The translations under genes were made by a program, and so were the position numbers. Source: Escherichia phage DT571/2. From it: a stretch of DNA of 64,000 nucleotides. The stretch is taken from the sequence record NC_047749.1; one strand, given 5' to 3'. Positions within the stretch are counted from its first letter, which is position 1. Each line of letters begins with the position of its first letter. This document shows, piece by piece, positions 1 through 64,000 of the stretch. A model generated the notes under the pieces. The model did not search any database. It was not told the origin of the DNA and saw nothing but the letters and a program-made list of their open reading frames with translations.

Positions 1-73
1 GCTCACCGCCGGAGGCGAAAATACTTAGTCTGCTAACCGCCACCCCCCGTTACTATTACTCTGCTAACTATTT

Positions 74-102
74 CACCTTGCAACCATTTTAATTGCAAGG
101 TG
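74..102. other. stable hairpin (10-bp stem CACCTTGCAA / TTGCAAGGTG, 9-nt loop)
   Basis: perfect inverted repeat read directly; lies just past the dmp stop. Confidence 0.5.
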
Positions 103-123
103 AAACAAATTCAACTGTAATTA

Positions 124-858
124 TTACGCTACTTTTAATTTCTCAATATATTGTTGTGGGCTGCAACTATATTCTGCGCGCTCCTCCTCGGTCATACCTT
201 CCCAACATAATTGCAAGCGGTCGGCTAGGAACTGATAATCATTATCATCTTCAAGAGATTCATCAATAAAGGTTTCGCCGATCAATGTGACGCCTATTGA
301 TAGAATATCGTTAACGGCTTGCGCGTCCAGCGTTTTAAATCCATATGCCGCCGCCGCTGATAATACGCCTTTATGATCATCAATCATCGTGAAATCAGCG
401 TTCGGATATAGCTGTTTGAATAGCTCAAAATAATGGCTTTTATATATAGCGTCTTTACTGTGGTATATTTCGCTAACCTTATCAGCCGTAAAATATTTGT
501 GAAGTGTATCGCGGGAAAATACGCGGATATTGCTATTCCCACGCCCTCGCAGACCTTGTTTGCGCAAATAATAATAATCCGACTTACTCATCAGGCGAGC
601 GGTGCAAATAATGTTTAACGTGTTGGCGTCATTCATGCATTGGCGCATATAGGTAACGAGCGGCAAAAGCGTATCCTGCATTATTAACTCATGTTTGCAC
701 GCTTCATTTTTATACTTATTTAAATCTAAATCGCCTTCAATATCAAAGCAAGGCGCTACACGGTGGGCGGAGTTAATGATCGTGCCGTCCAGATCCCAAA
801 TCATTACGCGGGAAATATGCGGGTAATTGCGGGAAATATTCTTTTTATCTTGATTCAT
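124..858 (-). CDS. dmp: 5'-deoxyribonucleotidase, HAD superfamily (T5 Dmp-like)
   Basis: 244-aa ORF; HAD motif I DxDGT (MIWDLDGTII) near N-terminus; first gene at left end as in T5. Confidence 0.8.
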   Translation of the reverse strand: MNQDKKNISRNYPHISRVMIWDLDGTIINSAHRVAPCFDIEGDLDLNKYKNEACKHELIMQDTLLPLVTYMRQCMNDANTLNIICTARLMSKSDYYYLRKQGLRGRGNSNIRVFSRDTLHKYFTADKVSEIYHSKDAIYKSHYFELFKQLYPNADFTMIDDHKGVLSAAAAYGFKTLDAQAVNDILSIGVTLIGETFIDESLEDDNDYQFLADRLQLCWEGMTEEERAEYSCSPQQYIEKLKVA

Positions 859-932
859 TTTGTTACGTTCTCCATTAAAGGGATTAAGTTAATTTAATCC
901 AGCCCATACAGTGGGCTGGAGTATTTCAGTCA

Positions 933-1334
933 TTAAAATACCAGACCATAAGCCAAAGCATCAGCGATAACAGTAATATCCTCGCCAGATACACCGGAAC
1001 GAATACCGGCGCATGTAAATACCTTCGCGCTCATTAACTGATCATCAAGACAAGCGGGGCAAGGCGCGACAACTGCGAAAGCTAAACCAGCTTTTGCGGC
1101 GTCAATAATAGTCGTTTCTTGTTTCATCGTATCAATGTAAACGCCTTTCGCCTTGATGCGGCTAGATAGCTTGCCCGTGGTGTAGGCGAAAGTAGTGATC
1201 TGTAGCGCCTCATTAAATTCGATTAAGTCATCAACAACGTGCCCCGCCTCGACGTGATAGCGCTCACCGGTAGAATAAACTAGGACGATTGCAGACTGCG
1301 CGCGATCGAATGGGATACGGTTGTAAGTAGTCAT
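933..1334 (-). CDS. pre-early protein, A2-like by size and position
   Basis: 133-aa ORF between dmp and A1; no motif recognised. Confidence 0.55.
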   Translation of the reverse strand: MTTYNRIPFDRAQSAIVLVYSTGERYHVEAGHVVDDLIEFNEALQITTFAYTTGKLSSRIKAKGVYIDTMKQETTIIDAAKAGLAFAVVAPCPACLDDQLMSAKVFTCAGIRSGVSGEDITVIADALAYGLVF

Positions 1335-1403
1335 GCGTATAACTCCAATTAATTTAATAAACTTTTATGGCGGCGGTATATTTCGCCCGCCCGCCTGATT
1401 TAT

Positions 1404-3068
1404 TTACGCGAAAAATTTGCCGTTTTTAAAGTCGATTAACGTGCGCTGCCCGTTTGCATATGTAATTACATGCGTTTGCGTCCAGCTTGATGCGCCGACG
1501 TTGTAGCCCATATCGAGGCTGCCCGATACGCCAGCAGTATATACGCCGCCGTAAATGCTGGCGGTATGGGTGTGCCCCGTGTTTAATTTGCCCAACTTTT
1601 TAAATTGCTTCGGATTGCCGCGGCTCCCGTTGATGCCGTTGTGACCGTGTACGCCGCACTCAATGCCTGCAATCTTGAATGATTGATCAGTCGTTAGGAA
1701 TATGGCGTTAAACTCACAGCCTGCAACCTTGCGCAGCGCATAATCCAGCACGTTGAAAGTATCGTCATTTTCTGCAATAGCTCCATAGATCGCGGCGTTG
1801 AGGCGGTGATATAGCTCTGCGTTTGCTGGATCGTCTTTAATGTTAGCGTTGCGATCATCCAGCCAACGGGATAACGCCAGATCGTGGTTTGACTCAACAA
1901 TGATTGTTTGCGAGAAATCGCGCTCCATTGATTCCAATACACGCCCCGTGTCGATAAGATCATCTAAAACCTTATCACGTCCGGCGGCGTACTGTTTTGC
2001 TAGGAATACGCCAGATGCGCGATTGTGGTGGTTGCGTGATGTAAAGTCATGCACATCATGCACGAACTGATATTTAGGTTTAAGAATATCAAGCAAACTA
2101 TTTTCGCCCGCCCATGACGCTTCAGCACACGCCTTATCTAATTTTTCAGCGTGCACGTCGCCATACTGTAAACCTAAAACATGCCCCGATGTTTCATAAC
2201 ATCCGGCGGGAGTGGCGCAAATATTCAAATCATAAAAAACGCCGGTTTCATCCATCGTCTCAAGCTGGCGAACAAAAAATGCCCCGTCCTCGTCAAACTC
2301 GACAATCAGCGCGCCAAAGTTATGTAACGCTTCGGCCTTTTGCCCTGCTTTCTGCTGAATGTAGTTTTTTAGCGTTGCCGCTCCCGTTGAGTACATACGG
2401 CGCACTACTTCACCTTTGAGCGCTGGAACGCTTTCTGCGGTGATTTTAGCTGCTCCAATTGCCAAACCTTCAAGATCAAGCGCTGTTGCAGTCTCAGCGA
2501 ATCCAGAAAGCGGGTAGTCTGCCGTTGGCAAAACATTAATCTCAGCCATGAAAGCAAAGCGGCGACTATTTAAAAACACGTTTTTATTACAGATATATTT
2601 ATCAAAAGCGGAATCATATTTGATCCCGTCCGCACCTTCTCCATTCTGGAATCCTTTTTTGTTATAAATGAACTTGCTAACCAGCAAATCAGCGCCGATA
2701 AATTGGGCGTAATGTTCAAGTGAGGCTAAAAAGTTTTTATGCGGGAACGTGTTGTTCTGGATTGATGTTATAATGAAGCGTTTGCCCTGCTTTACTTCCC
2801 ACTGTTCAACCGTGCTAGAAATAATTCCCGCCGCCTCTGGGCGCTCGTCGTTTTTAACGGCTTTTGATGCTTTCGCCTCTTTTGGTTTCGCTGGTTTGTT
2901 TGCTTCCAGCCAATCACAAATTGCGGTCGAATGTTTTGCCGTATCGTACACCGCTTTTGATATATCGTCGCAGACTTCCAATCTAGTAGCGCGCAGACGT
3001 TTACCGTAAAAATTAAAATCAGCGGCCAGCTTCAGGATAACGGTTTGTTTTTCTGCGGAAATAACCAT
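1404..3068 (-). CDS. A1: pre-early protein A1-like, calcineurin-type metallophosphoesterase (probable nuclease)
   Basis: 554-aa ORF; phosphoesterase motifs GDVHAE, VESNHD, GVHGH, GHTHT; size and position match T5 A1. Confidence 0.8.
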   Translation of the reverse strand: MVISAEKQTVILKLAADFNFYGKRLRATRLEVCDDISKAVYDTAKHSTAICDWLEANKPAKPKEAKASKAVKNDERPEAAGIISSTVEQWEVKQGKRFIITSIQNNTFPHKNFLASLEHYAQFIGADLLVSKFIYNKKGFQNGEGADGIKYDSAFDKYICNKNVFLNSRRFAFMAEINVLPTADYPLSGFAETATALDLEGLAIGAAKITAESVPALKGEVVRRMYSTGAATLKNYIQQKAGQKAEALHNFGALIVEFDEDGAFFVRQLETMDETGVFYDLNICATPAGCYETSGHVLGLQYGDVHAEKLDKACAEASWAGENSLLDILKPKYQFVHDVHDFTSRNHHNRASGVFLAKQYAAGRDKVLDDLIDTGRVLESMERDFSQTIIVESNHDLALSRWLDDRNANIKDDPANAELYHRLNAAIYGAIAENDDTFNVLDYALRKVAGCEFNAIFLTTDQSFKIAGIECGVHGHNGINGSRGNPKQFKKLGKLNTGHTHTASIYGGVYTAGVSGSLDMGYNVGASSWTQTHVITYANGQRTLIDFKNGKFFA

Positions 3069-3165
3069 AATATTAAAACTCCATTAAAGGGATTAAGAAC
3101 GTTTGTTATTGGCAAATATTGCCAAATATAACGCTGCTTATTAACAGCGTTATAATTTGCAATAC

Positions 3166-3411
3166 TTAACTGATCGGCATCAGGCTAGAACTAACACCAC
3201 AAACAACGGCGGTAATAAAACAAAATAAGCCTAAACGCTTTGCTAACTTTGATTTGCGTTTAAAGTAATATGAATCCAGATCATTCTGGAAATAAGCGAA
3301 CAATAATGAGGCCGCTACAATAAATAAACCTAGAATTAACGATTCAGTGGGATAAAAGATCATTTTAATAATTCCAGTTAAAGGGAAATTATAGTGGGGA
3401 ATATTCCCCAC
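3166..3411 (-). CDS. small membrane protein
   Basis: 81-aa ORF with two hydrophobic segments. Confidence 0.5.
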   Translation of the reverse strand: MGNIPHYNFPLTGIIKMIFYPTESLILGLFIVAASLLFAYFQNDLDSYYFKRKSKLAKRLGLFCFITAVVCGVSSSLMPIS

Positions 3412-3420
3412 TAATTAAAT

Positions 3421-3837
3421 TTATTCACCTGCGGATTGTTTTACTTCATCTGCTACGCCTAGTAATTGCGCTACGGCGTCCAGCGTTTCTAATTTTGCGC
3501 TTTCCAGACTTGCCAGATCGTCGGCGTCTTTGATAATGCCGGAATCAATGGCATGTTTAGCAATAACGCGCACATAATGCGCCTTGCGGATTGAACTACC
3601 GCCGCCAACTTTGCGCGGTTTATCGCTTTTCTGATACGCTTTTGCGCTGGTCAATTTTGAGCGAACAGACACAGGGGAAGTAGCGCCCACTGTTTTGGCG
3701 ATCTCTTTCAGGCCGTCGCTGTTTGCGAACTCTAAACCGTTTTCATTGATTAATTGCTGATACATAGAAACGGCTTTTTGGGTATTTTCTTCATTCCATG
3801 CAAATTTTGCGGATTTTTCGGTTTTAACGTTAGTCAT
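3421..3837 (-). CDS. hypothetical pre-early protein
   Basis: 138-aa ORF, tightly packed in leftward operon. Confidence 0.55.
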   Translation of the reverse strand: MTNVKTEKSAKFAWNEENTQKAVSMYQQLINENGLEFANSDGLKEIAKTVGATSPVSVRSKLTSAKAYQKSDKPRKVGGGSSIRKAHYVRVIAKHAIDSGIIKDADDLASLESAKLETLDAVAQLLGVADEVKQSAGE

Positions 3838-3937
3838 GGTATAAACTCCAATTAATTTAATTTAAGGGATAAGATTAACATAATGTTAATCGTTATATTT
3901 CCCCAATAGTTCGGGGAAATATAAAGTTAACACTAAA

Positions 3938-4189
3938 CTATGCTACAGCTTCCAATTTTTCGTTACGTTGAACAACTTTTACAACGTCGCCAGATTTAAC
4001 GCGAACACTAAAAACGGTTTTTCCGTTGTTGCTACGTTCCGTTTCTGCATATACTGCATCAATTACATCGAACGGCATGAGCGCCGCGCCTTTGATGCGT
4101 TCGGCCTTTCCGGTTGCCTCGTCTGTTTTAGTAACGAAAGGGATGAAAACGGATTGACCAATTTTTGGCGCGGTGATAGCGTTTTTCAT
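3938..4189 (-). CDS. hypothetical protein
   Basis: 83-aa ORF. Confidence 0.5.
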   Translation of the reverse strand: MKNAITAPKIGQSVFIPFVTKTDEATGKAERIKGAALMPFDVIDAVYAETERSNNGKTVFSVRVKSGDVVKVVQRNEKLEAVA

Positions 4190-4423
4190 GGTATAAACTC
4201 CAGTTATTTGATGGATTGTTCCGCATTACCTGCTAAAAAATAATAACAGGTAATAAGAAAAAATCCGCTCACCGTTAAAATCAATTTAAGGAACTCCACA
4301 CAGGCCGCTATATCCCGTTAGGGGGCGGGGCACATTATGGCAAGTACCGGCCGTCAAATTTTACCAAGTTATCGCTCTTGTTGAATCGGGTACATTTTAA
4401 AGCCTATCGGCTAGGGCGTCAAA

Positions 4424-4594
4424 TTATTTTTCGTTTTCTTTTAAATTAGAATTCTCCCAACTGAATTGCATCTCGCAAAATATTTTCCCATCTTTATGAT
4501 GGTAAGCGATCTCGCTCCCGTGGTTAGCACAGAAAGCGATCACTGCCTCAGCTTGTTCTACCGTGATATTGTTGGCCGTTTCTTTGATTTTCAT
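4424..4594 (-). CDS. small hypothetical protein (56 aa, not in ORF track)
   Basis: manual translation MKIKETANNITVEQ...; AAGGAG Shine-Dalgarno 8 nt upstream of ATG. Confidence 0.45.
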   Translation of the reverse strand: MKIKETANNITVEQAEAVIAFCANHGSEIAYHHKDGKIFCEMQFSWENSNLKENEK

Positions 4595-5220
4595 ATCGTC
4601 GTCTCCTTATAAGGTTAATAAGTTTGCCGCCGATGGGCTTTAAAATGCACCTGATTTTTAAAGAGCGCGGCGGTAAACTTTCCGCCGTGTAGTTCGTCAT
4701 TGCCGCCCTACGAGATAAATAATAGGGAATACCCAAAAAAGGTGCAACCTTAATTTTGTAAAGAAATGTAAAGAAAGCAAATACCCGCACCGCGTCCGGC
4801 GATCGCCCAAGTTTAAAGGAAACAGGCGCGCGGATACCATAAAACCGAGCTGATTGGCAAGTAATTTTTTCATTTTTATTTGCCTTGCCCTACTTGACAA
4901 AACTTAAAAAGCTCGTGGTGACGATAAACGGGCTATCCCTTTATGATGGGATACCTGAAAAATTTACCGCGTTGTAGGACGTTTTAGGCCGCTTATCTTC
5001 GATTTAACAAATATTTAACAAAAGCAAAATTGAAAAATAGTTTGAGAAGGTATTGACTTTTTAAAATCAAGACTAAACGAGTTATTTTAAAAAATTAATT
5101 AATTGACTTTTATTTGTTGTTGTGTAGTAGAAAGATAGCAGACTAATAATTGCTAGAATGATAATCATGCTGGTGATTGTAACAGACTGAACTATTAGCA
5201 GACTACTGATCCCGGAAAAT

Positions 5221-5260
5221 CTCATTAGCCAACTAACTATCTCATTAGCCAACTAACTAT
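5221..5260. repeat. 20-bp direct repeat x2 (CTCATTAGCCAACTAACTAT)
   Basis: two identical adjacent copies. Confidence 0.9.
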
Positions 5261-5270
5261 TTCATAAGTT

Positions 5271-5450
5271 ATAATAACTATAAAAATAATCACCGTTAAA
5301 ATAATCACTATAAAAATAATCACCATTAAAATAATAACTATAGAAATAATCACCATTATAATAATCACCATTAAAATAATCACTATAAAAATAATCACCA
5401 TTAAAATAATCACTATAAAAATAATCACCATTATTATAATCACTATAAGA
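5271..5450. repeat. 15-bp tandem repeat, about 12 copies (ATAATCACYRTTAAA)
   Basis: read directly; the 68-aa ORF 5237..5443 is its translation artefact. Confidence 0.9.
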
Positions 5451-5486
5451 AACTATCGGCTTAAGTGAGAACCACTATCATTTAAG

Positions 5487-5568
5487 TTATCCACAACGTT
5501 ATCCACAGCACAAAATGATTTGACACGATAGGCGGCGATATAAAGATTTATCCACAGACTTATCCACA
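5487..5568. promoter_or_regulatory. DnaA-box cluster, 4 perfect TTATCCACA in direct orientation
   Basis: boxes at 5487, 5499, 5548, 5560; two imperfect boxes follow to about 5600. Confidence 0.7.
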
Positions 5569-5872
5569 GGTTATCCTACTGTATATTTATCCAGGGTAAA
5601 AAGATAGTGTTTACAACTGCAATCAATTTTGAGCGGCCTAAAACGCTTTCTAACGAGCTGATCGCTGTAGGGTAATATTAAAGTAAAGCCTTTACCCGTC
5701 GGCCTAGAGGCTTCGCCGTGTTTTGCTCTTTACTGCACCGCTGCGCGGTTAGCATAAAACTAGGTGTTAGGCAAGAAAAATAAAAAGTAAAGTAAACGTT
5801 GCCCCTAGAAAGAAAATAATTTTACCGGTAACATCGAAAGCGGGTAATAATTAACCTAATGTAAAGTTTTGT

Positions 5873-5901
5873 AAGGCCCGCCATAATCAGCGGCCTTTTT
5901 T
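5873..5901 (+). terminator. putative rho-independent terminator
   Basis: stem AAGGCC/GGCCTT with 13-nt loop followed by TTTTTT. Confidence 0.45.
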
Positions 5902-5965
5902 GTTATACTGCCCTTACACCGTTTAAGGACGGTTAAAAATTTCCCGAAAAATTTGGAGGCTTAAA

Positions 5966-6145
5966 ATGGTTATTTTTCGATCTATTCTGGCGGGTATCTT
6001 GGGCGCTATTTTAACTCTATTTGCTACCGCTTACGGTATTCAAGATTCTTATTGCGGTTTAGTAAATACTAAACCTATGGTTATTATTGGCGCGGGTATC
6101 GCTGTTTTTTCTTATTTGCTGGGCTGCATGAATAAAGGAGAATAA
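5966..6145 (+). CDS. small membrane protein (59 aa, not in ORF track)
   Basis: GGAGG SD then ATG; hydrophobic translation MVIFRSILAGILGAILTLFATAYG... Confidence 0.45.
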   Translation: MVIFRSILAGILGAILTLFATAYGIQDSYCGLVNTKPMVIIGAGIAVFSYLLGCMNKGE

Positions 6146-6147
6146 AA

Positions 6148-6360
6148 ATGATCCGCAACGTTTCTCTTGCTCGTTCCAAAGGTTTTAAGCTGGTGGATGT
6201 AAACACGTTCGAGCGTCCTGGTTGTAAAATCGAATATATAGCGCGGAATAAAAACGCTTTCCGCGTTACAGAAAAGAGATTCGATAAACGCGGCAACGTG
6301 ATAGCTGAAACGGTTAAATATTTTGCCACCTTTTACGCGGCCTTTCGTGGGGTATTATGA
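6148..6360 (+). CDS. hypothetical protein
   Basis: 70-aa ORF with AGGAG SD. Confidence 0.5.
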   Translation: MIRNVSLARSKGFKLVDVNTFERPGCKIEYIARNKNAFRVTEKRFDKRGNVIAETVKYFATFYAAFRGVL

Positions 6361-6482
6361 AGAGCGTTGTTATTGTTATCCTTGCAATGGTTGGCGGTTT
6401 TACCACCACCTTGTTTAGAAATGATCCTCTTTTGCTAGGGATCTTTATGCTTTTATCTGGTTATCTGATCGGGAGGTTATAA
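6357..6482 (+). CDS. small membrane peptide (41 aa)
   Basis: ATGA start/stop overlap with upstream ORF; hydrophobic. Confidence 0.35.
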   Translation: MKSVVIVILAMVGGFTTTLFRNDPLLLGIFMLLSGYLIGRL

Positions 6483-6483
6483 A

Positions 6484-6828
6484 ATGGTGATTTATGAAGG
6501 TGATCGCCTTGTTGCTGATTGCCGTCCGGCATTGTTAGCAAACTACTTAAACCAGCTTTCGCCAGTATATAAAGGCGTTATAAATATTTATGAAGGCGGG
6601 GCGCATTATAAGATTAATGCGGTCGTTGCCCGTGAACTAGCGTTTCAATTTTTAACCTTTTCATCTTGCAATATTCAGGTCATGGGTGAGGCGTTAATTG
6701 CAGAAAATGAAGATGATTTTATTAATATCTTTCGCAAGATATGCACCGAGCGCCTGATAATGAAAGGGGCATATATTCAATCCACTGCGGATAGTATTGA
6801 AACGGCTTTTCGAAAGGTGGCACAATGA
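6484..6828 (+). CDS. hypothetical protein
   Basis: 114-aa ORF with GGGAGG SD. Confidence 0.5.
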   Translation: MVIYEGDRLVADCRPALLANYLNQLSPVYKGVINIYEGGAHYKINAVVARELAFQFLTFSSCNIQVMGEALIAENEDDFINIFRKICTERLIMKGAYIQSTADSIETAFRKVAQ

Positions 6829-6966
6829 AGCTATATATTTTCGCGGGTAATGTTGAGGCTGCAAATGATTCCGCTGGTGGCGATAGCGTTCGCCATTATT
6901 GGCAAAATTATATTTACTAGGCGTAATGATCACGGGGCACAACTATCAGGGAGTGCCCCTGATTCT

Positions 6967-6991
6967 CAAATGAGAATCATTCTCATTTGAC
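6967..6991. repeat. 25-bp perfect palindrome TCAAATGAGAAT-C-ATTCTCATTTGA
   Basis: read directly; shares the AATGAGAATCATT core with the downstream 22-bp repeats. Confidence 0.85.
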
Positions 6992-7209
6992 CGCGCCCGC
7001 GATGGTTAGCACACTAATGATTAGGGTGTTACGTGTCGCCTTGTGTGATCGTTAGCGGGCTAACTAATTTTCAAGCCTCCTCCAGATTTGCCCTTGTTTT
7101 AGTATCCCCATCAAAATAAAACGCGTTAGAAAGCGATTCAGGGCGTTTTAGGCCTATATTAGAATTATTCACTGCGTAGGAATACTGTATATTTATACAG
7201 TAGAATAAC

Positions 7210-7292
7210 CTGGGGATAAGTCGGTGGATAACGCTTCAAAATGGCTAGAATTTTGTCAAGGCAAATCGTGCTGTTGATAAGTCTGTGGATAA
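7210..7292. promoter_or_regulatory. DnaA-box cluster in opposite orientation to 5487..5568
   Basis: GTGGATAAC at 7224 and TGTGGATAA at 7284, plus imperfect TGGGGATAA at 7210. Confidence 0.6.
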
Positions 7293-7299
7293 CTTAAAT

Positions 7300-7590
7300 A
7301 ACAGTGTTTCTCACTTCCGTTTTTAAATGCGAATCATTATCATTTGCATTCCACTTCTTAAATGAGAATCATTTCACTTCTTGAATAGTTCTCATTCCCT
7401 TTCTTAAATGAGAATCATTTCACTTCTTGAATAGTTCTCATTTCACTTCTTGAATAGTTCTCATTCCACTTCTTAAATGAGAATCATTCCACTTCTTAAA
7501 TGAGAATCATTCCACCTCTTAAATGAGAATGATTATCATTCGCATTCCACTTCTTAAATGCGAATGATAATCATTCTCATTCGCATTCCG
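7300..7590. repeat. about 10 tandem copies of a 22-bp unit (CACTTCTTAAATGAGAATCATT / CACTTCTTGAATAGTTCTCATT) with flanking short inverted repeats
   Basis: read directly. Confidence 0.85.
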
Positions 7591-7617
7591 GCGAGCAGGG
7601 CAATTGCCCTGCGCTTA

Positions 7618-8350
7618 TGTGCAAATCCGACAATTGCTCCAAGGGTTACGCGAGGGCATGTATGTGCAAATCCGACCCATTTTTTGGTAGTGTGCAAATC
7701 CGACCCCAAAAATTTATAAATTCGTGAGAGTGACAAATCTGTCTCCCAAAAACTCCAGCAATCACGAACTGCGTTCGAATCCTGTGGGGTATGTGCAAAT
7801 CCGACACGGTTTTTCTAGGATTAAGATGTGCGAATCCGATGAAATTTTTGTGACTTCGATGAGAGGGTGTGTGATTGTATAGGTTTGAGGAGAAGATGAG
7901 AGAGCGAGAAAAATTTTGGGGCTAGAAGTGTATGGGCGCAGGATTGGTGCGGAGCACCTGATTTGCGGGGGTTTTGGGGGATAGTGGAGATAATTTGGGG
8001 AAATTTGAGATAGGTGCAGAAAAAGTAAAATTTTATTAGCTAAAGGGGGCAATATAGCTTGACAATTGAAAATTCTTGTGGCTCTAAAAACTCAGGCAAT
8101 CATGGGCCTTCGGCCCGAAATAATGCTGCTATTTTCAGGAGATTATATGTTCCTAAAAACTTAGGCGTTTGTGCAAATCCGACCATAAATTTCTAGAAAC
8201 ACAATGTGCAAATCCGACAGTAATTCCTGGAAATGTGTTTTCAAAAAATGTCTCCTAGAAATAACCGCCCTCCCTATAACCGCCCTCCCTATAACCGGCC
8301 TAGGTATGTAACGTTGGAGGGAAACTGCCCTAGAATATGTGCAAATCCGA
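7618..8350 (+). repeat. dispersed co-oriented 14-mer TGTGCAAATCCGAC, 8 copies
   Basis: copies at 7618, 7663, 7691, 7792, 7827 (variant), 8170, 8205, 8338; several preceded by CTAGAA. Confidence 0.85.
8261..8297. repeat. 15-bp tandem repeat x2.5 (ATAACCGCCCTCCCT)
   Basis: read directly. Confidence 0.85.
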
Positions 8351-8725
8351 TTAATATTTTTGTGTGATCCCTAGAATTTGTGCTTATCAATTTCCTAGAA
8401 ACTTAGGAGTCTGCTAGAAAGTGTTGAGCCATCCTAGCAGATGAGCGGCAACCGGTGTATCATCTTGAACACAGATATTGCCTTTAAATTTTTATCAGTT
8501 ATTTAAAAGTAAATAGTCCCCCATTTCATGTGAGATTCCTCGTGGGGCGCGTGAGTATTACGGAAGACTTAGTAATTAGATCTATACTCGTGCTGTCGCA
8601 ACGTATAGACGTAATACTAAGTGTAATAATCATCGCCCCTAGAGTTCAAAACAAGAGTTGTTTTTAATCTATGAGATTATTATAACATGTTTGGGTATGA
8701 GAATGCAAGAACTTTTTGTTAACGT

Positions 8726-9082
8726 TTATACTTCCTCCTCGAGATTGGTATTAGGATCGTAAATTTTCTTGGCTCCTGTATTTAATAGGAATCGCTCTGC
8801 AAGTAGTGGGTGAATATCAAAGAACTCTGTGCATCCTTCGAATCCCTTTAAATTACAGCGGTATTTCTTAAAGTAGATATGAGCAGCGGCTTCTAGATCT
8901 CTAGGATTATGGGTTTCATAAATCCCATACACGTATAAATCGTCAAAACCACGATAAACTATATTATCTAAGTTTAGTGTTTGAATCCTATTATGTGGAT
9001 TCACACTGATACCGATCTTTGTTCTTTTAGGGATCTTCGTCAGATCCCTATTTGCAAGAATATATGCTTTATATAGTGACAT
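8726..9082 (-). CDS. T5orf172 / GIY-YIG-like domain protein
   Basis: 118 aa; KIGIS.NPHNRI motif and C-terminal EFF resemble the T5orf172 domain. Confidence 0.6.
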   Translation of the reverse strand: MSLYKAYILANRDLTKIPKRTKIGISVNPHNRIQTLNLDNIVYRGFDDLYVYGIYETHNPRDLEAAAHIYFKKYRCNLKGFEGCTEFFDIHPLLAERFLLNTGAKKIYDPNTNLEEEV

Positions 9083-9809
9083 TCTTTCTAGCCTTTAGAT
9101 AGATTCCTTTAGATGCTAGATAGATATATGTAGCAAGGAATGAAGATGTAGATCCTGTTTCTTCAAGAGTAATAGATCCTTTTGCATAACGCTTAGTTCT
9201 AGGAGCCTGGTTAAGCACAAGTGCAGTGAGACTACCTAATCCTAGCGCATCCATTAAACGTTTGAAGGAGTCCTTTTCATCGTGGATAGCATATAGAATG
9301 TAATCTTCCGCTGTAGTTAGTTCTATATCGCGATGATGTGCCACTGCAATCCGTGCTACTACAGCTCCAATCGTTCTATAAATATCTTCAAACGTAATGC
9401 TAGTTTCAAAAGCTAATGCTGGAAGATGATCGAACTTACATTTCTTAGGCGGAATAAGAAGTTGTTCAGGATAAGCTTCTAGTGCCTGACGAACGTTTGC
9501 TTCTGGGTATGTTGGCAAAGGTTCATCTATAATAACATGTAAGAAATTAGCTCTGTGTCCTTTAGCAGTTGGATCTAAAGACTTCAATACTTTGTTCATA
9601 TCTACGTATGAATACGCTAGATCTGCTTGTGGGGCATTAATATCAAACTTAATCTTCTTACCCTCCCATTTAGCAGGGAACATCTCACAAACAAACATTA
9701 CTGCATGTTTAACCTCTGGCTCCAGCTCTGATAGACATTTGTGATCTGCTGTTACTGCTAGAGCGAGAATATTCTTAAATTTATTAGCTTCTTCAATCAT
9801 ATATCCCAT
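9069..9809 (-). CDS. hypothetical protein
   Basis: 246-aa ORF. Confidence 0.55.
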   Translation of the reverse strand: MGYMIEEANKFKNILALAVTADHKCLSELEPEVKHAVMFVCEMFPAKWEGKKIKFDINAPQADLAYSYVDMNKVLKSLDPTAKGHRANFLHVIIDEPLPTYPEANVRQALEAYPEQLLIPPKKCKFDHLPALAFETSITFEDIYRTIGAVVARIAVAHHRDIELTTAEDYILYAIHDEKDSFKRLMDALGLGSLTALVLNQAPRTKRYAKGSITLEETGSTSSFLATYIYLASKGIYLKARKNVTI

Positions 9810-10138
9810 GCCTGCTGACTATTATCACTAACTTGTGTCTTTTTCTCTCTTCGTGGTTTAAAAGTTCCTGTAGTATTACTTTTACTAGGTTCTAATTTAT
9901 ACCACAGCATTCCTAGCTGGTTAACCATATGAGCAACATTTCTAGGGGTCAATGGCGGTAGGGATTCACAGTTTGATATCTCCCTTAATATATTAAATAG
10001 TTCTGCCTCTTTAGCTTTATTGTTTACTACCACCACGTACTCTAATGTTTCTACCTCAGAATCCTCATCCTTATAGTAGAGGCTAAGAGTAATTAAATTC
10101 TCCCCAGCAGGGGCTATTTTTGTTTTACCAAATATCAT
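9797..10138 (-). CDS. hypothetical protein
   Basis: 113-aa ORF. Confidence 0.5.
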   Translation of the reverse strand: MIFGKTKIAPAGENLITLSLYYKDEDSEVETLEYVVVVNNKAKEAELFNILREISNCESLPPLTPRNVAHMVNQLGMLWYKLEPSKSNTTGTFKPRREKKTQVSDNSQQAWDI

Positions 10139-10734
10139 TAACTACCTCTCTTATCTTCGTTAAGAGCAGCTCCTAGTGCTTCCATAATTGCATCTTCTAT
10201 ACTTCCATGCTTACTAGGATTGCTTAAGTGAATAGTATATGAGTTCCTAGAAACTCCAGAGTCCACAGGTGCTGCGCTTTTCCTATCAGACTCAAAAGCT
10301 TCTTGGGTATGTTTCAACTGTACAGAAGGCCCATAGTCTTCCCCAACTCGATAGGACTGATTAGACGACAGCGTACCACCGCAGGGAACATTGTGCAAAT
10401 CCGATGGATTATTTAATAGTGCAATACCACCTCTTGGCCACGAGTCACTAACATGAGTACTAGGACGGTTAACCTCAGTCTTCACGAGTTTATAACCAGC
10501 ATCTATTAATGCATTAATAAGGTTATCAGCTGGAATGCGAGCCTTGCCAAAAATCTCACGAGCGTTGTTGAGCCTACCTTCAAAACCTTTACATGCTCTA
10601 ATATTAGTGTGTGCAAAGGTTAGCTTCATAGATTTGAATTGTACAGTAGCAGTTAAATCTTTAAAGCTATAATCCCACGTATTCAGTTCATGATCTGGTA
10701 CTACTTGAATAGATTGCTGTGCATATAAAGTCAT
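10138..10734 (-). CDS. hypothetical protein
   Basis: 198-aa ORF; contains one copy of the 14-mer at 10393. Confidence 0.55.
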   Translation of the reverse strand: MTLYAQQSIQVVPDHELNTWDYSFKDLTATVQFKSMKLTFAHTNIRACKGFEGRLNNAREIFGKARIPADNLINALIDAGYKLVKTEVNRPSTHVSDSWPRGGIALLNNPSDLHNVPCGGTLSSNQSYRVGEDYGPSVQLKHTQEAFESDRKSAAPVDSGVSRNSYTIHLSNPSKHGSIEDAIMEALGAALNEDKRGS

Positions 10735-10919
10735 TATTTATTCTCCAGTTTGTCTAACAGCTTATGAGCTGCTAGATTATATTGTTTAAGCTCACGGTTA
10801 AGGCTTTGGTTCTCACTATTTAATTCTAGATTCTCTTTATTAAGAAGATTGCAAATAAATAGAAGTGCTAGTATAACTAGCAGGGAACCTACAAGCATTA
10901 AAAGAAAAAGACTTTCCAT
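10734..10919 (-). CDS. small membrane protein
   Basis: 61 aa with N-terminal hydrophobic helix. Confidence 0.5.
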   Translation of the reverse strand: MESLFLLMLVGSLLVILALLFICNLLNKENLELNSENQSLNRELKQYNLAAHKLLDKLENK

Positions 10920-11461
10920 TATTTTATCTCCAGTCTTAGCTTTGAAAACTTATTATACCAAACTATATGATTATCGTCAATTACAAATTTATGATAACAT
11001 GCTGGTACGGTATAAGTTCCATAATCCGTGACACGCTGCACAACCTTGTGTGCACACAGTCGACATCCATGCCCTTCTAAATGAGATCTAGCAGTCTGCC
11101 AGTAATAGCCCTCGTGATCTGGGCAATAGATTTCGACTTGCTGTTGCATTGTCTTATAATTTACACGTTCATACCCGAAGAAAGCCCCGTGAGCTGCAAT
11201 GGCTTTCTTGATAAATATAAGGTTTAGCGCTTCTTGTTGAAAATCGGGATGTAGCTGCTTAATCTTAGTTCTATTAATAGATCCATCCGATTTGATGAAC
11301 CTATTTATTGGAAAGTTGTTAGCTTCCTCGATTAATAATCCATTTACTTTCTCTCTCATATTAGATACTCTCACAACTAAGATGGAAACATTCGTAAGCA
11401 TCCCCAGTAAACTCTTTATCTTGTAACAAACACTTAGCCTGGTCTTCTGGTACTCCAGCAT
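10919..11461 (-). CDS. Cys/His-rich protein, possible zinc-binding nuclease-like; true start probably internal Met near 11359
   Basis: CPDHEGYYWQTARSHLEGHGCRLCAH cluster; N-terminal 34 aa of ORF look non-coding. Confidence 0.5.
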   Translation of the reverse strand: MLEYQKTRLSVCYKIKSLLGMLTNVSILVVRVSNMREKVNGLLIEEANNFPINRFIKSDGSINRTKIKQLHPDFQQEALNLIFIKKAIAAHGAFFGYERVNYKTMQQQVEIYCPDHEGYYWQTARSHLEGHGCRLCAHKVVQRVTDYGTYTVPACYHKFVIDDNHIVWYNKFSKLRLEIK

Positions 11462-11564
11462 CTAATAATTGTTGTTTACTTGGCTTTTCAGCGAATACTT
11501 TTACAAAATACTCGCCATCCTGATTATACTCATTTATATCTCTAGTAAGGACATATACTTGCAT
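11361..11564 (-). CDS. hypothetical protein
   Basis: 67-aa ORF. Confidence 0.5.
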   Translation of the reverse strand: MQVYVLTRDINEYNQDGEYFVKVFAEKPSKQQLLDAGVPEDQAKCLLQDKEFTGDAYECFHLSCESI

Positions 11565-11620
11565 TTGAAGTTCCTTGAAAACATAAAAGGCCAGAACAAT
11601 TAAGTCCTGGCCTCCTAAAA

Positions 11621-12058
11621 TTAATGAAGTTGTTTACCACTTCTTAACATAGTGGCCGTTTCCATAAGACCTAGCGTAGTATCACGCTTACTGATCTGTT
11701 TACCAAGTTCATCAGTACGTTTACTGATGTAAGCATTAATAGCCATATTCATAGCGGTAGCGAGATCTTCTTTGGTTATCTCTTCATCGTCTAAAGCTAG
11801 TTTAGCTAAAGAATCAAATGTGCTAGAGAGTCCTATAAGGTCTGAGGTTTCTCCAGCCAAAATAGGATTAATATTATCTACTGTTACTTCTAGCATGGAG
11901 TTAACAATATCTTCACCGTCTATTAGACCAAATTCAATATTACTCTCCCACTCCTTCATCTGTTCCAGCAATGGATTTTTCTTTTCTGTCATGATAGAGG
12001 TTTCCTGTGTCAGTTGGTAAGAAGGATGATTGTGTCTTAGGAGGATGTTGTTTAGCAA
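11621..12058 (-). CDS. hypothetical acidic protein (start possibly 11982)
   Basis: 145-aa ORF overlapping upstream gene. Confidence 0.5.
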   Translation of the reverse strand: MLNNILLRHNHPSYQLTQETSIMTEKKNPLLEQMKEWESNIEFGLIDGEDIVNSMLEVTVDNINPILAGETSDLIGLSSTFDSLAKLALDDEEITKEDLATAMNMAINAYISKRTDELGKQISKRDTTLGLMETATMLRSGKQLH

Positions 12059-12401
12059 TCCAGTTAAGAATCAGCACGCGACTAGGAACAATATCGGTAT
12101 TATACCAAAAATCGTGAACCCATTGACGAGCATCTTCAAACTTACCAAATTTATACGCTTTCTTAAACAATTCAAATCCAAAACAATCTGGTGTAAAGTC
12201 TACTTCGCGATATTGAATTACTTTAGAACCAGTTAGGTCTTGGATCGCTGCATTAATTTCTGTATGTGAGAATTTTGTTTCATGAAACTTATTAAAGAAT
12301 CGGTAGTTGAAGCGTCCGTTCGTTTCGACAAATAACTGGATAAAGAGATCGTTAAATTGGTTATCAAACCAGTAATTCTGTAGTTGTTGTAGTGCTGTCA
12401 T
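11940..12401 (-). CDS. hypothetical protein
   Basis: 153-aa ORF. Confidence 0.5.
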   Translation of the reverse strand: MTALQQLQNYWFDNQFNDLFIQLFVETNGRFNYRFFNKFHETKFSHTEINAAIQDLTGSKVIQYREVDFTPDCFGFELFKKAYKFGKFEDARQWVHDFWYNTDIVPSRVLILNWIAKQHPPKTQSSFLPTDTGNLYHDRKEKSIAGTDEGVGE

Positions 12402-12598
12402 TTACGAACCCCGTTAATTGCCACAATGATGCCTTCGTACATAAAAGGAAGTAACCCAGAAGTATAGAATATATTTTCCGTTATTCCTAGATGTCGAAAA
12501 AGTATATTAAATAATGCTGTTAGAAATACAATCTGAGGAAGTAATACAAAATACTCAGTTACAATCTTTGGTGCTTGATAAACAAGACGTTTTATCAT
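12398..12598 (-). CDS. small membrane protein
   Basis: 66 aa, hydrophobic. Confidence 0.45.
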   Translation of the reverse strand: MIKRLVYQAPKIVTEYFVLLPQIVFLTALFNILFRHLGITENIFYTSGLLPFMYEGIIVAINGVRK

Positions 12599-12697
12599 TG
12601 TTTTTAAGTCTCCTTATTACTTTGGCCTGCTCCACAATAATGAAAACTGCGAGCACTAATAGTGCTATTAGCCCCGCAGTAATTGGTACTAAATCAA

Positions 12698-13042
12698 TCA
12701 TGGGAGACGCCATACGTAATTAGCTGTCTGTAGAACTTCGGAAACATCATCATGTTGCATCACTACAGACGTTGGAGAGTAACTATCCGCCAGTTCTGTA
12801 CGAACCATCTCACGTTCTTCTCCAGTATCAATATTTTTAACAATCACTTTCATACTAAGAGGTGTTAATGCAGAAAGTGGTTTCCAAGAATCCTCAAGTT
12901 CAACCCCTACCTTTTTCTCGATTAACATGAGAACTTCTAGTGTATCATCTGGAATACTAATATTATTATTTACAAACTGTAACAGCTCATGCAAAGTATT
13001 TAACTCATTGAAATTAAGTTTCATCTTTAATAATATCCTCAA
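12698..13042 (-). CDS. hypothetical protein
   Basis: 114-aa ORF. Confidence 0.5.
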   Translation of the reverse strand: MRILLKMKLNFNELNTLHELLQFVNNNISIPDDTLEVLMLIEKKVGVELEDSWKPLSALTPLSMKVIVKNIDTGEEREMVRTELADSYSPTSVVMQHDDVSEVLQTANYVWRLP

Positions 13043-13259
13043 TCATATCACAGGACTGTTGCAATTCGTCAGCAATGCGCTTAACATCGGTCTTCGTCAC
13101 TTTACCAATTAACATCACCAGTAACATAGAAAGTATAATAAGTGGTACTGGGATAACAAATAATGCTACCTTAGCTATATTCTTTGGTGTCCAAGTGCGG
13201 TACTTAGTAACTAGAACTCCCACCACGACTAGATAAAATGCTAGAATAAACATTATCAT
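13014..13259 (-). CDS. small membrane protein
   Basis: 81 aa with two predicted TM helices. Confidence 0.5.
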   Translation of the reverse strand: MIMFILAFYLVVVGVLVTKYRTWTPKNIAKVALFVIPVPLIILSMLLVMLIGKVTKTDVKRIADELQQSCDMIEDIIKDET

Positions 13260-13537
13260 TTTTTAATCTCCGTGATTATCTGTGTACGCATTACTTTAGC
13301 AGGTAATTTATTATTCCCAACTATTGCTTCTATATTATTTAATTTTTCTTTAAGAATATCCGAGCGTCTTTGTGCTATTTCAATATCTTGTTCTTGCTCT
13401 ATTAACCGGTGGTGTAGTCCATCATTAGTAATAAGCATACTTTCCATGTTTTTCCGTGCGTTTACAATCCCAATAACTCCACCAATCGCTACTAGCGTAG
13501 TAAGGACCAGTAACCCAATAAGAATTTCAATCAACAT
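13256..13537 (-). CDS. membrane-anchored coiled-coil protein
   Basis: 93 aa; N-terminal TM helix. Confidence 0.5.
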   Translation of the reverse strand: MLIEILIGLLVLTTLVAIGGVIGIVNARKNMESMLITNDGLHHRLIEQEQDIEIAQRRSDILKEKLNNIEAIVGNNKLPAKVMRTQIITEIKK

Positions 13538-13559
13538 TAATTATATACTCCCCTAGCCC

Positions 13560-13829
13560 TTATTTCTTACCTTTCAGTTGCTTAACTTCACGCTCAAAAG
13601 ATGCTGCACGACGTTCGGCGGTTGCCTGATGCTCTTTAGCAAAACGTGCTTCTTGTTTTGCAAGGTTGAATGCCATAGCGTTCTTATTAAGAGAATCGTA
13701 CATCTTTTTCATTGCTGGGATGGACATTTTCATCAGTTGCCCCTCAAATCCTTGCATATCGAGGAGAATTGCCAGAACGTTAGCCATTTCATTTTTAGTC
13801 ATGTTTTCCATTATAATTTCCTCTCTCAT
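13560..13829 (-). CDS. hypothetical protein (real start probably the third in-frame ATG)
   Basis: 89-aa ORF; first ATG lies inside the GAGAGG leader. Confidence 0.55.
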   Translation of the reverse strand: MREEIIMENMTKNEMANVLAILLDMQGFEGQLMKMSIPAMKKMYDSLNKNAMAFNLAKQEARFAKEHQATAERRAASFEREVKQLKGKK

Positions 13830-13842
13830 TAATTTATGAACT

Positions 13843-13872
13843 TATTATACAGAATTTTGAGGTTTAAAGCAA
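13843..13872 (-). promoter_or_regulatory. T5-early-type promoter
   Basis: reverse complement of TTGCTT-spacer-TATAAT followed by conserved leader. Confidence 0.55.
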
Positions 13873-13889
13873 CTGAATTTTTTAATTAC

Positions 13890-14318
13890 TTACCAATCGT
13901 TAACGAAACCTGAGAACTCAGAAGTTAATACTTGTTCAAATTTCTCTGCAATTTCAGGATGATCTTTGCAGATCAGCTCAATACATGCTTCTGGAGTCAT
14001 TCCTTCATCTTCAGGATCACCATAATACTTGTCCCAAAGATCATCAGGGATGATGTGCTCTGCCAAATCTTGGAAATAGACTGCCTGATAACGTGGGGCT
14101 TCTTCAGCAAAGAGTTCTTCGATCTCTTCATCTGCCTCACCTTTGTAATCTGCCATTAATAGGGCATCAGTTGCGTAACACTCCCAAACCATCAAGCGTT
14201 CAGAAATAGGATTAGACTTATCCTGAACGTAAGACTGAAACAGGGTTCGGAAAGTTGCCTTAACTTGTTCAAATTTATCTGCTGCTGCGAAAACTAGAGC
14301 TTTATCAACTTTGTTCAT
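13890..14318 (-). CDS. hypothetical acidic protein
   Basis: 142-aa ORF. Confidence 0.55.
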   Translation of the reverse strand: MNKVDKALVFAAADKFEQVKATFRTLFQSYVQDKSNPISERLMVWECYATDALLMADYKGEADEEIEELFAEEAPRYQAVYFQDLAEHIIPDDLWDKYYGDPEDEGMTPEACIELICKDHPEIAEKFEQVLTSEFSGFVNDW

Positions 14319-14348
14319 TTTTATTCCTTCTCATCAATTTATAAAGTA

Positions 14349-14377
14349 ATTATACAGAAACTTAGGCATTTTAGCAA
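14349..14377 (-). promoter_or_regulatory. T5-early-type promoter
   Basis: RC of TTGCTA-17-TATAAT. Confidence 0.55.
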
Positions 14378-14485
14378 ATAAAACTTTTAATTAAAATGCC
14401 TAGTCCTGTACCAACAGCAATACAAATGATTATAAGTATTGCTACTGCTTGTATGATTCGTTTAATAATAACCTCAGCTATACAC

Positions 14486-15007
14486 TTAGACATTTAACAT
14501 CCAGCTAGTTTTATCCTGAGAAGTATACTTACCACTCATGATGTCTTCCAGGCGTACTGGTGATTTTGCATACTCTACACAAACGTTAATATAACGAGGG
14601 TCTCCCATTAACTCAAAATGGGTATGCCCGTGTAAGTTCTTCTTGCCCCTTAGCTCTCCTGGATGTACTGGAGCGTGGGAAAGCCAAAAGTTTTTATACT
14701 TAACTAGGGATTGTACATTATCTACAATTCCCACTAAGTCTTTGAAAGATAACCCTTCTCGTTCTAAGTCGTGGTTCCCCAAAACTAATGTAGTTCTAAC
14801 ATTGCTAAAGAGTTTTTCGAACTTCTCCAAACCATTTCTAGATACAAATGCATCTCCTAAAATATAAAATACTGTACGCTTATCTTTCATGGATGTAATA
14901 GTATCCATGATAAATTCATCATGCTCTTCCATAGTAGAGAAGATTGGTCTGAATTTAGTAATATTTGCATGTCCTAAATGGAGATCACTCCAAAAGCAGA
15001 CTTTCAT
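14486..15007 (-). CDS. calcineurin-like metallophosphoesterase
   Basis: 173 aa; motifs DLHLGH, GNHD, HGHTH. Confidence 0.7.
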   Translation of the reverse strand: MKVCFWSDLHLGHANITKFRPIFSTMEEHDEFIMDTITSMKDKRTVFYILGDAFVSRNGLEKFEKLFSNVRTTLVLGNHDLEREGLSFKDLVGIVDNVQSLVKYKNFWLSHAPVHPGELRGKKNLHGHTHFELMGDPRYINVCVEYAKSPVRLEDIMSGKYTSQDKTSWMLNV

Positions 15008-15882
15008 TAAAGAATCCTCTGTATGCCACAGCTATCTTCTCGAAGCGTGGTAAATGTTGTGATTTTGCCAGTTTCATCATTAACTTGCGCAACCGTCAAC
15101 TGCCCGTTGAAGACACCGCCAGTATCTAGGTAAACACGATTCTGGTATAAAATAGGGTAAGGTACTCCAGTATGCCCATGAAACACAAAGTCTACTCCAT
15201 TAACTGGAGGTACTTCTACCATGTATTTTTCTTTAAATCCTGCATAACGCTGGAAGTACGGGTGTTCCTCACTATTTTTGGACAAATGGAAGCCTATTTC
15301 TTGTATTACATCTCGATCCCATAAGTATGGTTCAACATGGTATTCAGGATGGTCATGTGGGTCTTCCTTAGCTGCTTCTACTTGTGCAATAAGGCTATCC
15401 CATACTGGGGTTTCTACTTCGTTACCGCATTCTTTGTACGTAAAAGGTACACCACCATGAACAACACCATATTTCTTGCCACGATGCAGCACAGTCAGAA
15501 ATACTGGAAGTTTTTCAGCCATGTCTTCGGCAATATTTTTAATGGTATCTGTATCTAGTTCATTCATAGCCCACATACCACCGTTATACATCCAGTTAGT
15601 CCAATCTCCTCCAATCATAAACTGGTCGTGGTTTCCACGAACGCTACAGAAACGTGGATTATACAGGAATTTGGCTAAAACTTGCAGATTCTGTGTGCCT
15701 CGATCAATTAAATCTCCCACGCATACAACGCAATCTTTCTTGCCGTTATAGCCAGCTAATTGTAGTGCATCTTCTAGCAAATCGTTGCATCCATGAATAT
15801 CACCAACAAAGAATAAGTTAACATCATCAGGTACTACTAGTGTTTTATGTACATTAAATTCTTTTTTCATAATTATTCCCAA
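15007..15882 (-). CDS. serine/threonine protein phosphatase (PPP family)
   Basis: 291 aa; GDIHGC, GDLIDRG, GNHD motifs. Confidence 0.8.
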   Translation of the reverse strand: MGIIMKKEFNVHKTLVVPDDVNLFFVGDIHGCNDLLEDALQLAGYNGKKDCVVCVGDLIDRGTQNLQVLAKFLYNPRFCSVRGNHDQFMIGGDWTNWMYNGGMWAMNELDTDTIKNIAEDMAEKLPVFLTVLHRGKKYGVVHGGVPFTYKECGNEVETPVWDSLIAQVEAAKEDPHDHPEYHVEPYLWDRDVIQEIGFHLSKNSEEHPYFQRYAGFKEKYMVEVPPVNGVDFVFHGHTGVPYPILYQNRVYLDTGGVFNGQLTVAQVNDETGKITTFTTLREDSCGIQRIL

Positions 15883-16118
15883 ATAACATTTAAAATAGTT
15901 GTACCATAGTTATTAGATAGTTTGAGAGTATAACCCTCTTTATAAATGGCTTTCATAGCTTCATAACTAATTTCATCACGGTTAAACTGCACATAAGAAC
16001 CACCAATCTCCACAGAAGAAACTATTCTCTTTTTAACATACTTATATGGTTTCTTTCTACTCTTGAGAAGAGTAGCTCTATTAACCCTAGCTAAATGTTT
16101 TGCTTGTTCCGCTAACAT
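15873..16118 (-). CDS. hypothetical protein
   Basis: 81-aa ORF. Confidence 0.45.
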   Translation of the reverse strand: MLAEQAKHLARVNRATLLKSRKKPYKYVKKRIVSSVEIGGSYVQFNRDEISYEAMKAIYKEGYTLKLSNNYGTTILNVIWE

Positions 16119-16145
16119 TTAATCCTCCTATCAATCTATACAAAT

Positions 16146-16174
16146 ATTATACCAAAATTTTTAGCTGAAAGCAA
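16146..16174 (-). promoter_or_regulatory. T5-early-type promoter
   Basis: RC of TTGCTT-17-TATAAT. Confidence 0.55.
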
Positions 16175-16215
16175 GTAAAATAAAAGCCTGATCCGCTAAG
16201 ATCAGGCTTAATTTA

Positions 16216-16506
16216 TTAATCTTCTGGACTATCATCCAGGAAATTTTTAATGGCTTCGTGCATAGTTTCCTTACGAAGCTGACGTCCAATCAAAATATGA
16301 TTAGCTTCTATTCGACCATTAGGTAAGCGATCTGCCAGAACTACTACAGGTACTTGGCGCACACCAAATTTCTGCATTAATTCTGCATTATCAGTCTCTT
16401 TATGGACTTCCAAATTATAGTCATTGACTACTTTATCAAATACTGGCTCAAACATTTTGCAAGGATTGCAAGTGGAACCTTTTAATAGATATACTAATTT
16501 ACTCAT
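16216..16506 (-). CDS. thioredoxin/glutaredoxin-like protein
   Basis: 96 aa; CxxC active site CNPC. Confidence 0.65.
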   Translation of the reverse strand: MSKLVYLLKGSTCNPCKMFEPVFDKVVNDYNLEVHKETDNAELMQKFGVRQVPVVVLADRLPNGRIEANHILIGRQLRKETMHEAIKNFLDDSPED

Positions 16507-16930
16507 AGTTATTAATGGCCTCTAAGAAGTTTTTCATAGTTTTTACTGTTGCGGTGCTCAGATCAAGATTTACACCCAAACACTCGGTTAGTGCTTCCTG
16601 ATAAGGAGCCTTTAATCTGCCTTCTGGGACTTCTACCTTTTTATATTCTTTATTTTTGACCTTTTTAATCATAGTCTCTAGTACAAGAAGTGGTAATTTA
16701 GCACCTTCAATATCAGTACCCAAAAGTTCAGTTAAAATTTTATTAAGATCAAGACGAGTTAACTTTTTGCCCTTAGACATAGATGCACCTACCTTTGTAC
16801 CAATAGATTTTTCCGCTTTCTTTTCGAGCTTTTTGTACTCAGGAGAGTCATGATCACGGAGTGCAATGTTTAGCTCGTAATGTGGTATACGAAAATGTTC
16901 CGCCATTTGAGTGTAGAAACGATCAGACAT
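16499..16930 (-). CDS. hypothetical protein
   Basis: 143-aa ORF. Confidence 0.5.
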   Translation of the reverse strand: MSDRFYTQMAEHFRIPHYELNIALRDHDSPEYKKLEKKAEKSIGTKVGASMSKGKKLTRLDLNKILTELLGTDIEGAKLPLLVLETMIKKVKNKEYKKVEVPEGRLKAPYQEALTECLGVNLDLSTATVKTMKNFLEAINNYE

Positions 16931-17005
16931 AATATATACCTCTCTTAACTAATTTATGTATATATTATATAATAACTAGGGCTAAAAGTCAACTACTTTT
17001 TTATC

Positions 17006-17422
17006 TTAATCTACTGTATGTATACATCTTTTCCTAACTAGATACATAGTTATTGGGTAAATTGAGTACATAAGTATCGGGGAGAAAAGAGTGAAATATG
17101 CTGTAACTCCCCCAGCTAACATCAAAGGTATTAATGCTAGAGTAAGGGCCATAAGAATCATACCGAATGAAACAGCCAAAGCTATGGATATAGGATTCTC
17201 TAGTTCCACCCATAACCAACAATATTTCGAGTCTCTATGGCAATTGCATTTACAAACGCCGAATGAGCCCATAATTATATACTCTAGTCCGTGAATAACC
17301 TTTATTAATAAGCTATTTCGGGTAGTTAATGCAATGATAGTAAAGACTATCATTAAAACGAATACTACTAGACTTATTTTCCAGATACCTAGCAGTATCA
17401 TAATGAATAGTTCTGCAAACAT
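17006..17422 (-). CDS. membrane protein
   Basis: 138 aa, multiple hydrophobic helices. Confidence 0.5.
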   Translation of the reverse strand: MFAELFIMILLGIWKISLVVFVLMIVFTIIALTTRNSLLIKVIHGLEYIIMGSFGVCKCNCHRDSKYCWLWVELENPISIALAVSFGMILMALTLALIPLMLAGGVTAYFTLFSPILMYSIYPITMYLVRKRCIHTVD

Positions 17423-17500
17423 GTCTTTCTCCTATCTTCAAGAAAAAATTATTAAAGCCCCCTTGACTAAAAGCGGGAATATTCCCGCCTAAGTTATTAC

Positions 17501-17914
17501 TTAAACTAGTTCGACATGACCGCCATCATAGGTACCACGTTTTATTTCGTCGTGATAGTCTCCCGAAGCATTCCAATCAGCACCAAAACGAAGTTTAATG
17601 CCTAGTTCTTTACCAGCTTGTTCAAAAGCCTTTTTAATTGCCCAAAATGCTTCTAAATCATTCCAATCAATTTTGCCATTAATATATGGAGCAAAATCGA
17701 TAGCATCCCCAGTAATATGTTTGCTTTTACTAGGATCTTTTAGAAATGAAGTACCATTAGCAATGTTCTGGGCACTTTGTGCTACTGTACGAATACCTTG
17801 CACGATTGTGAAATCGTACGGAGATAATTCTAAAGCCCTACGAGCTACTTTTTGTAGTTCAGGCTTAACGGTTGCTAATTGTTTTTCGCTATTTTTACCA
17901 AATTTAAAACTCAT
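17501..17914 (-). CDS. endolysin, L-alanyl-D-glutamate peptidase (M15-type, EndoT5-like)
   Basis: 137 aa; LAS/M15 zinc-peptidase motif SKHITGDAID and C-terminal His. Confidence 0.8.
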   Translation of the reverse strand: MSFKFGKNSEKQLATVKPELQKVARRALELSPYDFTIVQGIRTVAQSAQNIANGTSFLKDPSKSKHITGDAIDFAPYINGKIDWNDLEAFWAIKKAFEQAGKELGIKLRFGADWNASGDYHDEIKRGTYDGGHVELV

Positions 17915-18594
17915 ATTGACCTACCTAAAGATCTCTGTTGTGGGGAACAGAGCTTTGCTAAATATTCCTTGAACTGTTCAGAATCGGCTGTATCTACCGG
18001 ATTATCTTTCCAAGCAATACCAATGTACCCAGCATAGATATTATTTAGATTGAAGTATGGACAAGTGTATATGTACTTAAAAGTAACGTTTTTAAACGCA
18101 GGTATATTTAACCCCATATATTTATTTACTCTTACACGTAAATCCGATACGTAGTTAAAGCCCTCTAAATGACGTCTGTATAATTCAGACGTTTTATTTA
18201 CCGCTTTATCGGCCAAGTCAGCCCTATCTAATTGCGCATTACTTTCCCATGCAATAATATTGGAATAATCATTGATAGCATCTGGTTTATACTTGACTAC
18301 AAAAACAGCATCTGCACCCGTCTGAGAGAAGAGAACCATGCTCTTTTCCCTCGCCACATTAGGGAAGTTATCTATCCTCTGGGTTTGTAAATCTTGTAAA
18401 ACTGCAGACGTGGAAAAAGTCTTTAAGAATGACATCACTTCACTAGTATGACTAACAAATAAGAAAATAATGACAGCAACTAAGATAGTTAGCAGACGTT
18501 TAAGAAGCGATGCTGGGTCTTTCGCTTCTTGGAGCAGTACTGTTAATAATTGTAAGAACTTTTCCAATTTGTAACCTCCTCTAACCATTACCAT
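17911..18594 (-). CDS. holin-like membrane protein
   Basis: 227 aa with TM helix, immediately upstream of endolysin. Confidence 0.55.
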   Translation of the reverse strand: MVMVRGGYKLEKFLQLLTVLLQEAKDPASLLKRLLTILVAVIIFLFVSHTSEVMSFLKTFSTSAVLQDLQTQRIDNFPNVAREKSMVLFSQTGADAVFVVKYKPDAINDYSNIIAWESNAQLDRADLADKAVNKTSELYRRHLEGFNYVSDLRVRVNKYMGLNIPAFKNVTFKYIYTCPYFNLNNIYAGYIGIAWKDNPVDTADSEQFKEYLAKLCSPQQRSLGRSI

Positions 18595-18724
18595 TATACT
18601 AATTTTGGAGGAAAATTACAATGTGTTTTTAAAGATTTTCTTTGGAGCACAAAATTATGTCGTTGTCAAGAAGAATTTTAGATAAAAGAAAAGCCAGAGT
18701 CGTTAAACCCTGGCTTAAAATTAC

Positions 18725-19324
18725 TTACTCTTCGTTGTGCTCCTCGGATTGAGGTAACTGAGCTTTATTATATTGCTCAGATCGATATTTTGCCAAGATT
18801 TCAATACGCTTATGGATTTCCTCGCTATCTAGATAGATGTTTTTGTTGTCTTTTACCATCTCGTCGATTTCATCTATTGAGAAGAACGGATAGTAGACAT
18901 CTAGCATCATATCTTCTACGAACTTGTTATAAGATTCATAGGCTTTCTTGATTTCTTGACCTTTCTCACAGAACCCGCCAGAGAACGTGTGTCCCATTAG
19001 CGTAGCATGTGGATGTACTACCCATCCATGACAAGATAAGAAAATTGTGCAGTAAGCAGAAGCACTAGGACCAATCAGGTGTCCTATAACTGTTCCACGG
19101 CAATTAGCAATTAAGTTAGATAACTGTGCAGCGGTATCAACATAGCCCCCAGGGCCATTAATCATCAGATTAATTTCGTCGTCCTCATTTGCCTGCATAA
19201 GTACCATTGATAAATCACGGTATTCATCCGGCGGACCAAGTTCTTCATCAAAGAAAAAGGTATACTCGTTAGATTGGCGAATGGAGTGAAACAGGTTAGT
19301 CTTTTCTTCTTTTTTATTAGTCAT
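18725..19324 (-). CDS. ClpP-like serine protease
   Basis: 199 aa; INGPGG and GPSASAY...HPHATLMGH align with ClpP Ser and His motifs. Confidence 0.65.
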   Translation of the reverse strand: MTNKKEEKTNLFHSIRQSNEYTFFFDEELGPPDEYRDLSMVLMQANEDDEINLMINGPGGYVDTAAQLSNLIANCRGTVIGHLIGPSASAYCTIFLSCHGWVVHPHATLMGHTFSGGFCEKGQEIKKAYESYNKFVEDMMLDVYYPFFSIDEIDEMVKDNKNIYLDSEEIHKRIEILAKYRSEQYNKAQLPQSEEHNEE

Positions 19325-19336
19325 AGCAATCCTTGA

Positions 19337-20089
19337 TTATCCAACTAGTGGTTCTAGCTCTAAGTCACAGAAGTTATATACTTCTAGTTTAAGGTTATTG
19401 ATACCATTGAATTTATTAACTAATTCGTGAGTAATATATTTTGCAGGAATACCACTTTCAGATGAATGATCTGATTTAATAGTGAACTTCTGCTCAGCGG
19501 GCACTATATTTACTAGTAAAGAATCCATATCTAAATGGTTCGTTTCTCTGAGTAATTCTCCTTCATTGGGGAATCTCACATCTGTTATTACGGCGACATC
19601 TGGGTCGTCTTTAGCGATGGATTGCTCCAGAATTATGAGCCAAATGCGTTCATGTACCAGCTGCCTTCCTAGCTCTGTTCCTACGAGCTGTAACATTTTT
19701 CTCGGAGAAATAAATAAACTATAAAGTCCGTCTTCTTTATTCTCTGAGATAAGTTGCTGAGGATTAAGATATTTTTCCTCAAAAATCGGCCAAACGTACG
19801 AGAAGTCTTCAAACTTATTGATACCGTACTTAGACCATACGTCTCTAGCTCGCTCCAATTGAGATTGTGTGATCGTAAACCATTGGTCAATCTCTTTTCC
19901 CCTGCGCTCTCCTAGAAACTCTGGAGTTACACCGAGGATTACGGATGCAAGTTCATAAACGGGCTTAGCAAAACTATAACGACGGGGTAAACACGTTGGG
20001 TACATATCATTACACCAATCGATAATTAATTTTGCAACAGTGTCTTTTCCAGAACCAGCCCCGCCATGTAAACCTACTAATACTGACAT
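19337..20089 (-). CDS. dnk: deoxynucleoside monophosphate kinase
   Basis: 250 aa; P-loop GGAGSGKDT; size matches T5 dNMP kinase. Confidence 0.75.
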   Translation of the reverse strand: MSVLVGLHGGAGSGKDTVAKLIIDWCNDMYPTCLPRRYSFAKPVYELASVILGVTPEFLGERRGKEIDQWFTITQSQLERARDVWSKYGINKFEDFSYVWPIFEEKYLNPQQLISENKEDGLYSLFISPRKMLQLVGTELGRQLVHERIWLIILEQSIAKDDPDVAVITDVRFPNEGELLRETNHLDMDSLLVNIVPAEQKFTIKSDHSSESGIPAKYITHELVNKFNGINNLKLEVYNFCDLELEPLVG

Positions 20090-20442
20090 TAATCTTTCCT
20101 ATTGTTAATTGGTGGATAGTAAACTAAGCAACGTTTTTCTTGTAAATCTTGGCGGTAGAAGCAAACCATACTAGTCAATCGTGAGATATATGAATATTCT
20201 GCCTCCCGGCATTTTGCTAACATATTCCAATCTTTATATGGTACAACAACGACTACGCCATCTTCCCCATTTGTAGCTAATTTCTTTTCAAACTTAAAGT
20301 CAAAGCTACAAGGCTGAAGTCCTTTAGGCCAATCCACATGGGCTGTTGGTAGCTCATGTGATGGCTCTGATACTACCGTTTCTGCACAGCCTGTGATTGT
20401 GATTGCGGCTGCGAGCAGTATTCCACGCTTCCAGAAAGACAT
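20089..20442 (-). CDS. lipoprotein, o-spanin-like
   Basis: 117 aa; signal peptide with lipobox ITGC; overlaps upstream gene end. Confidence 0.55.
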   Translation of the reverse strand: MSFWKRGILLAAAITITGCAETVVSEPSHELPTAHVDWPKGLQPCSFDFKFEKKLATNGEDGVVVVVPYKDWNMLAKCREAEYSYISRLTSMVCFYRQDLQEKRCLVYYPPINNRKD

Positions 20443-20816
20443 GCTAATCTCTCCTCAAATTCTTTACTCTGCTTTTTAGCAATTAATGTAACCAATCCAG
20501 GCTTTGCAGCTATAATATCTTGACGACTAAGTGCTTTATCAAGCTGACTAATTTTCTTGTCTAGATCTGCTTGCGAAACATTATTCATAGTGAAATACTG
20601 ATTCATTCTAGTCTCACGAAGTTCACTCTCAGCCCTCACATTATTAAGGGAGGTTTCTAGAGTAGAGATCTTTTTAGTAGCTACTGCAAGATCACCTGAT
20701 AGAGTCTCAACCTTATTAAGTAAGTGATAAGCACCGAATCCGATGCCTATCGCTAGACCTGCTCCCAGGATAAACCATTTACCTTGCCATAGAGAACTAA
20801 TAAAGTTTTTTATCAT
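20373..20816 (-). CDS. i-spanin-like protein
   Basis: 147 aa; N-terminal TM helix then coiled coil. Confidence 0.55.
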   Translation of the reverse strand: MIKNFISSLWQGKWFILGAGLAIGIGFGAYHLLNKVETLSGDLAVATKKISTLETSLNNVRAESELRETRMNQYFTMNNVSQADLDKKISQLDKALSRQDIIAAKPGLVTLIAKKQSKEFEERLACLSGSVEYCSQPQSQSQAVQKR

Positions 20817-21493
20817 CTTTTCATATTCCTAAAAGAAGTAACAGTATCAAATCCATGTGCTGCTAGGCGGTCTTTATCTGATACAGTAATCATATCAGGC
20901 TCACCAGTACCTAGTACTCCCCAAATATACTGTTCTATAACCTGATGTAAACGGTATAGGTTAGGTTCCACACTCTGCCACGGAATACCTGATAGGTGTA
21001 GACGCGGATTAGTTATAACCTTGAAGTATTTATTGTTATCTTTATCATTTGGAACTAATGAATCTAGAATCGCTAACGGTACTCTTATCTCAGATAATGC
21101 TTCTTTAGCTTTCGGGGTAACTTCCTCTTGCCATGCTAGGATAGACTCTTTTGGCTTCTCCCTATTTATGTCTAGTAAAGAAAATCCTGCTGACCATCCA
21201 TTCTCTTCCAGAACTTCTAATGCTTCATCCAGACTGAAGGTTTTTACTTGGGTATCCAGTACATCAATGTGGTATAACCAGTAAATCTCTCCGGCTAGGA
21301 AGAAAGGCAAAATTTTAAAGTAGCCAATCTTTCCCTCAATACGAGCGACCATACGTTCCTGCATGATCATATAGTTGCCATCATCTGGGGCTTTTATTGT
21401 TAGCTCTTCAGTTTTACGCTCCCAAACACGATCTGAGTCAAATAAACTGTTCTGCAAATCATACACATCTGCAAATTTAGAAATGATTCTCAT
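20813..21493 (-). CDS. hypothetical protein
   Basis: 226-aa ORF. Confidence 0.55.
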   Translation of the reverse strand: MRIISKFADVYDLQNSLFDSDRVWERKTEELTIKAPDDGNYMIMQERMVARIEGKIGYFKILPFFLAGEIYWLYHIDVLDTQVKTFSLDEALEVLEENGWSAGFSLLDINREKPKESILAWQEEVTPKAKEALSEIRVPLAILDSLVPNDKDNNKYFKVITNPRLHLSGIPWQSVEPNLYRLHQVIEQYIWGVLGTGEPDMITVSDKDRLAAHGFDTVTSFRNMKR

Positions 21494-21524
21494 ATTTAAT
21501 CCTCTTGCCTCAATCTATGAATAT

Positions 21525-21553
21525 ATTATACAAAAGTTTGGGCATCTATGCAA
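21525..21553 (-). promoter_or_regulatory. T5-early-type promoter
   Basis: RC of TTGCAT-17-TATAAT. Confidence 0.55.
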
Positions 21554-21647
21554 CTAAAATTTTATCACAAAAATAGCCCAGTCGCAAAAGTGCAAGCTGG
21601 GCTTTGTCATTATTTGCTTTTGCTAGTAAGTTGACTTAGCGTCAATC

Positions 21648-22028
21648 TTATGTAATATTAGTTTCTCTAGCTTTGCGTAGTACCCCTGCATTTCTCCATA
21701 ATTTGATGTTAGCAACTGTTTCTTTATACGGAGCAATAGTAGAACCAATTGGGCCAGCAATTAATAACCCCAAGAACCCTATAATACGTAGGTAGAATAA
21801 ACATTCTTTGGCTGTTAGTTTCTCTATTGCCTTTTTCTGTTTTTCATCCTTAAATTCACGTTCCTGATCATCAATACGAAGGTGTTTGATGAACCATTCA
21901 GCAGAATATTCATCTAAGTGTCTAAGTATGGCTACTGCATACCCAGCACCAATTAAAAACCAGGTGGTAATAAGAATTAATACTATAGTCATATCATCTC
22001 CAGTTAGGGCTAGCAGCCACCTCACCAC
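21648..22028 (-). CDS. membrane protein
   Basis: 126 aa, hydrophobic segments. Confidence 0.5.
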   Translation of the reverse strand: MVRWLLALTGDDMTIVLILITTWFLIGAGYAVAILRHLDEYSAEWFIKHLRIDDQEREFKDEKQKKAIEKLTAKECLFYLRIIGFLGLLIAGPIGSTIAPYKETVANIKLWRNAGVLRKARETNIT

Positions 22029-22102
22029 TCACCGCACTAAGGGGCACGACTCCCTTATCCGTAACAGTTGCAGGTGACGCAACTCGGTCCTACGCGAGTT
22101 CT

Positions 22103-22387
22103 TTAAGTATTCTGCATTTTTGCTCTAAGTCTTTTCATATTACGAGTTTTTCGGTAATAGAAAAATACAGATGCTGGTCCTAGCAGAATATCTATAATAA
22201 ATAGCATAGACATACCACATCTTAGCAGCGTTTTATCATAAAGAGGTGCCAGGTCGGGTGGGCATGTTTTATGTATAATATATAAAAGTACGTCTTTGTT
22301 CTTGGAGATGAATAAATCATCTATTAGATTATAAATAGCAACCACAGAGCCGATGACGAACCAAAGAGCAAATGGAGAGATACTCAT
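22103..22387 (-). CDS. membrane protein
   Basis: 94 aa, hydrophobic segments. Confidence 0.5.
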   Translation of the reverse strand: MSISPFALWFVIGSVVAIYNLIDDLFISKNKDVLLYIIHKTCPPDLAPLYDKTLLRCGMSMLFIIDILLGPASVFFYYRKTRNMKRLRAKMQNT

Positions 22388-22540
22388 TTCAGATCCTTTT
22401 CATTAATTAGAATATCAGTAAACAGAGGGGCAAATTCTAAACTCATAGTAGGTCCAAATGTTTTCATAACTACAGAGTAATCATGCCATCTTTAATTTCT
22501 AGATCATATATCAGCAATTCTTTTAACCTTTCTTGTGTAA

Positions 22541-22948
22541 TCATTCTTCCACCTCAATATCACAATCGTAACGACAAGTAAAAGAACTAGAGCTATTAGT
22601 ACGTTGAGTAGTTATCTCACCACGTTTGCTAACAGTAACAGCCGGAGTAGAGAAGTTTTTGTTAGTATATATCTCTACTTTACCATTACGTTCTTTAACA
22701 TCACGAACTTTACCATATTCGGTAATAATGCCGTTCTGTTGTATCCTAACACTACCGTTTTTCATAAAAACTTTGGTAGATGCTAGAGAACCGAAACTAA
22801 CTGCGGAGATCATCAGTGCAATAATAAACTTATTCATCTTCATCCTCCCCACTACAATCACGACATACATCATAATCGTTGAAGGAATGTTCGTGAGCTT
22901 CACACCACCAGGAGCAGGAATCACAGAGGAATATTTCTGTTTTCTCAA
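22541..22948 (-). CDS. secreted protein (start probably near 22843)
   Basis: internal Met followed by signal peptide MKMNKFIIALMISAVSFGSLAST. Confidence 0.5.
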   Translation of the reverse strand: MRKQKYSSVIPAPGGVKLTNIPSTIMMYVVIVVGRMKMNKFIIALMISAVSFGSLASTKVFMKNGSVRIQQNGIITEYGKVRDVKERNGKVEIYTNKNFSTPAVTVSKRGEITTQRTNSSSSFTCRYDCDIEVEE

Positions 22949-23111
22949 GTGCTTGACCTAAAAGATCATCAGCTTCATCAGCAGTAATCTTCAATCCACA
23001 TACATCTGCCACACGTTCTTTGATTAAGCGACCTGCTTCATGGTAAGACATACAGGTTCCAACAACACTATGCTCGACAACGTGAATAGCACAGTCTAGA
23101 CGATTTTTCAT
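22830..23111 (-). CDS. small Cys-rich protein
   Basis: 93-aa ORF with 7 Cys. Confidence 0.5.
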   Translation of the reverse strand: MKNRLDCAIHVVEHSVVGTCMSYHEAGRLIKERVADVCGLKITADEADDLLGQALEKTEIFLCDSCSWWCEAHEHSFNDYDVCRDCSGEDEDE

Positions 23112-23141
23112 TTCAAACCCCTCTCATCAATTTATATAAAT

Positions 23142-23170
23142 ATTATAACAAGAAAAGAGAGGTTTAGCAA
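23142..23170 (-). promoter_or_regulatory. T5-early-type promoter
   Basis: RC of TTGCTA-17-TATAAT. Confidence 0.55.
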
Positions 23171-23187
23171 ATGAATTATTTCAGAAG

Positions 23188-23535
23188 TTAATCATATGCC
23201 CACCATAACCCACGCTTACGCATGTCATGATCGCGATTATAGTCGTAATTTTCTGGATCTTTCATCACGCGGTGGAGTTCTTGACGATTCCCTTGACGAA
23301 CCATTTTATTAGAATGCCACTTAACATTCTTACTAACAGAATTCCAGTTATAACCATCCTTTTTCTCATTACGAATGGTTGCTTCTTCCATTTCCTGTTC
23401 TACCACATCCCAGGATTTAGCATAAGTAACACGAATCCAGCAGCCACTTGCTTTGAGGAAAGTATATCCCTGGGTGTAATTAGCTTTAGACTTCCACCAC
23501 TGATCACCAGATTGTTTGCGATAAGTACGGCTCAT
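23188..23535 (-). CDS. hypothetical Trp-rich protein
   Basis: 115-aa ORF. Confidence 0.5.
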   Translation of the reverse strand: MSRTYRKQSGDQWWKSKANYTQGYTFLKASGCWIRVTYAKSWDVVEQEMEEATIRNEKKDGYNWNSVSKNVKWHSNKMVRQGNRQELHRVMKDPENYDYNRDHDMRKRGLWWAYD

Positions 23536-23656
23536 ATTACCTCCATTAAGTCTTTTGAATTAACCTAATGTGGATGAATTTTATTATACATAAATTATTT
23601 ACCTGTATACAGAAAAACCCCAGACTACTTATTCAATAGCTGGGGTTTGTTATTAA

Positions 23657-23971
23657 TCACAGATCGGGGTACTTATCTTCTAAACAGTCCGAGCTAATAT
23701 ATTCTTCGAGTCCTACAAAGCCATCAAATTCATCATTTGAAATATCCGTAATCAGTGCTTCCATTTTCCTAATTTCCGAGGTTTTCATGCCTGCTTTACT
23801 ATTCTTAAAGTATTTGCGAGGATTCCCGCACATCCAACAAGAACAGATGCAAGGAGTAGTAGCGATAATACCTAACCGCGTAGGACTTTCTTCATGAGGG
23901 AAGACTGTCCAATACTTCTTGCGGTTGTTCTTTACACGTTGCCGGTGATGACGTCTTAATGCTCGATCCAC
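23657..23971 (-). CDS. small Cys-rich (zinc-binding?) protein
   Basis: 104 aa; CICSCWMCGNPRKYF cluster. Confidence 0.5.
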   Translation of the reverse strand: MDRALRRHHRQRVKNNRKKYWTVFPHEESPTRLGIIATTPCICSCWMCGNPRKYFKNSKAGMKTSEIRKMEALITDISNDEFDGFVGLEEYISSDCLEDKYPDL

Positions 23972-24052
23972 ACATTTCTCCTAAAACTTGGGAGATAAAT
24001 GGAGTTTGCTCGACTACCTTACGTAGTTCGTAGAAACCGTATCCAAGCCCCA

Positions 24053-24421
24053 TTACATCGCCTGAGTAAATGTACGACTAATAACATCGTTCTGCTGTTC
24101 ACGCGTCAGTGCGTTAAAACGTACAGCGTACCCTGAAACACGGATAGTTAATTGAGGGTATTTTTCAGGATGTTTCTGTGCATCCAAAAGCTGATCACGA
24201 CTTAACACATTGACATTTAGGTGTTGACCCCCTTCAATTTGAGGGGCGACTTCCACCTTGACTTCACGAAAGGATTCAGAGTCAAAGTGAGGTGTGATAC
24301 CTTCTAGATCTTCAACTAGAACTTTCTGCTTAAGTTCGCCATCTTTAGAGTACAGTTGAATAATCTGATTATTATGAACAATATTAATCACGCCAGATTT
24401 AAGATTTTGGTACGCTTTCAT
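24053..24421 (-). CDS. autonomous glycyl-radical cofactor (GrcA/YfiD-like)
   Basis: 122 aa; C-terminal glycyl-radical motif RVSGYAVRF. Confidence 0.75.
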
Positions 24422-24528
24422 TAGATCTCCCCGATGTTAGAATTTGGTAGTTAGTAGTGGGTTTGAGTCGCTGTAGTCGTTCCGAGTGCCTTAGATCGCT
24501 GGGCTATCGAAGCATTAGAATATCTACA

Positions 24529-24819
24529 TCATACACTGTCTAAGTAAGAAGTATAATGGAATTTAGTTTCTCCAGTCTTATCTACTTCTACCTCAGTTCG
24601 TGGTACTTGACGAACCACACCATGAATCATCTTATAGCGAGTGCCTTTAGCTGGTTCATAATCTTTTGAGAATACTTGTTTAACCGTTACTACTTTATAC
24701 CCTTCACGCGGTGTTAGCACTACTACTTGATCACCTTCTTTGATTCTCCAAGAAGATGGAAATTCATAGGTGTATCTTTGATCACCAGTTTGGAATACTA
24801 CAGAAAGATAACGTTTCAT
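24529..24819 (-). CDS. hypothetical protein
   Basis: 96-aa ORF. Confidence 0.55.
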   Translation of the reverse strand: MKRYLSVVFQTGDQRYTYEFPSSWRIKEGDQVVVLTPREGYKVVTVKQVFSKDYEPAKGTRYKMIHGVVRQVPRTEVEVDKTGETKFHYTSYLDSV

Positions 24820-24849
24820 TTGGTTTCCATCTCATTAATTTATATAAAT

Positions 24850-24878
24850 ATTATAGCAATAAATAAGAGAGAAAGCAA
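24850..24878 (-). promoter_or_regulatory. T5-early-type promoter
   Basis: RC of TTGCTT-17-TATAAT. Confidence 0.55.
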
Positions 24879-24893
24879 ATGAATTTTTAAATT

Positions 24894-24968
24894 TGGTGCG
24901 GGATACGAGAGTCGAACTCGTGTCTACTGGTTGGAAGCCAGTTATTCTAGCCGCTGAACTAATCACGC
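24894..24968 (-). tRNA. tRNA-Gly (anticodon UCC)
   Basis: hand fold: encoded CCA, perfect T-arm ACGAG/TTCGACT/CTCGT, anticodon arm ACTGG-CTTCCAA-CCAGT. Confidence 0.7.
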
Positions 24969-24979
24969 ATTAATTTGGT

Positions 24980-25057
24980 TGGCAGGGGATATTGGATTTG
25001 AACCAATGATCTCGACTTCAAATGCCGTAGCTTTAGGCCAAGCTAAGCTAATCCCCA
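24980..25057 (-). tRNA. tRNA-Gln (anticodon UUG), U1-U72 mismatch
   Basis: hand fold: CCA, G73, T-arm ATTGG/TTCAAAT/CCAAT, anticodon loop ATTTGAA. Confidence 0.55.
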
Positions 25058-25063
25058 ATTGTT

Positions 25064-25139
25064 TGGCAGAAGGTAGTGGATTTGAACCACTGATCAGGGT
25101 TTCAGAGACCCCAGCCTTAACCGACTTGGCTCAGGTTCT
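25064..25139 (-). tRNA. tRNA-Gln (anticodon CUG), imperfect acceptor stem
   Basis: hand fold: CCA, G73, D-arm resembling E. coli tRNA-Gln, anticodon loop CTCTGAA; 5' boundary uncertain. Confidence 0.5.
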
Positions 25140-25303
25140 TCAAGGCGCTTACCTTCATGATCTACTCGAATGAGTCCACATCCTTCGCAAACCACAACTG
25201 CACCATAACCTTCTTTGACCTCAGCTTCTGTAATCAGACCAGAAAGATCACCAGTATCTCTGCCCCACATATCAATGGAGCATTGTTTGCAGAAATCAGC
25301 CAT
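25094..25303 (-). CDS. small zinc-ribbon-like protein; 3' end overlaps tRNA-Gln
   Basis: 69 aa; CxxC...CxxC (CKQC, CEGC). Confidence 0.4.
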   Translation of the reverse strand: MADFCKQCSIDMWGRDTGDLSGLITEAEVKEGYGAVVVCEGCGLIRVDHEGKRLEEPEPSRLRLGSLKP

Positions 25304-25305
25304 AA

Positions 25306-25533
25306 TTAATCCTTATTACAAGTGGTAGAGAGGATGGTACGATCGGAGATCCAACCGCCAGTGTAAGCACCATTGACTTTATATTCAGTCAAAGTACCGT
25401 GACCACGAATAGCGAAAACTGTTAGGGTTTTCGTGCCCCCATAACCATCTTTAACAGTTACGGTACAATCTAATGATGTGCCGATAGTGCAGCCAGCTAA
25501 AGTCAGAGCAGCAATCAATACTAAGTATTTCAT
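25306..25533 (-). CDS. lipoprotein
   Basis: 75 aa; signal peptide with lipobox LAGC. Confidence 0.55.
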   Translation of the reverse strand: MKYLVLIAALTLAGCTIGTSLDCTVTVKDGYGGTKTLTVFAIRGHGTLTEYKVNGAYTGGWISDRTILSTTCNKD

Positions 25534-25556
25534 GTTGTTATCCTTGTTAAGTTAAT

Positions 25557-25631
25557 TGGTGCATCCTCAGGGAATCGAACCCCAATCGTAAAGTTCGTGG
25601 CTTTACATTCTTTCCATTGAAATAAGGACGC
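25557..25631 (-). tRNA. tRNA-Arg (anticodon ACG)
   Basis: hand fold: CCA, perfect anticodon stem TAAAG/CTTTA, loop CCACGAA (C at position 33). Confidence 0.65.
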
Positions 25632-25637
25632 AATATT

Positions 25638-25714
25638 TGGGGTGGCTAGTGGAATTCGAATCCACATAGGCCTGATTCACAATCAGGATCATTAACCAAT
25701 TATGATATAGCCAC
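25638..25714 (-). tRNA. tRNA-His (anticodon GUG)
   Basis: hand fold: perfect acceptor GTGGCTA/TAGCCAC, T-arm GTGGA/TTCGAAT/TCCAC, anticodon loop TTGTGAA, CCA encoded. Confidence 0.8.
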
Positions 25715-25938
25715 AATTGAAAACTCGCAGGGTTAGCGAAACCATCCTCAATTAGCATGTTCTAGAATACTAATCAAGTTATCTCCTATTGCACGCAGCT
25801 CAAGACGAGTACGAATTTTCAATTGTGGCGGCTCTCAGAAACTCTTCTATTCTAGCCTCAGAAGCTTACCCCCGAACGCATGTCGGGAAAGTCTTTCCAA
25901 GAGCATCAAATAGCACCGTTACACTTTGAGCCATTATT

Positions 25939-26033
25939 TGGAGGTAGGTAAGGGGATCGAACCCTTACACCGTATCACTACGATCAACCGATTTCAAGTC
26001 GGAGTCCAGCGCCAGCCGTTGGATTGACCTACC
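25939..26033 (-). tRNA. tRNA-Ser (anticodon UGA), class II
   Basis: hand fold: perfect acceptor and T-arm, anticodon loop CTTGAAA, long variable arm. Confidence 0.7.
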
Positions 26034-26045
26034 ATATAAATTGTT

Positions 26046-26136
26046 TGGCGGAAGAGGAGAGATTTGAACTCTCAAGCCGTTTTACCAGTCAGCCACTTTC
26101 CAAGCGGTTTTCGTCGCCAATTCGATTTGCTCTTCC
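26046..26136 (-). tRNA. tRNA-Ser (anticodon GGA), class II
   Basis: hand fold: perfect acceptor GGAAGAG/CTCTTCC, T-arm GAGAG/TTCAAAT/CTCTC, loop TTGGAAA. Confidence 0.65.
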
Positions 26137-26172
26137 AATAATAAGATGATGCCTCTATCACGCCAGGCAGTT

Positions 26173-26245
26173 ACGCCTCGCTGGGATTCGAACCCATTAA
26201 AACAGCTCAACCGAGATAGTAGGTTTAATTTACTCTGACCATCAA
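26173..26245 (-). tRNA. tRNA-like element (T-arm only, no acceptor pairing found)
   Basis: canonical T-arm TGGG/TTCGAAT/CCCA at 26181..26197 but no complementary 5' acceptor located. Confidence 0.3.
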
Positions 26246-26248
26246 ATT

Positions 26249-26325
26249 TGGTGCGTGACAAGGGATTCGAACCCTCAAAACCCGACTTCTAGGGACGGTA
26301 TGTATGCCAATTCCATCAATCACGC
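26249..26325 (-). tRNA. tRNA, anticodon not confidently assigned (loop CCTAGAA would give UAG)
   Basis: hand fold: CCA, good acceptor and T-arm, anticodon stem with one U-U mismatch, D-arm unclear. Confidence 0.55.
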
Positions 26326-26330
26326 GTATT

Positions 26331-26405
26331 TGGTGGAGAAAGAGGGAGTTGAACCCTCGTCTTCTGCGTGCAAAGCAGATGTTCTACCATTAAACTATAT
26401 CCCCA
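26331..26405 (-). tRNA. tRNA-Ala (anticodon UGC)
   Basis: hand fold: CCA, T-arm GAGGG/TTCAACT/CCCTC, perfect anticodon arm TCTGC-TTTGCAC-GCAGA. Confidence 0.65.
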
Positions 26406-26642
26406 AATTCTTTAGTTTACTAAGGCTATTAGCTCGGCGTAACTACAGCACCTTCACTTCGAGCGGAAGGAACCGCGTCATCTCGCAAACCCGATACACT
26501 ATTCAGTTGCCGCTGAATCTAGTGGACTAATCTAGAACCTCCCCCAAATTGTAGGGATCGTGCTTTTTGGCAGCCAGTCCTAGGTCGAGCTAATACCTTA
26601 GTGAACTATGATGAGGATTTCTCCCCATCAATTTATATAAAT

Positions 26643-26671
26643 ATTATAACAAGAAATTAAGCATCAAGCAA
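26643..26671 (-). promoter_or_regulatory. T5-early-type promoter driving the tRNA cluster
   Basis: RC of TTGCTT-17-TATAAT; no ORF downstream, leads into tRNAs. Confidence 0.55.
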
Positions 26672-26772
26672 ATGAGTTTTTCCTTGAAATTGGTAGCGGG
26701 TTCCAGTACTGCCCTGGACTTACTTAGCTTATGAGACTAAGAAGAACTCTATGCCTTCCACCCGCAATTGTT

Positions 26773-26836
26773 TGGTCAGTGCGGCAGGACTCGAACCTGC
26801 GACCTGAAGCATCCAAGGCTCCCACGCTACGCACTG
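26773..26836 (-). tRNA. atypical 64-nt tRNA-like element (no room for a D-arm)
   Basis: CCA, perfect 7-bp acceptor CAGTGCG/CGCACTG and perfect T-arm GCAGG/TTCGAGT/CCTGC, only 29 nt between them. Confidence 0.4.
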
Positions 26837-26844
26837 AAAGTTTA

Positions 26845-27192
26845 TTAGTTTAACCGTAAAGTATTATCTACTTCACCATTAATTGTTCGGCATTCCTCTG
26901 GGATTGTCGGAGTGGCCTTGTATTCCCACCACTCAGCACCGTCATATTCCCCACGTTCTAGCCAAGTTCCATCGGCAAACCATACATTACCATAAAGTAA
27001 TTGTCCACCGTATCCAGAATCATATTCAAAGTCTAGGTTATTAAGAAAATCCTCAATATCTTCTTCTGTATAACCTAAAGGTAATACCCAGACTTTTTTA
27101 TCCCCATAATACCCGAATTCTATTTTAATACACTTAACTTTAGAATTGGTATTTTTTAAGGCGAGTAATAGCTCTTCTTTAGCATTACGCAT
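26845..27192 (-). CDS. hypothetical protein
   Basis: 115-aa ORF. Confidence 0.55.
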   Translation of the reverse strand: MRNAKEELLLALKNTNSKVKCIKIEFGYYGDKKVWVLPLGYTEEDIEDFLNNLDFEYDSGYGGQLLYGNVWFADGTWLERGEYDGAEWWEYKATPTIPEECRTINGEVDNTLRLN

Positions 27193-27217
27193 AGTATATT
27201 CTCATACTGAGTTAATT

Positions 27218-27291
27218 TGGCGCGACCGATGGGATTTGAACCCACATTCCCCGTGACAGGGGAGTACCATTACCAAGCCAGCCCCTGTCGC
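27218..27291 (-). tRNA. tRNA-Asp (anticodon GUC)
   Basis: hand fold: CCA, T-arm, anticodon loop CTGTCAC. Confidence 0.7.
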
Positions 27292-27300
27292 ATAATTCAT

Positions 27301-27486
27301 TTACTCATATTTGAGTTTTTCAATAGCTGCATTAAGTTCTTTTAGAGCTTCACGACGTTCTACCTGACCTTGAAGTTCTTCAAGAAGTTCCGCTTTCAGA
27401 GTCTCAATAATTTTACCACGAACCTTGATATTATTAATCAGATTATCACGATCAGCTTCTAGTCGAGCAATTGCATGAGTTGTCAT
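27301..27486 (-). CDS. small coiled-coil protein
   Basis: 61-aa ORF. Confidence 0.45.
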   Translation of the reverse strand: MTTHAIARLEADRDNLINNIKVRGKIIETLKAELLEELQGQVERREALKELNAAIEKLKYE

Positions 27487-27513
27487 ATCTATTTCCTCAG
27501 TTATTAATGAAAA

Positions 27514-27586
27514 TGGTATCTGTGGCTGAATTCGATGTCAGCAATGATAGCTGGTTGGCTACCGGTTTACTTAACTCTACACAGAA
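27514..27586 (-). tRNA. tRNA-like element with non-canonical loops (possible pseudo-tRNA)
   Basis: CCA plus 6/7 acceptor pairing, but T-loop and anticodon loop are 8 nt. Confidence 0.3.
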
Positions 27587-27588
27587 TT

Positions 27589-27666
27589 TGGCGGGCCGTG
27601 TAGGATTCGAACCACCAACCCCGAAGGGCACGGATTTACAGACCGCTGCAATAGCCATTCTGCCAA
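27589..27666 (-). tRNA. tRNA-like element with Tyr-like anticodon loop CTGTAAA (degenerate)
   Basis: CCA, weak T-stem, variable-arm hairpin CCC-TTCG-GGG, no acceptor pairing found. Confidence 0.35.
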
Positions 27667-27750
27667 CGATGTATATTTAAAAGTATTCAAATACTTGTTT
27701 AAACACTTTTAAATATGTTTCCAACTTAGATAACTATTATATCTAGGTTT

Positions 27751-27792
27751 AAGGCACTGAGCAAGTCAGATTTTGAAGAATTTGCTCAGTGC
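27751..27792. other. stable hairpin (11-bp stem GCACTGAGCAA / TTGCTCAGTGC)
   Basis: read directly; lies in leader between promoter at 27868 and tRNAs. Confidence 0.6.
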
Positions 27793-27867
27793 TATATTAG
27801 TTAGTCGAACTTAGGAGTAACAATTAAAGAGAATGGGAGTTCGAAAACTTCATCAATTTATATAACT

Positions 27868-27897
27868 ATTATATCAGAAATTTAAAGCAAAAGGCAA
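27868..27897 (-). promoter_or_regulatory. T5-early-type promoter (tRNA leader)
   Basis: RC of TTGCCT-18-TATAAT with conserved leader. Confidence 0.45.
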
Positions 27898-27927
27898 GTA
27901 CTTTTTTAAAAATTCTGTTTGGAGGAG

Positions 27928-28134
27928 CTAAACTCCAGATTCTTCAGCCAAGTCTAGACTAATAAGAGTTATAGCCATAATTGCCGCACCGTGTTCTTTT
28001 TCTCCGGTGTTTTTAGCAGAGTCTATAATACCCTTAATCTGTTCGTAATAACTTTTTACTTCTTGTTCAATGCCGGCCTCGGCTATCATGCCTTTAGTCA
28101 TGAGTCGTTGCATGGTAATTTCACGGTTAGCCAT
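27928..28134 (-). CDS. hypothetical protein
   Basis: 68-aa ORF. Confidence 0.45.
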   Translation of the reverse strand: MANREITMQRLMTKGMIAEAGIEQEVKSYYEQIKGIIDSAKNTGEKEHGAAIMAITLISLDLAEESGV

Positions 28135-28309
28135 GATGTTTCTCCAGTTTCATCTTTAATAGTTTACAAATGAAGTCAATATCTTCATCCGTGCCTAGAT
28201 CTCTATCTTCAAGAGTTGCCTTGAAGTTTTTAGTCAACTCCATAAGGATGACTTCCCTAGAACGACGTGTTGGCGGAGGTGGATGTCTATACATCTTATT
28301 TCCTTAATT

Positions 28310-28384
28310 TGGTGGGTCGGAGGAGAATCTAACTCCTACTCGTTAGCTTATGAGGCCACCGCTTTAACTTTAAGCTACCGACCC
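28310..28384 (-). tRNA. tRNA-Met (anticodon CAU)
   Basis: hand fold: perfect acceptor GGGTCGG/CCGACCC, perfect T-arm, D-stem GCTT/AAGC, loop CTCATAA. Confidence 0.75.
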
Positions 28385-28390
28385 TATGTT

Positions 28391-28479
28391 TGGCGGAAGA
28401 AGCGGGAATCGAACCCACAAGGCTATATTTCAAACCGACAGATTAGCAATCTGCTGCAATACCGTTATGCTATTCTTCC
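28391..28479 (-). tRNA. tRNA-Ser (anticodon GCU), class II
   Basis: hand fold: perfect acceptor GGAAGAA/TTCTTCC, anticodon arm GCAGA-TTGCTAA-TCTGT, long variable arm. Confidence 0.7.
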
Positions 28480-28500
28480 GAATTTATAAGATATATTATA

Positions 28501-29037
28501 TTAGAAATTTAGCTTCATAGCAAGAAAATTTTTCAAGTTTTCGGTAGACATCTCATCCACATCTACAGGAGAAACAAACCCATCTAATTGTCTAGCAAAT
28601 TTTTCACCGGCAGGATCATTATCCCCAACAGCTACCAATTTAAAAGGTAGTAATTTCAATTGCTTTAACAACGCTTTTCCGGGGGAAGAACCCAACATTG
28701 CTAGGGCAGGATAACCAGCATTATGTAATGCTACAGCCTTAAATACAGATTCAGCAATCAATACTACTTTTTCATCCCCATTGAGAGTTTCTAGCCCCCA
28801 TACACACTGTGTGGTAGAATAAGTAAAATATCTAGCTTCAGAGGGGCACTTACCATGACCTTTTGGAGCAGAAGGATTATAAATCTGATAGCCTCTCAGC
28901 ATCCCAGAGAAGTCGTACAATGGGACTGTTAGCCATCCCTCCGGGCTTAACCAGCAATGATATTTATCTGTATCAAACCCTCTGGATAAGAGATGTTCTG
29001 TTAGTTCATCAACAGTCATATTAGATTCCTCTCTCAA
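28501..29037 (-). CDS. small Toprim-like domain protein
   Basis: 178 aa; LIAESVFKA and VAVGDNDPAGEKFA resemble Toprim E and DxD motifs. Confidence 0.5.
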   Translation of the reverse strand: MREESNMTVDELTEHLLSRGFDTDKYHCWLSPEGWLTVPLYDFSGMLRGYQIYNPSAPKGHGKCPSEARYFTYSTTQCVWGLETLNGDEKVVLIAESVFKAVALHNAGYPALAMLGSSPGKALLKQLKLLPFKLVAVGDNDPAGEKFARQLDGFVSPVDVDEMSTENLKNFLAMKLNF

Positions 29038-29048
29038 ATTATAAATAT

Positions 29049-29077
29049 ATTATACAGAGAATTTAGCATTCAAGCAA
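29049..29077 (-). promoter_or_regulatory. T5-early-type promoter
   Basis: RC of TTGCTT-17-TATAAT. Confidence 0.55.
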
Positions 29078-29163
29078 TTGAATTTTTAAACTTTTTAGTG
29101 GAAAATCTCAAGACATTTAATGGCAGCACGTTGTTGCTGTAATAAGAGTATATGGTTCTAAAG

Positions 29164-29206
29164 AACCAAACAATAAAGCCCTGCGCTCTCCAGGGAACGC
29201 AGGGCT
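29164..29206 (-). terminator. rho-independent terminator
   Basis: 9-bp GC-rich stem AGCCCTGCG/CGCAGGGCT followed on the minus strand by a U-rich tract. Confidence 0.65.
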
Positions 29207-29230
29207 TACTTCAGAGATTACATGCGGGTG

Positions 29231-30178
29231 TTATTTGTTACGCATGTCCATGATCATCTGGCCATCGTAACCAGTTCCCACAACTGTTTGCGGTACACCA
29301 CCTTGATACTTCTGAGCACGAATCATTTCAACTTCTAGTTGTTTCCAACGAATCATCTCAGGAGTAATGGTACGTTGCAGAGCGGCGTTAGCCTCAGCTT
29401 CTTTCTTAGCTGCGTACAGTTTAGCATCTGCATCACGTTCGTTTGCAATAGCTTGGTTGTTACGAGCTTCACGATCTGCTTCTGCTTGTTTAACCTTCTG
29501 CTGTGCTTCTTGTTCAACACGAGCCAACTCAGCTTTCGCAGCATTAACTTGTTCTTCACGAACTTTGGTATTCTGTACCTGTTCCATGATTACAGGCGGC
29601 AAAGTAATATCCTGAAGGAACACTTGCTTAACTGTGTAACCATAAGGGCGTGCATACTCTTCAACTTCCTGTTGAATTGCAGTTTGTAATTGAGCCTGAA
29701 TTTTAGCATCAAACAAATCTTGTGCTTTAGGAACAGACTTGCCGAACTCACGAATAGTAGACAGTAATTTTTCAGTTACATATTTGTCTAACGCTTGATC
29801 CTGAGTACCTGCATTAATACGGTTAATCGGTGCCTTAGAACCATCAAATTGTAACATAACAGTCAGGTCAACAGTGGATTTAAACTTATCCTGACTAGGA
29901 ACCTGAAGTTTATCTAATTTTACAGCAATATCTTTTGTACTAAAAGTATCGAAAGATGCAAAGGGGTTTACAAGATGGAAGCCAGGTAATACTGGGTTAG
30001 GATCTACTTTACCAAGAAATGTTTGGGTTTTAACCGTACCATCGGAAACAATAGTATATGAATTAAAAGCTAGGATTAAACCTGCTAAACCAACTACAGC
30101 ACCAATACCCCAACGTTTAATAGTGCGCATTACTTTTTGCTCAGAAGTCAGTTCTTTCATATTTTTAGTATTAAACAT
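29231..30178 (-). CDS. SPFH/band-7 (HflC/prohibitin-like) membrane protein
   Basis: 315 aa; N-terminal TM helix, SPFH-like core, Ala/Glu/Lys-rich coiled-coil tail. Confidence 0.7.
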   Translation of the reverse strand: MFNTKNMKELTSEQKVMRTIKRWGIGAVVGLAGLILAFNSYTIVSDGTVKTQTFLGKVDPNPVLPGFHLVNPFASFDTFSTKDIAVKLDKLQVPSQDKFKSTVDLTVMLQFDGSKAPINRINAGTQDQALDKYVTEKLLSTIREFGKSVPKAQDLFDAKIQAQLQTAIQQEVEEYARPYGYTVKQVFLQDITLPPVIMEQVQNTKVREEQVNAAKAELARVEQEAQQKVKQAEADREARNNQAIANERDADAKLYAAKKEAEANAALQRTITPEMIRWKQLEVEMIRAQKYQGGVPQTVVGTGYDGQMIMDMRNK

Positions 30179-30212
30179 GTATTTCCTTTGTTTTAGTTAC
30201 AGTTAATAAAAT

Positions 30213-30287
30213 TGGCCGAGGTGACAGGATTCGAACCTGCATAAAGGAATTTAGAAGACTCCTGCCTCTCCCTTAGACTACACCCCG
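30213..30287 (-). tRNA. tRNA-Arg (anticodon UCU)
   Basis: hand fold: CCA, acceptor with one G-U, T-arm, anticodon arm GGAGT-CTTCTAA-ATTCC. Confidence 0.65.
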
Positions 30288-30788
30288 TTTAAGTATTTTT
30301 AAGAACTCTCGTAAAAACTCTTAAAAATACAGACGATACCGGGAGAGTCATAAGTCTCACTCATTAAGTATTTCAAGACAAAATACAGTAACGTCTATTA
30401 TTTTCCAGTTTAAGTCAAGGTGACTTAGTGGTTATGCCCTGCGGTATACTGAGGACTCGGTTAGGCTAGGGTCATGACTCCCCGCTTTTTGCTGCTACTC
30501 AACAGGAATTATCGCGAATTACCTGTGCTATTGTGCACCATTAGTGGCATCTCTCATGCCAGCATTTCCCACTTTGTGGATAGTTTGAAAAACTACTCCG
30601 ATATGGAGGGAGAACTTCACTATCCTAGAATACCTTCTAAAGTTCTTCTTTAGCCTGGACATAGTTAAATCGTAATAAAACTATTCAGCAGACTGGTTGG
30701 TTAGCCTGGAACCAACTACCGCGTGGTTTAGGCAGTGCGCAACTAACCTCGGAAGCTTTTACGTTAAAAGCACCAGTTATCCAGTTCT

Positions 30789-30860
30789 TACCGATCGTAG
30801 GATTCGAACCTACATCTTCCACCAGTTACGGCTTGATAATACCGTTTATACTAGATCGGC
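30789..30860 (-). tRNA. tRNA, CCA not encoded, anticodon undetermined
   Basis: perfect T-arm GTAGG/TTCGAAT/CCTAC and 7-bp acceptor with one G-U. Confidence 0.5.
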
Positions 30861-30935
30861 AGTGTTACTACATAAGTGATTTCCACACCCCACTATCAAT
30901 AAATTAGGGAAGAATTACTCTCTAATTTATGAATA

Positions 30936-30964
30936 TATTATACAGAATATATAAGCATTTAGCA
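30936..30964 (-). promoter_or_regulatory. T5-early-type promoter (leads into tRNA at 30789)
   Basis: RC of TTGCTA-17-TATAAT. Confidence 0.55.
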
Positions 30965-30973
30965 AATGAATTT

Positions 30974-31408
30974 TTAGAAAAATTCACTAGCAATCAGAGC
31001 GGCTGTTTTACCATCATAACGCCCTGGAAACTCTGCCTTAACAGTTTTCATTAAGAGAGCTTTGGTAATACCTGGGTTTAGCTTAACCAATTCTGCAAAA
31101 TATTTACGAATTTCAGTTTCAGTCAGTTGACTTGGCTGATACTCTTGCAGCATGAAATAAAGCAGTTGCTCGTAGTCTACATCAGTAGGAACTTTCGTAC
31201 CAACTTTAATAGCACGCTGCTTTGCAGTTTCTAGAGCTTTAATCTGGGCTTTCAGATAAGCTACGAACTCGGTTCGAGTAACAACGTCTTTATTAATGCG
31301 TTGCAAGTCACCAATCATAGTCTGGAGATTGATTGCCCGCTCTTTGTCACCGTGGATACGTGCTAGACTAAGCAGTCCACGAAGGGTCATTAGAATATTT
31401 TCACCCAT
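30974..31408 (-). CDS. hypothetical protein
   Basis: 144-aa ORF. Confidence 0.55.
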   Translation of the reverse strand: MGENILMTLRGLLSLARIHGDKERAINLQTMIGDLQRINKDVVTRTEFVAYLKAQIKALETAKQRAIKVGTKVPTDVDYEQLLYFMLQEYQPSQLTETEIRKYFAELVKLNPGITKALLMKTVKAEFPGRYDGKTAALIASEFF

Positions 31409-31578
31409 TATTTCATCCCCAATGCTTGGTTGAAAGATTGTTCTGTCATAACTGCTGAGACTTTGGCGAAATCAAACTTTTTAGGGTTCGTAGTGATCTC
31501 AGCAACGTTGGAAGTTTTAACAGTTTTCGTAGTACGAATACCGCGAGTGTTAACACCAATAATTACAACTGATTTCAT
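31408..31578 (-). CDS. small hypothetical protein (56 aa, not in ORF track)
   Basis: manual translation MKSVVIIGVNTRGIRTT...; GAGAGG SD; TAATG overlap with downstream gene. Confidence 0.45.
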   Translation of the reverse strand: MKSVVIIGVNTRGIRTTKTVKTSNVAEITTNPKKFDFAKVSAVMTEQSFNQALGMK

Positions 31579-31609
31579 ATTTCGCTTCCTCTCATTAATT
31601 TATGAAAGT

Positions 31610-31638
31610 ATTATACAGAAGTTTAAGTATTTAAGCAA
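31610..31638 (-). promoter_or_regulatory. T5-early-type promoter
   Basis: RC of TTGCTT-17-TATAAT. Confidence 0.55.
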
Positions 31639-31646
31639 ATAAATTT

Positions 31647-32096
31647 TTAAGTTTTAGTGACAGCAGGCTTATAAAATGTATGTCCCTTAATCTTGGTTGT
31701 TTTCTTAAACTTCTTTGTCCAGTATGGTTTATCTTTACCACTATGGAAGTATAAGGCCCCATGTGTAGGATCTTGTGGTAAATCAACGTAGTATATCACT
31801 CTAGCTAAATTCTTGGCGGTTTGCCAAGCCTCATCGGTTTTATCAACTTTTGGTCTCTTAGATACCCAAGAGAACTGGTTAGACTGATATACTACTTTAC
31901 AGTAGGAATCTGGGAATTTACCGGAGTTTACACGGTTTTTAGTAACGTGTGCAATCGCCGTCATTCCCTTTATGCCCTCACCACGACTTTCGAAATAGAT
32001 ATTTTTAGCAATGCAATCTATTTCTTTTGCATCGTGCGATGCTTGACTACTAAAGCTGAAGGTAAGGGCAGCTACTAAAAGCAAAGCTGCCTTCAT
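31647..32096 (-). CDS. secreted cell-wall hydrolase (SleB/CwlJ-like)
   Basis: 149 aa; signal peptide; NIYFESRGE and VTKNR motifs. Confidence 0.6.
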   Translation of the reverse strand: MKAALLLVAALTFSFSSQASHDAKEIDCIAKNIYFESRGEGIKGMTAIAHVTKNRVNSGKFPDSYCKVVYQSNQFSWVSKRPKVDKTDEAWQTAKNLARVIYYVDLPQDPTHGALYFHSGKDKPYWTKKFKKTTKIKGHTFYKPAVTKT

Positions 32097-32102
32097 TCTT
32101 TT

Positions 32103-32420
32103 TTACTCCTGCCAATCGTATTCAATACGATTGGGGTTTTCTTTGTATCCCAAGTCAAGCAAATCATTACGCATAGTTTGCTTAGCTACGGGATTCGAGG
32201 TTACTAGTACCACTTTCTTTGGTCTCTGCCCAAATTCTAAGAGTAAACGAAGAATTTGATAACCTTCCATACCATCTACAGCCAAATCGTTGTCGAAATA
32301 AACAAAATGGCCAGTGGTATCAGTCTTATTCAGAAACTCAACAGCGGCTTCTGGGGTTCGAATGATAATGTCCATTCCGTGAAGATTACGCACATCATCA
32401 ATCAAAATATGAAAAGTCAT
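32103..32420 (-). CDS. hypothetical protein
   Basis: 105-aa ORF. Confidence 0.55.
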   Translation of the reverse strand: MTFHILIDDVRNLHGMDIIIRTPEAAVEFLNKTDTTGHFVYFDNDLAVDGMEGYQILRLLLEFGQRPKKVVLVTSNPVAKQTMRNDLLDLGYKENPNRIEYDWQE

Positions 32421-32450
32421 AATAGCCTCGTTTCATCAATTTAAAAATAT

Positions 32451-32479
32451 ATTATACAGAGAACTTAATAAATTAGCAA
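32451..32479 (-). promoter_or_regulatory. T5-early-type promoter
   Basis: RC of TTGCTA-17-TATAAT. Confidence 0.55.
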
Positions 32480-32862
32480 ATACATTTTTAAATTGTGAAA
32501 CTAGTAAACCGATAAACAGCCTAGGGGCGCCACAGGCCATATCTTACGAGCCATGTACCTTTGATCTAGGGTTTGAATCATCAACGAATACTTTGCATCT
32601 TTTAGCTTTAGAAGTTTAGAAGTTTGAGTTCTTTAAACTTTTCAGCTTTCATACTTAAATGTTGATCTTTGAAGTTGTGTCGGTAATATCAACGACTCTT
32701 TGTTTTTACGTGTCAGATTAAATGTCCGATGTAATAAACATAATCTCCAATAGATTATACTTTATAGTATGGTCAGCGGTCTTATTTAACCTCGTATTTC
32801 AACCGCTGCTGCGAGGTAAGATGCTTGGGCTTTCGTCTACCGATTTACTAGCTTTTAAATTA

Positions 32863-33501
32863 TTACTCTACTTCAATGAAAGTAGAGGCGTTAGACTCGG
32901 ACAGAACAAAGTCAACATTAGTTGCAAAGTCCTGATATTCCTCGTCATGTTGTTTAATCAGCTTCTCCAGTTCCAGCGGATCAATCAAGAATGGGGTATT
33001 CTTGAGTTCCAACAGGTTGAGCTGCATTTTAACTTCATCTTCGGAAGTTTTCTTATCGCGGGTAGCCATGCTATCCTGCAAACGCTCATATTTAGCATCA
33101 AACTGTGCTTTCTGCGTATTAAACTTAACCGTAGCGGCATGGAACTGCTTACGCATATTAGCCAGCAACTGAGCTTTAAGCTCCATAGAACGCTTAGCTT
33201 CAATTGCTTCTGCAACAGTCATTTTACGAGAGCCAATCTCAACGATTGTTTCCGCATTGCTCTTAATCAATGCTGCTTTGATACGATCACGCTGGGACAT
33301 CATATCCAGCAGAGACTGGAAATCTGTCTTAATACGATTAGACAGATCTTCTACTTCGATTGCAGCGCCAACTACAACCTTATTTTTATCCTTACCTTCA
33401 CCAACAGCGATCAGAAGCTGTTGTTCAGTAGCTTTACGGATTTTAGCTTCCAGAGATTTGATGGTTGCCAGAGCACGAGTTTTAGAGATACGAGCGGGCA
33501 T
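32863..33501 (-). CDS. hypothetical coiled-coil protein
   Basis: 212-aa hydrophilic ORF on the strand shared with neighbours. Confidence 0.6.
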   Translation of the reverse strand: MPARISKTRALATIKSLEAKIRKATEQQLLIAVGEGKDKNKVVVGAAIEVEDLSNRIKTDFQSLLDMMSQRDRIKAALIKSNAETIVEIGSRKMTVAEAIEAKRSMELKAQLLANMRKQFHAATVKFNTQKAQFDAKYERLQDSMATRDKKTSEDEVKMQLNLLELKNTPFLIDPLELEKLIKQHDEEYQDFATNVDFVLSESNASTFIEVE

Positions 33502-33553
33502 TGTTTATTCCTTACATGAAGTTTAAGATTTGAATTTGTTTAAAGTTGGTCTA

Positions 33554-33736
33554 TTACAGACCCATTGCCAGTAAGGTACGCAGAACAGTATCTTTACTGT
33601 TATCAATTTTAGGATTAACACGATTTAGCAGATCAAAGATTTTCTGGACACCTGATTGACGTTCAGCCATACGACGGATACCCAGATTACGAGTAGCTTT
33701 CTTACCATTTTTACGGACATTTTTAGATACTGGCAT
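33554..33736 (-). CDS. small basic protein
   Basis: 60-aa ORF rich in Lys/Arg. Confidence 0.5.
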   Translation of the reverse strand: MPVSKNVRKNGKKATRNLGIRRMAERQSGVQKIFDLLNRVNPKIDNSKDTVLRTLLAMGL

Positions 33737-33763
33737 ATTTGTTTTCCTTTTGTTGTTTTCTCA

Positions 33764-33815
33764 AATTTATGAATATATTATACAGAATTTATGAATATAT
33801 TATACAGAATTTTGG
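33764..33815. repeat. 26-bp tandem duplication (ATTTATGAATATATTATACAGAATTT x2)
   Basis: read directly; duplicates the -10/leader part of the promoter. Confidence 0.85.
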
Positions 33816-33827
33816 AGCCGGAAGCAA
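33799..33827 (-). promoter_or_regulatory. T5-early-type promoter
   Basis: RC of TTGCTT-17-TATAAT. Confidence 0.55.
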
Positions 33828-33828
33828 A

Positions 33829-34530
33829 TCAAATTTTCATTTTTTCGATCATAGCTGCAACACAATAGCTCTCAACTAAGGCATCGAATGCTGGGTCGTG
33901 CTTAACCGGATATATCCCGTAACGAATGGTGTCCATCTTCTCCATCTTGGCTTTTGCCCAGCTAATACCTTCGGTCTCTAGAGCCTTATAACTGTATCCA
34001 GCTTGCATCCAGAGATTACGAAGAGATCGAACATTACCCAAATTCCAGAATTTCCACGGAACTATTTCTTCATTGGTTCCAGCATGGAAAGTGTTTGCAG
34101 AGTAGATAGTCATATCAAACTCTGGGCCATTGCCGTAATATAAAGCATTTTCGCCTAGAGCCAACTCCATAATATTTTGGGTCATAGAGAAGGCAGCATG
34201 GTTAGAGCCGAGCTTATTAGTACAGTGATGTTTACCATCTCGAAAAGCAATCAGCTTTGGATTATGCTCATTCATAGCTTCCATAATGTGGAGAGCAGAC
34301 GGACTATTTTTAGCTTGATCCATCCAGAATGCTAGAGTAGATGCCGTAACTTTAGCTCCAGAATTAAGCTGGTCTTGCACATCCAAAGTAACAAACACTA
34401 GATCAGGGTCTTTATCAATTCCATGCATAGCCACAAAAGCGAAGGAAGGCATTGCGATATGAGTAGTACCACAATCTCCTGGAGTTCCTAGAGATTCAAT
34501 ATCTAACATACCAAATGGTTTTACTTTCAT
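33829..34530 (-). CDS. putative DnaQ-like 3'-5' exonuclease
   Basis: 233 aa; N-terminal Exo I-like motif MLDIESLG. Confidence 0.5.
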   Translation of the reverse strand: MKVKPFGMLDIESLGTPGDCGTTHIAMPSFAFVAMHGIDKDPDLVFVTLDVQDQLNSGAKVTASTLAFWMDQAKNSPSALHIMEAMNEHNPKLIAFRDGKHHCTNKLGSNHAAFSMTQNIMELALGENALYYGNGPEFDMTIYSANTFHAGTNEEIVPWKFWNLGNVRSLRNLWMQAGYSYKALETEGISWAKAKMEKMDTIRYGIYPVKHDPAFDALVESYCVAAMIEKMKI

Positions 34531-34558
34531 AACTTATCCTTTATTGTGTAGAAAACTA

Positions 34559-34795
34559 TTAAAGAGCTGTCTCTTTAATAGACTCCCACTTCTTGGGGTC
34601 TTTAAAACCAGGAAGCATATCTTCACTAACATCCCAGTTTTCTTCCGTAGAAAAGTCTGGCCATTCATTCCAGTTACCTTCCAGCTCTTCATACCAGGTA
34701 TCCATTACCTCGCGATTAGAAAGTCGTGTATAGTCTCTAGCGGACTTATGAGTGCTAGCACGGTTAAAATCATTCTTTGCTACAAAATTACGCAT
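34559..34795 (-). CDS. hypothetical protein
   Basis: 78-aa ORF. Confidence 0.5.
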   Translation of the reverse strand: MRNFVAKNDFNRASTHKSARDYTRLSNREVMDTWYEELEGNWNEWPDFSTEENWDVSEDMLPGFKDPKKWESIKETAL

Positions 34796-34837
34796 AGTTT
34801 CTCCAAAAATATGAGGGGCTTTCGCCCCTCTTATCTA

Positions 34838-35353
34838 TTACTTCGCTTTACGTTTACGAGCTGGTTTAGCAGATTTACGAGCAGAATCACCCGTAAATTT
34901 AATACCCACACCATAGCACAGAGCACGAACGTTATCTTTGCTATATTCTACGCCGAAGATATTTGGCTTAACAGAACCAAACTGGCCACGAGTATCACGC
35001 AGTACATCTGCCGTTGGTTTACGCTTCTGGTTAACTGCTTTTTCGTAATCTTTCATGGCCATGCCATTACGAGGGAACAATTCAGCTCCAGCATTGAAAC
35101 TCAGTGTTACTGGAACAGATTTGTGACCGTAACCCTGTACATAGGTTACGAGGCGGACTACAGAACGAGTAGCATTCTTAGCCTTCGGCTTTTGACGAAT
35201 CGGAGCCGGACGATTCAGTGCCTGTGCAGCTTGAGCATCAGTAGGATGCTTGCGCAGGTGGCGTTCCAGACGAGCTTTGCGGTTAGCCTCAGTCTGTGGG
35301 AAAGTTTTAACTGCCGGAGCTGCTTGAGTTTTTGCGTTTTTCTGCTTAGCCAT
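34838..35353 (-). CDS. basic hypothetical protein
   Basis: 171 aa, Lys/Arg-rich termini. Confidence 0.55.
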   Translation of the reverse strand: MAKQKNAKTQAAPAVKTFPQTEANRKARLERHLRKHPTDAQAAQALNRPAPIRQKPKAKNATRSVVRLVTYVQGYGHKSVPVTLSFNAGAELFPRNGMAMKDYEKAVNQKRKPTADVLRDTRGQFGSVKPNIFGVEYSKDNVRALCYGVGIKFTGDSARKSAKPARKRKAK

Positions 35354-35391
35354 TATTTGTTTTCCTTTTTGTTTATCAATTTATGAAGTAT

Positions 35392-35420
35392 ATTATACGA
35401 GAATTTGAAGCGTTCAGCAA
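35392..35420 (-). promoter_or_regulatory. T5-early-type promoter
   Basis: RC of TTGCTG-17-TATAAT. Confidence 0.5.
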
Positions 35421-35436
35421 ATGAATTTTTTAAAAA

Positions 35437-35715
35437 TTATCTGCCAACCATCTTAGCTTGTTCGGCATCTGAGACATATTGATACGCTCCTTTATTATAC
35501 GCTGGAGCAGTACACATTTTCTTACGCTCAATCTCTTCTTGAGCTTTTCTTTCGCGTTCAGCTAATTCTTCATCCAGATAAACTAAACGTTGTTCTGGAG
35601 GAGGTGGAAGACGTGTTTCTGGCTCACCAATATTAGCCTTTCTTATTTGACGAGGTGATTGTGCACGTTTTCTCAACGGTTTAAATCCTAATGAATTTGA
35701 GTTATAAATTCGCAT
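35437..35715 (-). CDS. hypothetical protein
   Basis: 92-aa ORF. Confidence 0.5.
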   Translation of the reverse strand: MRIYNSNSLGFKPLRKRAQSPRQIRKANIGEPETRLPPPPEQRLVYLDEELAERERKAQEEIERKKMCTAPAYNKGAYQYVSDAEQAKMVGR

Positions 35716-35742
35716 AAAGCCCTCCTCACTTTCAATACGAAT

Positions 35743-35771
35743 ATTATACTAAATTAGAGGGCTTTAAGCAA
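35743..35771 (-). promoter_or_regulatory. T5-early-type promoter
   Basis: RC of TTGCTT-17-TATAAT. Confidence 0.55.
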
Positions 35772-35791
35772 CTGAATTTTTAAATTATTTA

Positions 35792-36280
35792 TTACATCTC
35801 CGCAAGTTCTTGCTCAGTAATAACTGTATTACACAGTGCATCTACAGCTTCATTACCACTAATACCAGAATGTCCTTTAACCTTAATAAAGGTAGGATTA
35901 GTATTGTGAAAGTTGATATACTGCTGTGTTAATTTAAATGCTTCCTGCCAAAGTTCTAGATTAAGAGGAACCTCACCATCTGCTTTCTTCCAGCCTTTCC
36001 TTTGCCAAGAAAACATCCAGCTTTCCATGCCATTTTTGCAATAAGCAGAGTCAGTATAGATAACAATTGGTCTATTATCCTTTTTAACGGACCAACGTAG
36101 AGCTTCTACAATAGCTGTGAGTTCCATCTCATTATTTGTAGTTTTAGGACTATAGCCAGATTTAGAGCCTAGACGATCGTCATTATCATCATAGACAATA
36201 AAACCCCAAGCACCGGGACCTGGGTTGGACTTACAAGCACCATCTGTGTAAATGTGGAAAACCGACATTATTTGCTCCAA
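35792..36280 (-). CDS. rnh: ribonuclease H
   Basis: 162 aa; RNase HI motifs YTDGAC, TNNEMELTA, YTDS, GHSG. Confidence 0.85.
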   Translation of the reverse strand: MEQIMSVFHIYTDGACKSNPGPGAWGFIVYDDNDDRLGSKSGYSPKTTNNEMELTAIVEALRWSVKKDNRPIVIYTDSAYCKNGMESWMFSWQRKGWKKADGEVPLNLELWQEAFKLTQQYINFHNTNPTFIKVKGHSGISGNEAVDALCNTVITEQELAEM

Positions 36281-36328
36281 TTAATAGTTACCCAATAGCC
36301 TTCACGCTAATTACGATCAAGTAAAATA

Positions 36329-36358
36329 TATTATATTTGAAATTATACCTAATAAGCA
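36329..36358 (-). promoter_or_regulatory. T5-early-type promoter within a 20-bp inverted repeat
   Basis: RC of TTGCTT-18-TATAAT. Confidence 0.45.
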
Positions 36359-36378
36359 AGTATAATTTCAAATATAAT

Positions 36379-36395
36379 AGCCCCGAAGGGCTATT
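36379..36395 (-). terminator. hairpin after thyA (AGCCC-CGAA-GGGCT)
   Basis: GC stem with tetraloop, AT-rich flank. Confidence 0.4.
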
Positions 36396-36399
36396 TAAG

Positions 36400-37239
36400 T
36401 TAAGAGGACATTTTAGCTTTAAGAGCTGGATGAGGATCGTACCCCTCTAAGTGGAATGACCAGGCTGCTGTATTATTTTCTAATAAGTCGTAAAGATCTA
36501 CAAATTCTGGCATTACTAGAGTTGGTAAAGAACGAGGTTTACGTTTTACCTGTTCTTCTACCTGTTCCATGTGGTCATTATAGATATGAGTATCACCGCC
36601 ACTAAAGATAAGATAACGAGGTTTTAATCCTGTCAGTTTTGCTAATATATGCGTTAATAAAGCATAACTAGCGATATTGAAAGGTAAACCGAGGAAACAA
36701 TCCACAGAGCGTTGTGTCCATTTAAGATCTAAGTACCCATCATTACTTACATAGCACTGGAAGCCGTAGTGACAGGGTGGTAATGCCATTTTATCAAGTT
36801 CAGCTACGTTCCATGCAGAAACTAGATGTCTGCGGCCATGTGGATTATTCTTGAGTCCTTCAATAAGTTCTAGAATCTGATCTCGCCCACCAAAGTTACG
36901 CCACTGTTTACCATATACTGGTCCTAGATTACCATTATCATATCCCATACTTATAGCTTGGTCTTCATAATTTGGAGTCCAGATGGTCCACTGTCCTTCG
37001 TCACGACCAAATGTGAATACACGTAGATCATGAAGATTTGTGGAACCAGACAAGAACCATAAAAGTTCTCCAACTACCGATTTCCAAGCTAGACGTTTAG
37101 TAGTTACAGCCGGGAACCCGTCACGTAGATCGAACTTAGCATAGGAATCAAAAATTGAAACTGTGCCTGTTCCTGTACGGTCATTACGGGGTTCACCTAG
37201 TAAAATTACATCTGTCAAAATTTTTAAGTATTGTTGCAT
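36400..37239 (-). CDS. thyA: thymidylate synthase
   Basis: 279 aa; active-site LPPCH motif and other ThyA blocks. Confidence 0.9.
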   Translation of the reverse strand: MQQYLKILTDVILLGEPRNDRTGTGTVSIFDSYAKFDLRDGFPAVTTKRLAWKSVVGELLWFLSGSTNLHDLRVFTFGRDEGQWTIWTPNYEDQAISMGYDNGNLGPVYGKQWRNFGGRDQILELIEGLKNNPHGRRHLVSAWNVAELDKMALPPCHYGFQCYVSNDGYLDLKWTQRSVDCFLGLPFNIASYALLTHILAKLTGLKPRYLIFSGGDTHIYNDHMEQVEEQVKRKPRSLPTLVMPEFVDLYDLLENNTAAWSFHLEGYDPHPALKAKMSS

Positions 37240-37772
37240 TAATAAGTAACCAATTCCTGTACAAATCGCAGGCTGTTATCACTGTTTGCGCCAGTTGCGT
37301 AAACTAATCGAGTAGATTCATAGTTGTAATCTAGAATCGTATTATCCAGATGTACATCTGCCTCTAGCTTCTGTTCGCTAAAGATTGTAGATACAAAAGC
37401 ACTTTCTATATGCCCATGTTGGTACATCTCTAGAAGAAGATTAGCTCCGCCTAGAACTACTGTTTGCTGATCTTTTAAGAACGTGGGCAATGTATCCCCA
37501 ATCTTAGAAATTGGGGTGTAAATATCATGTGTAATATCGTCTGGCAATGGACGATCAGCACGAATAAATAGGTCAGAAGTTCCAATCATACGTTCCCTAA
37601 CGGCGTATGGAAGAGCTAAATAAGTACCAGCACCAATAATAATATTATTAGGATTTAGTACATCTAATTGTGAATAAAAAGCACCTAGTTCTTCTTTAAA
37701 AGAACCCCAGGGAAGCTTACCTCGGAGGCCGAACTCCCCATTCGGCCCAACTGCATACATTGCTGTAATCAC
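37239..37772 (-). CDS. frd: dihydrofolate reductase
   Basis: 177 aa; DHFR-like N-terminus; adjacent to thyA as in T5. Confidence 0.75.
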   Translation of the reverse strand: MITAMYAVGPNGEFGLRGKLPWGSFKEELGAFYSQLDVLNPNNIIIGAGTYLALPYAVRERMIGTSDLFIRADRPLPDDITHDIYTPISKIGDTLPTFLKDQQTVVLGGANLLLEMYQHGHIESAFVSTIFSEQKLEADVHLDNTILDYNYESTRLVYATGANSDNSLRFVQELVTY

Positions 37773-38914
37773 AGGAAATCTCCAAATTCATTGCCCAGAT
37801 CTTTCAGAGTATCAGTAGAAGTCTCAGTTACCTGACCTACACGATAGGCTGCACCAATCTGGATTTCTTGTGGAGCAGGCTGTAGAGAAGTAGTATCCAA
37901 CCAGTTCATGATCCACGGAATAGGGTTTTTAGTGATTACTGGTAAGTGACTAGGCCATTCTACGCCAATGTGCATAAACGCGTTGCGTCCTACAAAGTAC
38001 AGGTACTCTTCTAACAGTTCTGCATTCAAACCAATCAGGCTACGACCGTTGAAAATGAAATGACCCCATTCAATTTCAGTTTTCAGAGTTTTCAGGAGCT
38101 GTGCTGGTGCTTTAGCCACTGCTTCATCTACCAGATCTTTGTCAAACTGCTGGAACATAATCTGGATGATTGTTTTAGACATCTGAGTATGTAAGGCTTC
38201 ATCTTTAGCAATCAATTGCAGATTTTTAGCAATACCTTGCAGAATATCGTTCTCTGCTAACGCAAAGGTACATGCAAAGGATGCGTAAAACTGCATTGCT
38301 TCCAGACCGTAGATTGCAAAATAAGCATCTAACAGTTTAGCCTGAGTTTCACGCTTAACTTCAGGGAACTCAGTTTCTGGATACGTATTGTCACCACGAT
38401 GATCACGTACTGCGATGAAATACTGACCTAACTGGTACAGTTCATCAAACAGTTCAACAGAATCTGCGATACGTGCGAATGCTTCTTGGTTTTTGGTTAC
38501 AGAATCAATAAATTCTGCTGGATCAGTCAGCACATTACGAATAATATTACTATATGCACGGCTATGCAGATCTTCGAAGTAGCTCCACTGCTTGAGCATA
38601 CCTTCCAATTCTGGACGGCTTACCAGCGGCATAATAGCTGCTTCAGGCGCTCGACTGATAAAGGAATCAGTTTGAGTCTGCCATGCTAAGTTCAGGAGTG
38701 TGATTTCCTGAATTTCACGTGGGAGATTGGGCCATTGTTTCTTATCGGCTTCTAAACTGATTTCTGTCTCAGTCCAAAATTGAGAGCGAGCTAATAACGC
38801 CAGCCTTTCCAGCTCTGGATGGGCTACTCGTACATAATCTGCGATACCTAGAGAATCACCGAGAAATAGATCTTTATTGGTATGATCCCAGTTTAAGTTA
38901 AGTAAAGTTGTCAT
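37769..38914 (-). CDS. nrdB: ribonucleotide reductase class Ia beta subunit
   Basis: 381 aa; di-iron ligand blocks including EALHT. Confidence 0.9.
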   Translation of the reverse strand: MTTLLNLNWDHTNKDLFLGDSLGIADYVRVAHPELERLALLARSQFWTETEISLEADKKQWPNLPREIQEITLLNLAWQTQTDSFISRAPEAAIMPLVSRPELEGMLKQWSYFEDLHSRAYSNIIRNVLTDPAEFIDSVTKNQEAFARIADSVELFDELYQLGQYFIAVRDHRGDNTYPETEFPEVKRETQAKLLDAYFAIYGLEAMQFYASFACTFALAENDILQGIAKNLQLIAKDEALHTQMSKTIIQIMFQQFDKDLVDEAVAKAPAQLLKTLKTEIEWGHFIFNGRSLIGLNAELLEEYLYFVGRNAFMHIGVEWPSHLPVITKNPIPWIMNWLDTTSLQPAPQEIQIGAAYRVGQVTETSTDTLKDLGNEFGDFL

Positions 38915-38922
38915 TAGTTCTC

Positions 38923-39438
38923 CTATTTATCTGTGTTTCTAAGTAGTGTTGGATCTTTGGTTATAGAGAGGATTAAAGAATCTCGATACTCTATCGCCTC
39001 TTCTAGAGTTGGAAGAGTTTTCACGTATTCTTTTCCGTTAATGGATTTTCTAACTTGAAATCCAGACCCTTTCTTCCGAATATTCTTAGTACCCAATATA
39101 TTGTTTTTACTGGTTTTTCTATTTTGACTATTTAACTGCCAGTCTGCTTCTCTTAGATTAGTCCACTTATAGTTTAGTGGATCTCCATCTATATGGTCAA
39201 CCATAACTTTGGGTAAGTTTCCTGTCATGTACAGAAAAGCAATATTTTGTGCAGGGTACTTCTTACCCTTGATTTGTATTACTAAGTCTTTTCGGTTAGG
39301 ATCTACTGAGTGTGGTTTTAAACAACCAGCAGGTAGTCCTCTTACTTTATTGTGTACTTCTTGGTTATTTAACCAAGTAAATGTTCCTTCATCTGGATTA
39401 TACTCCAGAATCCTTTTTAATTCATCTTGTGTTATCAA
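38923..39438 (-). CDS. HNH homing endonuclease
   Basis: 171 aa; HNH motif VDHIDGDPLNYKWTNLR followed by AP2-like region; sits between nrdB and nrdA. Confidence 0.8.
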   Translation of the reverse strand: MITQDELKRILEYNPDEGTFTWLNNQEVHNKVRGLPAGCLKPHSVDPNRKDLVIQIKGKKYPAQNIAFLYMTGNLPKVMVDHIDGDPLNYKWTNLREADWQLNSQNRKTSKNNILGTKNIRKKGSGFQVRKSINGKEYVKTLPTLEEAIEYRDSLILSITKDPTLLRNTDK

Positions 39439-39539
39439 AACTAATCTCCTTAACTAATAGAGATATTATAGCAAATCAGATAGCGATTAGCAAGTAAAAT
39501 TTCAAAGAAAAAGGAGACCCGAAGATCTCCTTGTTTTTA

Positions 39540-41975
39540 TTAAATAGTACAACCGCCTGATGCACAACCGGCTGCTTCTTCACCAGCCCCACCACCATTT
39601 GCAGTGTTGAAGTTAGCATAATACCAAGTTTTCCACCCGTATTTAACAGCAGTCATGAAATCACGAACTACTACTGGGCCAGGAATAATTTCATTCTCAA
39701 ACTTGGTGTAGTCATAGTACATATTCGTACTGATAGACTGACTGAAGAATTTCTGCATAGTTGCTACCCATTTGATCCATTCAATACGATCCACATCGTA
39801 AGCCAGTTTATAGCTCATGAGAGTATCCCAATCAGTTGCACCTGGAGCGATTGCAATTACTTTATTCACTGCACTACCCTTAATAGATACAATCTTACGG
39901 GGTGGTTCAATAGAGTTAGTAACCCCTAACAGAACGGAAGAACTTTCTCCTGGCATCTGAGCAGTCAGAACAGAGTTACGCATACCGTATTTCAGAATAT
40001 CTGCACGCAGAGATTCCCAATCCATTTCTAGACCTACTGATACCAGCTCATCAACAGTTTTCTTGTACGTGTCGATTACCAGAGTTCCTTTGGATGGTTT
40101 AGTACGATTAAACCATTCACATGCACCTTGCTCTTTGGCTAGACGTACAGAGGCTTTATGCAGGAAGTAAGACAGTTTTTCAGCTTCACGATGAATCCAG
40201 TTACGTGCTTCAACGCCTTCATAAGCCAAACCTTCCGCCGCCATTGCACCTGCTGCGTTCATCAGACCAATACCAACGTTACGACGTTTCTTAGCTGTAT
40301 ATTCCATAGTTGGGAACGGATAATCCTGAATTTCAATAATTGTATCAACGAATTTCAGGAGGATGTAGCAAGTTTTTTCCCACTCAGCCAGAGATTCCAT
40401 GCGTCCAAGTACAACACCACCTAAGTTACACAGAGATACTTCACCAATATCCTCCGGCTTCATTTGATCAAGTTGTTCTTTTGTTTTATACAGCTCTGTA
40501 ATGTGGTGGAATGGGCGTGTAGGCTGATTAATTTCAAGGCATAAATTACTCATACGGATTGGATCAAGGAAGTTACCGTGACGATTAGATTCCCCGATGT
40601 GGTGCGCATACATACGTCCTGTTTCCATTCTGATACGTAGCCAAGTATCTAGGATTTCTTTTGCAGAGACTTTAGGAGCTGCTGGAACTGTTTTTCCTTC
40701 ATGGTCGATCTTTGTAAGAGATGCCACACGTTTCTCCGCTGCCACATAGATTTCTTCAAATTTAGCCTCGTCATCACTATAAAACGCTTCATGAACTTCT
40801 GGAGCATAGAAGTATGACATTAGCGTAATATCTTCATTTTTCAGATAACGTTTTAACAAAAGATTATTAAAGTTCAGAGAATAATCCATCTTATCGATTT
40901 TATTCTCGTCTGTAGCACGTTGCTGCTTAACCTGCATCAATTGGATGATTTCAGGGTCAAAGTAAGGATAGGATACAGTAGCAGAACCACCACGAGTTTG
41001 CTGAGTATTAGCCTTTACTGATCGGTCAATGTGTCGATAATATGGCAGTTTTCCGGAATGCGGGAATGCCCCGTTTCGCACCGGATCAGCAATTGATCGG
41101 CTTTCAAGATGATACCCGATTCCCGCTCTGGCTGCAACCATTTTGAAGACGATGTGTTCGGCTGTGTCGATTGAATCCAATGTGTCAGTGGAATCAACGA
41201 GGCAACAACTAGCAAATCCACGGTCACTAGAGCGCAAGCCAACCAATGGCGGCGTAGGAACGTTGATCTTGTGGAGCGACATTGCATTGTAGAGATCGAT
41301 TGCATCTAGAATTGTCCAATTAGGTTGAGATAACATCGCCATTGCCATACCCATATAGGCAAATTGCGGGGTTTCGTAAATTTCGCCAGTTGCGATATTA
41401 CGACGGGAATACTTATCAAAGAATTGTTTCAGTCCTCCACTAGTGAAAAGACGGTCGCGATCATGGTCGATAACCTGATTCAGAGCTTCAAATTGCTCAT
41501 CGGTAATCCATGCACTCATGTCTTCCCATGCACCTACACTAACCATATGATCGTGGAAGAAGCGTAGGGAAGGTGGTTCGAAGGAATCATAAAGACGTTT
41601 ACGCATCTGCGCAAGACGTAATTCCTTTGCGGGCACGTCGTATGCTGGGTTATCTTTGATAAGACTTTCAGCAGCTTTAATTAACGCATCCATCAGAGTA
41701 TCGGAATCTACAACCCCTTTAGGTAGAGTTTTTTGAGCAGCCATAGTAATGGCTGACCAACTTACATCAACTGTTTTGCAACCATACTCTGCCCAACCAT
41801 TGAGTTTTTCAGGAGCAAAGTCTTCTACAGTACCGTCACGTTTAATTACTTTTTCAATGCGATGGCTCATTTGGTTTTCCTTTTTATGGTTATCAGGATT
41901 TAGGAAATAGTTTACTTTATTCTCAGTCATTTGGCAAATAAAATTTTCTGATAGAAAAGGCCCGAGTATTTTCAT
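39540..41975 (-). CDS. nrdA: ribonucleotide reductase class Ia alpha subunit (start may be an internal Met)
   Basis: 811 aa; ATP-cone VIKRDGT, catalytic Cys blocks, C-terminal CxxC tail. Confidence 0.9.
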   Translation of the reverse strand: MKILGPFLSENFICQMTENKVNYFLNPDNHKKENQMSHRIEKVIKRDGTVEDFAPEKLNGWAEYGCKTVDVSWSAITMAAQKTLPKGVVDSDTLMDALIKAAESLIKDNPAYDVPAKELRLAQMRKRLYDSFEPPSLRFFHDHMVSVGAWEDMSAWITDEQFEALNQVIDHDRDRLFTSGGLKQFFDKYSRRNIATGEIYETPQFAYMGMAMAMLSQPNWTILDAIDLYNAMSLHKINVPTPPLVGLRSSDRGFASCCLVDSTDTLDSIDTAEHIVFKMVAARAGIGYHLESRSIADPVRNGAFPHSGKLPYYRHIDRSVKANTQQTRGGSATVSYPYFDPEIIQLMQVKQQRATDENKIDKMDYSLNFNNLLLKRYLKNEDITLMSYFYAPEVHEAFYSDDEAKFEEIYVAAEKRVASLTKIDHEGKTVPAAPKVSAKEILDTWLRIRMETGRMYAHHIGESNRHGNFLDPIRMSNLCLEINQPTRPFHHITELYKTKEQLDQMKPEDIGEVSLCNLGGVVLGRMESLAEWEKTCYILLKFVDTIIEIQDYPFPTMEYTAKKRRNVGIGLMNAAGAMAAEGLAYEGVEARNWIHREAEKLSYFLHKASVRLAKEQGACEWFNRTKPSKGTLVIDTYKKTVDELVSVGLEMDWESLRADILKYGMRNSVLTAQMPGESSSVLLGVTNSIEPPRKIVSIKGSAVNKVIAIAPGATDWDTLMSYKLAYDVDRIEWIKWVATMQKFFSQSISTNMYYDYTKFENEIIPGPVVVRDFMTAVKYGWKTWYYANFNTANGGGAGEEAAGCASGGCTI

Positions 41976-42014
41976 ACCCAGGCCTTCTGTGTTGTCAGTC
42001 TAGTTTTTGGCCAC

Positions 42015-42212
42015 TTAAGTTCTCAGCAGAATATCTATTGAGGTACTTAGTTCATTATAATTGAAGGGCCGATTTGGATTTGAGGTTACAATTTTCCACG
42101 CTAGGGTAGTCTTAGGACTATCTTCCCCTTCCTTACGTGTAATCATATTAGCAGCACTCAATGAGGTATGATGAATTTTAGTTTTTCGGCGTAGATGTAC
42201 AACGTTTCCCAT
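42015..42212 (-). CDS. small hypothetical protein
   Basis: ATG immediately after phoH stop; the longer track ORF 42015..42281 overlaps phoH. Confidence 0.4.
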   Translation of the reverse strand: MGNVVHLRRKTKIHHTSLSAANMITRKEGEDSPKTTLAWKIVTSNPNRPFNYNELSTSIDILLRT

Positions 42213-42213
42213 A

Positions 42214-42975
42214 CTACACCTTCCCCATGTCTTTAAAAATATCGTAGAATGCTTTAGACTCAGCAGAACGAACGTTATCAATCAATTCGATCATTGAGAA
42301 TGGGGCATTTTCATACTTCTCATAAACTTCCATAAGAAGTGCTAGACCTGAGTCACCTTTAATGTCTTTTTGGGCTATATCTCCGCAGATAATTAAACGG
42401 CAGTCTTGTCCTACACGAGTTAGGAGACAAACCATTGCCTCAACGGAAATATTCTGAGCTTCATCGACAATTACATAGGAGTTGTTGAAAGTTCTGCCAC
42501 GAGCATGTTCTATAGCCAAAAATTTAATTTTCTGACGTTCGACATATCCCTTATAGGCGTGATCACCGATGGCCCATTTCATACCATCAGCTATTGGCTC
42601 CAACCAAGGCTCTAGCTTTTCTGCTAGATCACCAGGAAGCATACCAAGAGACTTACCTAGAGGTTCATTAGGACGGACGAGAATCACTTGCTCAATATCT
42701 GAGTGAATGTCTACGAGTTCCTGAGCTGCAAGAACGGACGGAATAAAGGTTTTGCCAGTACCTGGCTCACCGATACCCACAGTCACTGTGTTGTTCTTGA
42801 TCATATTGATATATGATTTTTGCTCGCGGTTTTTACCTACTAGGGATTTAGCAACTGGGTTGACGTAATCATTAGAAAAATCAGCCTGAATTACGTTACT
42901 CTCATATTTGTTGCCACGCTTTCTTGAACCATTGCGGTTCTCTCTTTTTTGACGTGCTTTTCCCATAAATAACAC
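42214..42975 (-). CDS. phoH: PhoH-like ATPase
   Basis: 253 aa; Walker A GEPGTGKT and PhoH blocks. Confidence 0.85.
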   Translation of the reverse strand: MLFMGKARQKRENRNGSRKRGNKYESNVIQADFSNDYVNPVAKSLVGKNREQKSYINMIKNNTVTVGIGEPGTGKTFIPSVLAAQELVDIHSDIEQVILVRPNEPLGKSLGMLPGDLAEKLEPWLEPIADGMKWAIGDHAYKGYVERQKIKFLAIEHARGRTFNNSYVIVDEAQNISVEAMVCLLTRVGQDCRLIICGDIAQKDIKGDSGLALLMEVYEKYENAPFSMIELIDNVRSAESKAFYDIFKDMGKV

Positions 42976-43041
42976 TCCTATAGTGTACTTTGCTTCTAAC
43001 AGAGGATCAACAAAAGATCTTGTTTATCAACTTACAAATAT

Positions 43042-43070
43042 ATTATACCAGTATATACAGTAAAAAGCAA
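43042..43070 (-). promoter_or_regulatory. T5-early-type promoter for the phoH-nrdA operon
   Basis: RC of TTGCTT-17-TATAAT. Confidence 0.55.
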
Positions 43071-43207
43071 CTACAATTTTAAATAAGCCTATGATATTGC
43101 ATTTAAATAAAAAATTTGCTTGCTTATAAAGGTAAAAGTATGATACTAGATAATCATTTATTTATACGCGAAATACTACAGTATTAGATGGCGAAAGAAA
43201 AATTTAA

Positions 43208-43236
43208 TTGACATAGTGGGTAATATTTAGTATAAT
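43208..43236 (+). promoter_or_regulatory. consensus sigma70 promoter TTGACA-17-TATAAT
   Basis: perfect -35 and -10 hexamers with 17-bp spacer upstream of nrdD. Confidence 0.65.
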
Positions 43237-43370
43237 AAGTGTAAAAATTCTGAGGAGAAAACTAACCCACAGTAACTACTGTAAAGAGTAGAACTGTCAG
43301 TACAGAAGTTTTAACGGGGGTATAGAGGTCCTCGGTACTGTAGCTACAAAATTTATAGAGGAAATAATTA

Positions 43371-45197
43371 ATGACAGAGAATGAATTAATTGAGAATTGC
43401 AAAGGTCTGCTCACTCTAACTGCGGATAAAGACTTACAACATAATAATGCTAATAAGCCTAGTGAGATGTTCCATACTCAAAGAGACTTATTGGCCGGAG
43501 AAATCAACAAGTATCTAGTATCGCAGGAATTACCCAAACATCTATTAGACGCCCATAATCTAGGTAAGATACACATTCATGATATGGATTACAGAGCACA
43601 GGGGTACACTAACTGTTGCTTAGTAGACCTTGGTGGCATGCTGAAGAATGGTACTAAAATTGGTAATGCAAATATTGAAACTCCTAAATCCATAACTACT
43701 GCATGTGCAATCACTGCTCAGATTATTGCACAAGTATCTGGTGCTCAGTATGGTGGCACCTCTATTGATCGTATCGACGAGGTTCTAGCCCCGTATGTCA
43801 GAAAGTCTTACAATAAACATCTGGGTCGTGGTCTACGTTGGCTCAAGGATGAAAGAAAAGCTGCCGTGTACGCTACTGAGCTTACTGAAAAAGAGTGTTA
43901 TGATGCATTCCAAGCCCTAGAGTATGAAACTAATTCATTATTTAACTCTAACGGACAGACTCCTTTTGTTACGCTTGGCTTTGGGCTAGGACAGGGGTGG
44001 GAGGAAAGGATGATTCAGAAAGCCATCCTCCAAAATCGTATTAAAGGTTTAGGTGCTGCTGAGTCAACCCCTATCTTCCCTAAACTAGTATTCTCAGTTA
44101 AAGAAGGATTAAATAAAAATCCAGGCGATCCTAACTACGATATAAAACAGCTAGCACTTGAGTGTTCTGCTACCCGTATGTACCCGGACTATTTAAGTTA
44201 CGAGAAAGTTGTAGCTGTTACTGGTGATTTTAAAGCTCCTATGGGTTGTCGTAGTTTTTTATCTGCTATCCCCTCTGGAGAAATTGCAGGGCGTAATAAT
44301 TTAGGTGTAGTGTCTATCAATCTACCTATGGTTGCTGCTGAGGCAGATGGAGTTTTTGAAGATTTCTGGGATATTCTAGACAAATATGTGGATGAGGCTT
44401 TTGAAGCACATGACTTCTTCTTAAACAGACTGAAGAAAGTTAAGGCTAAACAAGCCCCTATTCTTTATATGCACGGTGGTTTTGGTGTACGTTTAGATGG
44501 GGAAGAGTATGTATGGCCTATTTTTGAAGGTAGATCCTCTGTATCTCTTGGGTATATTGGGGTCTATGAGATGTGTCAAATAATGTTTAGTTTACCACAG
44601 ACTCATAGGGACTGTATTGAATTTACAGAGGAGGTTCTCACTCACCTAAAAAATCGTTGCGAAGTTAAAGCTAATGAGACTAATCTTGGGTTTAGCTTGT
44701 ATGCAACTCCTAGTGAGTCTCTATGTAATCGCTTTAATAAACTACTGGAACGTAGGTTCCCTGAGTATTCTTGGCTAACAGATAAAGGTTATCTCACTAA
44801 TAGTCATCATTTGGACGTAAGGGAGAAGGTAGCTCCAGATACTAAATTTGAGTATGAAGCTCATTTCACCAAAATAGCTAATGGTGGTAATATATCATTT
44901 GTGGAACTACCACAAATGAAAAAGTTCCATAAAGCTCTTGAATACGTAGTAGATAAGGGACTAGAATGTAGCCATTATATTGGTGTTAATATACCGATTG
45001 ATGAGTGCTTCAACTGTGGGTATATGGGTGAATCTGTTGCCTCTGAACGTGGGTTTGTATGTCCGAGTTGTGGATCTGAAGAAATAGAGGTTACACGTAG
45101 GGTTTGCGGGTACCTGGGGTCCCCGGGCAGTAGGCCTTTCAATTCTGGGAAACAAAAAGAAGTGCTTGGTAGAGTAAAACACTTAAATCTTAAGTAA
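43371..45197 (+). CDS. nrdD: anaerobic ribonucleoside-triphosphate reductase
   Basis: 608 aa; C-terminal glycyl-radical motif RVCGYLG and zinc ribbon CFNCGY...CPSCGS. Confidence 0.9.
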   Translation: MTENELIENCKGLLTLTADKDLQHNNANKPSEMFHTQRDLLAGEINKYLVSQELPKHLLDAHNLGKIHIHDMDYRAQGYTNCCLVDLGGMLKNGTKIGNANIETPKSITTACAITAQIIAQVSGAQYGGTSIDRIDEVLAPYVRKSYNKHLGRGLRWLKDERKAAVYATELTEKECYDAFQALEYETNSLFNSNGQTPFVTLGFGLGQGWEERMIQKAILQNRIKGLGAAESTPIFPKLVFSVKEGLNKNPGDPNYDIKQLALECSATRMYPDYLSYEKVVAVTGDFKAPMGCRSFLSAIPSGEIAGRNNLGVVSINLPMVAAEADGVFEDFWDILDKYVDEAFEAHDFFLNRLKKVKAKQAPILYMHGGFGVRLDGEEYVWPIFEGRSSVSLGYIGVYEMCQIMFSLPQTHRDCIEFTEEVLTHLKNRCEVKANETNLGFSLYATPSESLCNRFNKLLERRFPEYSWLTDKGYLTNSHHLDVREKVAPDTKFEYEAHFTKIANGGNISFVELPQMKKFHKALEYVVDKGLECSHYIGVNIPIDECFNCGYMGESVASERGFVCPSCGSEEIEVTRRVCGYLGSPGSRPFNSGKQKEVLGRVKHLNLK

Positions 45198-45204
45198 GCT
45201 AATC

Positions 45205-45240
45205 AGCCAGGTTGCTAGTCGACCTGGCTTTTATTTTATT
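45205..45240 (+). terminator. rho-independent terminator after nrdD
   Basis: 8-bp stem AGCCAGGT/ACCTGGCT then TTTTATTTTATT. Confidence 0.7.
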
Positions 45241-45268
45241 TGCTTTCAGCCAAAAATTTATATATAAT
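45240..45268 (+). promoter_or_regulatory. T5-early-type promoter
   Basis: TTGCTT-17-TATAAT then GAGAGG leader. Confidence 0.6.
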
Positions 45269-45296
45269 AGATTTGTAAATTTGAGAGGAGAAAGCT

Positions 45297-45509
45297 ATGA
45301 GGATTCATAAGGTAGATAAAGATCGTATCTATTTTGTTATGGACTCCGGAGCATATGGATCTATTCTAAGAGAAGATGTTACTAAATTTTGCTTAATAAA
45401 TACTTGGATGGATAAGGAGAAGATTGACCCTAGATCAGGCATATGCTTATCGGAACCAGCTCTTTTAATTGCAAATGCAGAAATTGAATTGTTTGAGGAC
45501 ATAGAATGA
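45297..45509 (+). CDS. hypothetical protein
   Basis: 70-aa ORF. Confidence 0.5.
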   Translation: MRIHKVDKDRIYFVMDSGAYGSILREDVTKFCLINTWMDKEKIDPRSGICLSEPALLIANAEIELFEDIE

Positions 45510-45736
45510 AAAACGTAAAACACCTTAAATATCGCTTAATTTATAACGGACGTATGGAAACAGAAGAGCTAGCTCAATTAGCTATTAACTCTAATGAGGT
45601 TATGGTGCGTGCGCTAGCAATTGAAAAGTTGCGTGCTTCTTATGAAAGCCGTATTATGCGGCTGGAGGAAACCCTTTATGGACTTCTTGAATCAGAAGCT
45701 AGAAGCAACCCAGAGGACAGGCCTACTAAGCAATAG
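45506..45736 (+). CDS. hypothetical protein
   Basis: 76-aa ORF. Confidence 0.5.
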   Translation: MKNVKHLKYRLIYNGRMETEELAQLAINSNEVMVRALAIEKLRASYESRIMRLEETLYGLLESEARSNPEDRPTKQ

Positions 45737-45789
45737 AAGGTATGTATATAGGGAGTAATTTTACCTCAAAACATTATCGAAGGATTTAA

Positions 45790-46629
45790 GTGAGGAATTG
45801 TACAGTGCGTAGATTAATTATTATTAGCGGTGCAGGTTTGAGTGTTGAAAGTGGTGTACGAGCCTTCCGTACTGATACTGCTAGTGGTAAAGCATTGTGG
45901 GATGATTATGATCTAGAAGAAGTATGTAATATTCATGCCTTTCGGGGTAATTTTTACCATAAAACCCACACGTTTTACAACAAACGTCGTGAAGAGTTAG
46001 AAACTGTTGAACCCAATCTTGCACACTTGCGTATTGGTGAATGGTATAAGAAATACCCAGGTCAAGTAGTAAACTTGACTACTAACGTTGATGATCTTAT
46101 TGAGCGTGCTGGCGTTCCACATAGTGACATTCTGCACATTCATGGATACTTAAAGGAGGTTGTTGTAGCTGATAGCTACAACAGTAGTAATAAACGAATT
46201 ATTGATGTTGGGTATAACTCTATTGACCCAGATGATTATAAATGGGTTAAACCTAATGTAGTCTTCTTTGGTGAGCATGCTCCAGCGTACGCAGAAATGT
46301 ATAATATTTTTGATGGTATTACCAGTCAAGATATGATCATTATGGTTGGTTGCTCTAACCAAGTAATTAACTTCTACTGGGAATTATTCCCTGTTCTTAA
46401 TCTGACTGCTGCAAAACTTATGGTGGTTAACTACTACGATAGTGCTCTAGCGGTGGGACCAGGCTATCAAGGTATGACTCGTAGTGAGATGTACCAACTG
46501 GAAGAACGGGGTATTCCTTACTGGGGTAAAGGTGCGGTAGATGCTTTCAGTGACCCTGATTTTATTGCTCGTGTGGAAGCCCATCTAGAGGGTAGACCTT
46601 ATATGCCGGGAAAACAGATATGTCCATAG
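45790..46629 (+). CDS. Sir2-family (sirtuin-like) NAD-binding protein
   Basis: 279 aa; GAGLSVESGVRAFR, TTNVDDL, HIHGYL, VVFFGE; no zinc-ribbon Cys. Confidence 0.75.
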   Translation: MRNCTVRRLIIISGAGLSVESGVRAFRTDTASGKALWDDYDLEEVCNIHAFRGNFYHKTHTFYNKRREELETVEPNLAHLRIGEWYKKYPGQVVNLTTNVDDLIERAGVPHSDILHIHGYLKEVVVADSYNSSNKRIIDVGYNSIDPDDYKWVKPNVVFFGEHAPAYAEMYNIFDGITSQDMIIMVGCSNQVINFYWELFPVLNLTAAKLMVVNYYDSALAVGPGYQGMTRSEMYQLEERGIPYWGKGAVDAFSDPDFIARVEAHLEGRPYMPGKQICP

Positions 46630-46802
46630 TTAAATCTGTGTATACACATCCCGATGATATATTTGTATGGGCGGATGGTAGTTGGTGTTATCGATGTGAG
46701 TTATGGGAAATGGACTATAAATCCGATGACTATGGTGTCATATATGTTGATACGGTTGAGTATGATATGTTCTTAGAAAGGAACAAAAATGGAAATAAGT
46801 AA
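46620..46802 (+). CDS. hypothetical protein
   Basis: 60-aa ORF. Confidence 0.45.
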   Translation: MSIVKSVYTHPDDIFVWADGSWCYRCELWEMDYKSDDYGVIYVDTVEYDMFLERNKNGNK

Positions 46803-47295
46803 TACTCCAATTATTTTTCTAGACATTGATGGGGTGCTCAACTCGAGCATCTCCCATCACCATGCACCTGATGATGAAAAGATTTTCTTTGGAAGTGACT
46901 GGGTTTTTAAACCGCTTCTCAAGGCTTTTCAGGACTTTATTCGTCCTTCTCCAATAATGATTGTTGGGGTATCTTCATGGTTCTCTGTCAGGAATGAGGT
47001 GGAGAACGTTCAGATTATGACCAGATTAGATCTTATCGATCGTTTTCTTGGTATAACGGATTTTACTGGTGGTGGGCTATCTAGGGGTAATTCTGTTCTT
47101 CGCTTCGTCGAAAAGCATAAGCTCAAACATTGGTGTGTGCTGGATGATGCTGGTGCTATGATGTATCAGTATCCAACAGTTATAGTCAACGGTAGAACTG
47201 GAATAAATCTTCAAGACTTAAGAGCTGTTAGCTATATGTTAGAATTTAGTCCAGATCTTGAAATGTGTAAAGCCCTACAACAATTTAAGGTGTAA
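46789..47295 (+). CDS. HAD-like hydrolase
   Basis: 168 aa; motif I FLDIDGVLN, later VLDDAG. Confidence 0.6.
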   Translation: MEISNTPIIFLDIDGVLNSSISHHHAPDDEKIFFGSDWVFKPLLKAFQDFIRPSPIMIVGVSSWFSVRNEVENVQIMTRLDLIDRFLGITDFTGGGLSRGNSVLRFVEKHKLKHWCVLDDAGAMMYQYPTVIVNGRTGINLQDLRAVSYMLEFSPDLEMCKALQQFKV

Positions 47296-47297
47296 AT

Positions 47298-47726
47298 ATG
47301 TTCAATAATGTATTCTCTAAAGAAGCTAACCCAATATTGGTTAATTTTTGGCGTACTCTTCCAGCCAACCTGTACAATGAGGCTATTAATGCTCTGAAAA
47401 TATGGTGTGAGAATAATGAAATCTCCTTTGCTTTTAAGGATGAGATTGAAGAAGCTCCCTGTATTGGTTTAATTGTGCAGGTAGAGGATGGCTTTGAAGA
47501 GATTATCGGATGGAAAGAGCTGGATGAAATGGGATTGGTTTTTGCATTAAACTATAAGCTATTTATGCCCAATAAACACCGTATTGTTGTTAATTATAAA
47601 ACCAGTGAATCTCCGGGCTTTCAAGTTAATGAACATTACGGTTGGTCTTACTCACCGGAAGAAGTAAATGATGGTATCCAAAGACTTCGTCGTTTTGGTT
47701 ATCAAATTCCGGGTTTAACCGCCTAA
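47298..47726 (+). CDS. hypothetical protein, tandem paralog A
   Basis: 142 aa; shares blocks with the next ORF. Confidence 0.55.
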   Translation: MFNNVFSKEANPILVNFWRTLPANLYNEAINALKIWCENNEISFAFKDEIEEAPCIGLIVQVEDGFEEIIGWKELDEMGLVFALNYKLFMPNKHRIVVNYKTSESPGFQVNEHYGWSYSPEEVNDGIQRLRRFGYQIPGLTA

Positions 47727-47735
47727 GGGGACACA

Positions 47736-48128
47736 ATGGAACAAGTATATTGGCGTCAGATTGATCCTAGTTTGGTGAAGAGTGCGGAGAAGCTGCTACA
47801 ACGTTGGTTGGGGGTAAGACAAGCCTCCTTCACTTTTCCGGAGCAGCAAATAGACGATCCCTGTGTTGGTGTTTTCCTATCAGGCTACGCTAGGGAAGTG
47901 GAATTGGATTGGAATGAATTGTCTGCTATGGGTTTAATTGTTGCACTAAATTTCTCTTTGTTCCATCCACGTGGGTTGGCAATATGTCGTGTGCCTGATG
48001 ACGGTTGTTCGCCCCATCTTTTACAGGTGGAAGATGATATTTGGGAGTACCCTCCAGATATTCTCAAAGAAGCTAAAGAACAATTAAATCGTGTTGGGAT
48101 TTATGTTCCAGGCCTGAATGATGAATGA
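47736..48128 (+). CDS. hypothetical protein, tandem paralog B
   Basis: 130 aa; similar to upstream ORF. Confidence 0.55.
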   Translation: MEQVYWRQIDPSLVKSAEKLLQRWLGVRQASFTFPEQQIDDPCVGVFLSGYAREVELDWNELSAMGLIVALNFSLFHPRGLAICRVPDDGCSPHLLQVEDDIWEYPPDILKEAKEQLNRVGIYVPGLNDE

Positions 48129-48219
48129 TTTTTATTAGCTGAACTCTGATTACCGAGTCATTTTGGCTCGGTTTTCTCTATGCTCAAAGACACTGGTAGC
48201 AGCCCCTGGAAAAATTTAC

Positions 48220-48248
48220 TTGCTTGATGCTCAAAATCTTGATATAAT
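48220..48248 (+). promoter_or_regulatory. T5-early-type promoter with no ORF for about 600 nt
   Basis: TTGCTT-17-TATAAT plus leader AATTGAGAGAC but no start codon. Confidence 0.6.
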
Positions 48249-48842
48249 ATTTATATTGAATTGAGAGACATTAGTAAAAATTGATTTTGCTAATTTTTCT
48301 TAGTGAAGCTGACAAGGGATTTACGGCGAGAGGAATCGATGACCCGTAAATAGCTGCATAAGGTACGTTGCTAGAGCTTTACGAAAAAGTTTTTTCTTGT
48401 TTACAATCCGCGATACGGAACAGTTAGGCTGCCCCATTAAGGGTTGTTTTAACTATTACTAGTGTTTATATTGCATTAGTTAACCTTCAATTAAGTGATC
48501 TGTGTACCCTGAATTCGGAAAGGTAAATCCAAACCGTGCATATTTAGCTCGTTATATAGGCAGAGCTTTATATGGGGGTGCGAACGAAAAGAGCAGCGAA
48601 TGGCGGCACGTACAGTAGTCACCTACCAATAGGATAGTGAGGACAAGTAGAATCGGCTTAGCGGCCAATGACCTAGGTTCTATTCTGTATAAGAGCGAAG
48701 AGAGCACAGCACTGAGATATGATAACTTATTCATATTGTTTGATGATAATTGATGTTTACGTAAATAGTAGTAATAGTTGTTCTATTCTTTCTGAATAGT
48801 CCTAAAGAAAAGATTTCGATTAACCAACACAGGAGTATTATT

Positions 48843-51632
48843 GTGTTTTCTATCCTCCAAGGTCACGCCGGGTTTTCTCGTGATTTAGCAACAGGTATTT
48901 GGCGAGAAATCAAAGCGGGAGATTATACCTTTGCCAAGCGATTCTCGAAAGAGCATCCAGAAGGTAAACCAGCTTCTATGCCCTTCAAATTTGATGTAAT
49001 AGAAGAGCACGACCCACAAAGCCTTGCAGAAATGTTACCACTTATGAGACGTTTAACGTCTGACCCTCATATCGTTGCGGTACGAGGTCGATGTCTTGCA
49101 CCTAAAAATAATGTGCGACGTAAGAAAGATAACTTTAATGTATCTAATCCTAGTAATATTATTGCTATGGACGTGGATGGTATCCTAGATACCGGTGGGT
49201 ACGACAAATTTAATCTTGTTGGTATGGCCCGCCACATTATTAAGATGTTGAATAGTATTAGTGAGGATATGTTTCCTCTTGATGCAGGCTTTATAGCTCA
49301 TGCATCATCTTCGGCTGGGCTAAAACCAGGTATCCGAATGCACTTAATACTAGAATCTAACGTCAAGGTAACTCAGGGTCAGCTAAAGTTCTTATTTACA
49401 TCTATCAATGATAGTAGTAAGCAAAAATTTGGTTTTGATATTGCCGACCTAGCTTATTACTCATCTGTCCAGCTCCACTATTTTGCCGACCCCTTATTTA
49501 GCGATGGTATTGTTGATCCGTTTAAAGCGGAGAGTAAGCCACGTCTGGTGTATGTTAAAGGCTCAAAAGTAAACTTACCTAATAATCTAGTTGACTATGA
49601 AACAACTAGAGGAGAGTTTAAAGAGGAATTCTACTCTTTACTCGATCAAATTAAAGGCAAAAAGATTGCTTCTGATAAAGTAGAAGAAACCATCAGCGAG
49701 TTAGAAGAGGCTGATGATGGAGTGTACTTGCGTATTATCCCCAAACTATACCATAGAGCATTAGAGGATGGTGTTGATTTTGAATGGCTAGAACGTGAGA
49801 TTAAACCAGCTTTATCTGAATATATTGCAACTAAAGATAACAGTCGTAATATTCAAGATTACTTTAATAACGGTCGCAAGCAGGCTCTCAAAGCGTTTGT
49901 TAATAATTCTAAACGTGAGATTCCACCAAATCTGAAAGGTGTTCCACTTAAGAAATTAGAAGTGGATTCTCCACCAGAAGTTCCGTACCTGAAGATTAAC
50001 ATTGTGCCCCCAAAAGGTCATATAACATTTGTTAAGGCAAGTCTTGGTACGGGTAAAACTACGGCAGTAACTAAATGGCTGGACGCAGGTGTTCTTCCGG
50101 GCAACTTTTTAGCAGTTACAAATACTAGAGCACTGGTATCTTCAAATGCCAAGAAATTTAGTGCAGGACAATACGATAAGTCTGTAGATATGCTCAACTT
50201 TAAACGTGGGGCTATTGATCGTATGTCCACAACTATTCACTCTTTGCATAAGTTCAAAAGTTTTATTGGGCAAATAGACACCATTTTTATTGATGAATGT
50301 GACGCTGTAATGAATGACCTATTATTCGCCCCTGTTGTTAAACAACGTCGCGAGTGTATTCAAGTTCTACGTGACATCCTCATGACAGCTAAGACTGTAA
50401 TCTTATCCGATGGTGATATTAGTGCGGAAACAATTGAAGCATATGGTTCTTTGATTGAGTTCGATAAACCAGTTGCATTTTACAATCACCACCGTAAAAT
50501 GTTATCAAAGGCTCATGCTTATGAATTCCCTGATGAATCCAGTATTTGGGTTGCACTTCAGACTTCTCTAGAGATGGGTGAGAAATCTATTCTAGTATCT
50601 GATTGTGGTCCTGATGAGCTGAATGAGAAGGGTATGGCACTACGTCGTAATACTGGTGCATTAGTTAAAGAAATCCATTCAAACTCCACTTCAGATGTGG
50701 ATATTCGACGTATTCTGGATTATACAACTAATGAGCTAATTGATCAACAAATTGATTGCTTATTATGTAGTCCATCCGTAACGAGTGGAGTTGACTTTAA
50801 CTATTTTGATAACGTATTTGTTATTACTAGAACCAGTAATCAGGCGCCAAACATGCGTTTTCAAGCAATCAGGCGCGACCGTGGTGCTCAGAATATCTAT
50901 TATTTTATTGATAAATCCACTAGTGGATTCTCTGCGGGTTCTGAACAATATAATATCGATGAAGGTTGGCTGGAGTTAGCACAGCAATTATATGCACGTC
51001 GCAGGGAGCTGGAGTCTAGGAACTATACTAGTACTTTACGTTATTACTTGCTTGATCAGGGTGCAACTATTGATATTTTCAGTGAAAGCTGGGGAACTAT
51101 TGAAGGTGCTGGTAAAGAATACACAGAAGAGCGAATCAAAGCTATTCTACATTCAACTCCTGATTATTGTGCTCCACGTCATGCGGATGCGTATGAGGCT
51201 AAACTACTTATTGTTCGCTATTATCATCTTGAGTCTATTAAAGATGTAACAGTTGAGCATGTTGAACAATATATCAAAGATAAGCCGAATGATCGAGCTG
51301 CATTCTTCCATAAGATGCACGAGATGTTCTGGGAAGATATTAAGAAGTGTTCAAATGTGACCATTAAACCATTCATAGAAGCTCTGAAAGGTAAGAAGAA
51401 AGATTTCTTCCTTAAAACAGGTCAGAGTGCTAACCCAAAATATGCTAGAATGTATCTTGGTATGATGGGTATTGGTAAAGATATGAACACGGAGAATATC
51501 GTAGACTGGTATAGAACCTACTGCAAAATCGAATGTATGCCAATCCCTCTCAAATTCATGACTGAAGAAGAGAAGGCTATGGCAGAAGAAGCAATGTCAG
51601 AACTAGGTGCTAGAAATGACAGTGAAGAATAA
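48843..51632 (+). CDS. large P-loop NTPase, helicase or origin-binding-like (GTG start)
   Basis: 929 aa; Walker A GTGKTT, Walker B IDECD; AGGAG SD before GTG. Confidence 0.7.
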   Translation: MFSILQGHAGFSRDLATGIWREIKAGDYTFAKRFSKEHPEGKPASMPFKFDVIEEHDPQSLAEMLPLMRRLTSDPHIVAVRGRCLAPKNNVRRKKDNFNVSNPSNIIAMDVDGILDTGGYDKFNLVGMARHIIKMLNSISEDMFPLDAGFIAHASSSAGLKPGIRMHLILESNVKVTQGQLKFLFTSINDSSKQKFGFDIADLAYYSSVQLHYFADPLFSDGIVDPFKAESKPRLVYVKGSKVNLPNNLVDYETTRGEFKEEFYSLLDQIKGKKIASDKVEETISELEEADDGVYLRIIPKLYHRALEDGVDFEWLEREIKPALSEYIATKDNSRNIQDYFNNGRKQALKAFVNNSKREIPPNLKGVPLKKLEVDSPPEVPYLKINIVPPKGHITFVKASLGTGKTTAVTKWLDAGVLPGNFLAVTNTRALVSSNAKKFSAGQYDKSVDMLNFKRGAIDRMSTTIHSLHKFKSFIGQIDTIFIDECDAVMNDLLFAPVVKQRRECIQVLRDILMTAKTVILSDGDISAETIEAYGSLIEFDKPVAFYNHHRKMLSKAHAYEFPDESSIWVALQTSLEMGEKSILVSDCGPDELNEKGMALRRNTGALVKEIHSNSTSDVDIRRILDYTTNELIDQQIDCLLCSPSVTSGVDFNYFDNVFVITRTSNQAPNMRFQAIRRDRGAQNIYYFIDKSTSGFSAGSEQYNIDEGWLELAQQLYARRRELESRNYTSTLRYYLLDQGATIDIFSESWGTIEGAGKEYTEERIKAILHSTPDYCAPRHADAYEAKLLIVRYYHLESIKDVTVEHVEQYIKDKPNDRAAFFHKMHEMFWEDIKKCSNVTIKPFIEALKGKKKDFFLKTGQSANPKYARMYLGMMGIGKDMNTENIVDWYRTYCKIECMPIPLKFMTEEEKAMAEEAMSELGARNDSEE

Positions 51633-51849
51633 AAAATGGGAAACAAGGAAGTTTCCAGTAAAAGAACGTAAAGTTCCTGTTTATGATACTTCGGAGAAGC
51701 TATGTAGGGTGGTTCCTGCTAGACTAGCAGGTATCCCTAACATATCCGAGTGGTTACTTAAACAACGGAGGACTAGCGTATCCCTTCGCATAGGGTTTGA
51801 GTTGGATAAAGTATATGCTGAACTTTCTTCTTTGCTCAAGGAATCATAA
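51607..51849 (+). CDS. hypothetical protein
   Basis: 80-aa ORF overlapping upstream gene end. Confidence 0.4.
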   Translation: MLEMTVKNKKWETRKFPVKERKVPVYDTSEKLCRVVPARLAGIPNISEWLLKQRRTSVSLRIGFELDKVYAELSSLLKES

Positions 51850-51858
51850 AAAATTTAC

Positions 51859-51887
51859 TTGCATAGTTCAAAAAATTTCTGTATAAT
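51859..51887 (+). promoter_or_regulatory. T5 PN25-like promoter
   Basis: TTGCAT-17-TATAAT in a context matching the T5 PN25 sequence as recalled. Confidence 0.7.
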
Positions 51888-51918
51888 AGATTCATAAATT
51901 TGAGAGAGGAGTTTAAAT

Positions 51919-52623
51919 ATGGCTGGTTCTCGCAGAAAGAAACATATCCATGAAATCCCGGATGAAGTCTTTAAAAAAGTTATAGAGCATCTGGAGAACG
52001 GTGGTACTAAGAAAGCAGCATGTGAGATGCTCGGCGTATCATCCAATCCGACTATGGAAAGGATGATAGAAGAGTGGCAAGATCGCCAAATTCAAGTTGC
52101 CGAGATGAAGAAAAAGAAACGTGGTACACTCATTGAAGGCATCGAGTTAGCTAACGTTATTGAACAGTATTTATCCGGTGATTCTTTTGAAGAGATTGCC
52201 GATCGTAATTATCGCTCTGTAGCAATGGTTAAATCTGTTCTGGAACGATATGGTGCTCTACTTCGTTTGAACGATATTGTAGACCCGTTGAATCCACCAA
52301 TTATTCCTGATGATGCTGTAGCAGAAGAATTTGAAGTAGGTGAGCTAGTTTGGGTTCCTGGATACCAGTGTATCGGTGAAATCAAAAAAGCAATGGATAA
52401 CCCTGTTGGTTGTTACCGTGTATGGCTTCTATCAGAAGGCAAACAACAGAATGTTCATTATATGAATTATGAATTAGCTTCTGTAAAGCATTTAGAAAAG
52501 CTAGGGGTTGACGTAAAATCTCTGGGGTATAAATGGTCCCGGGAAGAAGTTATCACACTGATTAACGAAGCTGTTAAGGCTGCCTTGAAACTTGATAAAG
52601 AAAAAGGAAAACGCCGTGAGTAA
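51919..52623 (+). CDS. putative DNA-binding regulator (HTH-like)
   Basis: 234 aa; HTH-like segments, basic termini. Confidence 0.55.
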   Translation: MAGSRRKKHIHEIPDEVFKKVIEHLENGGTKKAACEMLGVSSNPTMERMIEEWQDRQIQVAEMKKKKRGTLIEGIELANVIEQYLSGDSFEEIADRNYRSVAMVKSVLERYGALLRLNDIVDPLNPPIIPDDAVAEEFEVGELVWVPGYQCIGEIKKAMDNPVGCYRVWLLSEGKQQNVHYMNYELASVKHLEKLGVDVKSLGYKWSREEVITLINEAVKAALKLDKEKGKRRE

Positions 52624-52867
52624 ACTAACTGATTTGCTTAAAGATGGGGAAGTAAAAACACTATATCGTAGAAGCTGGGATAACGATAATAACGGCTTAG
52701 TGTTACTAACTTTAGATGCTGACTCGGATGTAGCTACTCAACATACCTGGGTAGCGGGCAACTATCCATATAGCGAAGTTGTTTCATTAACAGTATGCGA
52801 AGCTGTTGCAGACGATTGGGAGATTGCCAGCATTGATGATATGCTCGCTGTTGGCCTGGTGGAGTAA
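52592..52867 (+). CDS. hypothetical protein
   Basis: 91-aa ORF. Confidence 0.5.
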   Translation: MIKKKENAVSKLTDLLKDGEVKTLYRRSWDNDNNGLVLLTLDADSDVATQHTWVAGNYPYSEVVSLTVCEAVADDWEIASIDDMLAVGLVE

Positions 52868-52884
52868 CTACTTAAAAATTTCAG

Positions 52885-52913
52885 TTGCTTAATCCTACAA
52901 TTCTTGATATAAT
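52885..52913 (+). promoter_or_regulatory. T5-early-type promoter
   Basis: TTGCTT-17-TATAAT. Confidence 0.6.
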
Positions 52914-52970
52914 ATTCTCATAGTTTGAAAGAACTATTCTGTTTAATTCTTAATTAAGGAAATATAAAAT

Positions 52971-53381
52971 ATGACTACTCCAACTCAGTGGACTGATGAA
53001 CTGTTCGAAAAAATGTCTTCCGAATACGTTGCTCGTATGGAGCAATTCCCAGAGGATGAACGTCCGAGTGTTAGCATGGAAATTGTTAGTGAAATTGCCC
53101 AGGAAAATGGTGTAACTCCGAACGGTTTTCGTATGAAGCTGACTAAAGCAGGTTTGTATATTAAGAAAGCTGCTGGCTCTGCTTCTAAATCTAGTGCATC
53201 TACTGGAGAAAAAGCTTCCGGTGGTTCTCGTACCTCCAAAGCCCAGGCTCATGCCGACCTTCGTTCAGCGTTCTCTGATGCTGGCTTAGCACCAGATTTT
53301 CTGGATGATGCAATTATCGACAAACTGACCGGTAAAGCGGCTGCTCATCTGGCAGAAGCAATCCGAGCTATCACTAAGTAA
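52971..53381 (+). CDS. hypothetical protein
   Basis: 136-aa ORF. Confidence 0.55.
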   Translation: MTTPTQWTDELFEKMSSEYVARMEQFPEDERPSVSMEIVSEIAQENGVTPNGFRMKLTKAGLYIKKAAGSASKSSASTGEKASGGSRTSKAQAHADLRSAFSDAGLAPDFLDDAIIDKLTGKAAAHLAEAIRAITK

Positions 53382-53395
53382 TAGGGAGATTATAC

Positions 53396-53683
53396 ATGAA
53401 TAAACAAGAAATTATCTCCGCATGTGAAGCCCATAATGAGTTCTACCTTCATTATGAGAAACTACGCCAAAAGGGTACTACATACCTTCAGGGTACTATG
53501 GATTTTTCTGATAAGTACCTAAGTAAACGTTTTGCTCAGGAGCGTATCCGTCAACCAAAAGATGACGAAATTCTAGTGTTTAGTCGCACTAATGACAGCT
53601 TCCGATTTATTCCTGTTGCGAAAGTTCGTCGCATTACGAGCCTTCAGTCAGAGTTAGATCGTGCTTCTCCAGTAGGCCGATAA
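53396..53683 (+). CDS. hypothetical protein
   Basis: 95-aa ORF. Confidence 0.5.
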   Translation: MNKQEIISACEAHNEFYLHYEKLRQKGTTYLQGTMDFSDKYLSKRFAQERIRQPKDDEILVFSRTNDSFRFIPVAKVRRITSLQSELDRASPVGR

Positions 53684-53733
53684 GAAACCAATTAGCCCCT
53701 ATATGGGGCTTTTTGTGTATTTGAGAAACGTAA

Positions 53734-54042
53734 ATGAGCGATCAGGTAAACCAAAACTATGAAGGACACGTTGATGATCAGTCAATCCTTCTATGGGAAA
53801 GAGAAGGGGAACAAATAAGATTGACAGTATCTGAATTTCGTGGGAATCTATACATGGGAATTAGGTATTGGCTCCAGGATATTACTGGAGAATGGTTTCC
53901 AACGAAATCCGGCTTCTCTTTTCCGTACACTCTAGAAACTACTTCACAGCTATTCTATGCTTTTACGCAAATCCTTAGTGAATCTGAGGTTTTACATGAA
54001 GTACAGAAACGAGCTGAAGAACTCAAAGCCAAGAATGCCTAG
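53734..54042 (+). CDS. hypothetical protein
   Basis: 102-aa ORF. Confidence 0.55.
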   Translation: MSDQVNQNYEGHVDDQSILLWEREGEQIRLTVSEFRGNLYMGIRYWLQDITGEWFPTKSGFSFPYTLETTSQLFYAFTQILSESEVLHEVQKRAEELKAKNA

Positions 54043-54069
54043 TTCTTGGCTTTTTCTTTATAAATGTAT

Positions 54070-54098
54070 TTGCTTTCAACTCAGTTTTGTTATATAAT
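54070..54098 (+). promoter_or_regulatory. T5-early-type promoter
   Basis: TTGCTT-17-TATAAT then leader. Confidence 0.6.
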
Positions 54099-54112
54099 AT
54101 TTATATAAATTA

Positions 54113-54328
54113 ATGAGAGGATCAATCATGGCAATGACAATAACACTTCCCAAGATTCAAGCAAAACTTAATCTACTTTCCACAGCACGCATTAATTATC
54201 AAGATAACATAGGCACAGTAAATCAAAAGGCGTACAAAGATGCGTTTCTGAAAGAATCTGCTGATTTGATGGATATGGTTACACAATATAATAAAGAACT
54301 CAAGATGGAAATCGCCGATGATGACTAA
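54113..54328 (+). CDS. hypothetical protein (true start probably ATG at 54128)
   Basis: first ATG lies inside the RBS-like TAATGAGAGG leader. Confidence 0.5.
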   Translation: MRGSIMAMTITLPKIQAKLNLLSTARINYQDNIGTVNQKAYKDAFLKESADLMDMVTQYNKELKMEIADDD

Positions 54329-55292
54329 TGTAAAAGAATTTATTAAACGCTGTCAAGAAGCATATTATCAAGGCATGTCTTTAATCTCTGATGAAGAATA
54401 TGATCGCCTGGTAAAACGCTTCCCGTTAGAGGAAGAGATCGGGCCTAAGGGTGATATTCCACATCTATACCGTATGTATTCTTTACAGAAAGTTTATTAT
54501 AATCGTGGAGATAAACCCCCATTTAACCCGTTAGGTCAAGTAGAAACTGATAAGTTAGATGGTTGTGCAATTTCCCTGCTATATATTAATGGCGAATTTG
54601 TTCAAGCACTAACTCGTGGTAATGGTATTCTGGGAAATGATGTCACAAGCAACGTAAGATTGCTGAACATCCCTAAAAAGATTTCTCAAAAAGTACCTAC
54701 TCAAATCACTGGTGAAGTTCTAATTACAAAAGAAGTAGAAAATAAACGTAACTTTGCCTCTGGTGCTATTAACCTCAAAGATAGTGATGATTTCGTACAG
54801 CGTATCGGGGAAGGTGGTTTAATCTTCGTTGCATACGGTATCCAGTGTTCTGCTGAATCTGTAGGTATTACAGAAGCGTATTTAAAAGATATGCTTTGGC
54901 TAGAGAATGAGAACTTCTTAACAGTTGTTAATGTACGTTCCTTCTTTAAATGGATTCCAACGGACGGTAAAGTTGTTCGTATTAATGATAACAACAAATT
55001 CTTCCGTGAAGGCTGGACTAATAAATTTCCTCGCGGTGCATTTGCTATTAAAGAGGATGAAGAAGGTGAGACTACAACTCTTACTAAAGTTGAATGGAAT
55101 GTAGGGGCTTCTGGTAAAGTAACTCCAGTCGGTTATTTTGAACCAGTAATTATTGATGATGCTACAATTGTTAAAGCGACTCTTAATAACGTTGATTATA
55201 TTAACTCTCTCGATCTAGAGATCGGTTGCCAGATTCGAGTGATTCGTGCTGGTGGTGTAATCCCGTGCATAGTAGAACGAGTATACGATTAA
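54318..55292 (+). CDS. NAD-dependent DNA ligase, N-terminal adenylation part
   Basis: 324 aa; adenylation motif KxDG (ETDKLDGCAIS). Confidence 0.8.
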   Translation: MMTNVKEFIKRCQEAYYQGMSLISDEEYDRLVKRFPLEEEIGPKGDIPHLYRMYSLQKVYYNRGDKPPFNPLGQVETDKLDGCAISLLYINGEFVQALTRGNGILGNDVTSNVRLLNIPKKISQKVPTQITGEVLITKEVENKRNFASGAINLKDSDDFVQRIGEGGLIFVAYGIQCSAESVGITEAYLKDMLWLENENFLTVVNVRSFFKWIPTDGKVVRINDNNKFFREGWTNKFPRGAFAIKEDEEGETTTLTKVEWNVGASGKVTPVGYFEPVIIDDATIVKATLNNVDYINSLDLEIGCQIRVIRAGGVIPCIVERVYD

Positions 55293-55435
55293 TACATAAC
55301 CCTTTGCTACCCATTTACCATATCGGAATTATAAAGTGGTTATTGACATTTTCGCCGCTTAGGTATATACTATTATCATTCAGTTGAGGGATAGAAAGTT
55401 ATGGCGAGGGTAAGCAAAGTTAGTTAAAATTGTAG

Positions 55436-55474
55436 TTGCTAAATGCTTAAATACTTGCTATAATATTTATATAA
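55436..55474 (+). promoter_or_regulatory. promoter with extended -10 (TGCTATAAT) inside the ligase split
   Basis: read directly, followed by consensus leader and ATG at 55492. Confidence 0.5.
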
Positions 55475-55491
55475 ATTGATAAGGAAGAAAT

Positions 55492-56274
55492 TTGATGAAA
55501 ATCGAAATTCCAACACAATGTCCCTCTTGTGGTTCTAAGCTAGATCTTGTCAACGGACAATTATTCTGTCGTAATAAGTCCAACTGTCCAGCGCAATCAA
55601 GTAAGTTAATTGAGAACTTCTGTACAAAAATGAAGTTAAAGGGCTTTGGCCCGAAAACTATTGAGAAGCTGGAGCTGACGAAGATTTCAGAACTATTTTA
55701 CCTAACCGAAGAAGATTTGGTTAGAGCCGTGGGTAGCAAGGTTGCCGCTAAGTTAATTAGCGAATTAAATACTAAAGTTCGCGGAGACATTGACTTTGGT
55801 TCAGTTCTCGGTTCTTTAGGAATCCCTCTAATTGGAGAGGTTGCAGCAAAGAAATTATCCCAAAATTGCACTAGCTTCCACGATGTGAAGGCTGACGGCA
55901 AGGCTGGAGAAAACTATAAAGCCTGGCTAAATTCCCCACAAGGCAAGGATGTTATCGAATTACCGTGGAAATTCTCAAATGGTATTAAAGGTGCTAAAGC
56001 TGACATCATCATTACAGATGAATTAGTTGCCCCGCCAAATGGAATCACGGTGTGTATTACCGGATCTTTGCAAGATTTTGCAAATCGAACGGATGCAACA
56101 AACTATCTAGAAGGTCTAGGGTATACTGTTAAAAAATCAGTTACCAAAGACGTTAAATACCTCATCTGTGAGGATGAATCTAAGCGTTCTTCCTCATCTT
56201 ATAAGAAAGCCGAAACGAATGGGATAGAAATCCTGTCGATTAAAGAACTATTGGAGAAAAATAATAATGTCTAA
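55492..56274 (+). CDS. NAD-dependent DNA ligase, C-terminal part (Zn finger, HhH, BRCT-like)
   Basis: 260 aa; four-Cys zinc finger CPSCGS...CRNKSNC. Confidence 0.8.
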   Translation: MMKIEIPTQCPSCGSKLDLVNGQLFCRNKSNCPAQSSKLIENFCTKMKLKGFGPKTIEKLELTKISELFYLTEEDLVRAVGSKVAAKLISELNTKVRGDIDFGSVLGSLGIPLIGEVAAKKLSQNCTSFHDVKADGKAGENYKAWLNSPQGKDVIELPWKFSNGIKGAKADIIITDELVAPPNGITVCITGSLQDFANRTDATNYLEGLGYTVKKSVTKDVKYLICEDESKRSSSSYKKAETNGIEILSIKELLEKNNNV

Positions 56275-57034
56275 ACTGAACTGGAACGTAGAAGGTGTAA
56301 CCGAGTCTCTGAAAGCAAAAGCCACTGCTCTGGGTGTTGCTGTAATCTCTCAAGAACAAGTAGCTGCTATCGCTGCTGAACTGGCTGCTGAAACTGGCAA
56401 AGACGTTACCGCTCGCTCTGTTGGCTCTAAGCTGCGTAAAGAAGGTTTCGAAGTACAGAAAGCTAACGAAGTACAGAAATCCCCGTGGACTCCTGAGCAG
56501 GAAGCTGAACTGGTTGATTTCCTGAACTCTCATGCTGGTCAGTATACTTATGCTGAAATCGCTGCTGCTGTAGCTGGTGGTCAGTTCGGTGCTAAACAGG
56601 TACAGGGTAAGATCCTGAGTCTGGAAATGACCGCTTCTGTTAAACCAACTGAAAAAGCTGCTGCTGTTCGTTCCTTCACTCCGGATGAAGAAACTGATTT
56701 TGTTAATCAGGTTGTTGCTGGTGCTACTATTGAAGCTATCGCTGCCCACTTCGGTCGCAATATTAAGCAGATCCGTGGTAAAGCTCTGAGTCTGCTTCGT
56801 GAAGGTCGTATCGCTGCTATGCCGGTACAGGAAACTTCAAGTGCTAAAACTCGTGAAGATCTGCTAGAAGGTCTGGATCTGGCTAACATGACTGTTGCTG
56901 AGATCGCTGAGAAAACTGGTAAGTCTGAGCGCGGTGTTAAATCTATGCTGTCTCGTCGTGGTCTGGTTGCTAAGGACTATGATGGTGCCGCTAAGCGTGC
57001 TAAACTGGATGCAAAAGCTGCGGCTGCTGAATAA
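56267..57034 (+). CDS. Ala-rich abundant protein, possibly T5 D5-like DNA-binding protein
   Basis: 255 aa; strongly biased codon usage; followed by terminator. Confidence 0.55.
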   Translation: MSKLNWNVEGVTESLKAKATALGVAVISQEQVAAIAAELAAETGKDVTARSVGSKLRKEGFEVQKANEVQKSPWTPEQEAELVDFLNSHAGQYTYAEIAAAVAGGQFGAKQVQGKILSLEMTASVKPTEKAAAVRSFTPDEETDFVNQVVAGATIEAIAAHFGRNIKQIRGKALSLLREGRIAAMPVQETSSAKTREDLLEGLDLANMTVAEIAEKTGKSERGVKSMLSRRGLVAKDYDGAAKRAKLDAKAAAAE

Positions 57035-57051
57035 TCTGGTAAATTAAACCT

Positions 57052-57084
57052 AAGGGGAGGGGGCTATGCTCCTTCCCCTTTTTG
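57052..57084 (+). terminator. rho-independent terminator
   Basis: stem AAGGGGA/TCCCCTT then TTTTT. Confidence 0.6.
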
Positions 57085-58589
57085 CATTTAGAAGGCACGA
57101 AAGCGTGCAAAGGAGAATGACCTTGTTTAACGTGCAAGCTGTAGTGTTGAAGATGCTTCTAGCTTCAGAACAGAAGCAAATAGCATTGGAAACATTCTCA
57201 AAACTGCATAAAGATCATTTTAATGACGCTTTCTCCTCAATTTACCAAGCCGTCCAGAATTATTATAAAAAGTATAACACAATGCCGTCCATTGACGCAC
57301 TGATGCTTGAGGCTAATAGGAACGCCCGCCTTTCTCAAGCTCTAGTCGTTTTAGCTAACACTCAAATTCCAGAAGTTAGCATGGAACAGGCACTTGAAGT
57401 CCTAGAGGCCGAGTATACACAGGATTTATTCCTGAAGCTTCTAGAAACAGACGTGCTTCAAGATTTAACAATGCTGGATCAGGGAGAAATTCTTAACCGA
57501 GTTGCCTCCCTTCACTTAAAATTAGAAGAGAAAGTAACGAATACTGGAAAAGTATTCAACGCAGATAACATGCGTATTTTCCAGAGAGAAGAAGATACCA
57601 AACTGAACTTAATCGCTCTTGGTATTTGTAATGAGTTCGACGCTCAAATTGGTTTAGCTCGCACAGAAACGTTACTGCTTGGTGGTTGGCGTGGTACTGG
57701 TAAATCCATTATCTGTTCAAACATACAGGTTCAGCAATATTTGAATGGAGATATTGCTCCATACTTCTCAATTGAGATGAAAGAACATGAAGTATTTAGA
57801 CGTAATCTAGCTATGTTAGCTGGTGTATCAGCACTAGCAATGCGTAATAATACTCTAGAAGGTGCAGCTCTGTTGAGATTAGCCAGAACTAGAGCTAGGA
57901 TGTTTAACGGTGGTGAAGAGCTTTTCGATAACTTCGTTAAACAGTATACAATGGCTAAGATGTGTGATTTCTACGATATGGAAAGTAAGCTAATAGAAGG
58001 GTATGAGCTACATACTCCTATGATTATTGTTTATGATCCTGAGCTGTCTATTACAACAGTTGACGTAGAATTAAATAAATTAGTTGCTAGATACGGGGAT
58101 AAAGTTACAGTAGCTTTACTAGACTATATTAACCAAACCCGACTTCCAGACTCTAAAACCATTGATATGTATGACTGGAAAGAACAGATGGTTGTTAGCT
58201 CGTCTTTCAAATCTATCTGCCAGAAACATAACGTGGCTGGTGTAGCTCCTTACCAGATCGATCAAGATGGTAGAACACGTATGTCGAAGGGGATTCTTGA
58301 TTCCGCAGACATGGCTGCTAATCTTAATGCTGCAAAAGCTGATAATGGTCAAGGTGCTATTATGTTTGACTTCGTTAAGACTCGGTCTTCTGATAGCGTG
58401 AAGTTTATGCCTAAAATGAACTGGGAAACCCTGCGGATGGATAACACTACCAACCTAGCAATGGAAGATATATCTCAAATGGAAGCTGAGTTCGTTATCC
58501 CTATTGAGAAGGATAAGCCGGCTCAATCCAAACGTGCTAAGAAAGACAAAGCTGAAAATTCAACAGGTGAACAGGCCAGCGATATATGA
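57066..58589 (+). CDS. DnaB-like replicative helicase (true start probably ATG at 57117)
   Basis: Walker A GGWRGTGKS; track start lies inside terminator hairpin; AGGAGA SD precedes 57117. Confidence 0.8.
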   Translation: MLLPLFAFRRHESVQRRMTLFNVQAVVLKMLLASEQKQIALETFSKLHKDHFNDAFSSIYQAVQNYYKKYNTMPSIDALMLEANRNARLSQALVVLANTQIPEVSMEQALEVLEAEYTQDLFLKLLETDVLQDLTMLDQGEILNRVASLHLKLEEKVTNTGKVFNADNMRIFQREEDTKLNLIALGICNEFDAQIGLARTETLLLGGWRGTGKSIICSNIQVQQYLNGDIAPYFSIEMKEHEVFRRNLAMLAGVSALAMRNNTLEGAALLRLARTRARMFNGGEELFDNFVKQYTMAKMCDFYDMESKLIEGYELHTPMIIVYDPELSITTVDVELNKLVARYGDKVTVALLDYINQTRLPDSKTIDMYDWKEQMVVSSSFKSICQKHNVAGVAPYQIDQDGRTRMSKGILDSADMAANLNAAKADNGQGAIMFDFVKTRSSDSVKFMPKMNWETLRMDNTTNLAMEDISQMEAEFVIPIEKDKPAQSKRAKKDKAENSTGEQASDI

Positions 58590-59476
58590 GTAGAATAACA
58601 GAACTACTTGATCTGAAAGGCATTGAGTATAAAGACACAGGTGGGGACATCCTCATCTGTTGTCTCAACCCAGATCATGATGATAAACACCCAAGTTTGC
58701 GTATTGACCCTGAAACAGGTATTATGCACTGCTTGAGTTGTGGCTTCGGTAAAGGTATACCGAGCATTTACCATTATTTTAATGAGACTCAGTACCGACA
58801 GTCCCCAAGACTATCCCAAGTACGTAAAAAGATTTCAGAGATTAGAAATGGATCTACAAATCTTGCAATCCCAGAATCTGCTTTTCTTTTTGAAGGTGAT
58901 TTCCGGGGTATCAGTTCTAAGACCTTAAAGAAATATTTTGCTTTCCAACACCAAGAGGACTGGGAGGGCAGAATTGTATTCCCAATCACAGATGCTGTTG
59001 GACGCAATATCCTATTTTTGGGTCGTTCTATAAACAGTTCTGCCCCTCCTAAATACTTAGTAAAACCAAAACAAGTTTCACCACCAATTTTCCCTGTACG
59101 ATATAATACTCCAGTTCTTATTCTAGTTGAAGGCATCTTTGATATGCTGAAGCTAGAGGATAATGGTATAGACTATGCTTCCTGCTGCTTTGGTACACAT
59201 CAGTTTACTTCTGATAACATTGCAGATAAGTTCAGTCCTTATATTATTGCCGGCGTAAAAGTTGTTGTTATCTTACTAGATAATGATGCTTCTGGTAATA
59301 AAGCTGCACAAGCACTGGCCAAGCTAATTCGTACAAAAACGCGTTTAACACCTGTAGTTGCTAACTTTCTTCTGCCTGAAGGTAAAGACCCTGGTGATTT
59401 AAATAAAGAAGAAGTCGATACGTTAGCAAAACGTATTGAAATTTTAGTTGCTGAATCACTTAAAGATTTGGTATAA
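58586..59476 (+). CDS. DNA primase (zinc finger plus Toprim)
   Basis: 296 aa; CCLNPDH...CLSCGFG zinc finger; Toprim EGIFDMLKL and LDNDASGNKAA. Confidence 0.8.
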   Translation: MSRITELLDLKGIEYKDTGGDILICCLNPDHDDKHPSLRIDPETGIMHCLSCGFGKGIPSIYHYFNETQYRQSPRLSQVRKKISEIRNGSTNLAIPESAFLFEGDFRGISSKTLKKYFAFQHQEDWEGRIVFPITDAVGRNILFLGRSINSSAPPKYLVKPKQVSPPIFPVRYNTPVLILVEGIFDMLKLEDNGIDYASCCFGTHQFTSDNIADKFSPYIIAGVKVVVILLDNDASGNKAAQALAKLIRTKTRLTPVVANFLLPEGKDPGDLNKEEVDTLAKRIEILVAESLKDLV

Positions 59477-59477
59477 T
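59448..59477 (+). promoter_or_regulatory. promoter with extended -10 (TGGTATAAT) for the polymerase gene
   Basis: TTGCTG-18-TATAAT overlapping end of primase gene. Confidence 0.5.
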
Positions 59478-59538
59478 ATATTGGTAAGTTAGAGAAGAAA
59501 CACTGAAGTTATACTTACTTACCAAGAGGAGATTAAAT

Positions 59539-62106
59539 TTGAAAATCGCAGTAGTTGATAAAGCTCTAAACAACACTCGTTACGATAAACATTTCCAGCT
59601 ATACGGCGAGGAAGTTGATGTATTCCATATGTGTAACGAGAAGTTGTCCGGTCGTTTGCTCAAAAAGCATATTACTATCGGGACCCCGGAAAACCCATTT
59701 GACCCGAATGATTATGATTTTGTTATACTGGTAGGTGCCGAACCTTTCCTGTACTTTGCGGGTAAGAAAGGTATTGGTGATTATACTGGTAAACGTGTAG
59801 AGTATAATGGATATGCTAACTGGATTGCTAGTATCAGCCCAGCCCAGCTACACTTTAAACCTGAAATGAAACCAGTTTTTGATGCAACAGTAGAGAATAT
59901 CCACGATATTATCAATGGTCGTGAGAAGATTGCAAAAGCTGGTGATTACCGTCCTATTACTGACCCCGACAAGGCAGAAGAATATATCAAGATGGTGTAT
60001 AATATGGTTATCGGACCTGTCGCATTCGACTCCGAAACCTCAGCACTATACTGTCGAGATGGTTATCTGCTTGGTGTTTCTATGTCTCACCAAGAGTATC
60101 AGGGTGTATATATCGATTCTGATTGTCTTACAGAAGTTGCAGTATATTATCTCCAGAAAATTCTGGATAGTGAAAACCATACTATTGTTTTTCACAACTT
60201 GAAGTTTGATATGCACTTTTATAAGTACCATCTGGGACTTACTTTTGATAAAGCACATAAAGAACACAGGCTCCATGATACCATGTTGCAGCATTATGTT
60301 CTAGATGAACGTCGTGGTACTCATGGCTTGAAATCTCTAGCAATGAAGTATACCGATATGGGTGACTATGACTTCGAACTAGATAAGTTCAAAGATGATT
60401 ACTGCAAAGCACATAAAATCAAGAAAGAAGATTTCACCTATGATTTGATTCCATTTGATATTATGTGGCCTTACGCTGCAAAAGATACAGATGCTACCCT
60501 ACGTTTACACAACTTCTTTTTACCAAAAATTGAGAAGAATGAAAAACTTTGCAGTCTGTATTACGATGTTCTAATGCCTGGTTGTGTATTCCTACAGCGT
60601 GTCGAAGATCGTGGCGTACCTATCTCTATTGATCGTTTGAAAGAAGCTCAGTATCAATTGACTCATAATTTGAATAAAGCCCGTGAGAAACTGTACACTT
60701 ATCCAGAAGTTAAACAGCTAGAACAAGATCAGAATGTAGCATTTAACCCGAACTCTGTTAAACAACTTCGTGTTCTTCTATTCGATTATGTTGGTTTGAC
60801 TCCAACTGGTAAGTTAACGGATACTGGTGCAGATTCTACAAACGCAGAAGCTCTGAATGAACTGGCAACCCAGCATCCGATTGCTAAAACTCTTCTAGAG
60901 ATTCGTAAGCTGACTAAGCTGATCTCTACTTACGTTGAGAAGATTCTACTGAGTATTGATGCAGATGGTTGCATTCGTACTGGTTTCCATGAACATATGA
61001 CTACTTCTGGTCGTCTGAGTTCTTCTGGTAAACTGAACCTGCAACAGCTACCTCGTGATGAATCTATCATTAAGGGTTGTGTAGTTGCACCACCTGGATA
61101 CCGTGTAATCGCATGGGACTTAACAACTGCGGAAGTTTATTATGCTGCTGTTCTATCTGGTGATAGAAATATGCAACAAGTATTTATTAACATGAGAAAT
61201 GAACCTGATAAATACCCTGACTTCCACTCTAACATCGCCCACATGGTATTTAAATTGCAATGTGAACCTCGTGATGTTAAAAAGTTATTCCCAGCTCTGC
61301 GTCAAGCAGCTAAGGCAATTACCTTTGGTATTTTGTACGGTTCTGGCCCGGCTAAAGTAGCACATTCTGTTAACGAAGCATTGCTAGAACAAGCAGCCAA
61401 AACTGGGGAACCATTTGTTGAATGTACTGTTGCAGATGCTAAAGAGTACATTGAGACTTACTTTGGTCAATTCCCACAGCTTAAGCGTTGGATTGATAAG
61501 TGCCACGATCAGATCAAGAATCATGGATTTATCTATAGTCACTTTGGTCGTAAACGTCGTCTGCATAATATCCACTCCGAAGACCGTGGTGTTCAGGGTG
61601 AAGAAATCCGTTCTGGATTTAACGCAATCATTCAGTCTGCTTCTTCTGATAGTCTCCTTTTAGGTGCTGTAGATGCAGATAATGAGATCATTTCTCTTGG
61701 CCTAGAACAAGAGATGAAGATTGTTATGCTGGTTCATGACTCCGTAGTTGCTATTGTTCGTGAAGACTTGATTGATCAATACAATGAGATCCTGATTCGT
61801 AATATTCAGAAAGACCGTGGTATCAGTATTCCTGGCTGTCCAATTGGTATTGATTCAGATTCTGAAGCTGGAGGTTCTCGTGACTATTCTTGTGGTAAGA
61901 TGAAGAAACAGCACCCATCAATCGCTTGTATTGATGATGACGAATATACTCGTTACGTTAAAGAAATGCTTCTTGATTCTGAATTCGAGTATAAGAAATT
62001 AGCTGCAATGGATAAAGAGCATCCAGACCACAGCAAGTACAAGGATGATAAGTTTATTGCTGTATGTAAAGATCTGGATAACGTGAAAAGGGTTCTCGGT
62101 GCTTAA
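59539..62106 (+). CDS. family A DNA polymerase (T5 DNA polymerase-like, TTG start)
   Basis: 855 aa, the size of T5 Pol; 3'-5' exo motif FDSETSAL and Pol A motifs. Confidence 0.9.
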   Translation: MKIAVVDKALNNTRYDKHFQLYGEEVDVFHMCNEKLSGRLLKKHITIGTPENPFDPNDYDFVILVGAEPFLYFAGKKGIGDYTGKRVEYNGYANWIASISPAQLHFKPEMKPVFDATVENIHDIINGREKIAKAGDYRPITDPDKAEEYIKMVYNMVIGPVAFDSETSALYCRDGYLLGVSMSHQEYQGVYIDSDCLTEVAVYYLQKILDSENHTIVFHNLKFDMHFYKYHLGLTFDKAHKEHRLHDTMLQHYVLDERRGTHGLKSLAMKYTDMGDYDFELDKFKDDYCKAHKIKKEDFTYDLIPFDIMWPYAAKDTDATLRLHNFFLPKIEKNEKLCSLYYDVLMPGCVFLQRVEDRGVPISIDRLKEAQYQLTHNLNKAREKLYTYPEVKQLEQDQNVAFNPNSVKQLRVLLFDYVGLTPTGKLTDTGADSTNAEALNELATQHPIAKTLLEIRKLTKLISTYVEKILLSIDADGCIRTGFHEHMTTSGRLSSSGKLNLQQLPRDESIIKGCVVAPPGYRVIAWDLTTAEVYYAAVLSGDRNMQQVFINMRNEPDKYPDFHSNIAHMVFKLQCEPRDVKKLFPALRQAAKAITFGILYGSGPAKVAHSVNEALLEQAAKTGEPFVECTVADAKEYIETYFGQFPQLKRWIDKCHDQIKNHGFIYSHFGRKRRLHNIHSEDRGVQGEEIRSGFNAIIQSASSDSLLLGAVDADNEIISLGLEQEMKIVMLVHDSVVAIVREDLIDQYNEILIRNIQKDRGISIPGCPIGIDSDSEAGGSRDYSCGKMKKQHPSIACIDDDEYTRYVKEMLLDSEFEYKKLAAMDKEHPDHSKYKDDKFIAVCKDLDNVKRVLGA

Positions 62107-62596
62107 TTTCAAATTGCCCGTCTATGCGTTACGGGCGTTTGTATCAATTGAGCAAGAAGGTGATTATTCCGTAATTACAACAAGATATAATAAATATGTG
62201 CTAGATAACAGGAAGTTGCCTGGCACGTTTTCTCAACGTAGGCTTATTCTATTTGAGAAACGGAAAGAATTACCATATAAGCTCTATCCTATTAGAGGTA
62301 GAATATCAATGTTGTCTCAATTAGTTGGGTCAAAGCGTAACCAATTTGTAGATTCTGATGGAAATCTTATTAATTGGAAGAAAACTACGTTCTATGATGT
62401 TGTCACCTCTAAAGTTTTGCATTCAGCTAGAATTTACAATGGAAAATACCAATGCTATGTGGCTAAAGTCCCTTATCCATTTGTATTATCCTATGTTCCA
62501 GCTTATATAAGCTATATTCTGGTAAATAATAGCCCTGTTATTTATCAAGTCCATCAAGAGGAGCCTGAAATTCCTAGACTTAGAATAAAATTATGA
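62099..62596 (+). CDS. hypothetical protein
   Basis: 165-aa ORF between polymerase and helicase. Confidence 0.5.
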   Translation: MLNFKLPVYALRAFVSIEQEGDYSVITTRYNKYVLDNRKLPGTFSQRRLILFEKRKELPYKLYPIRGRISMLSQLVGSKRNQFVDSDGNLINWKKTTFYDVVTSKVLHSARIYNGKYQCYVAKVPYPFVLSYVPAYISYILVNNSPVIYQVHQEEPEIPRLRIKL

Positions 62597-63945
62597 AGGT
62601 TGTTATATCTAATAAAGCCTATTTCAAGCCCGATGATGAACTTTGGGATTATTGTAGTAAGCAAACCACTTACCACATAGAGACAATGACTAGTAAATAC
62701 CCTATTATGTATAAGAATAGTGGTGTTGTTGCCAAAGAGATTAAGTGGATTCCTATTACACGTCTGGATTTACTAGATGCTAAAGGAATAAAATACGAAT
62801 TAGTTGATAAACGCACGTTAGCTCCGGTAGATATACCAAAACCGTCGTTTAAACTGCGTGAAGAAGATCAGCTTCCAATATATGAAGAATGCGATGATAC
62901 CTGCATTATTAATGGTAAGCCTGGGTTTGGTAAAACTATCCTAGCCCTTGCACTTGCGTATAAATTTGGCCAGAAAACTTTGGTAATCTGTACGAATACA
63001 TCCATTCGTGAAATGTGGGCAGCAGAAGTTCGTAAATGGTTTGGGTTTGAACCGGGCATCATAGGTTCTGGGAAATACAATATCGATCCACCAATTGTAG
63101 TCAGTAATATTCAAACAGTGAATAAACATGCGAATAATCTTTCTAAAGTATTCGGTACTGTTATAGTTGATGAAGTTCACCATTGTGTGGCTACAACTTT
63201 CACTAACTTCCTAGAAATATCATGTGCTCGCTATAAAATTGGACTATCTGGTACGTTAAAACGTAAGGATGGCTTGCAAGTTATGTTCAAAGATTTCTTT
63301 GGATATAAAATATTTAGCCCGCCGGTTAATAATACTGTTGCACCTACAATCCATAGGTACTCCGTACCAGTTGAATTGTCTGGAAACCAAAACGTACCGT
63401 GGGCATTACGTGCTAACGATGTGTATAACCACCCTGAATATCGAGGAGCTATTATAAACCTAGCACATTTATATGTGAATATGGGACATAAAGTACTCAT
63501 TGTAAGTGATAGAACAGAGTTAATCCAAACAGTACTAGAAGCTCTTACGCAGCGGGGTGTCACAACATATGAAATTATAGGGGCAACCCACTTAGATGAC
63601 CGATTAAAAATTCAGGAAGATATAGCAAAAGGTGGGCCTTGTGTACTTGCAGCAGCTCAAAGTATCTTCTCTGAGGGTATTTCCCTTAATGAGCTATCTT
63701 GTTTAATAATGGGAAGCCTCATTAATAATGAATCTCTCATTGAACAGCTTGCAGGCCGTGTTCAACGTATTGTCGATGGTAAACTCGACCCTATTGTTGT
63801 AGATCTAATTATGAAGGGGGGCACTGGACTAAGACAGGCTTCTGGACGTATGGCAGTATATCGTAACAACGGGTGGAAAACTATTACTATGACTCCAGAG
63901 AAAGCAGTTCAATTAGCTAAAATTGCATTTGGCAACAGCTCATAA
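62593..63945 (+). CDS. SF2 helicase (T5 D10-like)
   Basis: 450 aa; Walker A GKPGFGKT, DEVHH box. Confidence 0.8.
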   Translation: MKVVISNKAYFKPDDELWDYCSKQTTYHIETMTSKYPIMYKNSGVVAKEIKWIPITRLDLLDAKGIKYELVDKRTLAPVDIPKPSFKLREEDQLPIYEECDDTCIINGKPGFGKTILALALAYKFGQKTLVICTNTSIREMWAAEVRKWFGFEPGIIGSGKYNIDPPIVVSNIQTVNKHANNLSKVFGTVIVDEVHHCVATTFTNFLEISCARYKIGLSGTLKRKDGLQVMFKDFFGYKIFSPPVNNTVAPTIHRYSVPVELSGNQNVPWALRANDVYNHPEYRGAIINLAHLYVNMGHKVLIVSDRTELIQTVLEALTQRGVTTYEIIGATHLDDRLKIQEDIAKGGPCVLAAAQSIFSEGISLNELSCLIMGSLINNESLIEQLAGRVQRIVDGKLDPIVVDLIMKGGTGLRQASGRMAVYRNNGWKTITMTPEKAVQLAKIAFGNSS

Positions 63946-64000
63946 ATGATGTATAATATATACATAAATTTGAGAGAGAAAGTTTCGGATTGATAAGAAA

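Follow-up and report, generated by a model that had tools for sequence, protein, structure and literature searches.

The DNA of phages T5 and BF23 is known from the literature to enter the host in two steps, a process dependent on the proteins A1 and A2. In T5, both are essential, genes 002, 005, and 007 are dispensable, and dmp enhances virulence (bioRxiv 10.64898/2026.04.02.716235). According to the same preprint, A1, a predicted metallo-phosphatase, is both necessary for the degradation of host DNA in vivo and sufficient to cause it; the authors note that purified A1 has yet to be assayed for nuclease activity in vitro and leave it possible that A1 activates a host nuclease. In the related Escherichia phage DT57C (Tequintavirus; KM979354/NC_027356), the long terminal repeat (LTR) was given as 8081 bp by Davison 2020 (bioRxiv 10.1101/866236).

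We analyzed a 64,000-nt stretch of the Escherichia phage DT571/2 genome (NC_047749.1; hereafter, the window), the first 6000 bases of which are 100% identical to bases 1-6000 of DT57C and match a total of 505 phage records. The open-reading-frame listing contains three minus-strand ORFs at nt. 124-858 (244 a.a), 933-1334 (133 a.a), and 1404-3068 (554 a.a), exactly where an earlier note on this DNA had placed them. That note had also claimed a resemblance to T5 and proposed a BLAST comparison with it, and the blastp identities proved far beyond chance: the first ORF is the orthologue of dmp (T5.001; 94.3% over 244 a.a), the third of A1 (T5.004; 93.7% over 556 a.a), and the middle ORF is 80% identical to another T5 pre-early protein, with an A2 orthologue (T5.006; 94.2%) also present nearby. 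Across T5.001, 002, 004, 005, 006, and 007, identity between the two phages lies between 80 and 94%, and the order and strand seen in T5 (NC_005859) are kept as 007-A2-005-A1-002-dmp, all on the minus strand and lacking T5.003. As in T5, dmp is the gene nearest the terminus, and the leftward genes all read toward the genome end. We are therefore highly confident in reading the region as the leftward pre-early operon in the left terminal-repeat copy of a DT57C-like Tequintavirus, working as it does in T5. The grounds for this are orthology, gene order, terminal-repeat position, motifs, and folds from the present analysis, combined with the T5 genetics of A1, A2, and dmp from the literature; the present phage would presumably behave like T5. 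The block itself is an ordinary T5-type first-step-transfer module of the kind previously described.

Bases 1-8085 of the window are the probable left terminal direct repeat, or first-step-transfer (FST) DNA, with its extent inferred from DT57C. The earlier note had suggested looking for a duplication of the segment at the right genome end, and this was found in the nearest relative: DT57C bases 99981-108065 (the record end) equal window bases 1-8085 at 99.975%, with only two mismatches against either DT57C repeat copy. No second copy of 1-8085 was present within window bases 8086-64000, which stop short of the right end of the phage's own genome. Given that the module probably lies within a terminal direct repeat, and that DT57C carries the same sequence at both ends, the genes of the module cannot by themselves separate a left end from a right end; moreover, several deposited T5-like genomes are permuted such that the block is internal (e.g., ESCO40, 99242-105022). 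However, the window starts on the same base as the DT57C and BF23 records (their base 1), which is base 2 of T5, and past position 8085 come 56 kb of early-region, tRNA, and replication genes in left-arm order, comprising homologues of T5.019-T5.080, 11 tRNA genes, and pol, nrd, and helicase genes, as on the left side of the T5 map. A right-end block would instead be preceded by rbp, llp, and the terminase, and followed by nothing. With early, tRNA, and replication genes following the repeat, the window carries the left copy, and it appears highly improbable that the block is internal or belongs to the right end. The earlier note's placement of the window at the left end of such a genome thus holds, from the DT57C identity at base 1 to the early region downstream.

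The arrangement within the module needs one correction. While dmp and A1 are placed as in T5, the middle ORF, which had been described as A2-sized and would give a dmp-A2-A1 module, agrees with A2 in size (133 a.a vs. 135-138 a.a, T5 A2 having 135 a.a) but not in identity. The ORF (nt. 933-1334, minus strand) is a homologue of T5.002 (80% identity, E 2e-83) and belongs to phrog_4576, a family of unknown function. It gave no blastp match to T5 A2 at E ≤ 10, and an hhalign comparison of its family with the window's A2 returned a probability of just 0.65%; its assignment as A2 was thus rejected, the two proteins being unrelated. The true A2, a DNA-binding protein needed with A1 for second-step transfer, lies upstream of A1 at nt. 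3421-3837 (minus strand; E 9e-95 to T5.006), outside the 124-3068 span originally reported, where it matches phrog_1725 (DNA binding protein) and carries the A2 name in both DT57C and BF23; the DT57C, BF23, and T5 records all place A2 upstream of A1. There is accordingly next to no chance that the middle ORF is A2. As single sequences, neither this ORF nor A2 had a meaningful match in Pfam (E ≤ 10), NCBIfam, or PDB sequences, and the profile of the middle-ORF family returned only insignificant PARP zinc-finger matches from the PDB (E 0.3). Three cysteines (C92, C95, and C108) are invariant across the gene 002 family, and its product, with this CxxC...C pattern, might be a metal-binding accessory neighboring A1.

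Further pre-early genes flank these. On the minus strand are a T5.005 homologue encoding a small membrane protein (nt. 3166-3363; 90.8% identity, phrog_4820 membrane protein, annotated in DT57C) and a T5.007 homologue (nt. 3938-4189; 89% identity, Pfam DUF7177, E 5e-40), with which the conserved leftward block begins. Homologues of T5.013, T5.014, and T5.015 (tblastn identities of 98%, 93%, and 89%, supported by PHROG and the DT57C annotation) are transcribed rightward from the plus strand at nt. 5966-6828. Between the leftward and rightward sets lies a non-coding repeat region (nt. 5271-5568), in which a 15-bp tandem repeat (11.5 copies, nt. 5271-5443 by TRF) is followed by four perfect DnaA boxes (TTATCCACA) at positions 5487, 5499, 5548, and 5560. 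A second repeat-rich, untranslated region at nt. 7284-7582, toward the inner end of the terminal repeat, with tandem repeats at 7347-7582 and a single minus-strand DnaA box at 7284, is the counterpart of the T5 injection stop signal: T5 bases 9317-10608, which overlap the annotated iss (9140-10149), align with window bases 7091-8469. Counted as perfect matches to TTWTNCACA, the DnaA boxes here number five; Davison describes eight (bioRxiv 10.1101/866236). A promoter and terminator scan of bases 1-9000 showed no excess over shuffled sequence (promoters 23 vs. 23.9; terminators 13 vs. 9.4), and with counts no higher than in shuffled sequence, no promoter was called from the scan.

The gene nearest the terminus, dmp (nt. 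124-858, minus strand), encodes a deoxynucleoside-5′-monophosphatase of the HAD type, as assigned from T5.001 homology, the DT57C annotation, motifs, and a structural model. Its product matches phrog_415 (E 1e-55), a family labelled polynucleotide kinase. HAD motifs I-IV occur in canonical order (D22-L-D24-G-T26, T86, K140, and D160-D161) and are invariant in 29 homologues, while the model (pLDDT 82.7) displays a Rossmann-like core whose top 50 Foldseek matches in the PDB are all HAD phosphatases, at modest scores (probability 0.97-1.00, E ~1e-3, TM 0.35-0.45). No HAD model was matched in Pfam (E ≤ 10) or NCBIfam, the single sequence had no meaningful match among PDB sequences, and the profile of 29 sequences retrieved only weak HAD motif-I matches from the PDB (E 0.3-0.6). 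In the literature searched, we found no paper that classifies T5 Dmp as a HAD enzyme. The HAD nucleotidase assignment made in the earlier note was upheld by the invariant motifs and by fold matches to HAD phosphatases only. As separate observations, a C-terminal extra helical region (~residues 190-244) is modelled with low confidence, and Dmp homologues carry PF26880 as a precomputed annotation.

The essential pre-early protein A1 (nt. 1404-3068, minus strand) starts with a helical, HTH-like region, continues with a beta-rich domain, and ends in a calcineurin-like metallophosphoesterase (MPE) domain (~residues 295-554). Scored against the motif set DxH / GDxxD(R) / GNH[DE] / H / GHxH, all five MPE motifs are found (G303-D304-V-H306, H337-D338-V-H-D341, S393-N394-H395-D396, H474, and G498-H499-T-H501) and do not vary among 33 homologues with identities as low as 41%, in keeping with the earlier claim that A1 carries every phosphoesterase motif; motif II does depart from the consensus, with H replacing G and the R missing. 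The A1 model (pLDDT 87) adopts the four-layer alpha/beta-beta/alpha sandwich of this superfamily. The nearest shape to the phosphoesterase domain is the PolD small subunit DP1, with Mre11 and SbcD close behind. A Foldseek search of the A1 model against the PDB returned nothing significant (best E 0.085), though the top three matches were MPEs. At the sequence level, A1 matched nothing in Pfam or NCBIfam, even at E ≤ 10, nor did the single sequence have a meaningful match among PDB sequences, and the profile of 33 homologues found no MPE in the PDB. As no curated Metallophos model is matched, A1 can be counted in the superfamily only by virtue of its fold and active site; like the HAD assignment of Dmp, its classification is invisible to Pfam, NCBIfam, and PDB sequence searches and thus rests on motifs and fold comparison. 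Other PDB matches of the A1 and Dmp profiles, including 3-dehydroquinate dehydratase and levoglucosan kinase, were rejected as spurious or sub-threshold. In distant homologues, the part equivalent to the A1 N-terminus is an HTH.

The earlier note had read these features as consistent with a nuclease role in host DNA degradation. Motifs and fold do fit the published genetics, while direct nuclease activity, that is, cutting of DNA by A1 itself, is something we infer. Tentatively, and at somewhat less than even odds, we propose that A1 is itself a processive host-chromosome DNase. Its HTH-like N-terminus would target DNA or RNA polymerase, and would be followed by a middle domain peculiar to the family and by a two-metal phosphoesterase domain of DP1/Mre11/SbcD-like shape. 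A less probable, though still appreciable, alternative is that A1 is not a DNase. Its phosphoesterase domain would then have a phosphatase or regulatory function, switching on a host nuclease or targeting RNA polymerase or membrane machinery, or it would be a catalytically idle scaffold of the kind seen in the polymerase alpha, delta, and epsilon B subunits. Those subunits, as well as Vps29, have degenerate phosphoesterase active sites; in A1, by contrast, all seven metal-ligand and catalytic residues show no variation across the family, which argues against an idle or purely regulatory role. The regulatory alternative is further weakened by the loss of the chromosome in E. coli achieved by A1 alone, by the best structural match being an active 3′-5′ exonuclease (DP1) with Mre11 and SbcD near, and by the correspondence of the N-terminus to the HTH of distant homologues.

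Davison hypothesized instead that A1 is a site-specific, restriction-like endonuclease whose sites are absent from the FST DNA, which would account for the sparing of the phage (bioRxiv 10.1101/866236). Neither by sequence nor by fold does A1 resemble PD-(D/E)xK, HNH, or other restriction-enzyme folds. Its domain is a calcineurin-like phosphoesterase, a class whose DNA-acting members (Mre11, SbcD, and DP1) are not known to be sequence-specific. We consider a restriction-like A1 very unlikely. If A1 does act as the DNase, it would be an Mre11/DP1-type phage exonuclease that works alone, with no need of a Rad50/SbcC partner, a hypothesis whose added novelty is modest given that the 2026 T5 preprint had already raised A1 as the DNase.

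Taken in the order of infection, the left 8 kb would enter the cell first, with entry pausing in the stop region, rich in repeats and DnaA boxes, and 007-A2-005-A1-002-dmp would then be transcribed leftward by the host RNA polymerase. A1, a putative DP1/Mre11/SbcD-like two-metal phosphoesterase behind an HTH-like N-terminus, would cause the host chromosome to be destroyed rapidly and, jointly with the DNA-binding A2, would admit the rest of the genome, while the HAD phosphatase Dmp would convert released dNMPs to nucleosides. The main value of the present analysis is one of orientation, as it identifies the window as a DT57C-like Tequintavirus left arm, in which other findings can be placed on the T5 and DT57C maps. 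To this it adds the corrected placement of A2, the finding that the catalytic motifs of A1 and Dmp are invariant throughout their families, the match of the A1 N-terminus to an HTH, and a list of T5 pre-early genes absent from the phage.

Compared with known systems, the window is closest to DT57C, in which the coordinates of dmp, 002, A1, 005, A2, and 007 are identical; beyond ~10.8 kb, the two are 98-99% identical with indels, making the window a sister isolate of DT57C. The T5 module (NC_005859, 1-10219) occupies the same terminal position and lies within a terminal direct repeat, as the window's module probably does, and the repeat and DnaA-box regions and the rightward 013-015 homologues are common to both phages, but the window's repeat is shorter (8.1 kb, going by DT57C, vs. 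10.2 kb). No homologue of T5.003, hdi (008), hegG (010), 011, 012, or 017 was found in the window, and T5 009 and 016 survive as fragments only, while a 56-a.a ORF at nt. 4424-4594 occupies the place that hdi has in T5; with several T5 pre-early genes absent, the details of host takeover may differ. Dmp shares the DxDxT, T, K, and DD motifs and the core of HAD phosphatases, such as the 3′-phosphatase domain of T4 Pnkp and the class B acid phosphatase AphA, but differs from them in its modest fold scores, its extra C-terminal helical region, and the want of a Pfam or NCBIfam HAD match. Compared with DP1 and Mre11/SbcD, A1 shares no detectable sequence-level similarity and, in contrast to Mre11/SbcD, has no Rad50/SbcC-type partner. 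Its motif II reads H-D-x-x-D rather than G-D-x-x-D-R, its motif III reads S-N-H-D, and it carries an extra invariant N346-H347-H348 cluster, along with an N-terminal HTH-like region and a 200-residue middle domain that are specific to the A1 family.

Three long ORFs on the minus strand occupy positions 124-858 (244 a.a), 933-1334 (133 a.a), and 1404-3068 (554 a.a), exactly the limits given in the earlier note, which had read them as dmp, an A2-sized ORF, and A1. Comparison with the T5 reference proteins (NC_005859) via blastp returned pre-early orthologues at 80–94% protein identity and bore out two of these names, the first product being Dmp (T5.001, 94.3% identity over 244 a.a) and the third A1 (T5.004, 93.7% identity over 556 a.a). 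The series continues on the same strand with homologues of T5.005 (3166-3363, 91% identity), A2 (T5.006; 3421-3837, 94% identity), and T5.007 (3938-4189, 89% identity), giving the order 007-A2-005-A1-002-dmp, with transcription of all six genes running toward the genome end. T5 has the same order but with one further gene, the 279-nt T5.003, that the window lacks. The whole block has already been described for T5 and DT57C, the nearest relative used for comparison, and is not novel; its use lies in giving the remainder of the window a reference point on the T5 map.

While the main claim of the earlier note (a T5-like left end with dmp, A1, and their enzyme classes) is right, its A2 claim is wrong. 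The product of 933-1334 (minus strand) is instead a homologue of T5.002 (80% identity) and belongs to phrog_4576, of unknown function. With T5 A2 it gave no blastp match at a cutoff as loose as E ≤ 10, and hhalign of a 21-member profile of its family against the real A2 of the window gave a probability of 0.65%, which, with the true A2 located elsewhere, rules out this assignment. A2 proper is found upstream of A1, beyond the span first reported, where the DT57C, BF23, and T5 records also annotate it. The T5.002 family is itself highly conserved (mean column identity of 86%), and its invariant P-C92-P-A-C95 ... C108 could represent a candidate metal site; a search of the family profile against the PDB returned PARP-1 zinc-finger matches only, which were insignificant (E 0.3).

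The window begins where the BF23 and DT57C records begin (base 1) and at base 2 of the T5 record. Positions 1-8085 are repeated at 99981-108065 of DT57C, the extreme end of that record, with 99.975% identity, in agreement with the 8081-bp left terminal repeat (LTR) of DT57C noted by Davison (bioRxiv 10.1101/866236). The right-end duplication that the earlier note had proposed looking for is therefore present in the nearest relative; the right end of the phage itself is outside the 64 kb, and no second copy of 1-8085 occurs inside the window. Because the block probably sits in a terminal repeat, its genes alone do not distinguish a left from a right end, and the context decides. Beyond 8085, the window carries homologues of T5.019 onward, 11 tRNA genes (24.9-30.9 kb), and polymerase, helicase, and nrd genes (40-64 kb), a series that corresponds to the T5 left arm, whereas at the DT57C right end, terminase, rbp, and llp precede the repeat. 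Together with the coinciding record starts, this content places the window at a T5-like left terminus.

A1 displayed no match in Pfam or NCBIfam even at E ≤ 10, and none in the PDB by single sequence or by a 33-sequence profile. Across 33 homologues with identities as low as 41% (a large protein set contains 713 relatives at E ≤ 0.001), the residues G303-D304-x-H306, H337-D338-x-x-D341, S393-N394-H395-D396, H474, and G498-H499-x-H501 are invariant, so that the claim that A1 carries all phosphoesterase motifs is correct and strong. In the A1 model, a predicted beta-strand precedes every motif, matching the canonical fold. Motif II has H replacing G and is without R, and N346-H347-H348 forms an additional invariant cluster in the family. 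In distant members of the family, the first 45 residues match HTH Pfam models at or near threshold and align to residues ~5-57 of A1 in the window. The best structural match of the model was the PolD small subunit DP1, a 3′-5′ proofreading exonuclease (score of 13.2, 220 residues aligned), followed by MJ0936 (13.0), YfcE (12.5), LpxH (12.1), the Pol-alpha B subunit (11.7), SbcD (11.4), and Mre11 (11.2). Foldseek gave nothing significant (best E 0.085), the top three nonetheless being phosphoesterases.

In T5, host DNA loss requires A1, and ectopic A1 is enough for it (bioRxiv 10.64898/2026.04.02.716235). The motifs and fold suggest that A1 itself likely cuts DNA, and they favor this over the activation of a host nuclease by A1, a possibility kept in the same preprint that we regard as rather unlikely. 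The suggestion by Davison (bioRxiv 10.1101/866236) that A1 is a restriction-enzyme-like nuclease finds no support in the fold.

Dmp likewise had no match in Pfam or NCBIfam, and its hits to HAD structures were confined to motif I and below threshold. Its D22-x-D24-x-T26, T86, K140, and D160-D161 do not vary across 29 homologues, and the top 50 structural matches of its model (pLDDT 82.7) are HAD phosphatases only, including AphA, the T4 Pnkp phosphatase, XMP phosphatase, and lipin/Pah (probability 0.97–1.0, E ~1e-3, TM 0.35–0.45), which upholds the HAD class of the proposed nucleotidase. The PHROG family is labeled polynucleotide kinase.

According to the T5 literature, first-step-transfer (FST) DNA is the first to enter the cell, and Dmp converts dNMPs to nucleosides and increases virulence; T5 can do without genes 002, 005, and 007 (bioRxiv 10.64898/2026.04.02.716235). 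Given the 80–94% identity of the orthologues, we infer the same roles here. FST DNA, entering first, would bring in the A1, A2, and dmp block, whereupon A1 would lead to the loss of host DNA and Dmp would convert dNMPs to nucleosides, as in T5.

T5 has 17 pre-early ORFs, of which the window has kept 001, 002, 004-007, and 013-015, with fragments only of T5.009 and T5.016; its first 9 kb contain no homologue of 003, hdi (008), hegG (010), 011, 012, or 017. At the site of T5 hdi (T5.008, host-division inhibitor), between 007 and the 009 remnant, is a 56-a.a ORF (4424-4594, minus strand; MKIKETANNITVEQ...) with no PHROG match and unannotated in DT57C. The "repeat completion protein" CDS of DT57C (window 5237-5431, minus strand) looks like an ORF artefact rather than a gene, since it lies nearly all within a 15-bp × 11.5 tandem array (5271-5443), its translation is a monotonous MIIIMVIIFIVIIL... 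string, and it has no PHROG match. RefSeq T5 and PHROG put "endonuclease nicking abasic sites generated by host Ung" on the T5.014 homologue (6148-6360, plus strand), whereas T5 papers give this nuclease as gene 015, a numbering or annotation discrepancy touching 6148-6360 and 6484-6828 (both plus strand).

Four perfect DnaA boxes (TTATCCACA) occur within 82 bp at 5487-5568, as two pairs with starts 12 bp apart, and a fifth is at 7284 on the opposite strand; the entire 64 kb holds only 10 TTWTNCACA matches. This layout fits the DnaA-box model of the injection stop region (Davison, bioRxiv 10.1101/866236). In an alignment with T5, the 23/69-bp repeats at 7347-7582 fall on its injection-stop region. 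Scanning for consensus promoters and terminators yielded no excess over shuffled sequence. A perfect inverted repeat with a 10-bp stem (CACCTTGCAA ... TTGCAAGGTG) at 72-105, which lies ~20 nt past the stop codon of dmp and ~70 nt short of the genome terminus, has a near-identical counterpart in T5 and BF23; being without a T-run, it is not a classic intrinsic terminator.

Using megablast against 50,697 phage records, window 1-6000 matched DT57C (KM979354 / NC_027356) 1-6000 with 100% identity over all 6000 bases, and matches were present in 505 records, nearly all T5-like phages of Escherichia, Salmonella, and Klebsiella. DT57C differs by two mismatches within the repeat, with 99.8% identity to ~10.8 kb and 98–99% with indels thereafter (e.g., window 10834/10924 corresponds to DT57C 10834/11446). 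ARAGORN called 11 tRNA genes at 24894-30861 (minus strand), among them a tRNA called as 'Ser' whose anticodon, ACT, is odd; the DT57C annotation of the counterpart region lists more tRNAs and, in addition, the stable RNAs RNAI, RNAIII, RNA2H, and RNA3, all four without an assigned function. Across 40-64 kb, DT57C aligns to 94% of the query at 97.9% identity, and Gostya9 to 97% of it at 96.9% identity. Judged by these alignments, the phage is a sister isolate rather than DT57C itself, and DT571/2 is a published sibling of DT57C (PMC4728585).

Follow-up and report, generated by a model that had tools for sequence, protein, structure and literature searches.

The tandem repeats near the left end of the genome of Escherichia phage DT57C, a T5-like phage, are probably best regarded as two separate features: a 15-bp array, which would be a non-coding, hypervariable, AT-rich VNTR grown from a single motif, and a 20-bp repeat, which would be a distinct and private duplication. 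Neither of them is a homologue of the repeat block of the T5 injection-stop signal (iss), and an essential or sequence-specific function is not to be expected for them; the likeliest contribution of the array would be that of an easily melted, very AT-rich flank, constantly placed beside a module of DnaA boxes. As regards its origin, one pre-existing ATAATAACT-ATAAA-type motif would have been expanded through slippage during replication, unequal recombination or both; the resulting array would continue to expand, contract and homogenise separately in each lineage; the 20-bp repeat, in turn, would derive from a recent and separate duplication of a conserved motif, which occurred in DT57C only.

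The window analyzed is a stretch of 64,000 nucleotides, whose coordinates are those of the DT57C genome, 1–64000. By megablast, positions 4000–8500 match Escherichia phage DT57C (KM979354.1/NC_027356.1) at 100% and with the same coordinates, and Tequintavirus relatives by the hundred match the same segment at 80–93%. The arrays are found within the left terminal repeat, i.e. in the first-step-transfer (FST) DNA; the copy in the right terminal repeat is identical, which does not represent independent evidence for the left one. According to the DT57C annotation, the leftward pre-early operon (dmp, A1, A2 and others) is located to the left of the arrays and its last gene is DT57C_000007, at 4697–4873, while the rightward genes start at 5966 and are homologues of T5.013–015, the T5.015 homologue ending at 6828. 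The untranslated region between the two gene sets (4874–5965, 1092 bp) contains both arrays, which begin 345 bp into it and not at its start, where the preliminary description had placed them. The 15-bp array lies at the boundary where “Repeat Region 1” meets “Repeat Region 2”, inside the central untranslated part of the terminal repeat. An inverted-repeat search also identified a 25-nt inverted repeat (4980–5004/5621–5645, 80% complementary), which encloses a cluster of short motifs, the arrays and the DnaA-box module; this is probably the IRB/IRB' pair placed by Davison in Repeat Regions 1 and 2.

Tandem Repeats Finder, together with the register of the units, bears out the organization first described, with a 20-bp unit present twice and followed by twelve 15-bp units, and the limits given for it (5221–5450) are right within 2 bases. 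The 15-bp array occupies 5271–5450 on the plus strand; the program reports 11.5 copies at 5271–5443, with 81% matches, a score of 227 and the consensus ATAATCACCATTAAA. Two unit sub-types, ATAATCACCATTAAA and ATAATCACTATAAAA, can be recognized, and alternate units are more similar to each other than adjacent ones (90% vs. 80%), indicating a higher-order period of 30 bp; in addition, an exact 30-bp duplication is present within the array at 5361–5420. The pattern ATAATCACYATWAAA, allowing up to two mismatches, has 12 matches within the array and a single one in the remainder of the 64 kb, compared to 1.8 expected by chance, and none of 100 shuffles reaches 13. All twelve 15-mers have the same orientation and the AT content of the array is 83%, against 61% for the window, in agreement with the AT-rich and co-oriented repeats initially reported; the top strand is nearly devoid of G (3 G and 28 C). 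Based on nearest-neighbour energies, the 100-bp stretch with the lowest stability in the entire 64 kb is 5325–5424, with −1.011 kcal/mol per step, the mean of the window being −1.285 ± 0.071 kcal/mol per step. No match to the exact array dimer was found in IMG/VR, so the combination of units seen in DT57C is not common.

Two structural interpretations of the array were also considered. An Rfam scan provided only sub-threshold chance matches, every one of them outside the array, and its single strand folds no better than shuffled sequences (ssDNA fold, z = −1.1); a structured RNA or DNA is thus ruled out. Planar intrinsic curvature is disfavoured by geometry alone, as A-tracts repeated every 15 bp correspond to a rotation of 154 degrees.

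The comparison of copy numbers was extended to 29 T5-like genomes, which comprise 15 GenBank phages and 14 IMG/VR genomes, the latter retrieved by exact matches to the invariant right flank. The 15-bp unit count, which is assembly-derived and in many cases based on short reads, ranges from 0 to 12 among these genomes, with no value missing, while the flanks are at least 90% conserved; in 533 records, the BLAST matches to a 491-bp query vary in span between ~326 and 520 bp. T5-type genomes contain one unit, with an HNH endonuclease gene inserted just to the left, and two IMG/VR genomes have no units and also lack the 20-mer and a promoter-like site, while keeping the DnaA module. The variants of the unit are homogenized in a lineage-specific manner: Gostya9 has seven units of ATAATAACTATAGAA, a G13 variant that is present once in DT57C, its closest relative; Kenya-K38 has seven identical units of ATAATAACTATAAAA; and amplification of a dimer is seen in DT57C, with a 30-bp period, and in Th1, KPP2018 and Spc35, with a 31-bp one. 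The distance between the 20-mer and the IRC element of the DnaA module is 34, 66, 82, 98, 126–128, 157–159, 173–176, 186, 205, 216 or 253 bp, indicating that there is no helical-phase constraint. Taken together, 0–12 units between near-invariant flanks, lineage-specific homogenization and the absence of helical phase are the signature of a VNTR shaped by slippage or unequal exchange, which suggests that slippage was the generating process.

The same properties, namely short head-to-tail units, conserved flanks, copy-number polymorphism, lineage-specific homogenization of the unit variants and location in a terminal repeat, are shared with the VNTRs of bacteria, phages and large DNA viruses. 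Examples include the 16-nt repeats of the monkeypox ITRs (PMC10101126) and the tandem-repeat diversity of Marek's disease virus (PMC12425393). The array is an undescribed instance of a VNTR in Tequintavirus and is notable only for its DnaA-box neighbour and its extreme AT content. That the arrays derive instead from sequencing or assembly errors is hardly credible. Short AT-rich tandem repeats can indeed be mis-counted, the 20-bp duplication occurs only in DT57C and the copies in the two terminal repeats are not independent; however, homologous arrays, with differing counts and variants, are found in many independently sequenced phages, which makes it unlikely that the existence of the 15-bp array is an assembly artefact, and ordinary reads can span an array of only 180 bp.

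Only 12 nt separate the end of the array (5450) from the IRC-spacer-IRD module of Davison's Repeat Region 2, which the inverted-repeat search located at 5463–5594 on the plus strand; array and module thus adjoin each other and form one untranslated block inside the 25-nt inverted repeat. The module contains four perfect DnaA boxes, TTATCCACA, on the plus strand at 5487, 5499, 5548 and 5560, arranged as two pairs with 3 bp between the boxes and located 36–117 bp from the array. Its inverted partner, at 7185–7316 on the minus strand, is the IRD'-spacer-IRC' module, the core of the iss homologue; the two arms are 132 nt long and 77% complementary, and the right one has a single perfect DnaA box, on the other strand. 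The segment at 5463–5594 therefore corresponds to IRC-spacer-IRD as it is defined, i.e. an inverted copy, of ~131 bp, of IRD'-spacer-IRC' with paired DnaA boxes 3 bp apart. The 15-bp array, which is outside the inverted-repeat arm and contains no TTWTNCACA site, is not part of the Repeat Region 2 module. The two elements also differ in their conservation: the array is hypervariable, has no DnaA box and lies outside the 132-nt inverted repeat, whereas the module is conserved even in distant relatives, such as Klebsiella phages and My1, which match only at query positions ~334–465, corresponding to 5463–5594 of the window.

In Davison's analysis, IRC-spacer-IRD belongs to Repeat Region 2 and IRD'-spacer-IRC' to Repeat Region 3, where it represents the presumed core of iss, and both modules are argued to act in the injection stop through membrane-bound DnaA; the word “tandem” never occurs in that preprint (bioRxiv 10.1101/866236). 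A later paper points out that the DnaA-box model of the injection stop still awaits experimental tests. The T5 iss region itself, or Repeat Region 3, comprises IRD'-spacer-IRC', the 23-bp DRE/DRC repeats and the DRD repeats, according to the accounts of Heusterspreute (1987), Wang (2005) and Davison (2020), as they are cited in the preprint (bioRxiv 10.1101/866236).

The preliminary description had compared the arrays with the repeat block of the T5 injection-stop locus, and this resemblance holds for the general organization of the region. Both are untranslated, repeat-dense FST DNA of the terminal repeat, with co-oriented tandem repeats; in both, a tandem array with variable copy number is placed just outside an IRC arm that has paired DnaA boxes. 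The 15-bp array flanks an inverted copy of the iss core. On the right side, the tandem array has a 23-bp unit, CATTCCACTTCTTAAATGAGAAT, repeated 8.2 times (~8 copies) at 7347–7582 on the plus strand, as detected by Tandem Repeats Finder, and begins at a distance of 31 nt from IRC', on its outer side; the two flanks thus mirror each other, with the 15-mer array and IRC on one side and IRC' and the 23-mer array on the other. Given these observations, and Davison's proposal that Repeat Region 2 participates in the injection stop (bioRxiv 10.1101/866236), the 15-bp array might be taken as a part, or a duplicate, of the injection-stop repeat block.

This interpretation is very unlikely, and the part of the initial comparison that made the array the counterpart of the T5 block does not stand. 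In both annotated T5 records iss is located at 9140–10149, downstream of T5.015–017, and the major nick is annotated at 9748/9749. The alignment showed that T5 9100–10450 is collinear, with long identical runs, with positions ~7090–8330 of the window, and that the T5 repeat block corresponds to 7347–7582; indeed, the sole substantial tandem array in the first 12 kb of T5 is a 23-bp one, ATTCCGCTTTTTAAATGAGAATC, repeated 4.1 times at 9574–9668, i.e. ~4 copies compared to ~8 in DT57C. The 15-bp array, at 5.2–5.45 kb, is instead ~2 kb to the left of the expected stop or shear position. The iss occupies untranslated DNA at the right extremity of the terminal repeat, with the rightward pre-early genes upstream of it and the FST shear point directly to its right, whereas the 15-bp array lies upstream of the T5.015 homologue. 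Its unit is not of the iss type (the 23-bp ATTCCGCTTTTTAAATGAGAATC or the TGTGCAAATCCGA repeats), being 15 bp and not 23 bp long and unrelated in sequence, and the array is far more AT-rich. The local alignment of the array with the iss region has a score of 25, where shuffles give 22.5 ± 2.7 and pieces taken at random from the window 22.5 ± 2.2, and the alignment of the two units has a score of 12, compared to 11.3 ± 2.0 for shuffles; likewise, none of the near-matches to the 15-mer in the first 12 kb of T5 falls inside iss. We know of no link between the 15-bp array and the shear or stop point.

T5, where iss was defined, does not have the array at all. The homologous spot in T5 (~6040–6110) contains one core of the 20-mer and isolated unit-like 15-mers at 6030–6044 and 6076–6090, so no signal from the array is to be expected in a dot-plot with T5. 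That the array is homologous to iss was rejected on the basis of the alignment of T5 Repeat Region 3 with the window, the pattern search in T5, and the local alignment against shuffles. For work on two-step DNA entry this amounts to a correction, since the elements to be considered are the iss homologue at 7090–8330 and the inverted duplicate at 5463–5594, and not the AT-rich array.

The locus is also dispensable in T5, according to the literature: a viable T5 mutant that lacks “hegG to 017”, and forms smaller plaques, has been described (preprint 10.64898/2026.04.02.716235). The junction primers used for that mutant map to T5 5361–5393 and 9161–9186, indicating that the deletion corresponds to T5 5394–9160, so that the mutant retains neither the 20-mer, nor the isolated 15-mer units, nor any part of the IRC-spacer-IRD module. 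The viability of this deletion, which speaks further against a role of the array in the injection-stop block, implies that any function of the locus is non-essential in laboratory conditions. Dispensable does not mean without effect, as the plaques of the mutant are smaller and many genes are also missing.

The vicinity of the DnaA boxes raises another possibility, that the array is a DNA-unwinding or flexible-hinge element working together with them. DnaA bound at 5487–5568 would melt or bend the AT-rich repeats, with an effect tuned by copy number, and this would contribute to anchoring or pausing the entering DNA, as a secondary stop near IRC, or aid the synapsis of IRC-spacer-IRD with its inverted partner in iss. 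The array includes the 100-bp stretch of lowest stability in the 64 kb, and a tandem pair of perfect DnaA boxes lies 36 bp beyond its end; moreover, Davison notes the oriC-like arrangement of the boxes and recalls an unexplained second FST band of ~5.8 kb in T5, close to IRC (bioRxiv 10.1101/866236). An AT-rich flank is retained to the left of IRC in 29 of the 29 genomes, even where the sequence has been replaced: the 100 bp adjacent to IRC are 73–88% AT, with a mean nearest-neighbour ΔG of at least −1.12, regardless of whether the array or unrelated DNA upstream of the HNH gene occupies this position. By comparison, 0.6% of the 100-bp windows in the 64 kb of DT57C reach −1.10 and 3.1% reach −1.15. 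Instead of selection, the conserved AT content of this flank might simply be a consequence of promoter-rich intergenic DNA or of the AT-rich sequence that precedes the HNH gene.

The array shares with oriC-type and plasmid or phage origins the presence of clustered, perfect and paired DnaA boxes beside the most meltable, repetitive and AT-rich DNA of the region, the boxes being adjacent to the least stable repeats. However, the repeats are not conserved wherever the boxes are, since these are kept in phages with 0–1 units, T5 included; furthermore, the repeats are dispensable and variable, and the whole module can be deleted in T5. Unlike oriC, the array contains no GATC and no 13-mer consensus, and the orientation of the boxes with respect to the AT-rich side differs: they read TTATCCACA away from the array, which is opposite to what we take to be the orientation of R1 beside the unwinding element of oriC. 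The mirror-side flank (7316–7416) is only 67–71% AT, and helical phase is not conserved. No initiator gene is found nearby, and the T5 replication genes are silent during first-step transfer (bioRxiv 10.1101/866236); as far as they are cited in the same preprint, reports place the T5 origins mid-genome. We therefore consider a hinge or unwinding function unlikely; were it correct, the natural copy-number variants would provide a ready allelic series for Davison's DnaA-anchoring model. The VNTR interpretation, in which the array would be an AT-rich flank of the module, remains the preferred one.

The non-coding status of the array needs to be discussed in view of its annotation. GenBank reports a CDS, DT57C_000008, at 5237–5431 on the minus strand, for a “repeat completion protein” of 64 aa. 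An ATG-initiated ORF is indeed present and a 15-bp unit preserves the reading frame; however, the translation, MVIIFIVIILMVIIF..., is of low complexity (MVIIFIVIIL...), no Shine-Dalgarno sequence is found upstream, and the absence of stop codons from the 15-bp unit in three of the six frames is enough to keep those frames open across the array. DT57C_000008 has no PHROG match and no Pfam match; in the relatives, ORFs are annotated at the array on either strand, or not at all, and neither T5 nor the genomes with 0–1 units have the ORF. Taking together the low complexity, the lack of a Shine-Dalgarno sequence and of PHROG/Pfam matches, and the inconsistent strand in the relatives, DT57C_000008 is a spurious gene, and that the array encodes this protein is extremely improbable. 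The array is thus an annotation trap, with spurious ORFs called on it in several GenBank records; on the other hand, its 0–12 units make it usable as a strain-typing marker.

The 20-mer, ATCTCATTAGCCAACTAACT, is a perfect tandem duplication at 5219–5258 on the plus strand (5219–5238 and 5239–5258, 100% identical); Tandem Repeats Finder extends it to 2.3 copies at 5219–5265, with 96% matches and a score of 87. It is conserved as a single copy in all 14 aligned relatives and is duplicated solely in the DT57C assembly, where the perfect identity of the copies indicates that the duplication is recent. The 20-mer also contains the −35-like hexamer belonging to a promoter-like site, TAGCCA-N18-TATAAT, at 5246–5275 (plus strand), which was identified by consensus match only and whose −10 overlaps the first unit of the array; the site is kept in 15 aligned phages, including T5, and is missing in the two IMG/VR genomes devoid of units. 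Other conserved hexamers matching the promoter consensus are found at the opposite side of the array, at 5471–5442 on the minus strand.

These sites, and the conservation of the units, lead to a further reading, in which the 15-mers would be iteron-like protein sites (e.g. for the pre-early A2, or for H-NS, IHF or Fis), or a promoter, UP-element or leader for pre-early transcription. T5 promoters are known for their AT-rich upstream regions. Unit positions 1, 2, 4, 5, 7 and 15 are nearly invariant over 107 units (ATAAT.AC), a conservation that is inflated by the regular expression used for unit calling and by concerted evolution, and the last unit together with GAAACTATCGGC is well conserved wherever the array exists; these two features could reflect some sequence-specific constraint. 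A conserved cluster of TTAGCMRACTA motifs also adjoins the array. In spite of this, the promoter scan found no more promoter-like sites than in shuffles (7 vs. 5.7 ± 2.3), and the number of units varies freely between 0 and 12. Iteron arrays have helix-phased units of 17–22 bp, in a fixed number and with an initiator gene nearby; the DT57C array does not show this combination, as the 15-bp spacing places successive units 154 degrees apart, unlike phased iterons, and no such gene is annotated in the surroundings. To our knowledge, no cognate protein has been described for the 15-mers. On balance, iteron-like sites or a promoter-type element are quite unlikely, and an AT-rich VNTR still provides the preferred account of the 15-mers.

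The TTAGCMRACTA cluster includes four co-oriented motifs, revealed by a motif search on the plus strand at 5135, 5195, 5225 and 5245 (cluster 5135–5255); it is part of a near-invariant non-coding block located directly to the left of the array, and the last two motifs are carried by the 20-mer. The cluster may possibly represent a protein-binding site. The same motif occurs in the opposite orientation at 26–36 and 57–67, less than 70 bp from the physical left end of the genome, and further copies are present at 6535 and 7006. As a decidedly speculative alternative, to which we assign a low probability, the array might be a tunable “melting/hinge” cassette, whose length would set the opening or bending of the DNA by DnaA or by a pre-early protein, and hence either a secondary entry pause near IRC or when and how strongly the divergent pre-early genes are transcribed. 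If so, changes in copy number would represent an adaptation of early infection to different hosts, similar to that of a contingency locus, and the AT-rich flank, together with the TTAGCMRACTA family shared with the genome end, would point to one protein-DNA architecture organizing the FST DNA. As to the frequency of the motif, eight copies are found in the first 12 kb compared to 1.05 expected, a number reached by none of 200 shuffles, and T5 has the same pattern, with six copies compared to 1.0 expected and again none of 200 shuffles.

Several GenBank records annotate hypothetical proteins over the array of twelve 15-bp units (window 5271-5450), on either strand, and in DT57C the array-spanning ORF is named "repeat completion protein". 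The annotated frames lie at 5237-5431 (-) in the window and, in the loci of related records, at 614-931 (-) in L005, 742-927 (+) in L006, 742-897 (+) in L009 and 614-850 (-) in L011. These ORFs are artefacts of a repeat unit that is free of stop codons.

The array is missing altogether from two phage genomes, IMGVR_UViG_2974655256 (L023) and IMGVR_UViG_2974569706 (L027), which also lack the 20-mer and the promoter-like site; in their alignment (A3), the DNA upstream of an HNH endonuclease gene directly adjoins IRC, the left element of the DnaA-box module, which is itself intact. The junction beside IRC appears to be a hot spot of homing-endonuclease insertion and sequence replacement.

Further to the right, T5 has an annotated promoter upstream of T5.011, whose hexamers we read as TTGCCT-N17-TATCAT. 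Judging from the sequence, the DT57C counterpart (window 5780-5830) appears to be truncated with respect to T5: when the two sequences are compared by eye, a -35-like TTGCCC is retained, while the -10 element is gone at the deletion that takes out T5.011-012. The rightward genes of DT57C lie at 5966-6828, to the right of this apparently truncated promoter.

In the true homologue of the T5 injection-stop signal (iss), a 23-bp array (window 7347-7582) has about 8 copies here versus about 4 in T5, and therefore the iss repeat block is itself variable in copy number. To its right, TGTGCAAATCCGA(C) (repeat family D5) recurs at least six times at scattered positions in 7615-8360; these copies are conserved with T5 and are probably the "DRD" repeats described for the T5 iss region. 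A tandem repeat of ATAACCGCCCTCCCT (2.7 copies, 96% matches) is located at 8261-8301; the T5 repeats aligned to it are more diverged than those of the window.

A motif search placed TTAGCMRACTA at 26-36 (-), 57-67 (-), 5135-5255 (+, four copies), 6535 (+) and 7006 (+). The terminal repeat is rich in this motif far beyond chance: the first 12 kb hold 8 copies where 1.05 would be expected, and none of 200 shuffles reached 8; two inverted copies fall within 70 bp of the physical left genome end, and T5 exhibits the same pattern. TTAGCMRACTA may be a protein-binding site that connects the genome end with the central untranslated region. As to the extent of the repeat, its boundary in DT57C differs between sources: the GenBank record annotates a right terminal repeat of 7596 bp (KM979354.1 100104-107699, corresponding to 1105-8700 of locus L034), whereas the Davison preprint (bioRxiv 10.1101/866236) gives an LTR of 8081 bp.

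Elsewhere in the window, and distant from the array, a perfect 22-bp tandem duplication, AATTTATGAATATATTATACAG, is found at 33764-33812 (2.2 copies, 100% matches). T5-like phages usually carry a tRNA gene cluster, and here 11 clustered tRNA genes occupy 24894-30861 (-).

Follow-up and report, generated by a model that had tools for sequence, protein, structure and literature searches.

Inverted repeats of the injection-stop region in a T5-like phage combine DnaA boxes with candidate LexA sites

Genome setting and identity of the repeat pair

The window analysed here, 64,000 nucleotides of the Escherichia phage DT571/2 record NC_047749.1, covers the left end of a T5-like coliphage of the DT57C type. 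Sequence comparison shows that its first 10.8 kb are identical to phage DT57C except for two substitutions. Downstream of dmp, A1 and A2 lie the two arms of a 132-nt inverted repeat (5463-5594 versus 7185-7316, 77% complementary) that contains two clusters of DnaA boxes (Table 1). The original prediction placed a small rightward operon between the clusters, and four plus-strand ORFs are indeed found there.

The mirrored clusters are the IRC-spacer-IRD / IRD'-spacer-IRC' pair of the T5 first-step-transfer (FST) region. These repeats, with their eight DnaA boxes, were described by Davison, who names DT57C (bioRxiv 866236). As published, each copy spans ~131 bp, lies in inverted orientation inside the left terminal repeat of the T5-like genome, and holds four DnaA or DnaA-like boxes as pairs 3 bp apart with a constant 52-bp spacer. 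Such inverted repeats are thus already known from the injection-stop region of T5-like phages, and the box clusters on their own are a rediscovery of a published candidate element.

The T5 record places the distal copy within a feature named 'injection stop signal (iss)' (9140-10149). In the comparison with the T5 left terminal repeat that had been suggested as a check, the right-hand cluster proved homologous to T5 9341-9551, inside this feature, with 93.8% identity over the distal arm. The suspected link to the T5 injection-stop region is therefore borne out by the identity to DT57C, the homology to the T5 iss and the published description. The T5 repeats occupy the homologous position and have the same paired-box layout (3 bp, 61-bp register), with no structural difference in this element. 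In DT57C, the terminal repeat and the inter-arm distance are the shortest, and the proximal arm carries four perfect boxes. Sources for the repeats of the T5 injection-stop region reportedly include Heusterspreute et al. 1987, Wang et al. 2005 and Davison 2015.

Table 1. Features in and around the two repeat arms, in window coordinates
Feature	Position	Strand	Remarks
AT-rich 15-bp tandem array, ~12 copies of ATAATCAC[C/T]AT[T/A]AAA	5271-5450		just outside proximal arm
Proximal (left) arm, IRC-spacer-IRD	5463-5596	+	from inverted-repeat search, presence in 32/32 relatives and literature; order going inward: GTGAGAACCACTATCATTTAAG, DnaA box pair, spacer, DnaA box pair, fifth box-like 9-mer, LexA-type palindrome
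DnaA boxes 1 and 2	5487-5507	+	both TTATCCACA, 3 bp between
TTGACA hexamer, proximal spacer	5520-5525	+	directed inward
DnaA boxes 3 and 4	5548-5568	+	both TTATCCACA, 3 bp between
Fifth DnaA-box-like 9-mer TTATCCTAC	5571-5579	+	11 bp after box 4; overlaps palindrome start
Proximal LexA-operator-like palindrome TACTGTATATTTATCCAGGG	5577-5596		21.2 bits
Rho-independent terminator homolog (T5 7534-7559), then TGTTATACT	5862-5917	+	
Extended -10-like element TGTTATACT	within 5862-5917	+	upstream of enclosed ORFs
Enclosed pre-early ORFs	5966-6828	+	four rightward ORFs
ORF, PHROG 5607	5966-6145	+	two-transmembrane protein
ORF, PHROG 4227	6148-6360	+	family annotated as endonuclease nicking abasic sites from host Ung
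ORF, PHROG 19184	6357-6482	+	
ORF, PHROG 4379	6484-6828	+	
Hairpin with Fur-box-like palindrome TGAGAATCATTCTCA	6960-6988		downstream of operon
Distal LexA-operator-like palindrome TACTGTATATTTATACAGTA	7183-7202		26.3 bits; 19/20 consensus positions
Distal (right) arm, IRD'-spacer-IRC'	7185-7316	-	homologous to part of T5 iss; GTGAGAAACACTGTTATTTAAG motif at outer end
Distal fifth box-like 9-mer	7200-7208	-	
DnaA box 4' TTATCCCCA	7211-7219	-	
DnaA box 3' TTATCCACC	7223-7231	-	
TTGACA hexamer, distal spacer	7254-7259		within distal arm
DnaA box 2' TTATCAACA	7272-7280	-	
DnaA box 1' TTATCCACA	7284-7292	-	perfect
23-bp repeats and palindromes	7320-7590		outside distal arm
Fur-box-like sites	7328-7342, 7524-7538, 7565-7579		outside distal arm
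Homolog of sequence around T5 major single-strand interruption (7.9% of genome)	7577-7637		
TGTGCAAATCCGAC direct repeats (DRD type)	7615-7850		run toward terminal-repeat boundary

DnaA boxes

The four perfect boxes reported for the left cluster are confirmed: TTATCCACA starts at 5487, 5499, 5548 and 5560 on the plus strand. The 64-kb window holds five perfect matches against 0.75 expected, and none of 100 shuffles reached at least five. The oppositely oriented boxes reported at 7210-7292 are also present, four on the minus strand at 7211-7292, but only the one at 7284 is perfect and the other three have one mismatch. Each cluster consists of two box pairs (12 bp start to start within a pair) that stand in a 61-bp register (9 + 52). 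Distal-arm boxes are weaker among the relatives as well, where the strict consensus is found in 0/32 at box 2 and 8/32 at box 3, and the order of strength in the distal array is strong-weak ... weak-strong.

Changes across 251 boxes cluster at positions 5 (29%), 6 (27%, C to A) and 3 (9%, A to T), and positions 1, 2, 4, 8 and 9 are each changed in at most 4%. Positions 3 and 5 are degenerate in the DnaA consensus TT(A/T)TNCACA (bioRxiv 866236). This substitution pattern is compatible with DnaA selectivity, which is not proof of binding. A role of host DnaA at these repeats is itself a published hypothesis.

The layout is reminiscent of E. coli oriC, datA and DARS, which likewise carry same-orientation 9-mer arrays with strong boxes flanking weaker ones, and the two phage arrays face each other like two halves of oriC. 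Boxes in the oriC arrays are spaced by 2 bp, whereas the phage boxes are spaced by 3 bp and the arrays lie 1.6-4 kb apart. Unlike oriC, datA and DARS, the element belongs to a virulent phage, which destroys the chromosome of its host.

A DnaA-dependent replication origin or replication-control element, as initially proposed, would fit the clustered same-orientation boxes with their strong and weak members and the AT-rich tandem array beside the proximal arm. The distal arm has 23-bp palindromic repeats in place of such an array. We consider it very improbable and find the replication reading unsupported. The origins of T5 map close to the centre of its genome, and its replication genes come in only with the second-step DNA, leaving the FST DNA without them (bioRxiv 866236). 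The cumulative GC-skew minimum falls near 42-44 kb and not at the arms, where the skew shows a local change alone, mirroring the small rightward operon. An origin would also have to accommodate inverted duplicate copies and the LexA-type operator described below, which is no origin feature.

A LexA-operator-like palindrome at the inner end of each arm

A shared CTGTATATTTAT element had been noted in mirrored arrangement beside the two clusters. Its two copies (5579-5590 and 7185-7196) each lie inward of their cluster, and the positions are indeed mirrored; the same plus-strand reading in both arms merely reflects that the element is part of a palindrome (TACTGTATA-TT-TATACAGTA at 7183-7202). 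When one mismatch is allowed, CTGTATATTTAT as a bare 12-mer is not significant (at least two matches in 22 of 100 shuffles), whereas the same element taken as a 20-mer LexA-type palindrome is highly significant.

The scoring matrix was derived from 18 genuine E. coli SOS boxes (PMC3009722, Table 4). The genuine boxes themselves score 6.6-24.5 bits (n=18), and the distal palindrome exceeds all of them; the best score in the shuffled window is 12.5 bits on average. Both arm palindromes match CTGT-N8-ACAG / TACTG(TA)5CAGTA at the level of genuine LexA boxes, and the distal arms of all 32 relatives score at least 22.6 bits. The next-best site of the 64-kb window (60689-60708, 13.9 bits) is at chance level and was rejected as a third LexA-like site.

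The E. coli SOS operators of istR-2/tisAB, umuDC, sbmC and dinD have the same 20-bp form, TACTGTATA-NN-TATACAGTA, and the distal palindrome differs from the istR-2 box at one position. In contrast to those operators, the phage palindromes overlap no recognised promoter, a weak promoter-like site at the distal copy apart, and occur as two mirrored copies adjoining DnaA boxes in an obligately lytic phage. Some sequences related to the LexA consensus fail to bind the protein. We conclude that each arm carries a near-perfect candidate LexA site, a reading of the inner palindrome that was not found in print. The text of Davison 2020 mentions neither LexA, SOS or Fur nor the invariant TTGACA, and full-text searches found no statement on LexA, SOS or Fur for T5-like phages. 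Priority for the LexA and Fur readings is therefore provisional.

The TTGACA hexamer and the enclosed cassette

The spacer of each arm contains a TTGACA hexamer that faces inward in both arms and is retained in 98% of 64 arms. A sigma-70 promoter in the spacer was considered and rejected: the -35 hexamer is present, but a promoter scan and inspection of the arm alignment by eye revealed no acceptable or conserved -10 hexamer 16-18 bp downstream. The consensus promoter scan called nothing at TTGACA and returned 11 promoter-like sites against 11.7 expected, which is chance level. Within the distal palindrome lies the -35 of a weak 9-of-12 promoter-like site, TATACA-16-AATAAT. A model in which the arms are landing pads for host proteins gives no account of the near-invariant hexamer.

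The arms could instead be transcriptional insulators or operators, acting as roadblocks or weak inward regulated promoters around the variable pre-early cassette. Such roadblocks might keep host RNA polymerase from running out of the cassette, be it into the A2-A1 operon or toward DNA that is still entering through the channel; as operators, the arms might make cassette expression responsive to host DnaA and SOS state. This would make sense of the invariably inner position of the LexA site in both arms, of the inward TTGACA, of the promoter-like site with its -35 in the distal palindrome and of the T5 terminator directly inside the distal arm. It also makes a symmetric pair of arms natural, where a stop signal makes it awkward. 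The enclosed segment is inverted in Klebsiella Sugarlandviruses, so that the 3' end of the operon can point to either arm, which again fits. Working against it are the missing conserved -10 element, the T5 annotated promoters, which lie outside the arms and none of which the LexA box overlaps, and the report that some T5-like phages lack the proximal arm (bioRxiv 866236). We regard this explanation as rather unlikely.

Flanking sequences and the projected stop point

Both arms have repetitive outer flanks. The DT57C record annotates the region of the tandem array outside the proximal arm as a CDS for a 'repeat completion protein' (5237-5431, minus strand). Outside the distal arm, the palindromes are possibly Fur boxes, as judged from their sequence. 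Two scans, with a 19-bp consensus or the 7-1-7 consensus TGATAATnATTATCA, gave 5 Fur-box-like matches against 0.11 expected and 4 against 0.06 expected. One to four such sites occur within 450 nt outside the distal arm in 30/32 relatives.

The T5 FST shear point projects to ~7470 in the window, and the Fur-like sites lie at this projected stop point. The T5 nick at 7.9% projects to ~7614, and the literature places the terminal-repeat boundary at 8081. Distal arms lie 460-830 bp from the terminal-repeat boundary, whereas inter-arm distances range from 1.6 to 4 kb.

Conservation and evolution of the arms

Conservation in relatives had been named as a check on the boxes, and both arms are kept, in inverted orientation, in all 32 non-identical relatives examined. 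Phages of Pectobacterium, Proteus and Vibrio again have DnaA-box clusters beside the LexA-type palindrome, and Erwinia phage KEY has both palindromes; A1 of the Pectobacterium, Proteus, Vibrio and Erwinia relatives has 31-65% identity. The LexA-type palindrome is better conserved than the DnaA boxes, as far as the Vibrio and Proteus relatives. Homologs of the arms outside the family were found neither in 72,556 plasmids nor in 5,426 E. coli genomes, and in IMG/VR the composite arm pattern matched T5-like contigs only. A host-switch test of LexA in Alphaproteobacteria phages with A1 homologs (Rhizobium RHEph10, Dinoroseobacter R5C) was not applicable, since A1 lies inside structural or replication modules there and there is no FST-like non-coding region.

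Left and right arms are as similar within one phage (identity 0.747) as between phages (0.744). Outside TTGACA, the spacer shows 43% identity between left and right arms and 93% among right arms. The arms thus show no concerted or compensatory evolution and have motifs alone in common, which points to protein landing pads and not to a base-paired structure. Long-range pairing of the arms as a cruciform, a single-strand panhandle or an RNA stem is suggested by the 132-nt inverted repeat and its 77% complementarity. It is hardly credible given the lack of compensatory or concerted change, the equal identities within and between phages, the essentially non-complementary spacer and the 1.6-4 kb that separate the arms. 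Rfam gave sub-threshold chance matches alone, and a known RNA family in the arms was rejected.

In the Klebsiella Sugarlandviruses, the inner arm flanks are swapped along with the inversion of the enclosed segment, and the breakpoints lie in the arm core. The arms could accordingly persist mainly as recombination anchors, that is, as homologous flanks for cassette exchange or inversion between co-infecting T5-like phages. The highly mosaic cassette between conserved arms and the swapped flanks agree with this. Such a role leaves unexplained why the conserved positions are exactly the consensus motifs of host transcription factors, why the arms differ outside the motifs and why the distal arm keeps a fixed distance to the repeat boundary, and we judge it quite improbable.

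Phage proteins could also be the ligands. An A2 dimer or an A1/A2 complex might recognise the palindromes and repeats, either to release or cut the stalled DNA and restart transfer or to circularise the genome, as in the restriction-enzyme model of Davison. Both A1 and A2 are needed for second-step transfer, A2 is a DNA-binding dimer according to the literature, and a dimer would be well matched to palindromic sites. Between genera, the Fur-like and 23-bp repeats differ as if co-evolving with a phage protein. The LexA-type palindrome and the DnaA boxes, however, stay at the host consensus while A1 falls to 31-41% identity, which argues for constraint from conserved host proteins, and site-specific activity of A1 or A2 is unreported in the literature covered. 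Recognition by phage proteins therefore seems improbable to us.

Proposed function at the injection stop

We favour the reading that the arms are binding-site arrays for host proteins that mark or hold the end of the first-injected DNA, a plausible explanation that falls a little short of probable. Its starting points are the identity, motif content, conservation and position of the arms, from which we infer protein binding and its consequences. Each arm has a fixed arrangement of two DnaA-box pairs, a fifth box-like 9-mer and an inner LexA-operator-like consensus palindrome, to which the distal copy adds Fur-box-like palindromes on its outer side. Once the left 8 kb has entered the cell, host DnaA, and probably LexA too, would load before any phage protein is made. 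A nucleoprotein complex would form on the last-entered DNA, ~0.7 kb inside the terminal-repeat boundary, and could mark the end of the FST DNA and help to keep it at the membrane, thus serving as the injection-stop signal.

T5 injection stops even when no phage protein is made, which makes a pre-existing host factor the natural candidate. Proteins on entered DNA would be expected to ratchet it inward, and a membrane tether or other extra element would therefore be needed. Two observations sit uneasily with a stop at the arms: the distal arm adjoins the stop point yet carries the weaker DnaA boxes, and the proximal arm lies at too great a distance from the shear point to stop transfer alone. 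One relative with the arms was isolated on E. coli DH5a, which is recA1; LexA cleavage is thus not required for growth.

Phage T7 also sends the leading end of its genome in first, and RNA polymerase pulls the DNA in, so that transcription toward the still-external DNA matters. T5 resembles T7 in that the leading end enters first and the remainder needs newly made or recruited machinery. T7 has no arrays of DnaA or LexA sites, whereas T5 needs A1 and A2 and pauses at a defined, presumably cis-acting region.

A more specific version is that the arms act as composite landing pads for several abundant host regulators already present before infection, namely DnaA, LexA and possibly Fur, with the LexA operator as the most conserved non-coding element of the FST region across the Demerecviridae. 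We offer this tentatively, as possible but not likely.

Knowledge of two-step injection by T5 goes back to the 1960s. The conserved units of the arms are discrete protein-site motifs, and the best conserved of them is a consensus LexA-type operator. A hypothesis that involved DnaA only thereby becomes directly testable with a few mutants of the host and of the sites. Early in infection, no part of a T5-like genome but the FST region is exposed to host defences, and the architecture of this region therefore matters for phage engineering and for defence studies. If the composite landing-pad reading is true, a strictly lytic phage would read or exploit the SOS, replication-initiator and iron status of its host, either to hold its first-injected DNA or to gate its pre-early programme, and the 60-year-old question of the T5 stop would shift from DnaA alone to a multi-protein host complex.

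DnaA-box clusters in the first-step-transfer DNA

The left end of the window carries dmp, A1 and A2, pre-early genes characteristic of the first-step-transfer (FST) DNA, which T5-like phages inject first. The sequence of DT57C (KM979354.1) is 99.9% identical over 5200-7600 at the same coordinates. Over the first 10.8 kb the two differ at two bases only (6978 and 7169), and register is lost from about 10803 onward, which suggests that the window may stem from a close relative such as DT571/2 instead of DT57C proper. A 'repeat completion protein' CDS in the DT57C record consists throughout of an AT-rich 15-bp tandem repeat and translates into repeats rich in isoleucine and valine, and it is unlikely to be a gene.

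Two inverted DnaA-box clusters had been predicted from the sequence. The left cluster carries four perfect TTATCCACA boxes as described, whereas only one of the four in the minus-strand right cluster is perfect. The clusters are real and statistically solid, with five perfect copies in 64 kb versus 0.75 expected. Each comprises two box pairs (12 bp start to start within a pair, 61 bp from pair to pair), and both lie within a 132-nt inverted repeat of 77% complementarity, whose copies form the proximal (left) and distal (right) arms. The small rightward operon of the original prediction is also present. It consists of four plus-strand ORFs homologous to T5.013-T5.015, one of which belongs to a PHROG annotated as an Ung-dependent abasic-site nicking endonuclease. 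The shared, mirrored element CTGTATATTTAT was found at the inner side of each cluster. It belongs to a palindrome, and only for that reason does it read alike on the plus strand in both places.

The same repeats have been published. A preprint by Davison compared 25 T5-like phages, DT57C included, and described two 131-bp inverted repeats, IRC-spacer-IRD and IRD'-spacer-IRC', with eight DnaA or DnaA-like boxes in total, paired 3 bp apart and with a constant 52-bp spacer (10.1101/866236). It proposed that membrane-bound DnaA grips the boxes and thereby stops injection. The presence of DnaA boxes was restated in papers of 2023 and 2026. Since the repeats match the published description, the suggested link to the T5 injection-stop region is correct. 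The box clusters and this link are already in the literature, and DnaA dependence of the stop is a published hypothesis.

The box clusters had also been read as a replication element, which gained no support. The cumulative GC skew has its global minimum and sign change at about 42000-44000, not at the arms, coinciding with a change in transcription direction. That region is a likelier place to look for an origin than the FST region, and an origin at the arms is very unlikely.

Positions of features in the window
Feature	Position	Strand	Remarks
dmp, A1, A2	124-3837	-	DT57C record
Fur-box-like site	233-247		perfect TGATAATCATTATCA, within dmp coding sequence
Further Fur-box-like site	5156-5171
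'Repeat completion protein' CDS	5237-5431	-	DT57C record; overlaps 15-bp tandem array
15-bp tandem array	5271-5450
Inverted repeat, left copy	5463-5594		proximal arm
TTATCCACA, perfect	5487, 5499, 5548, 5560	+	exact motif scan
TTGACA, proximal arm	5520-5525	+
Proximal palindrome centre	5586-5587
Fur-box-like site	6971-6985
Distal palindrome TACTGTATATTTATACAGTA	7183-7202
Inverted repeat, right copy	7185-7316		distal arm
Distal palindrome centre	7192-7193
TTATCCACA, one mismatch allowed	7211, 7223, 7272	-	motif scan
TTGACA, distal arm	7254-7259	-
TTATCCACA, perfect	7284	-	exact motif scan
23-bp repeat and palindrome array	7320-7590		outside distal arm; contains Fur-box-like sites
Fur-box-like sites	7328-7342, 7524-7538, 7565-7579		clustered just outside distal arm
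T5 shear point, projected	about 7470
T5 major nick, projected	about 7614		alignment 7577-7637
TGTGCAAATCCGAC copies	7615-7850, 8168-8219, 10391-10404		DRD-type direct repeats

Conserved motifs of the arms

We compared 32 non-identical relatives, comprising Tequintavirus and Epseptimavirus from IMG/VR and GenBank and Klebsiella Sugarlandviruses. All 32 retain both arms in inverted orientation. From outside to inside, the arms have six elements in a fixed order: GTGAGAAnCACTnTCATTTAAG, DnaA boxes 1 and 2, a spacer holding TTGACA, DnaA boxes 3 and 4, a fifth box-like 9-mer (TTATCCTAC) and the palindrome TACTGTATA-(AA or TT)-TATACAG. Top-base frequencies across the 64 arms are 0.99 and 0.98 in the palindrome half-sites, 0.98 in TTGACA, 0.97 in the fifth 9-mer, 0.85-0.95 in boxes 1-4 and 0.65-0.75 in the remaining spacer. 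TTGACA points inward in both arms, within a spacer that otherwise diverges. No conserved -10 element follows it in the 64 aligned arms.

Substitutions are concentrated at three positions: of 251 boxes, 29% differ at position 5, 27% at position 6 (C to A) and 9% at position 3, whereas positions 1, 2, 4, 8 and 9 are altered in at most 4%. The DnaA consensus TT(A/T)TNCACA is degenerate at positions 3 and 5, so changes at these two positions agree with selection for recognition by DnaA. Those at position 6 are off this consensus, yet position-specific. Strict consensus matches in the distal arm number 0 of 32 for box 2 and 8 of 32 for box 3, and this arm therefore has a strong-weak ... weak-strong arrangement.

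Arm identity is 0.864 among left arms and 0.926 among right arms. Left and right arms are as similar within one phage (0.747) as between phages (0.744), and the spacer outside TTGACA shows 43% identity from left to right arms, compared with 93% among right arms. What the arms have in common is a set of protein-site-like motifs. Neither gene conversion nor compensatory change between arms was detected in the 32 relatives. Together, these results argue against any cruciform or panhandle function, and we regard a base-paired structure as highly improbable.

The arms lie 1.6 to about 4 kb apart. In the Klebsiella Sugarlandviruses (L039-L044), compared with the Tequintavirus arrangement (5597-7185 in the window), the two arms have exchanged inner flanks and the genes between them run in the other direction. 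The cassette has therefore undergone an inversion whose breakpoints lie in the arm cores. A role of the arms as recombination anchors seems quite improbable.

A LexA-operator-like palindrome

The distal palindrome is one position off the canonical LexA operator TACTGTATATATATACAGTA. Chance alone would not be expected to yield a match this close. A weight matrix of 18 E. coli SOS boxes (PMC3009722) gives 26.3 bits for the distal and 21.2 bits for the proximal site, compared with 6.6-24.5 bits for genuine E. coli boxes (leave-one-out). The next-best site in the window reaches 13.9 bits, and the best sites of shuffled windows average 12.5. Scores are at least 22.6 in all 32 distal arms and at least 18.5 in 28 of the 32 proximal arms. 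By sequence, the palindrome is a putative LexA operator; LexA-consensus-like sequences can fail to bind LexA in vitro.

The central bases are AA or TT and flip independently in the two arms (left/right AA/AA in 18 phages, AA/TT in 8, TT/AA in 3 and TT/TT in 3); the 64 aligned arms include no single-step intermediate. The pattern agrees with a symmetric dimer site that has a freely varying centre, and it suggests flip-flop by template switching at the palindrome.

The palindrome also occurs in distant phages whose A1 is 31-65% identical to that of DT57C. Erwinia phage KEY has two perfect copies; no DnaA-box cluster was scored there by the scan, yet DnaA-type boxes flank both palindromes. In Pectobacterium DU_PP_V, Proteus phage 1 and Vibrio phages D124 and IW18, the palindrome adjoins a DnaA-box cluster. 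A second LexA-like palindrome lies in the spacer between box pairs of DU_PP_V (CTGTATAGGCATACAG, L045 about 4290-4310) and IW18 (CTGTATATTTATACAT, L050 about 518-535), roughly at the place of TTGACA in the enterobacterial phages. The sites are fixed at the host consensus despite divergence of the phage proteins, which suggests that the selection comes from a conserved host protein and not from A2 or A1. We consider it improbable that the arms are targets of phage proteins.

One arm-bearing relative was isolated on DH5a, a recA1 strain, so growth cannot depend on LexA cleavage. The annotated promoters of T5 lie some distance away on either side of the proximal arm, and the LexA-like site overlaps none of them. 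The distal palindrome is overlapped only by a weak promoter-like site (TATACA-16-AATAAT). Full-text searches, whose scope excluded older T5 papers (1987, 2005, 2015), returned neither a link between T5-like phages and LexA boxes nor these 20-mers. LexA, SOS, promoters and Fur are all absent from the text of the 2020 preprint (10.1101/866236). We found no prior mention of the LexA reading and do not claim priority.

Elements outside the distal arm

The window contains five putative Fur-box-like palindromes of the form TGATAATnATTATCA versus 0.11 expected, scored against the Fur consensus. One to four such sites occur within 450 nt outside the distal arm in 30 of 32 relatives (background 0.035).

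The major single-strand nick of T5 (7.9% of the genome) projects to about 300 bp outside the distal arm, and the T5 shear point lies about 156 bp past the arm. Nick, projected shear point and Fur-like array are all within about 300 bp of one another. Where a locus ends at a terminal repeat, the boundary of that repeat is 460-830 bp away from the distal arm. DT57C has the shortest terminal repeat (8081 bp; 10.1101/866236). The many TGTGCAAATCCGAC copies reach and pass the reported boundary at 8081 and may be tied to repeat-boundary formation or packaging.

Possible function of the arms

T5 injection stops without phage protein synthesis, and therefore pre-existing factors must act. Most economically, the arms would be landing pads for abundant host DNA-binding proteins, with DnaA as the published candidate, LexA strongly suggested here and Fur as a possible third. 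They would gather beside the membrane on the DNA that entered last, and would mark or retain the FST end until A1 and A2 come into action. We favor this reading tentatively, at slightly less than even confidence. The main rival, a transcriptional insulator or operator, would better explain why the arms are symmetric, why TTGACA points inward and why the LexA site lies on the inner side, but it lacks a recognizable promoter and we find it rather doubtful. Beyond the known element, our analysis contributes a reading of the palindrome as a LexA operator, the Fur-like sites, an invariant TTGACA and evidence that the arms share motifs instead of pairing. These additions widen the long-standing DnaA hypothesis into concrete experiments.
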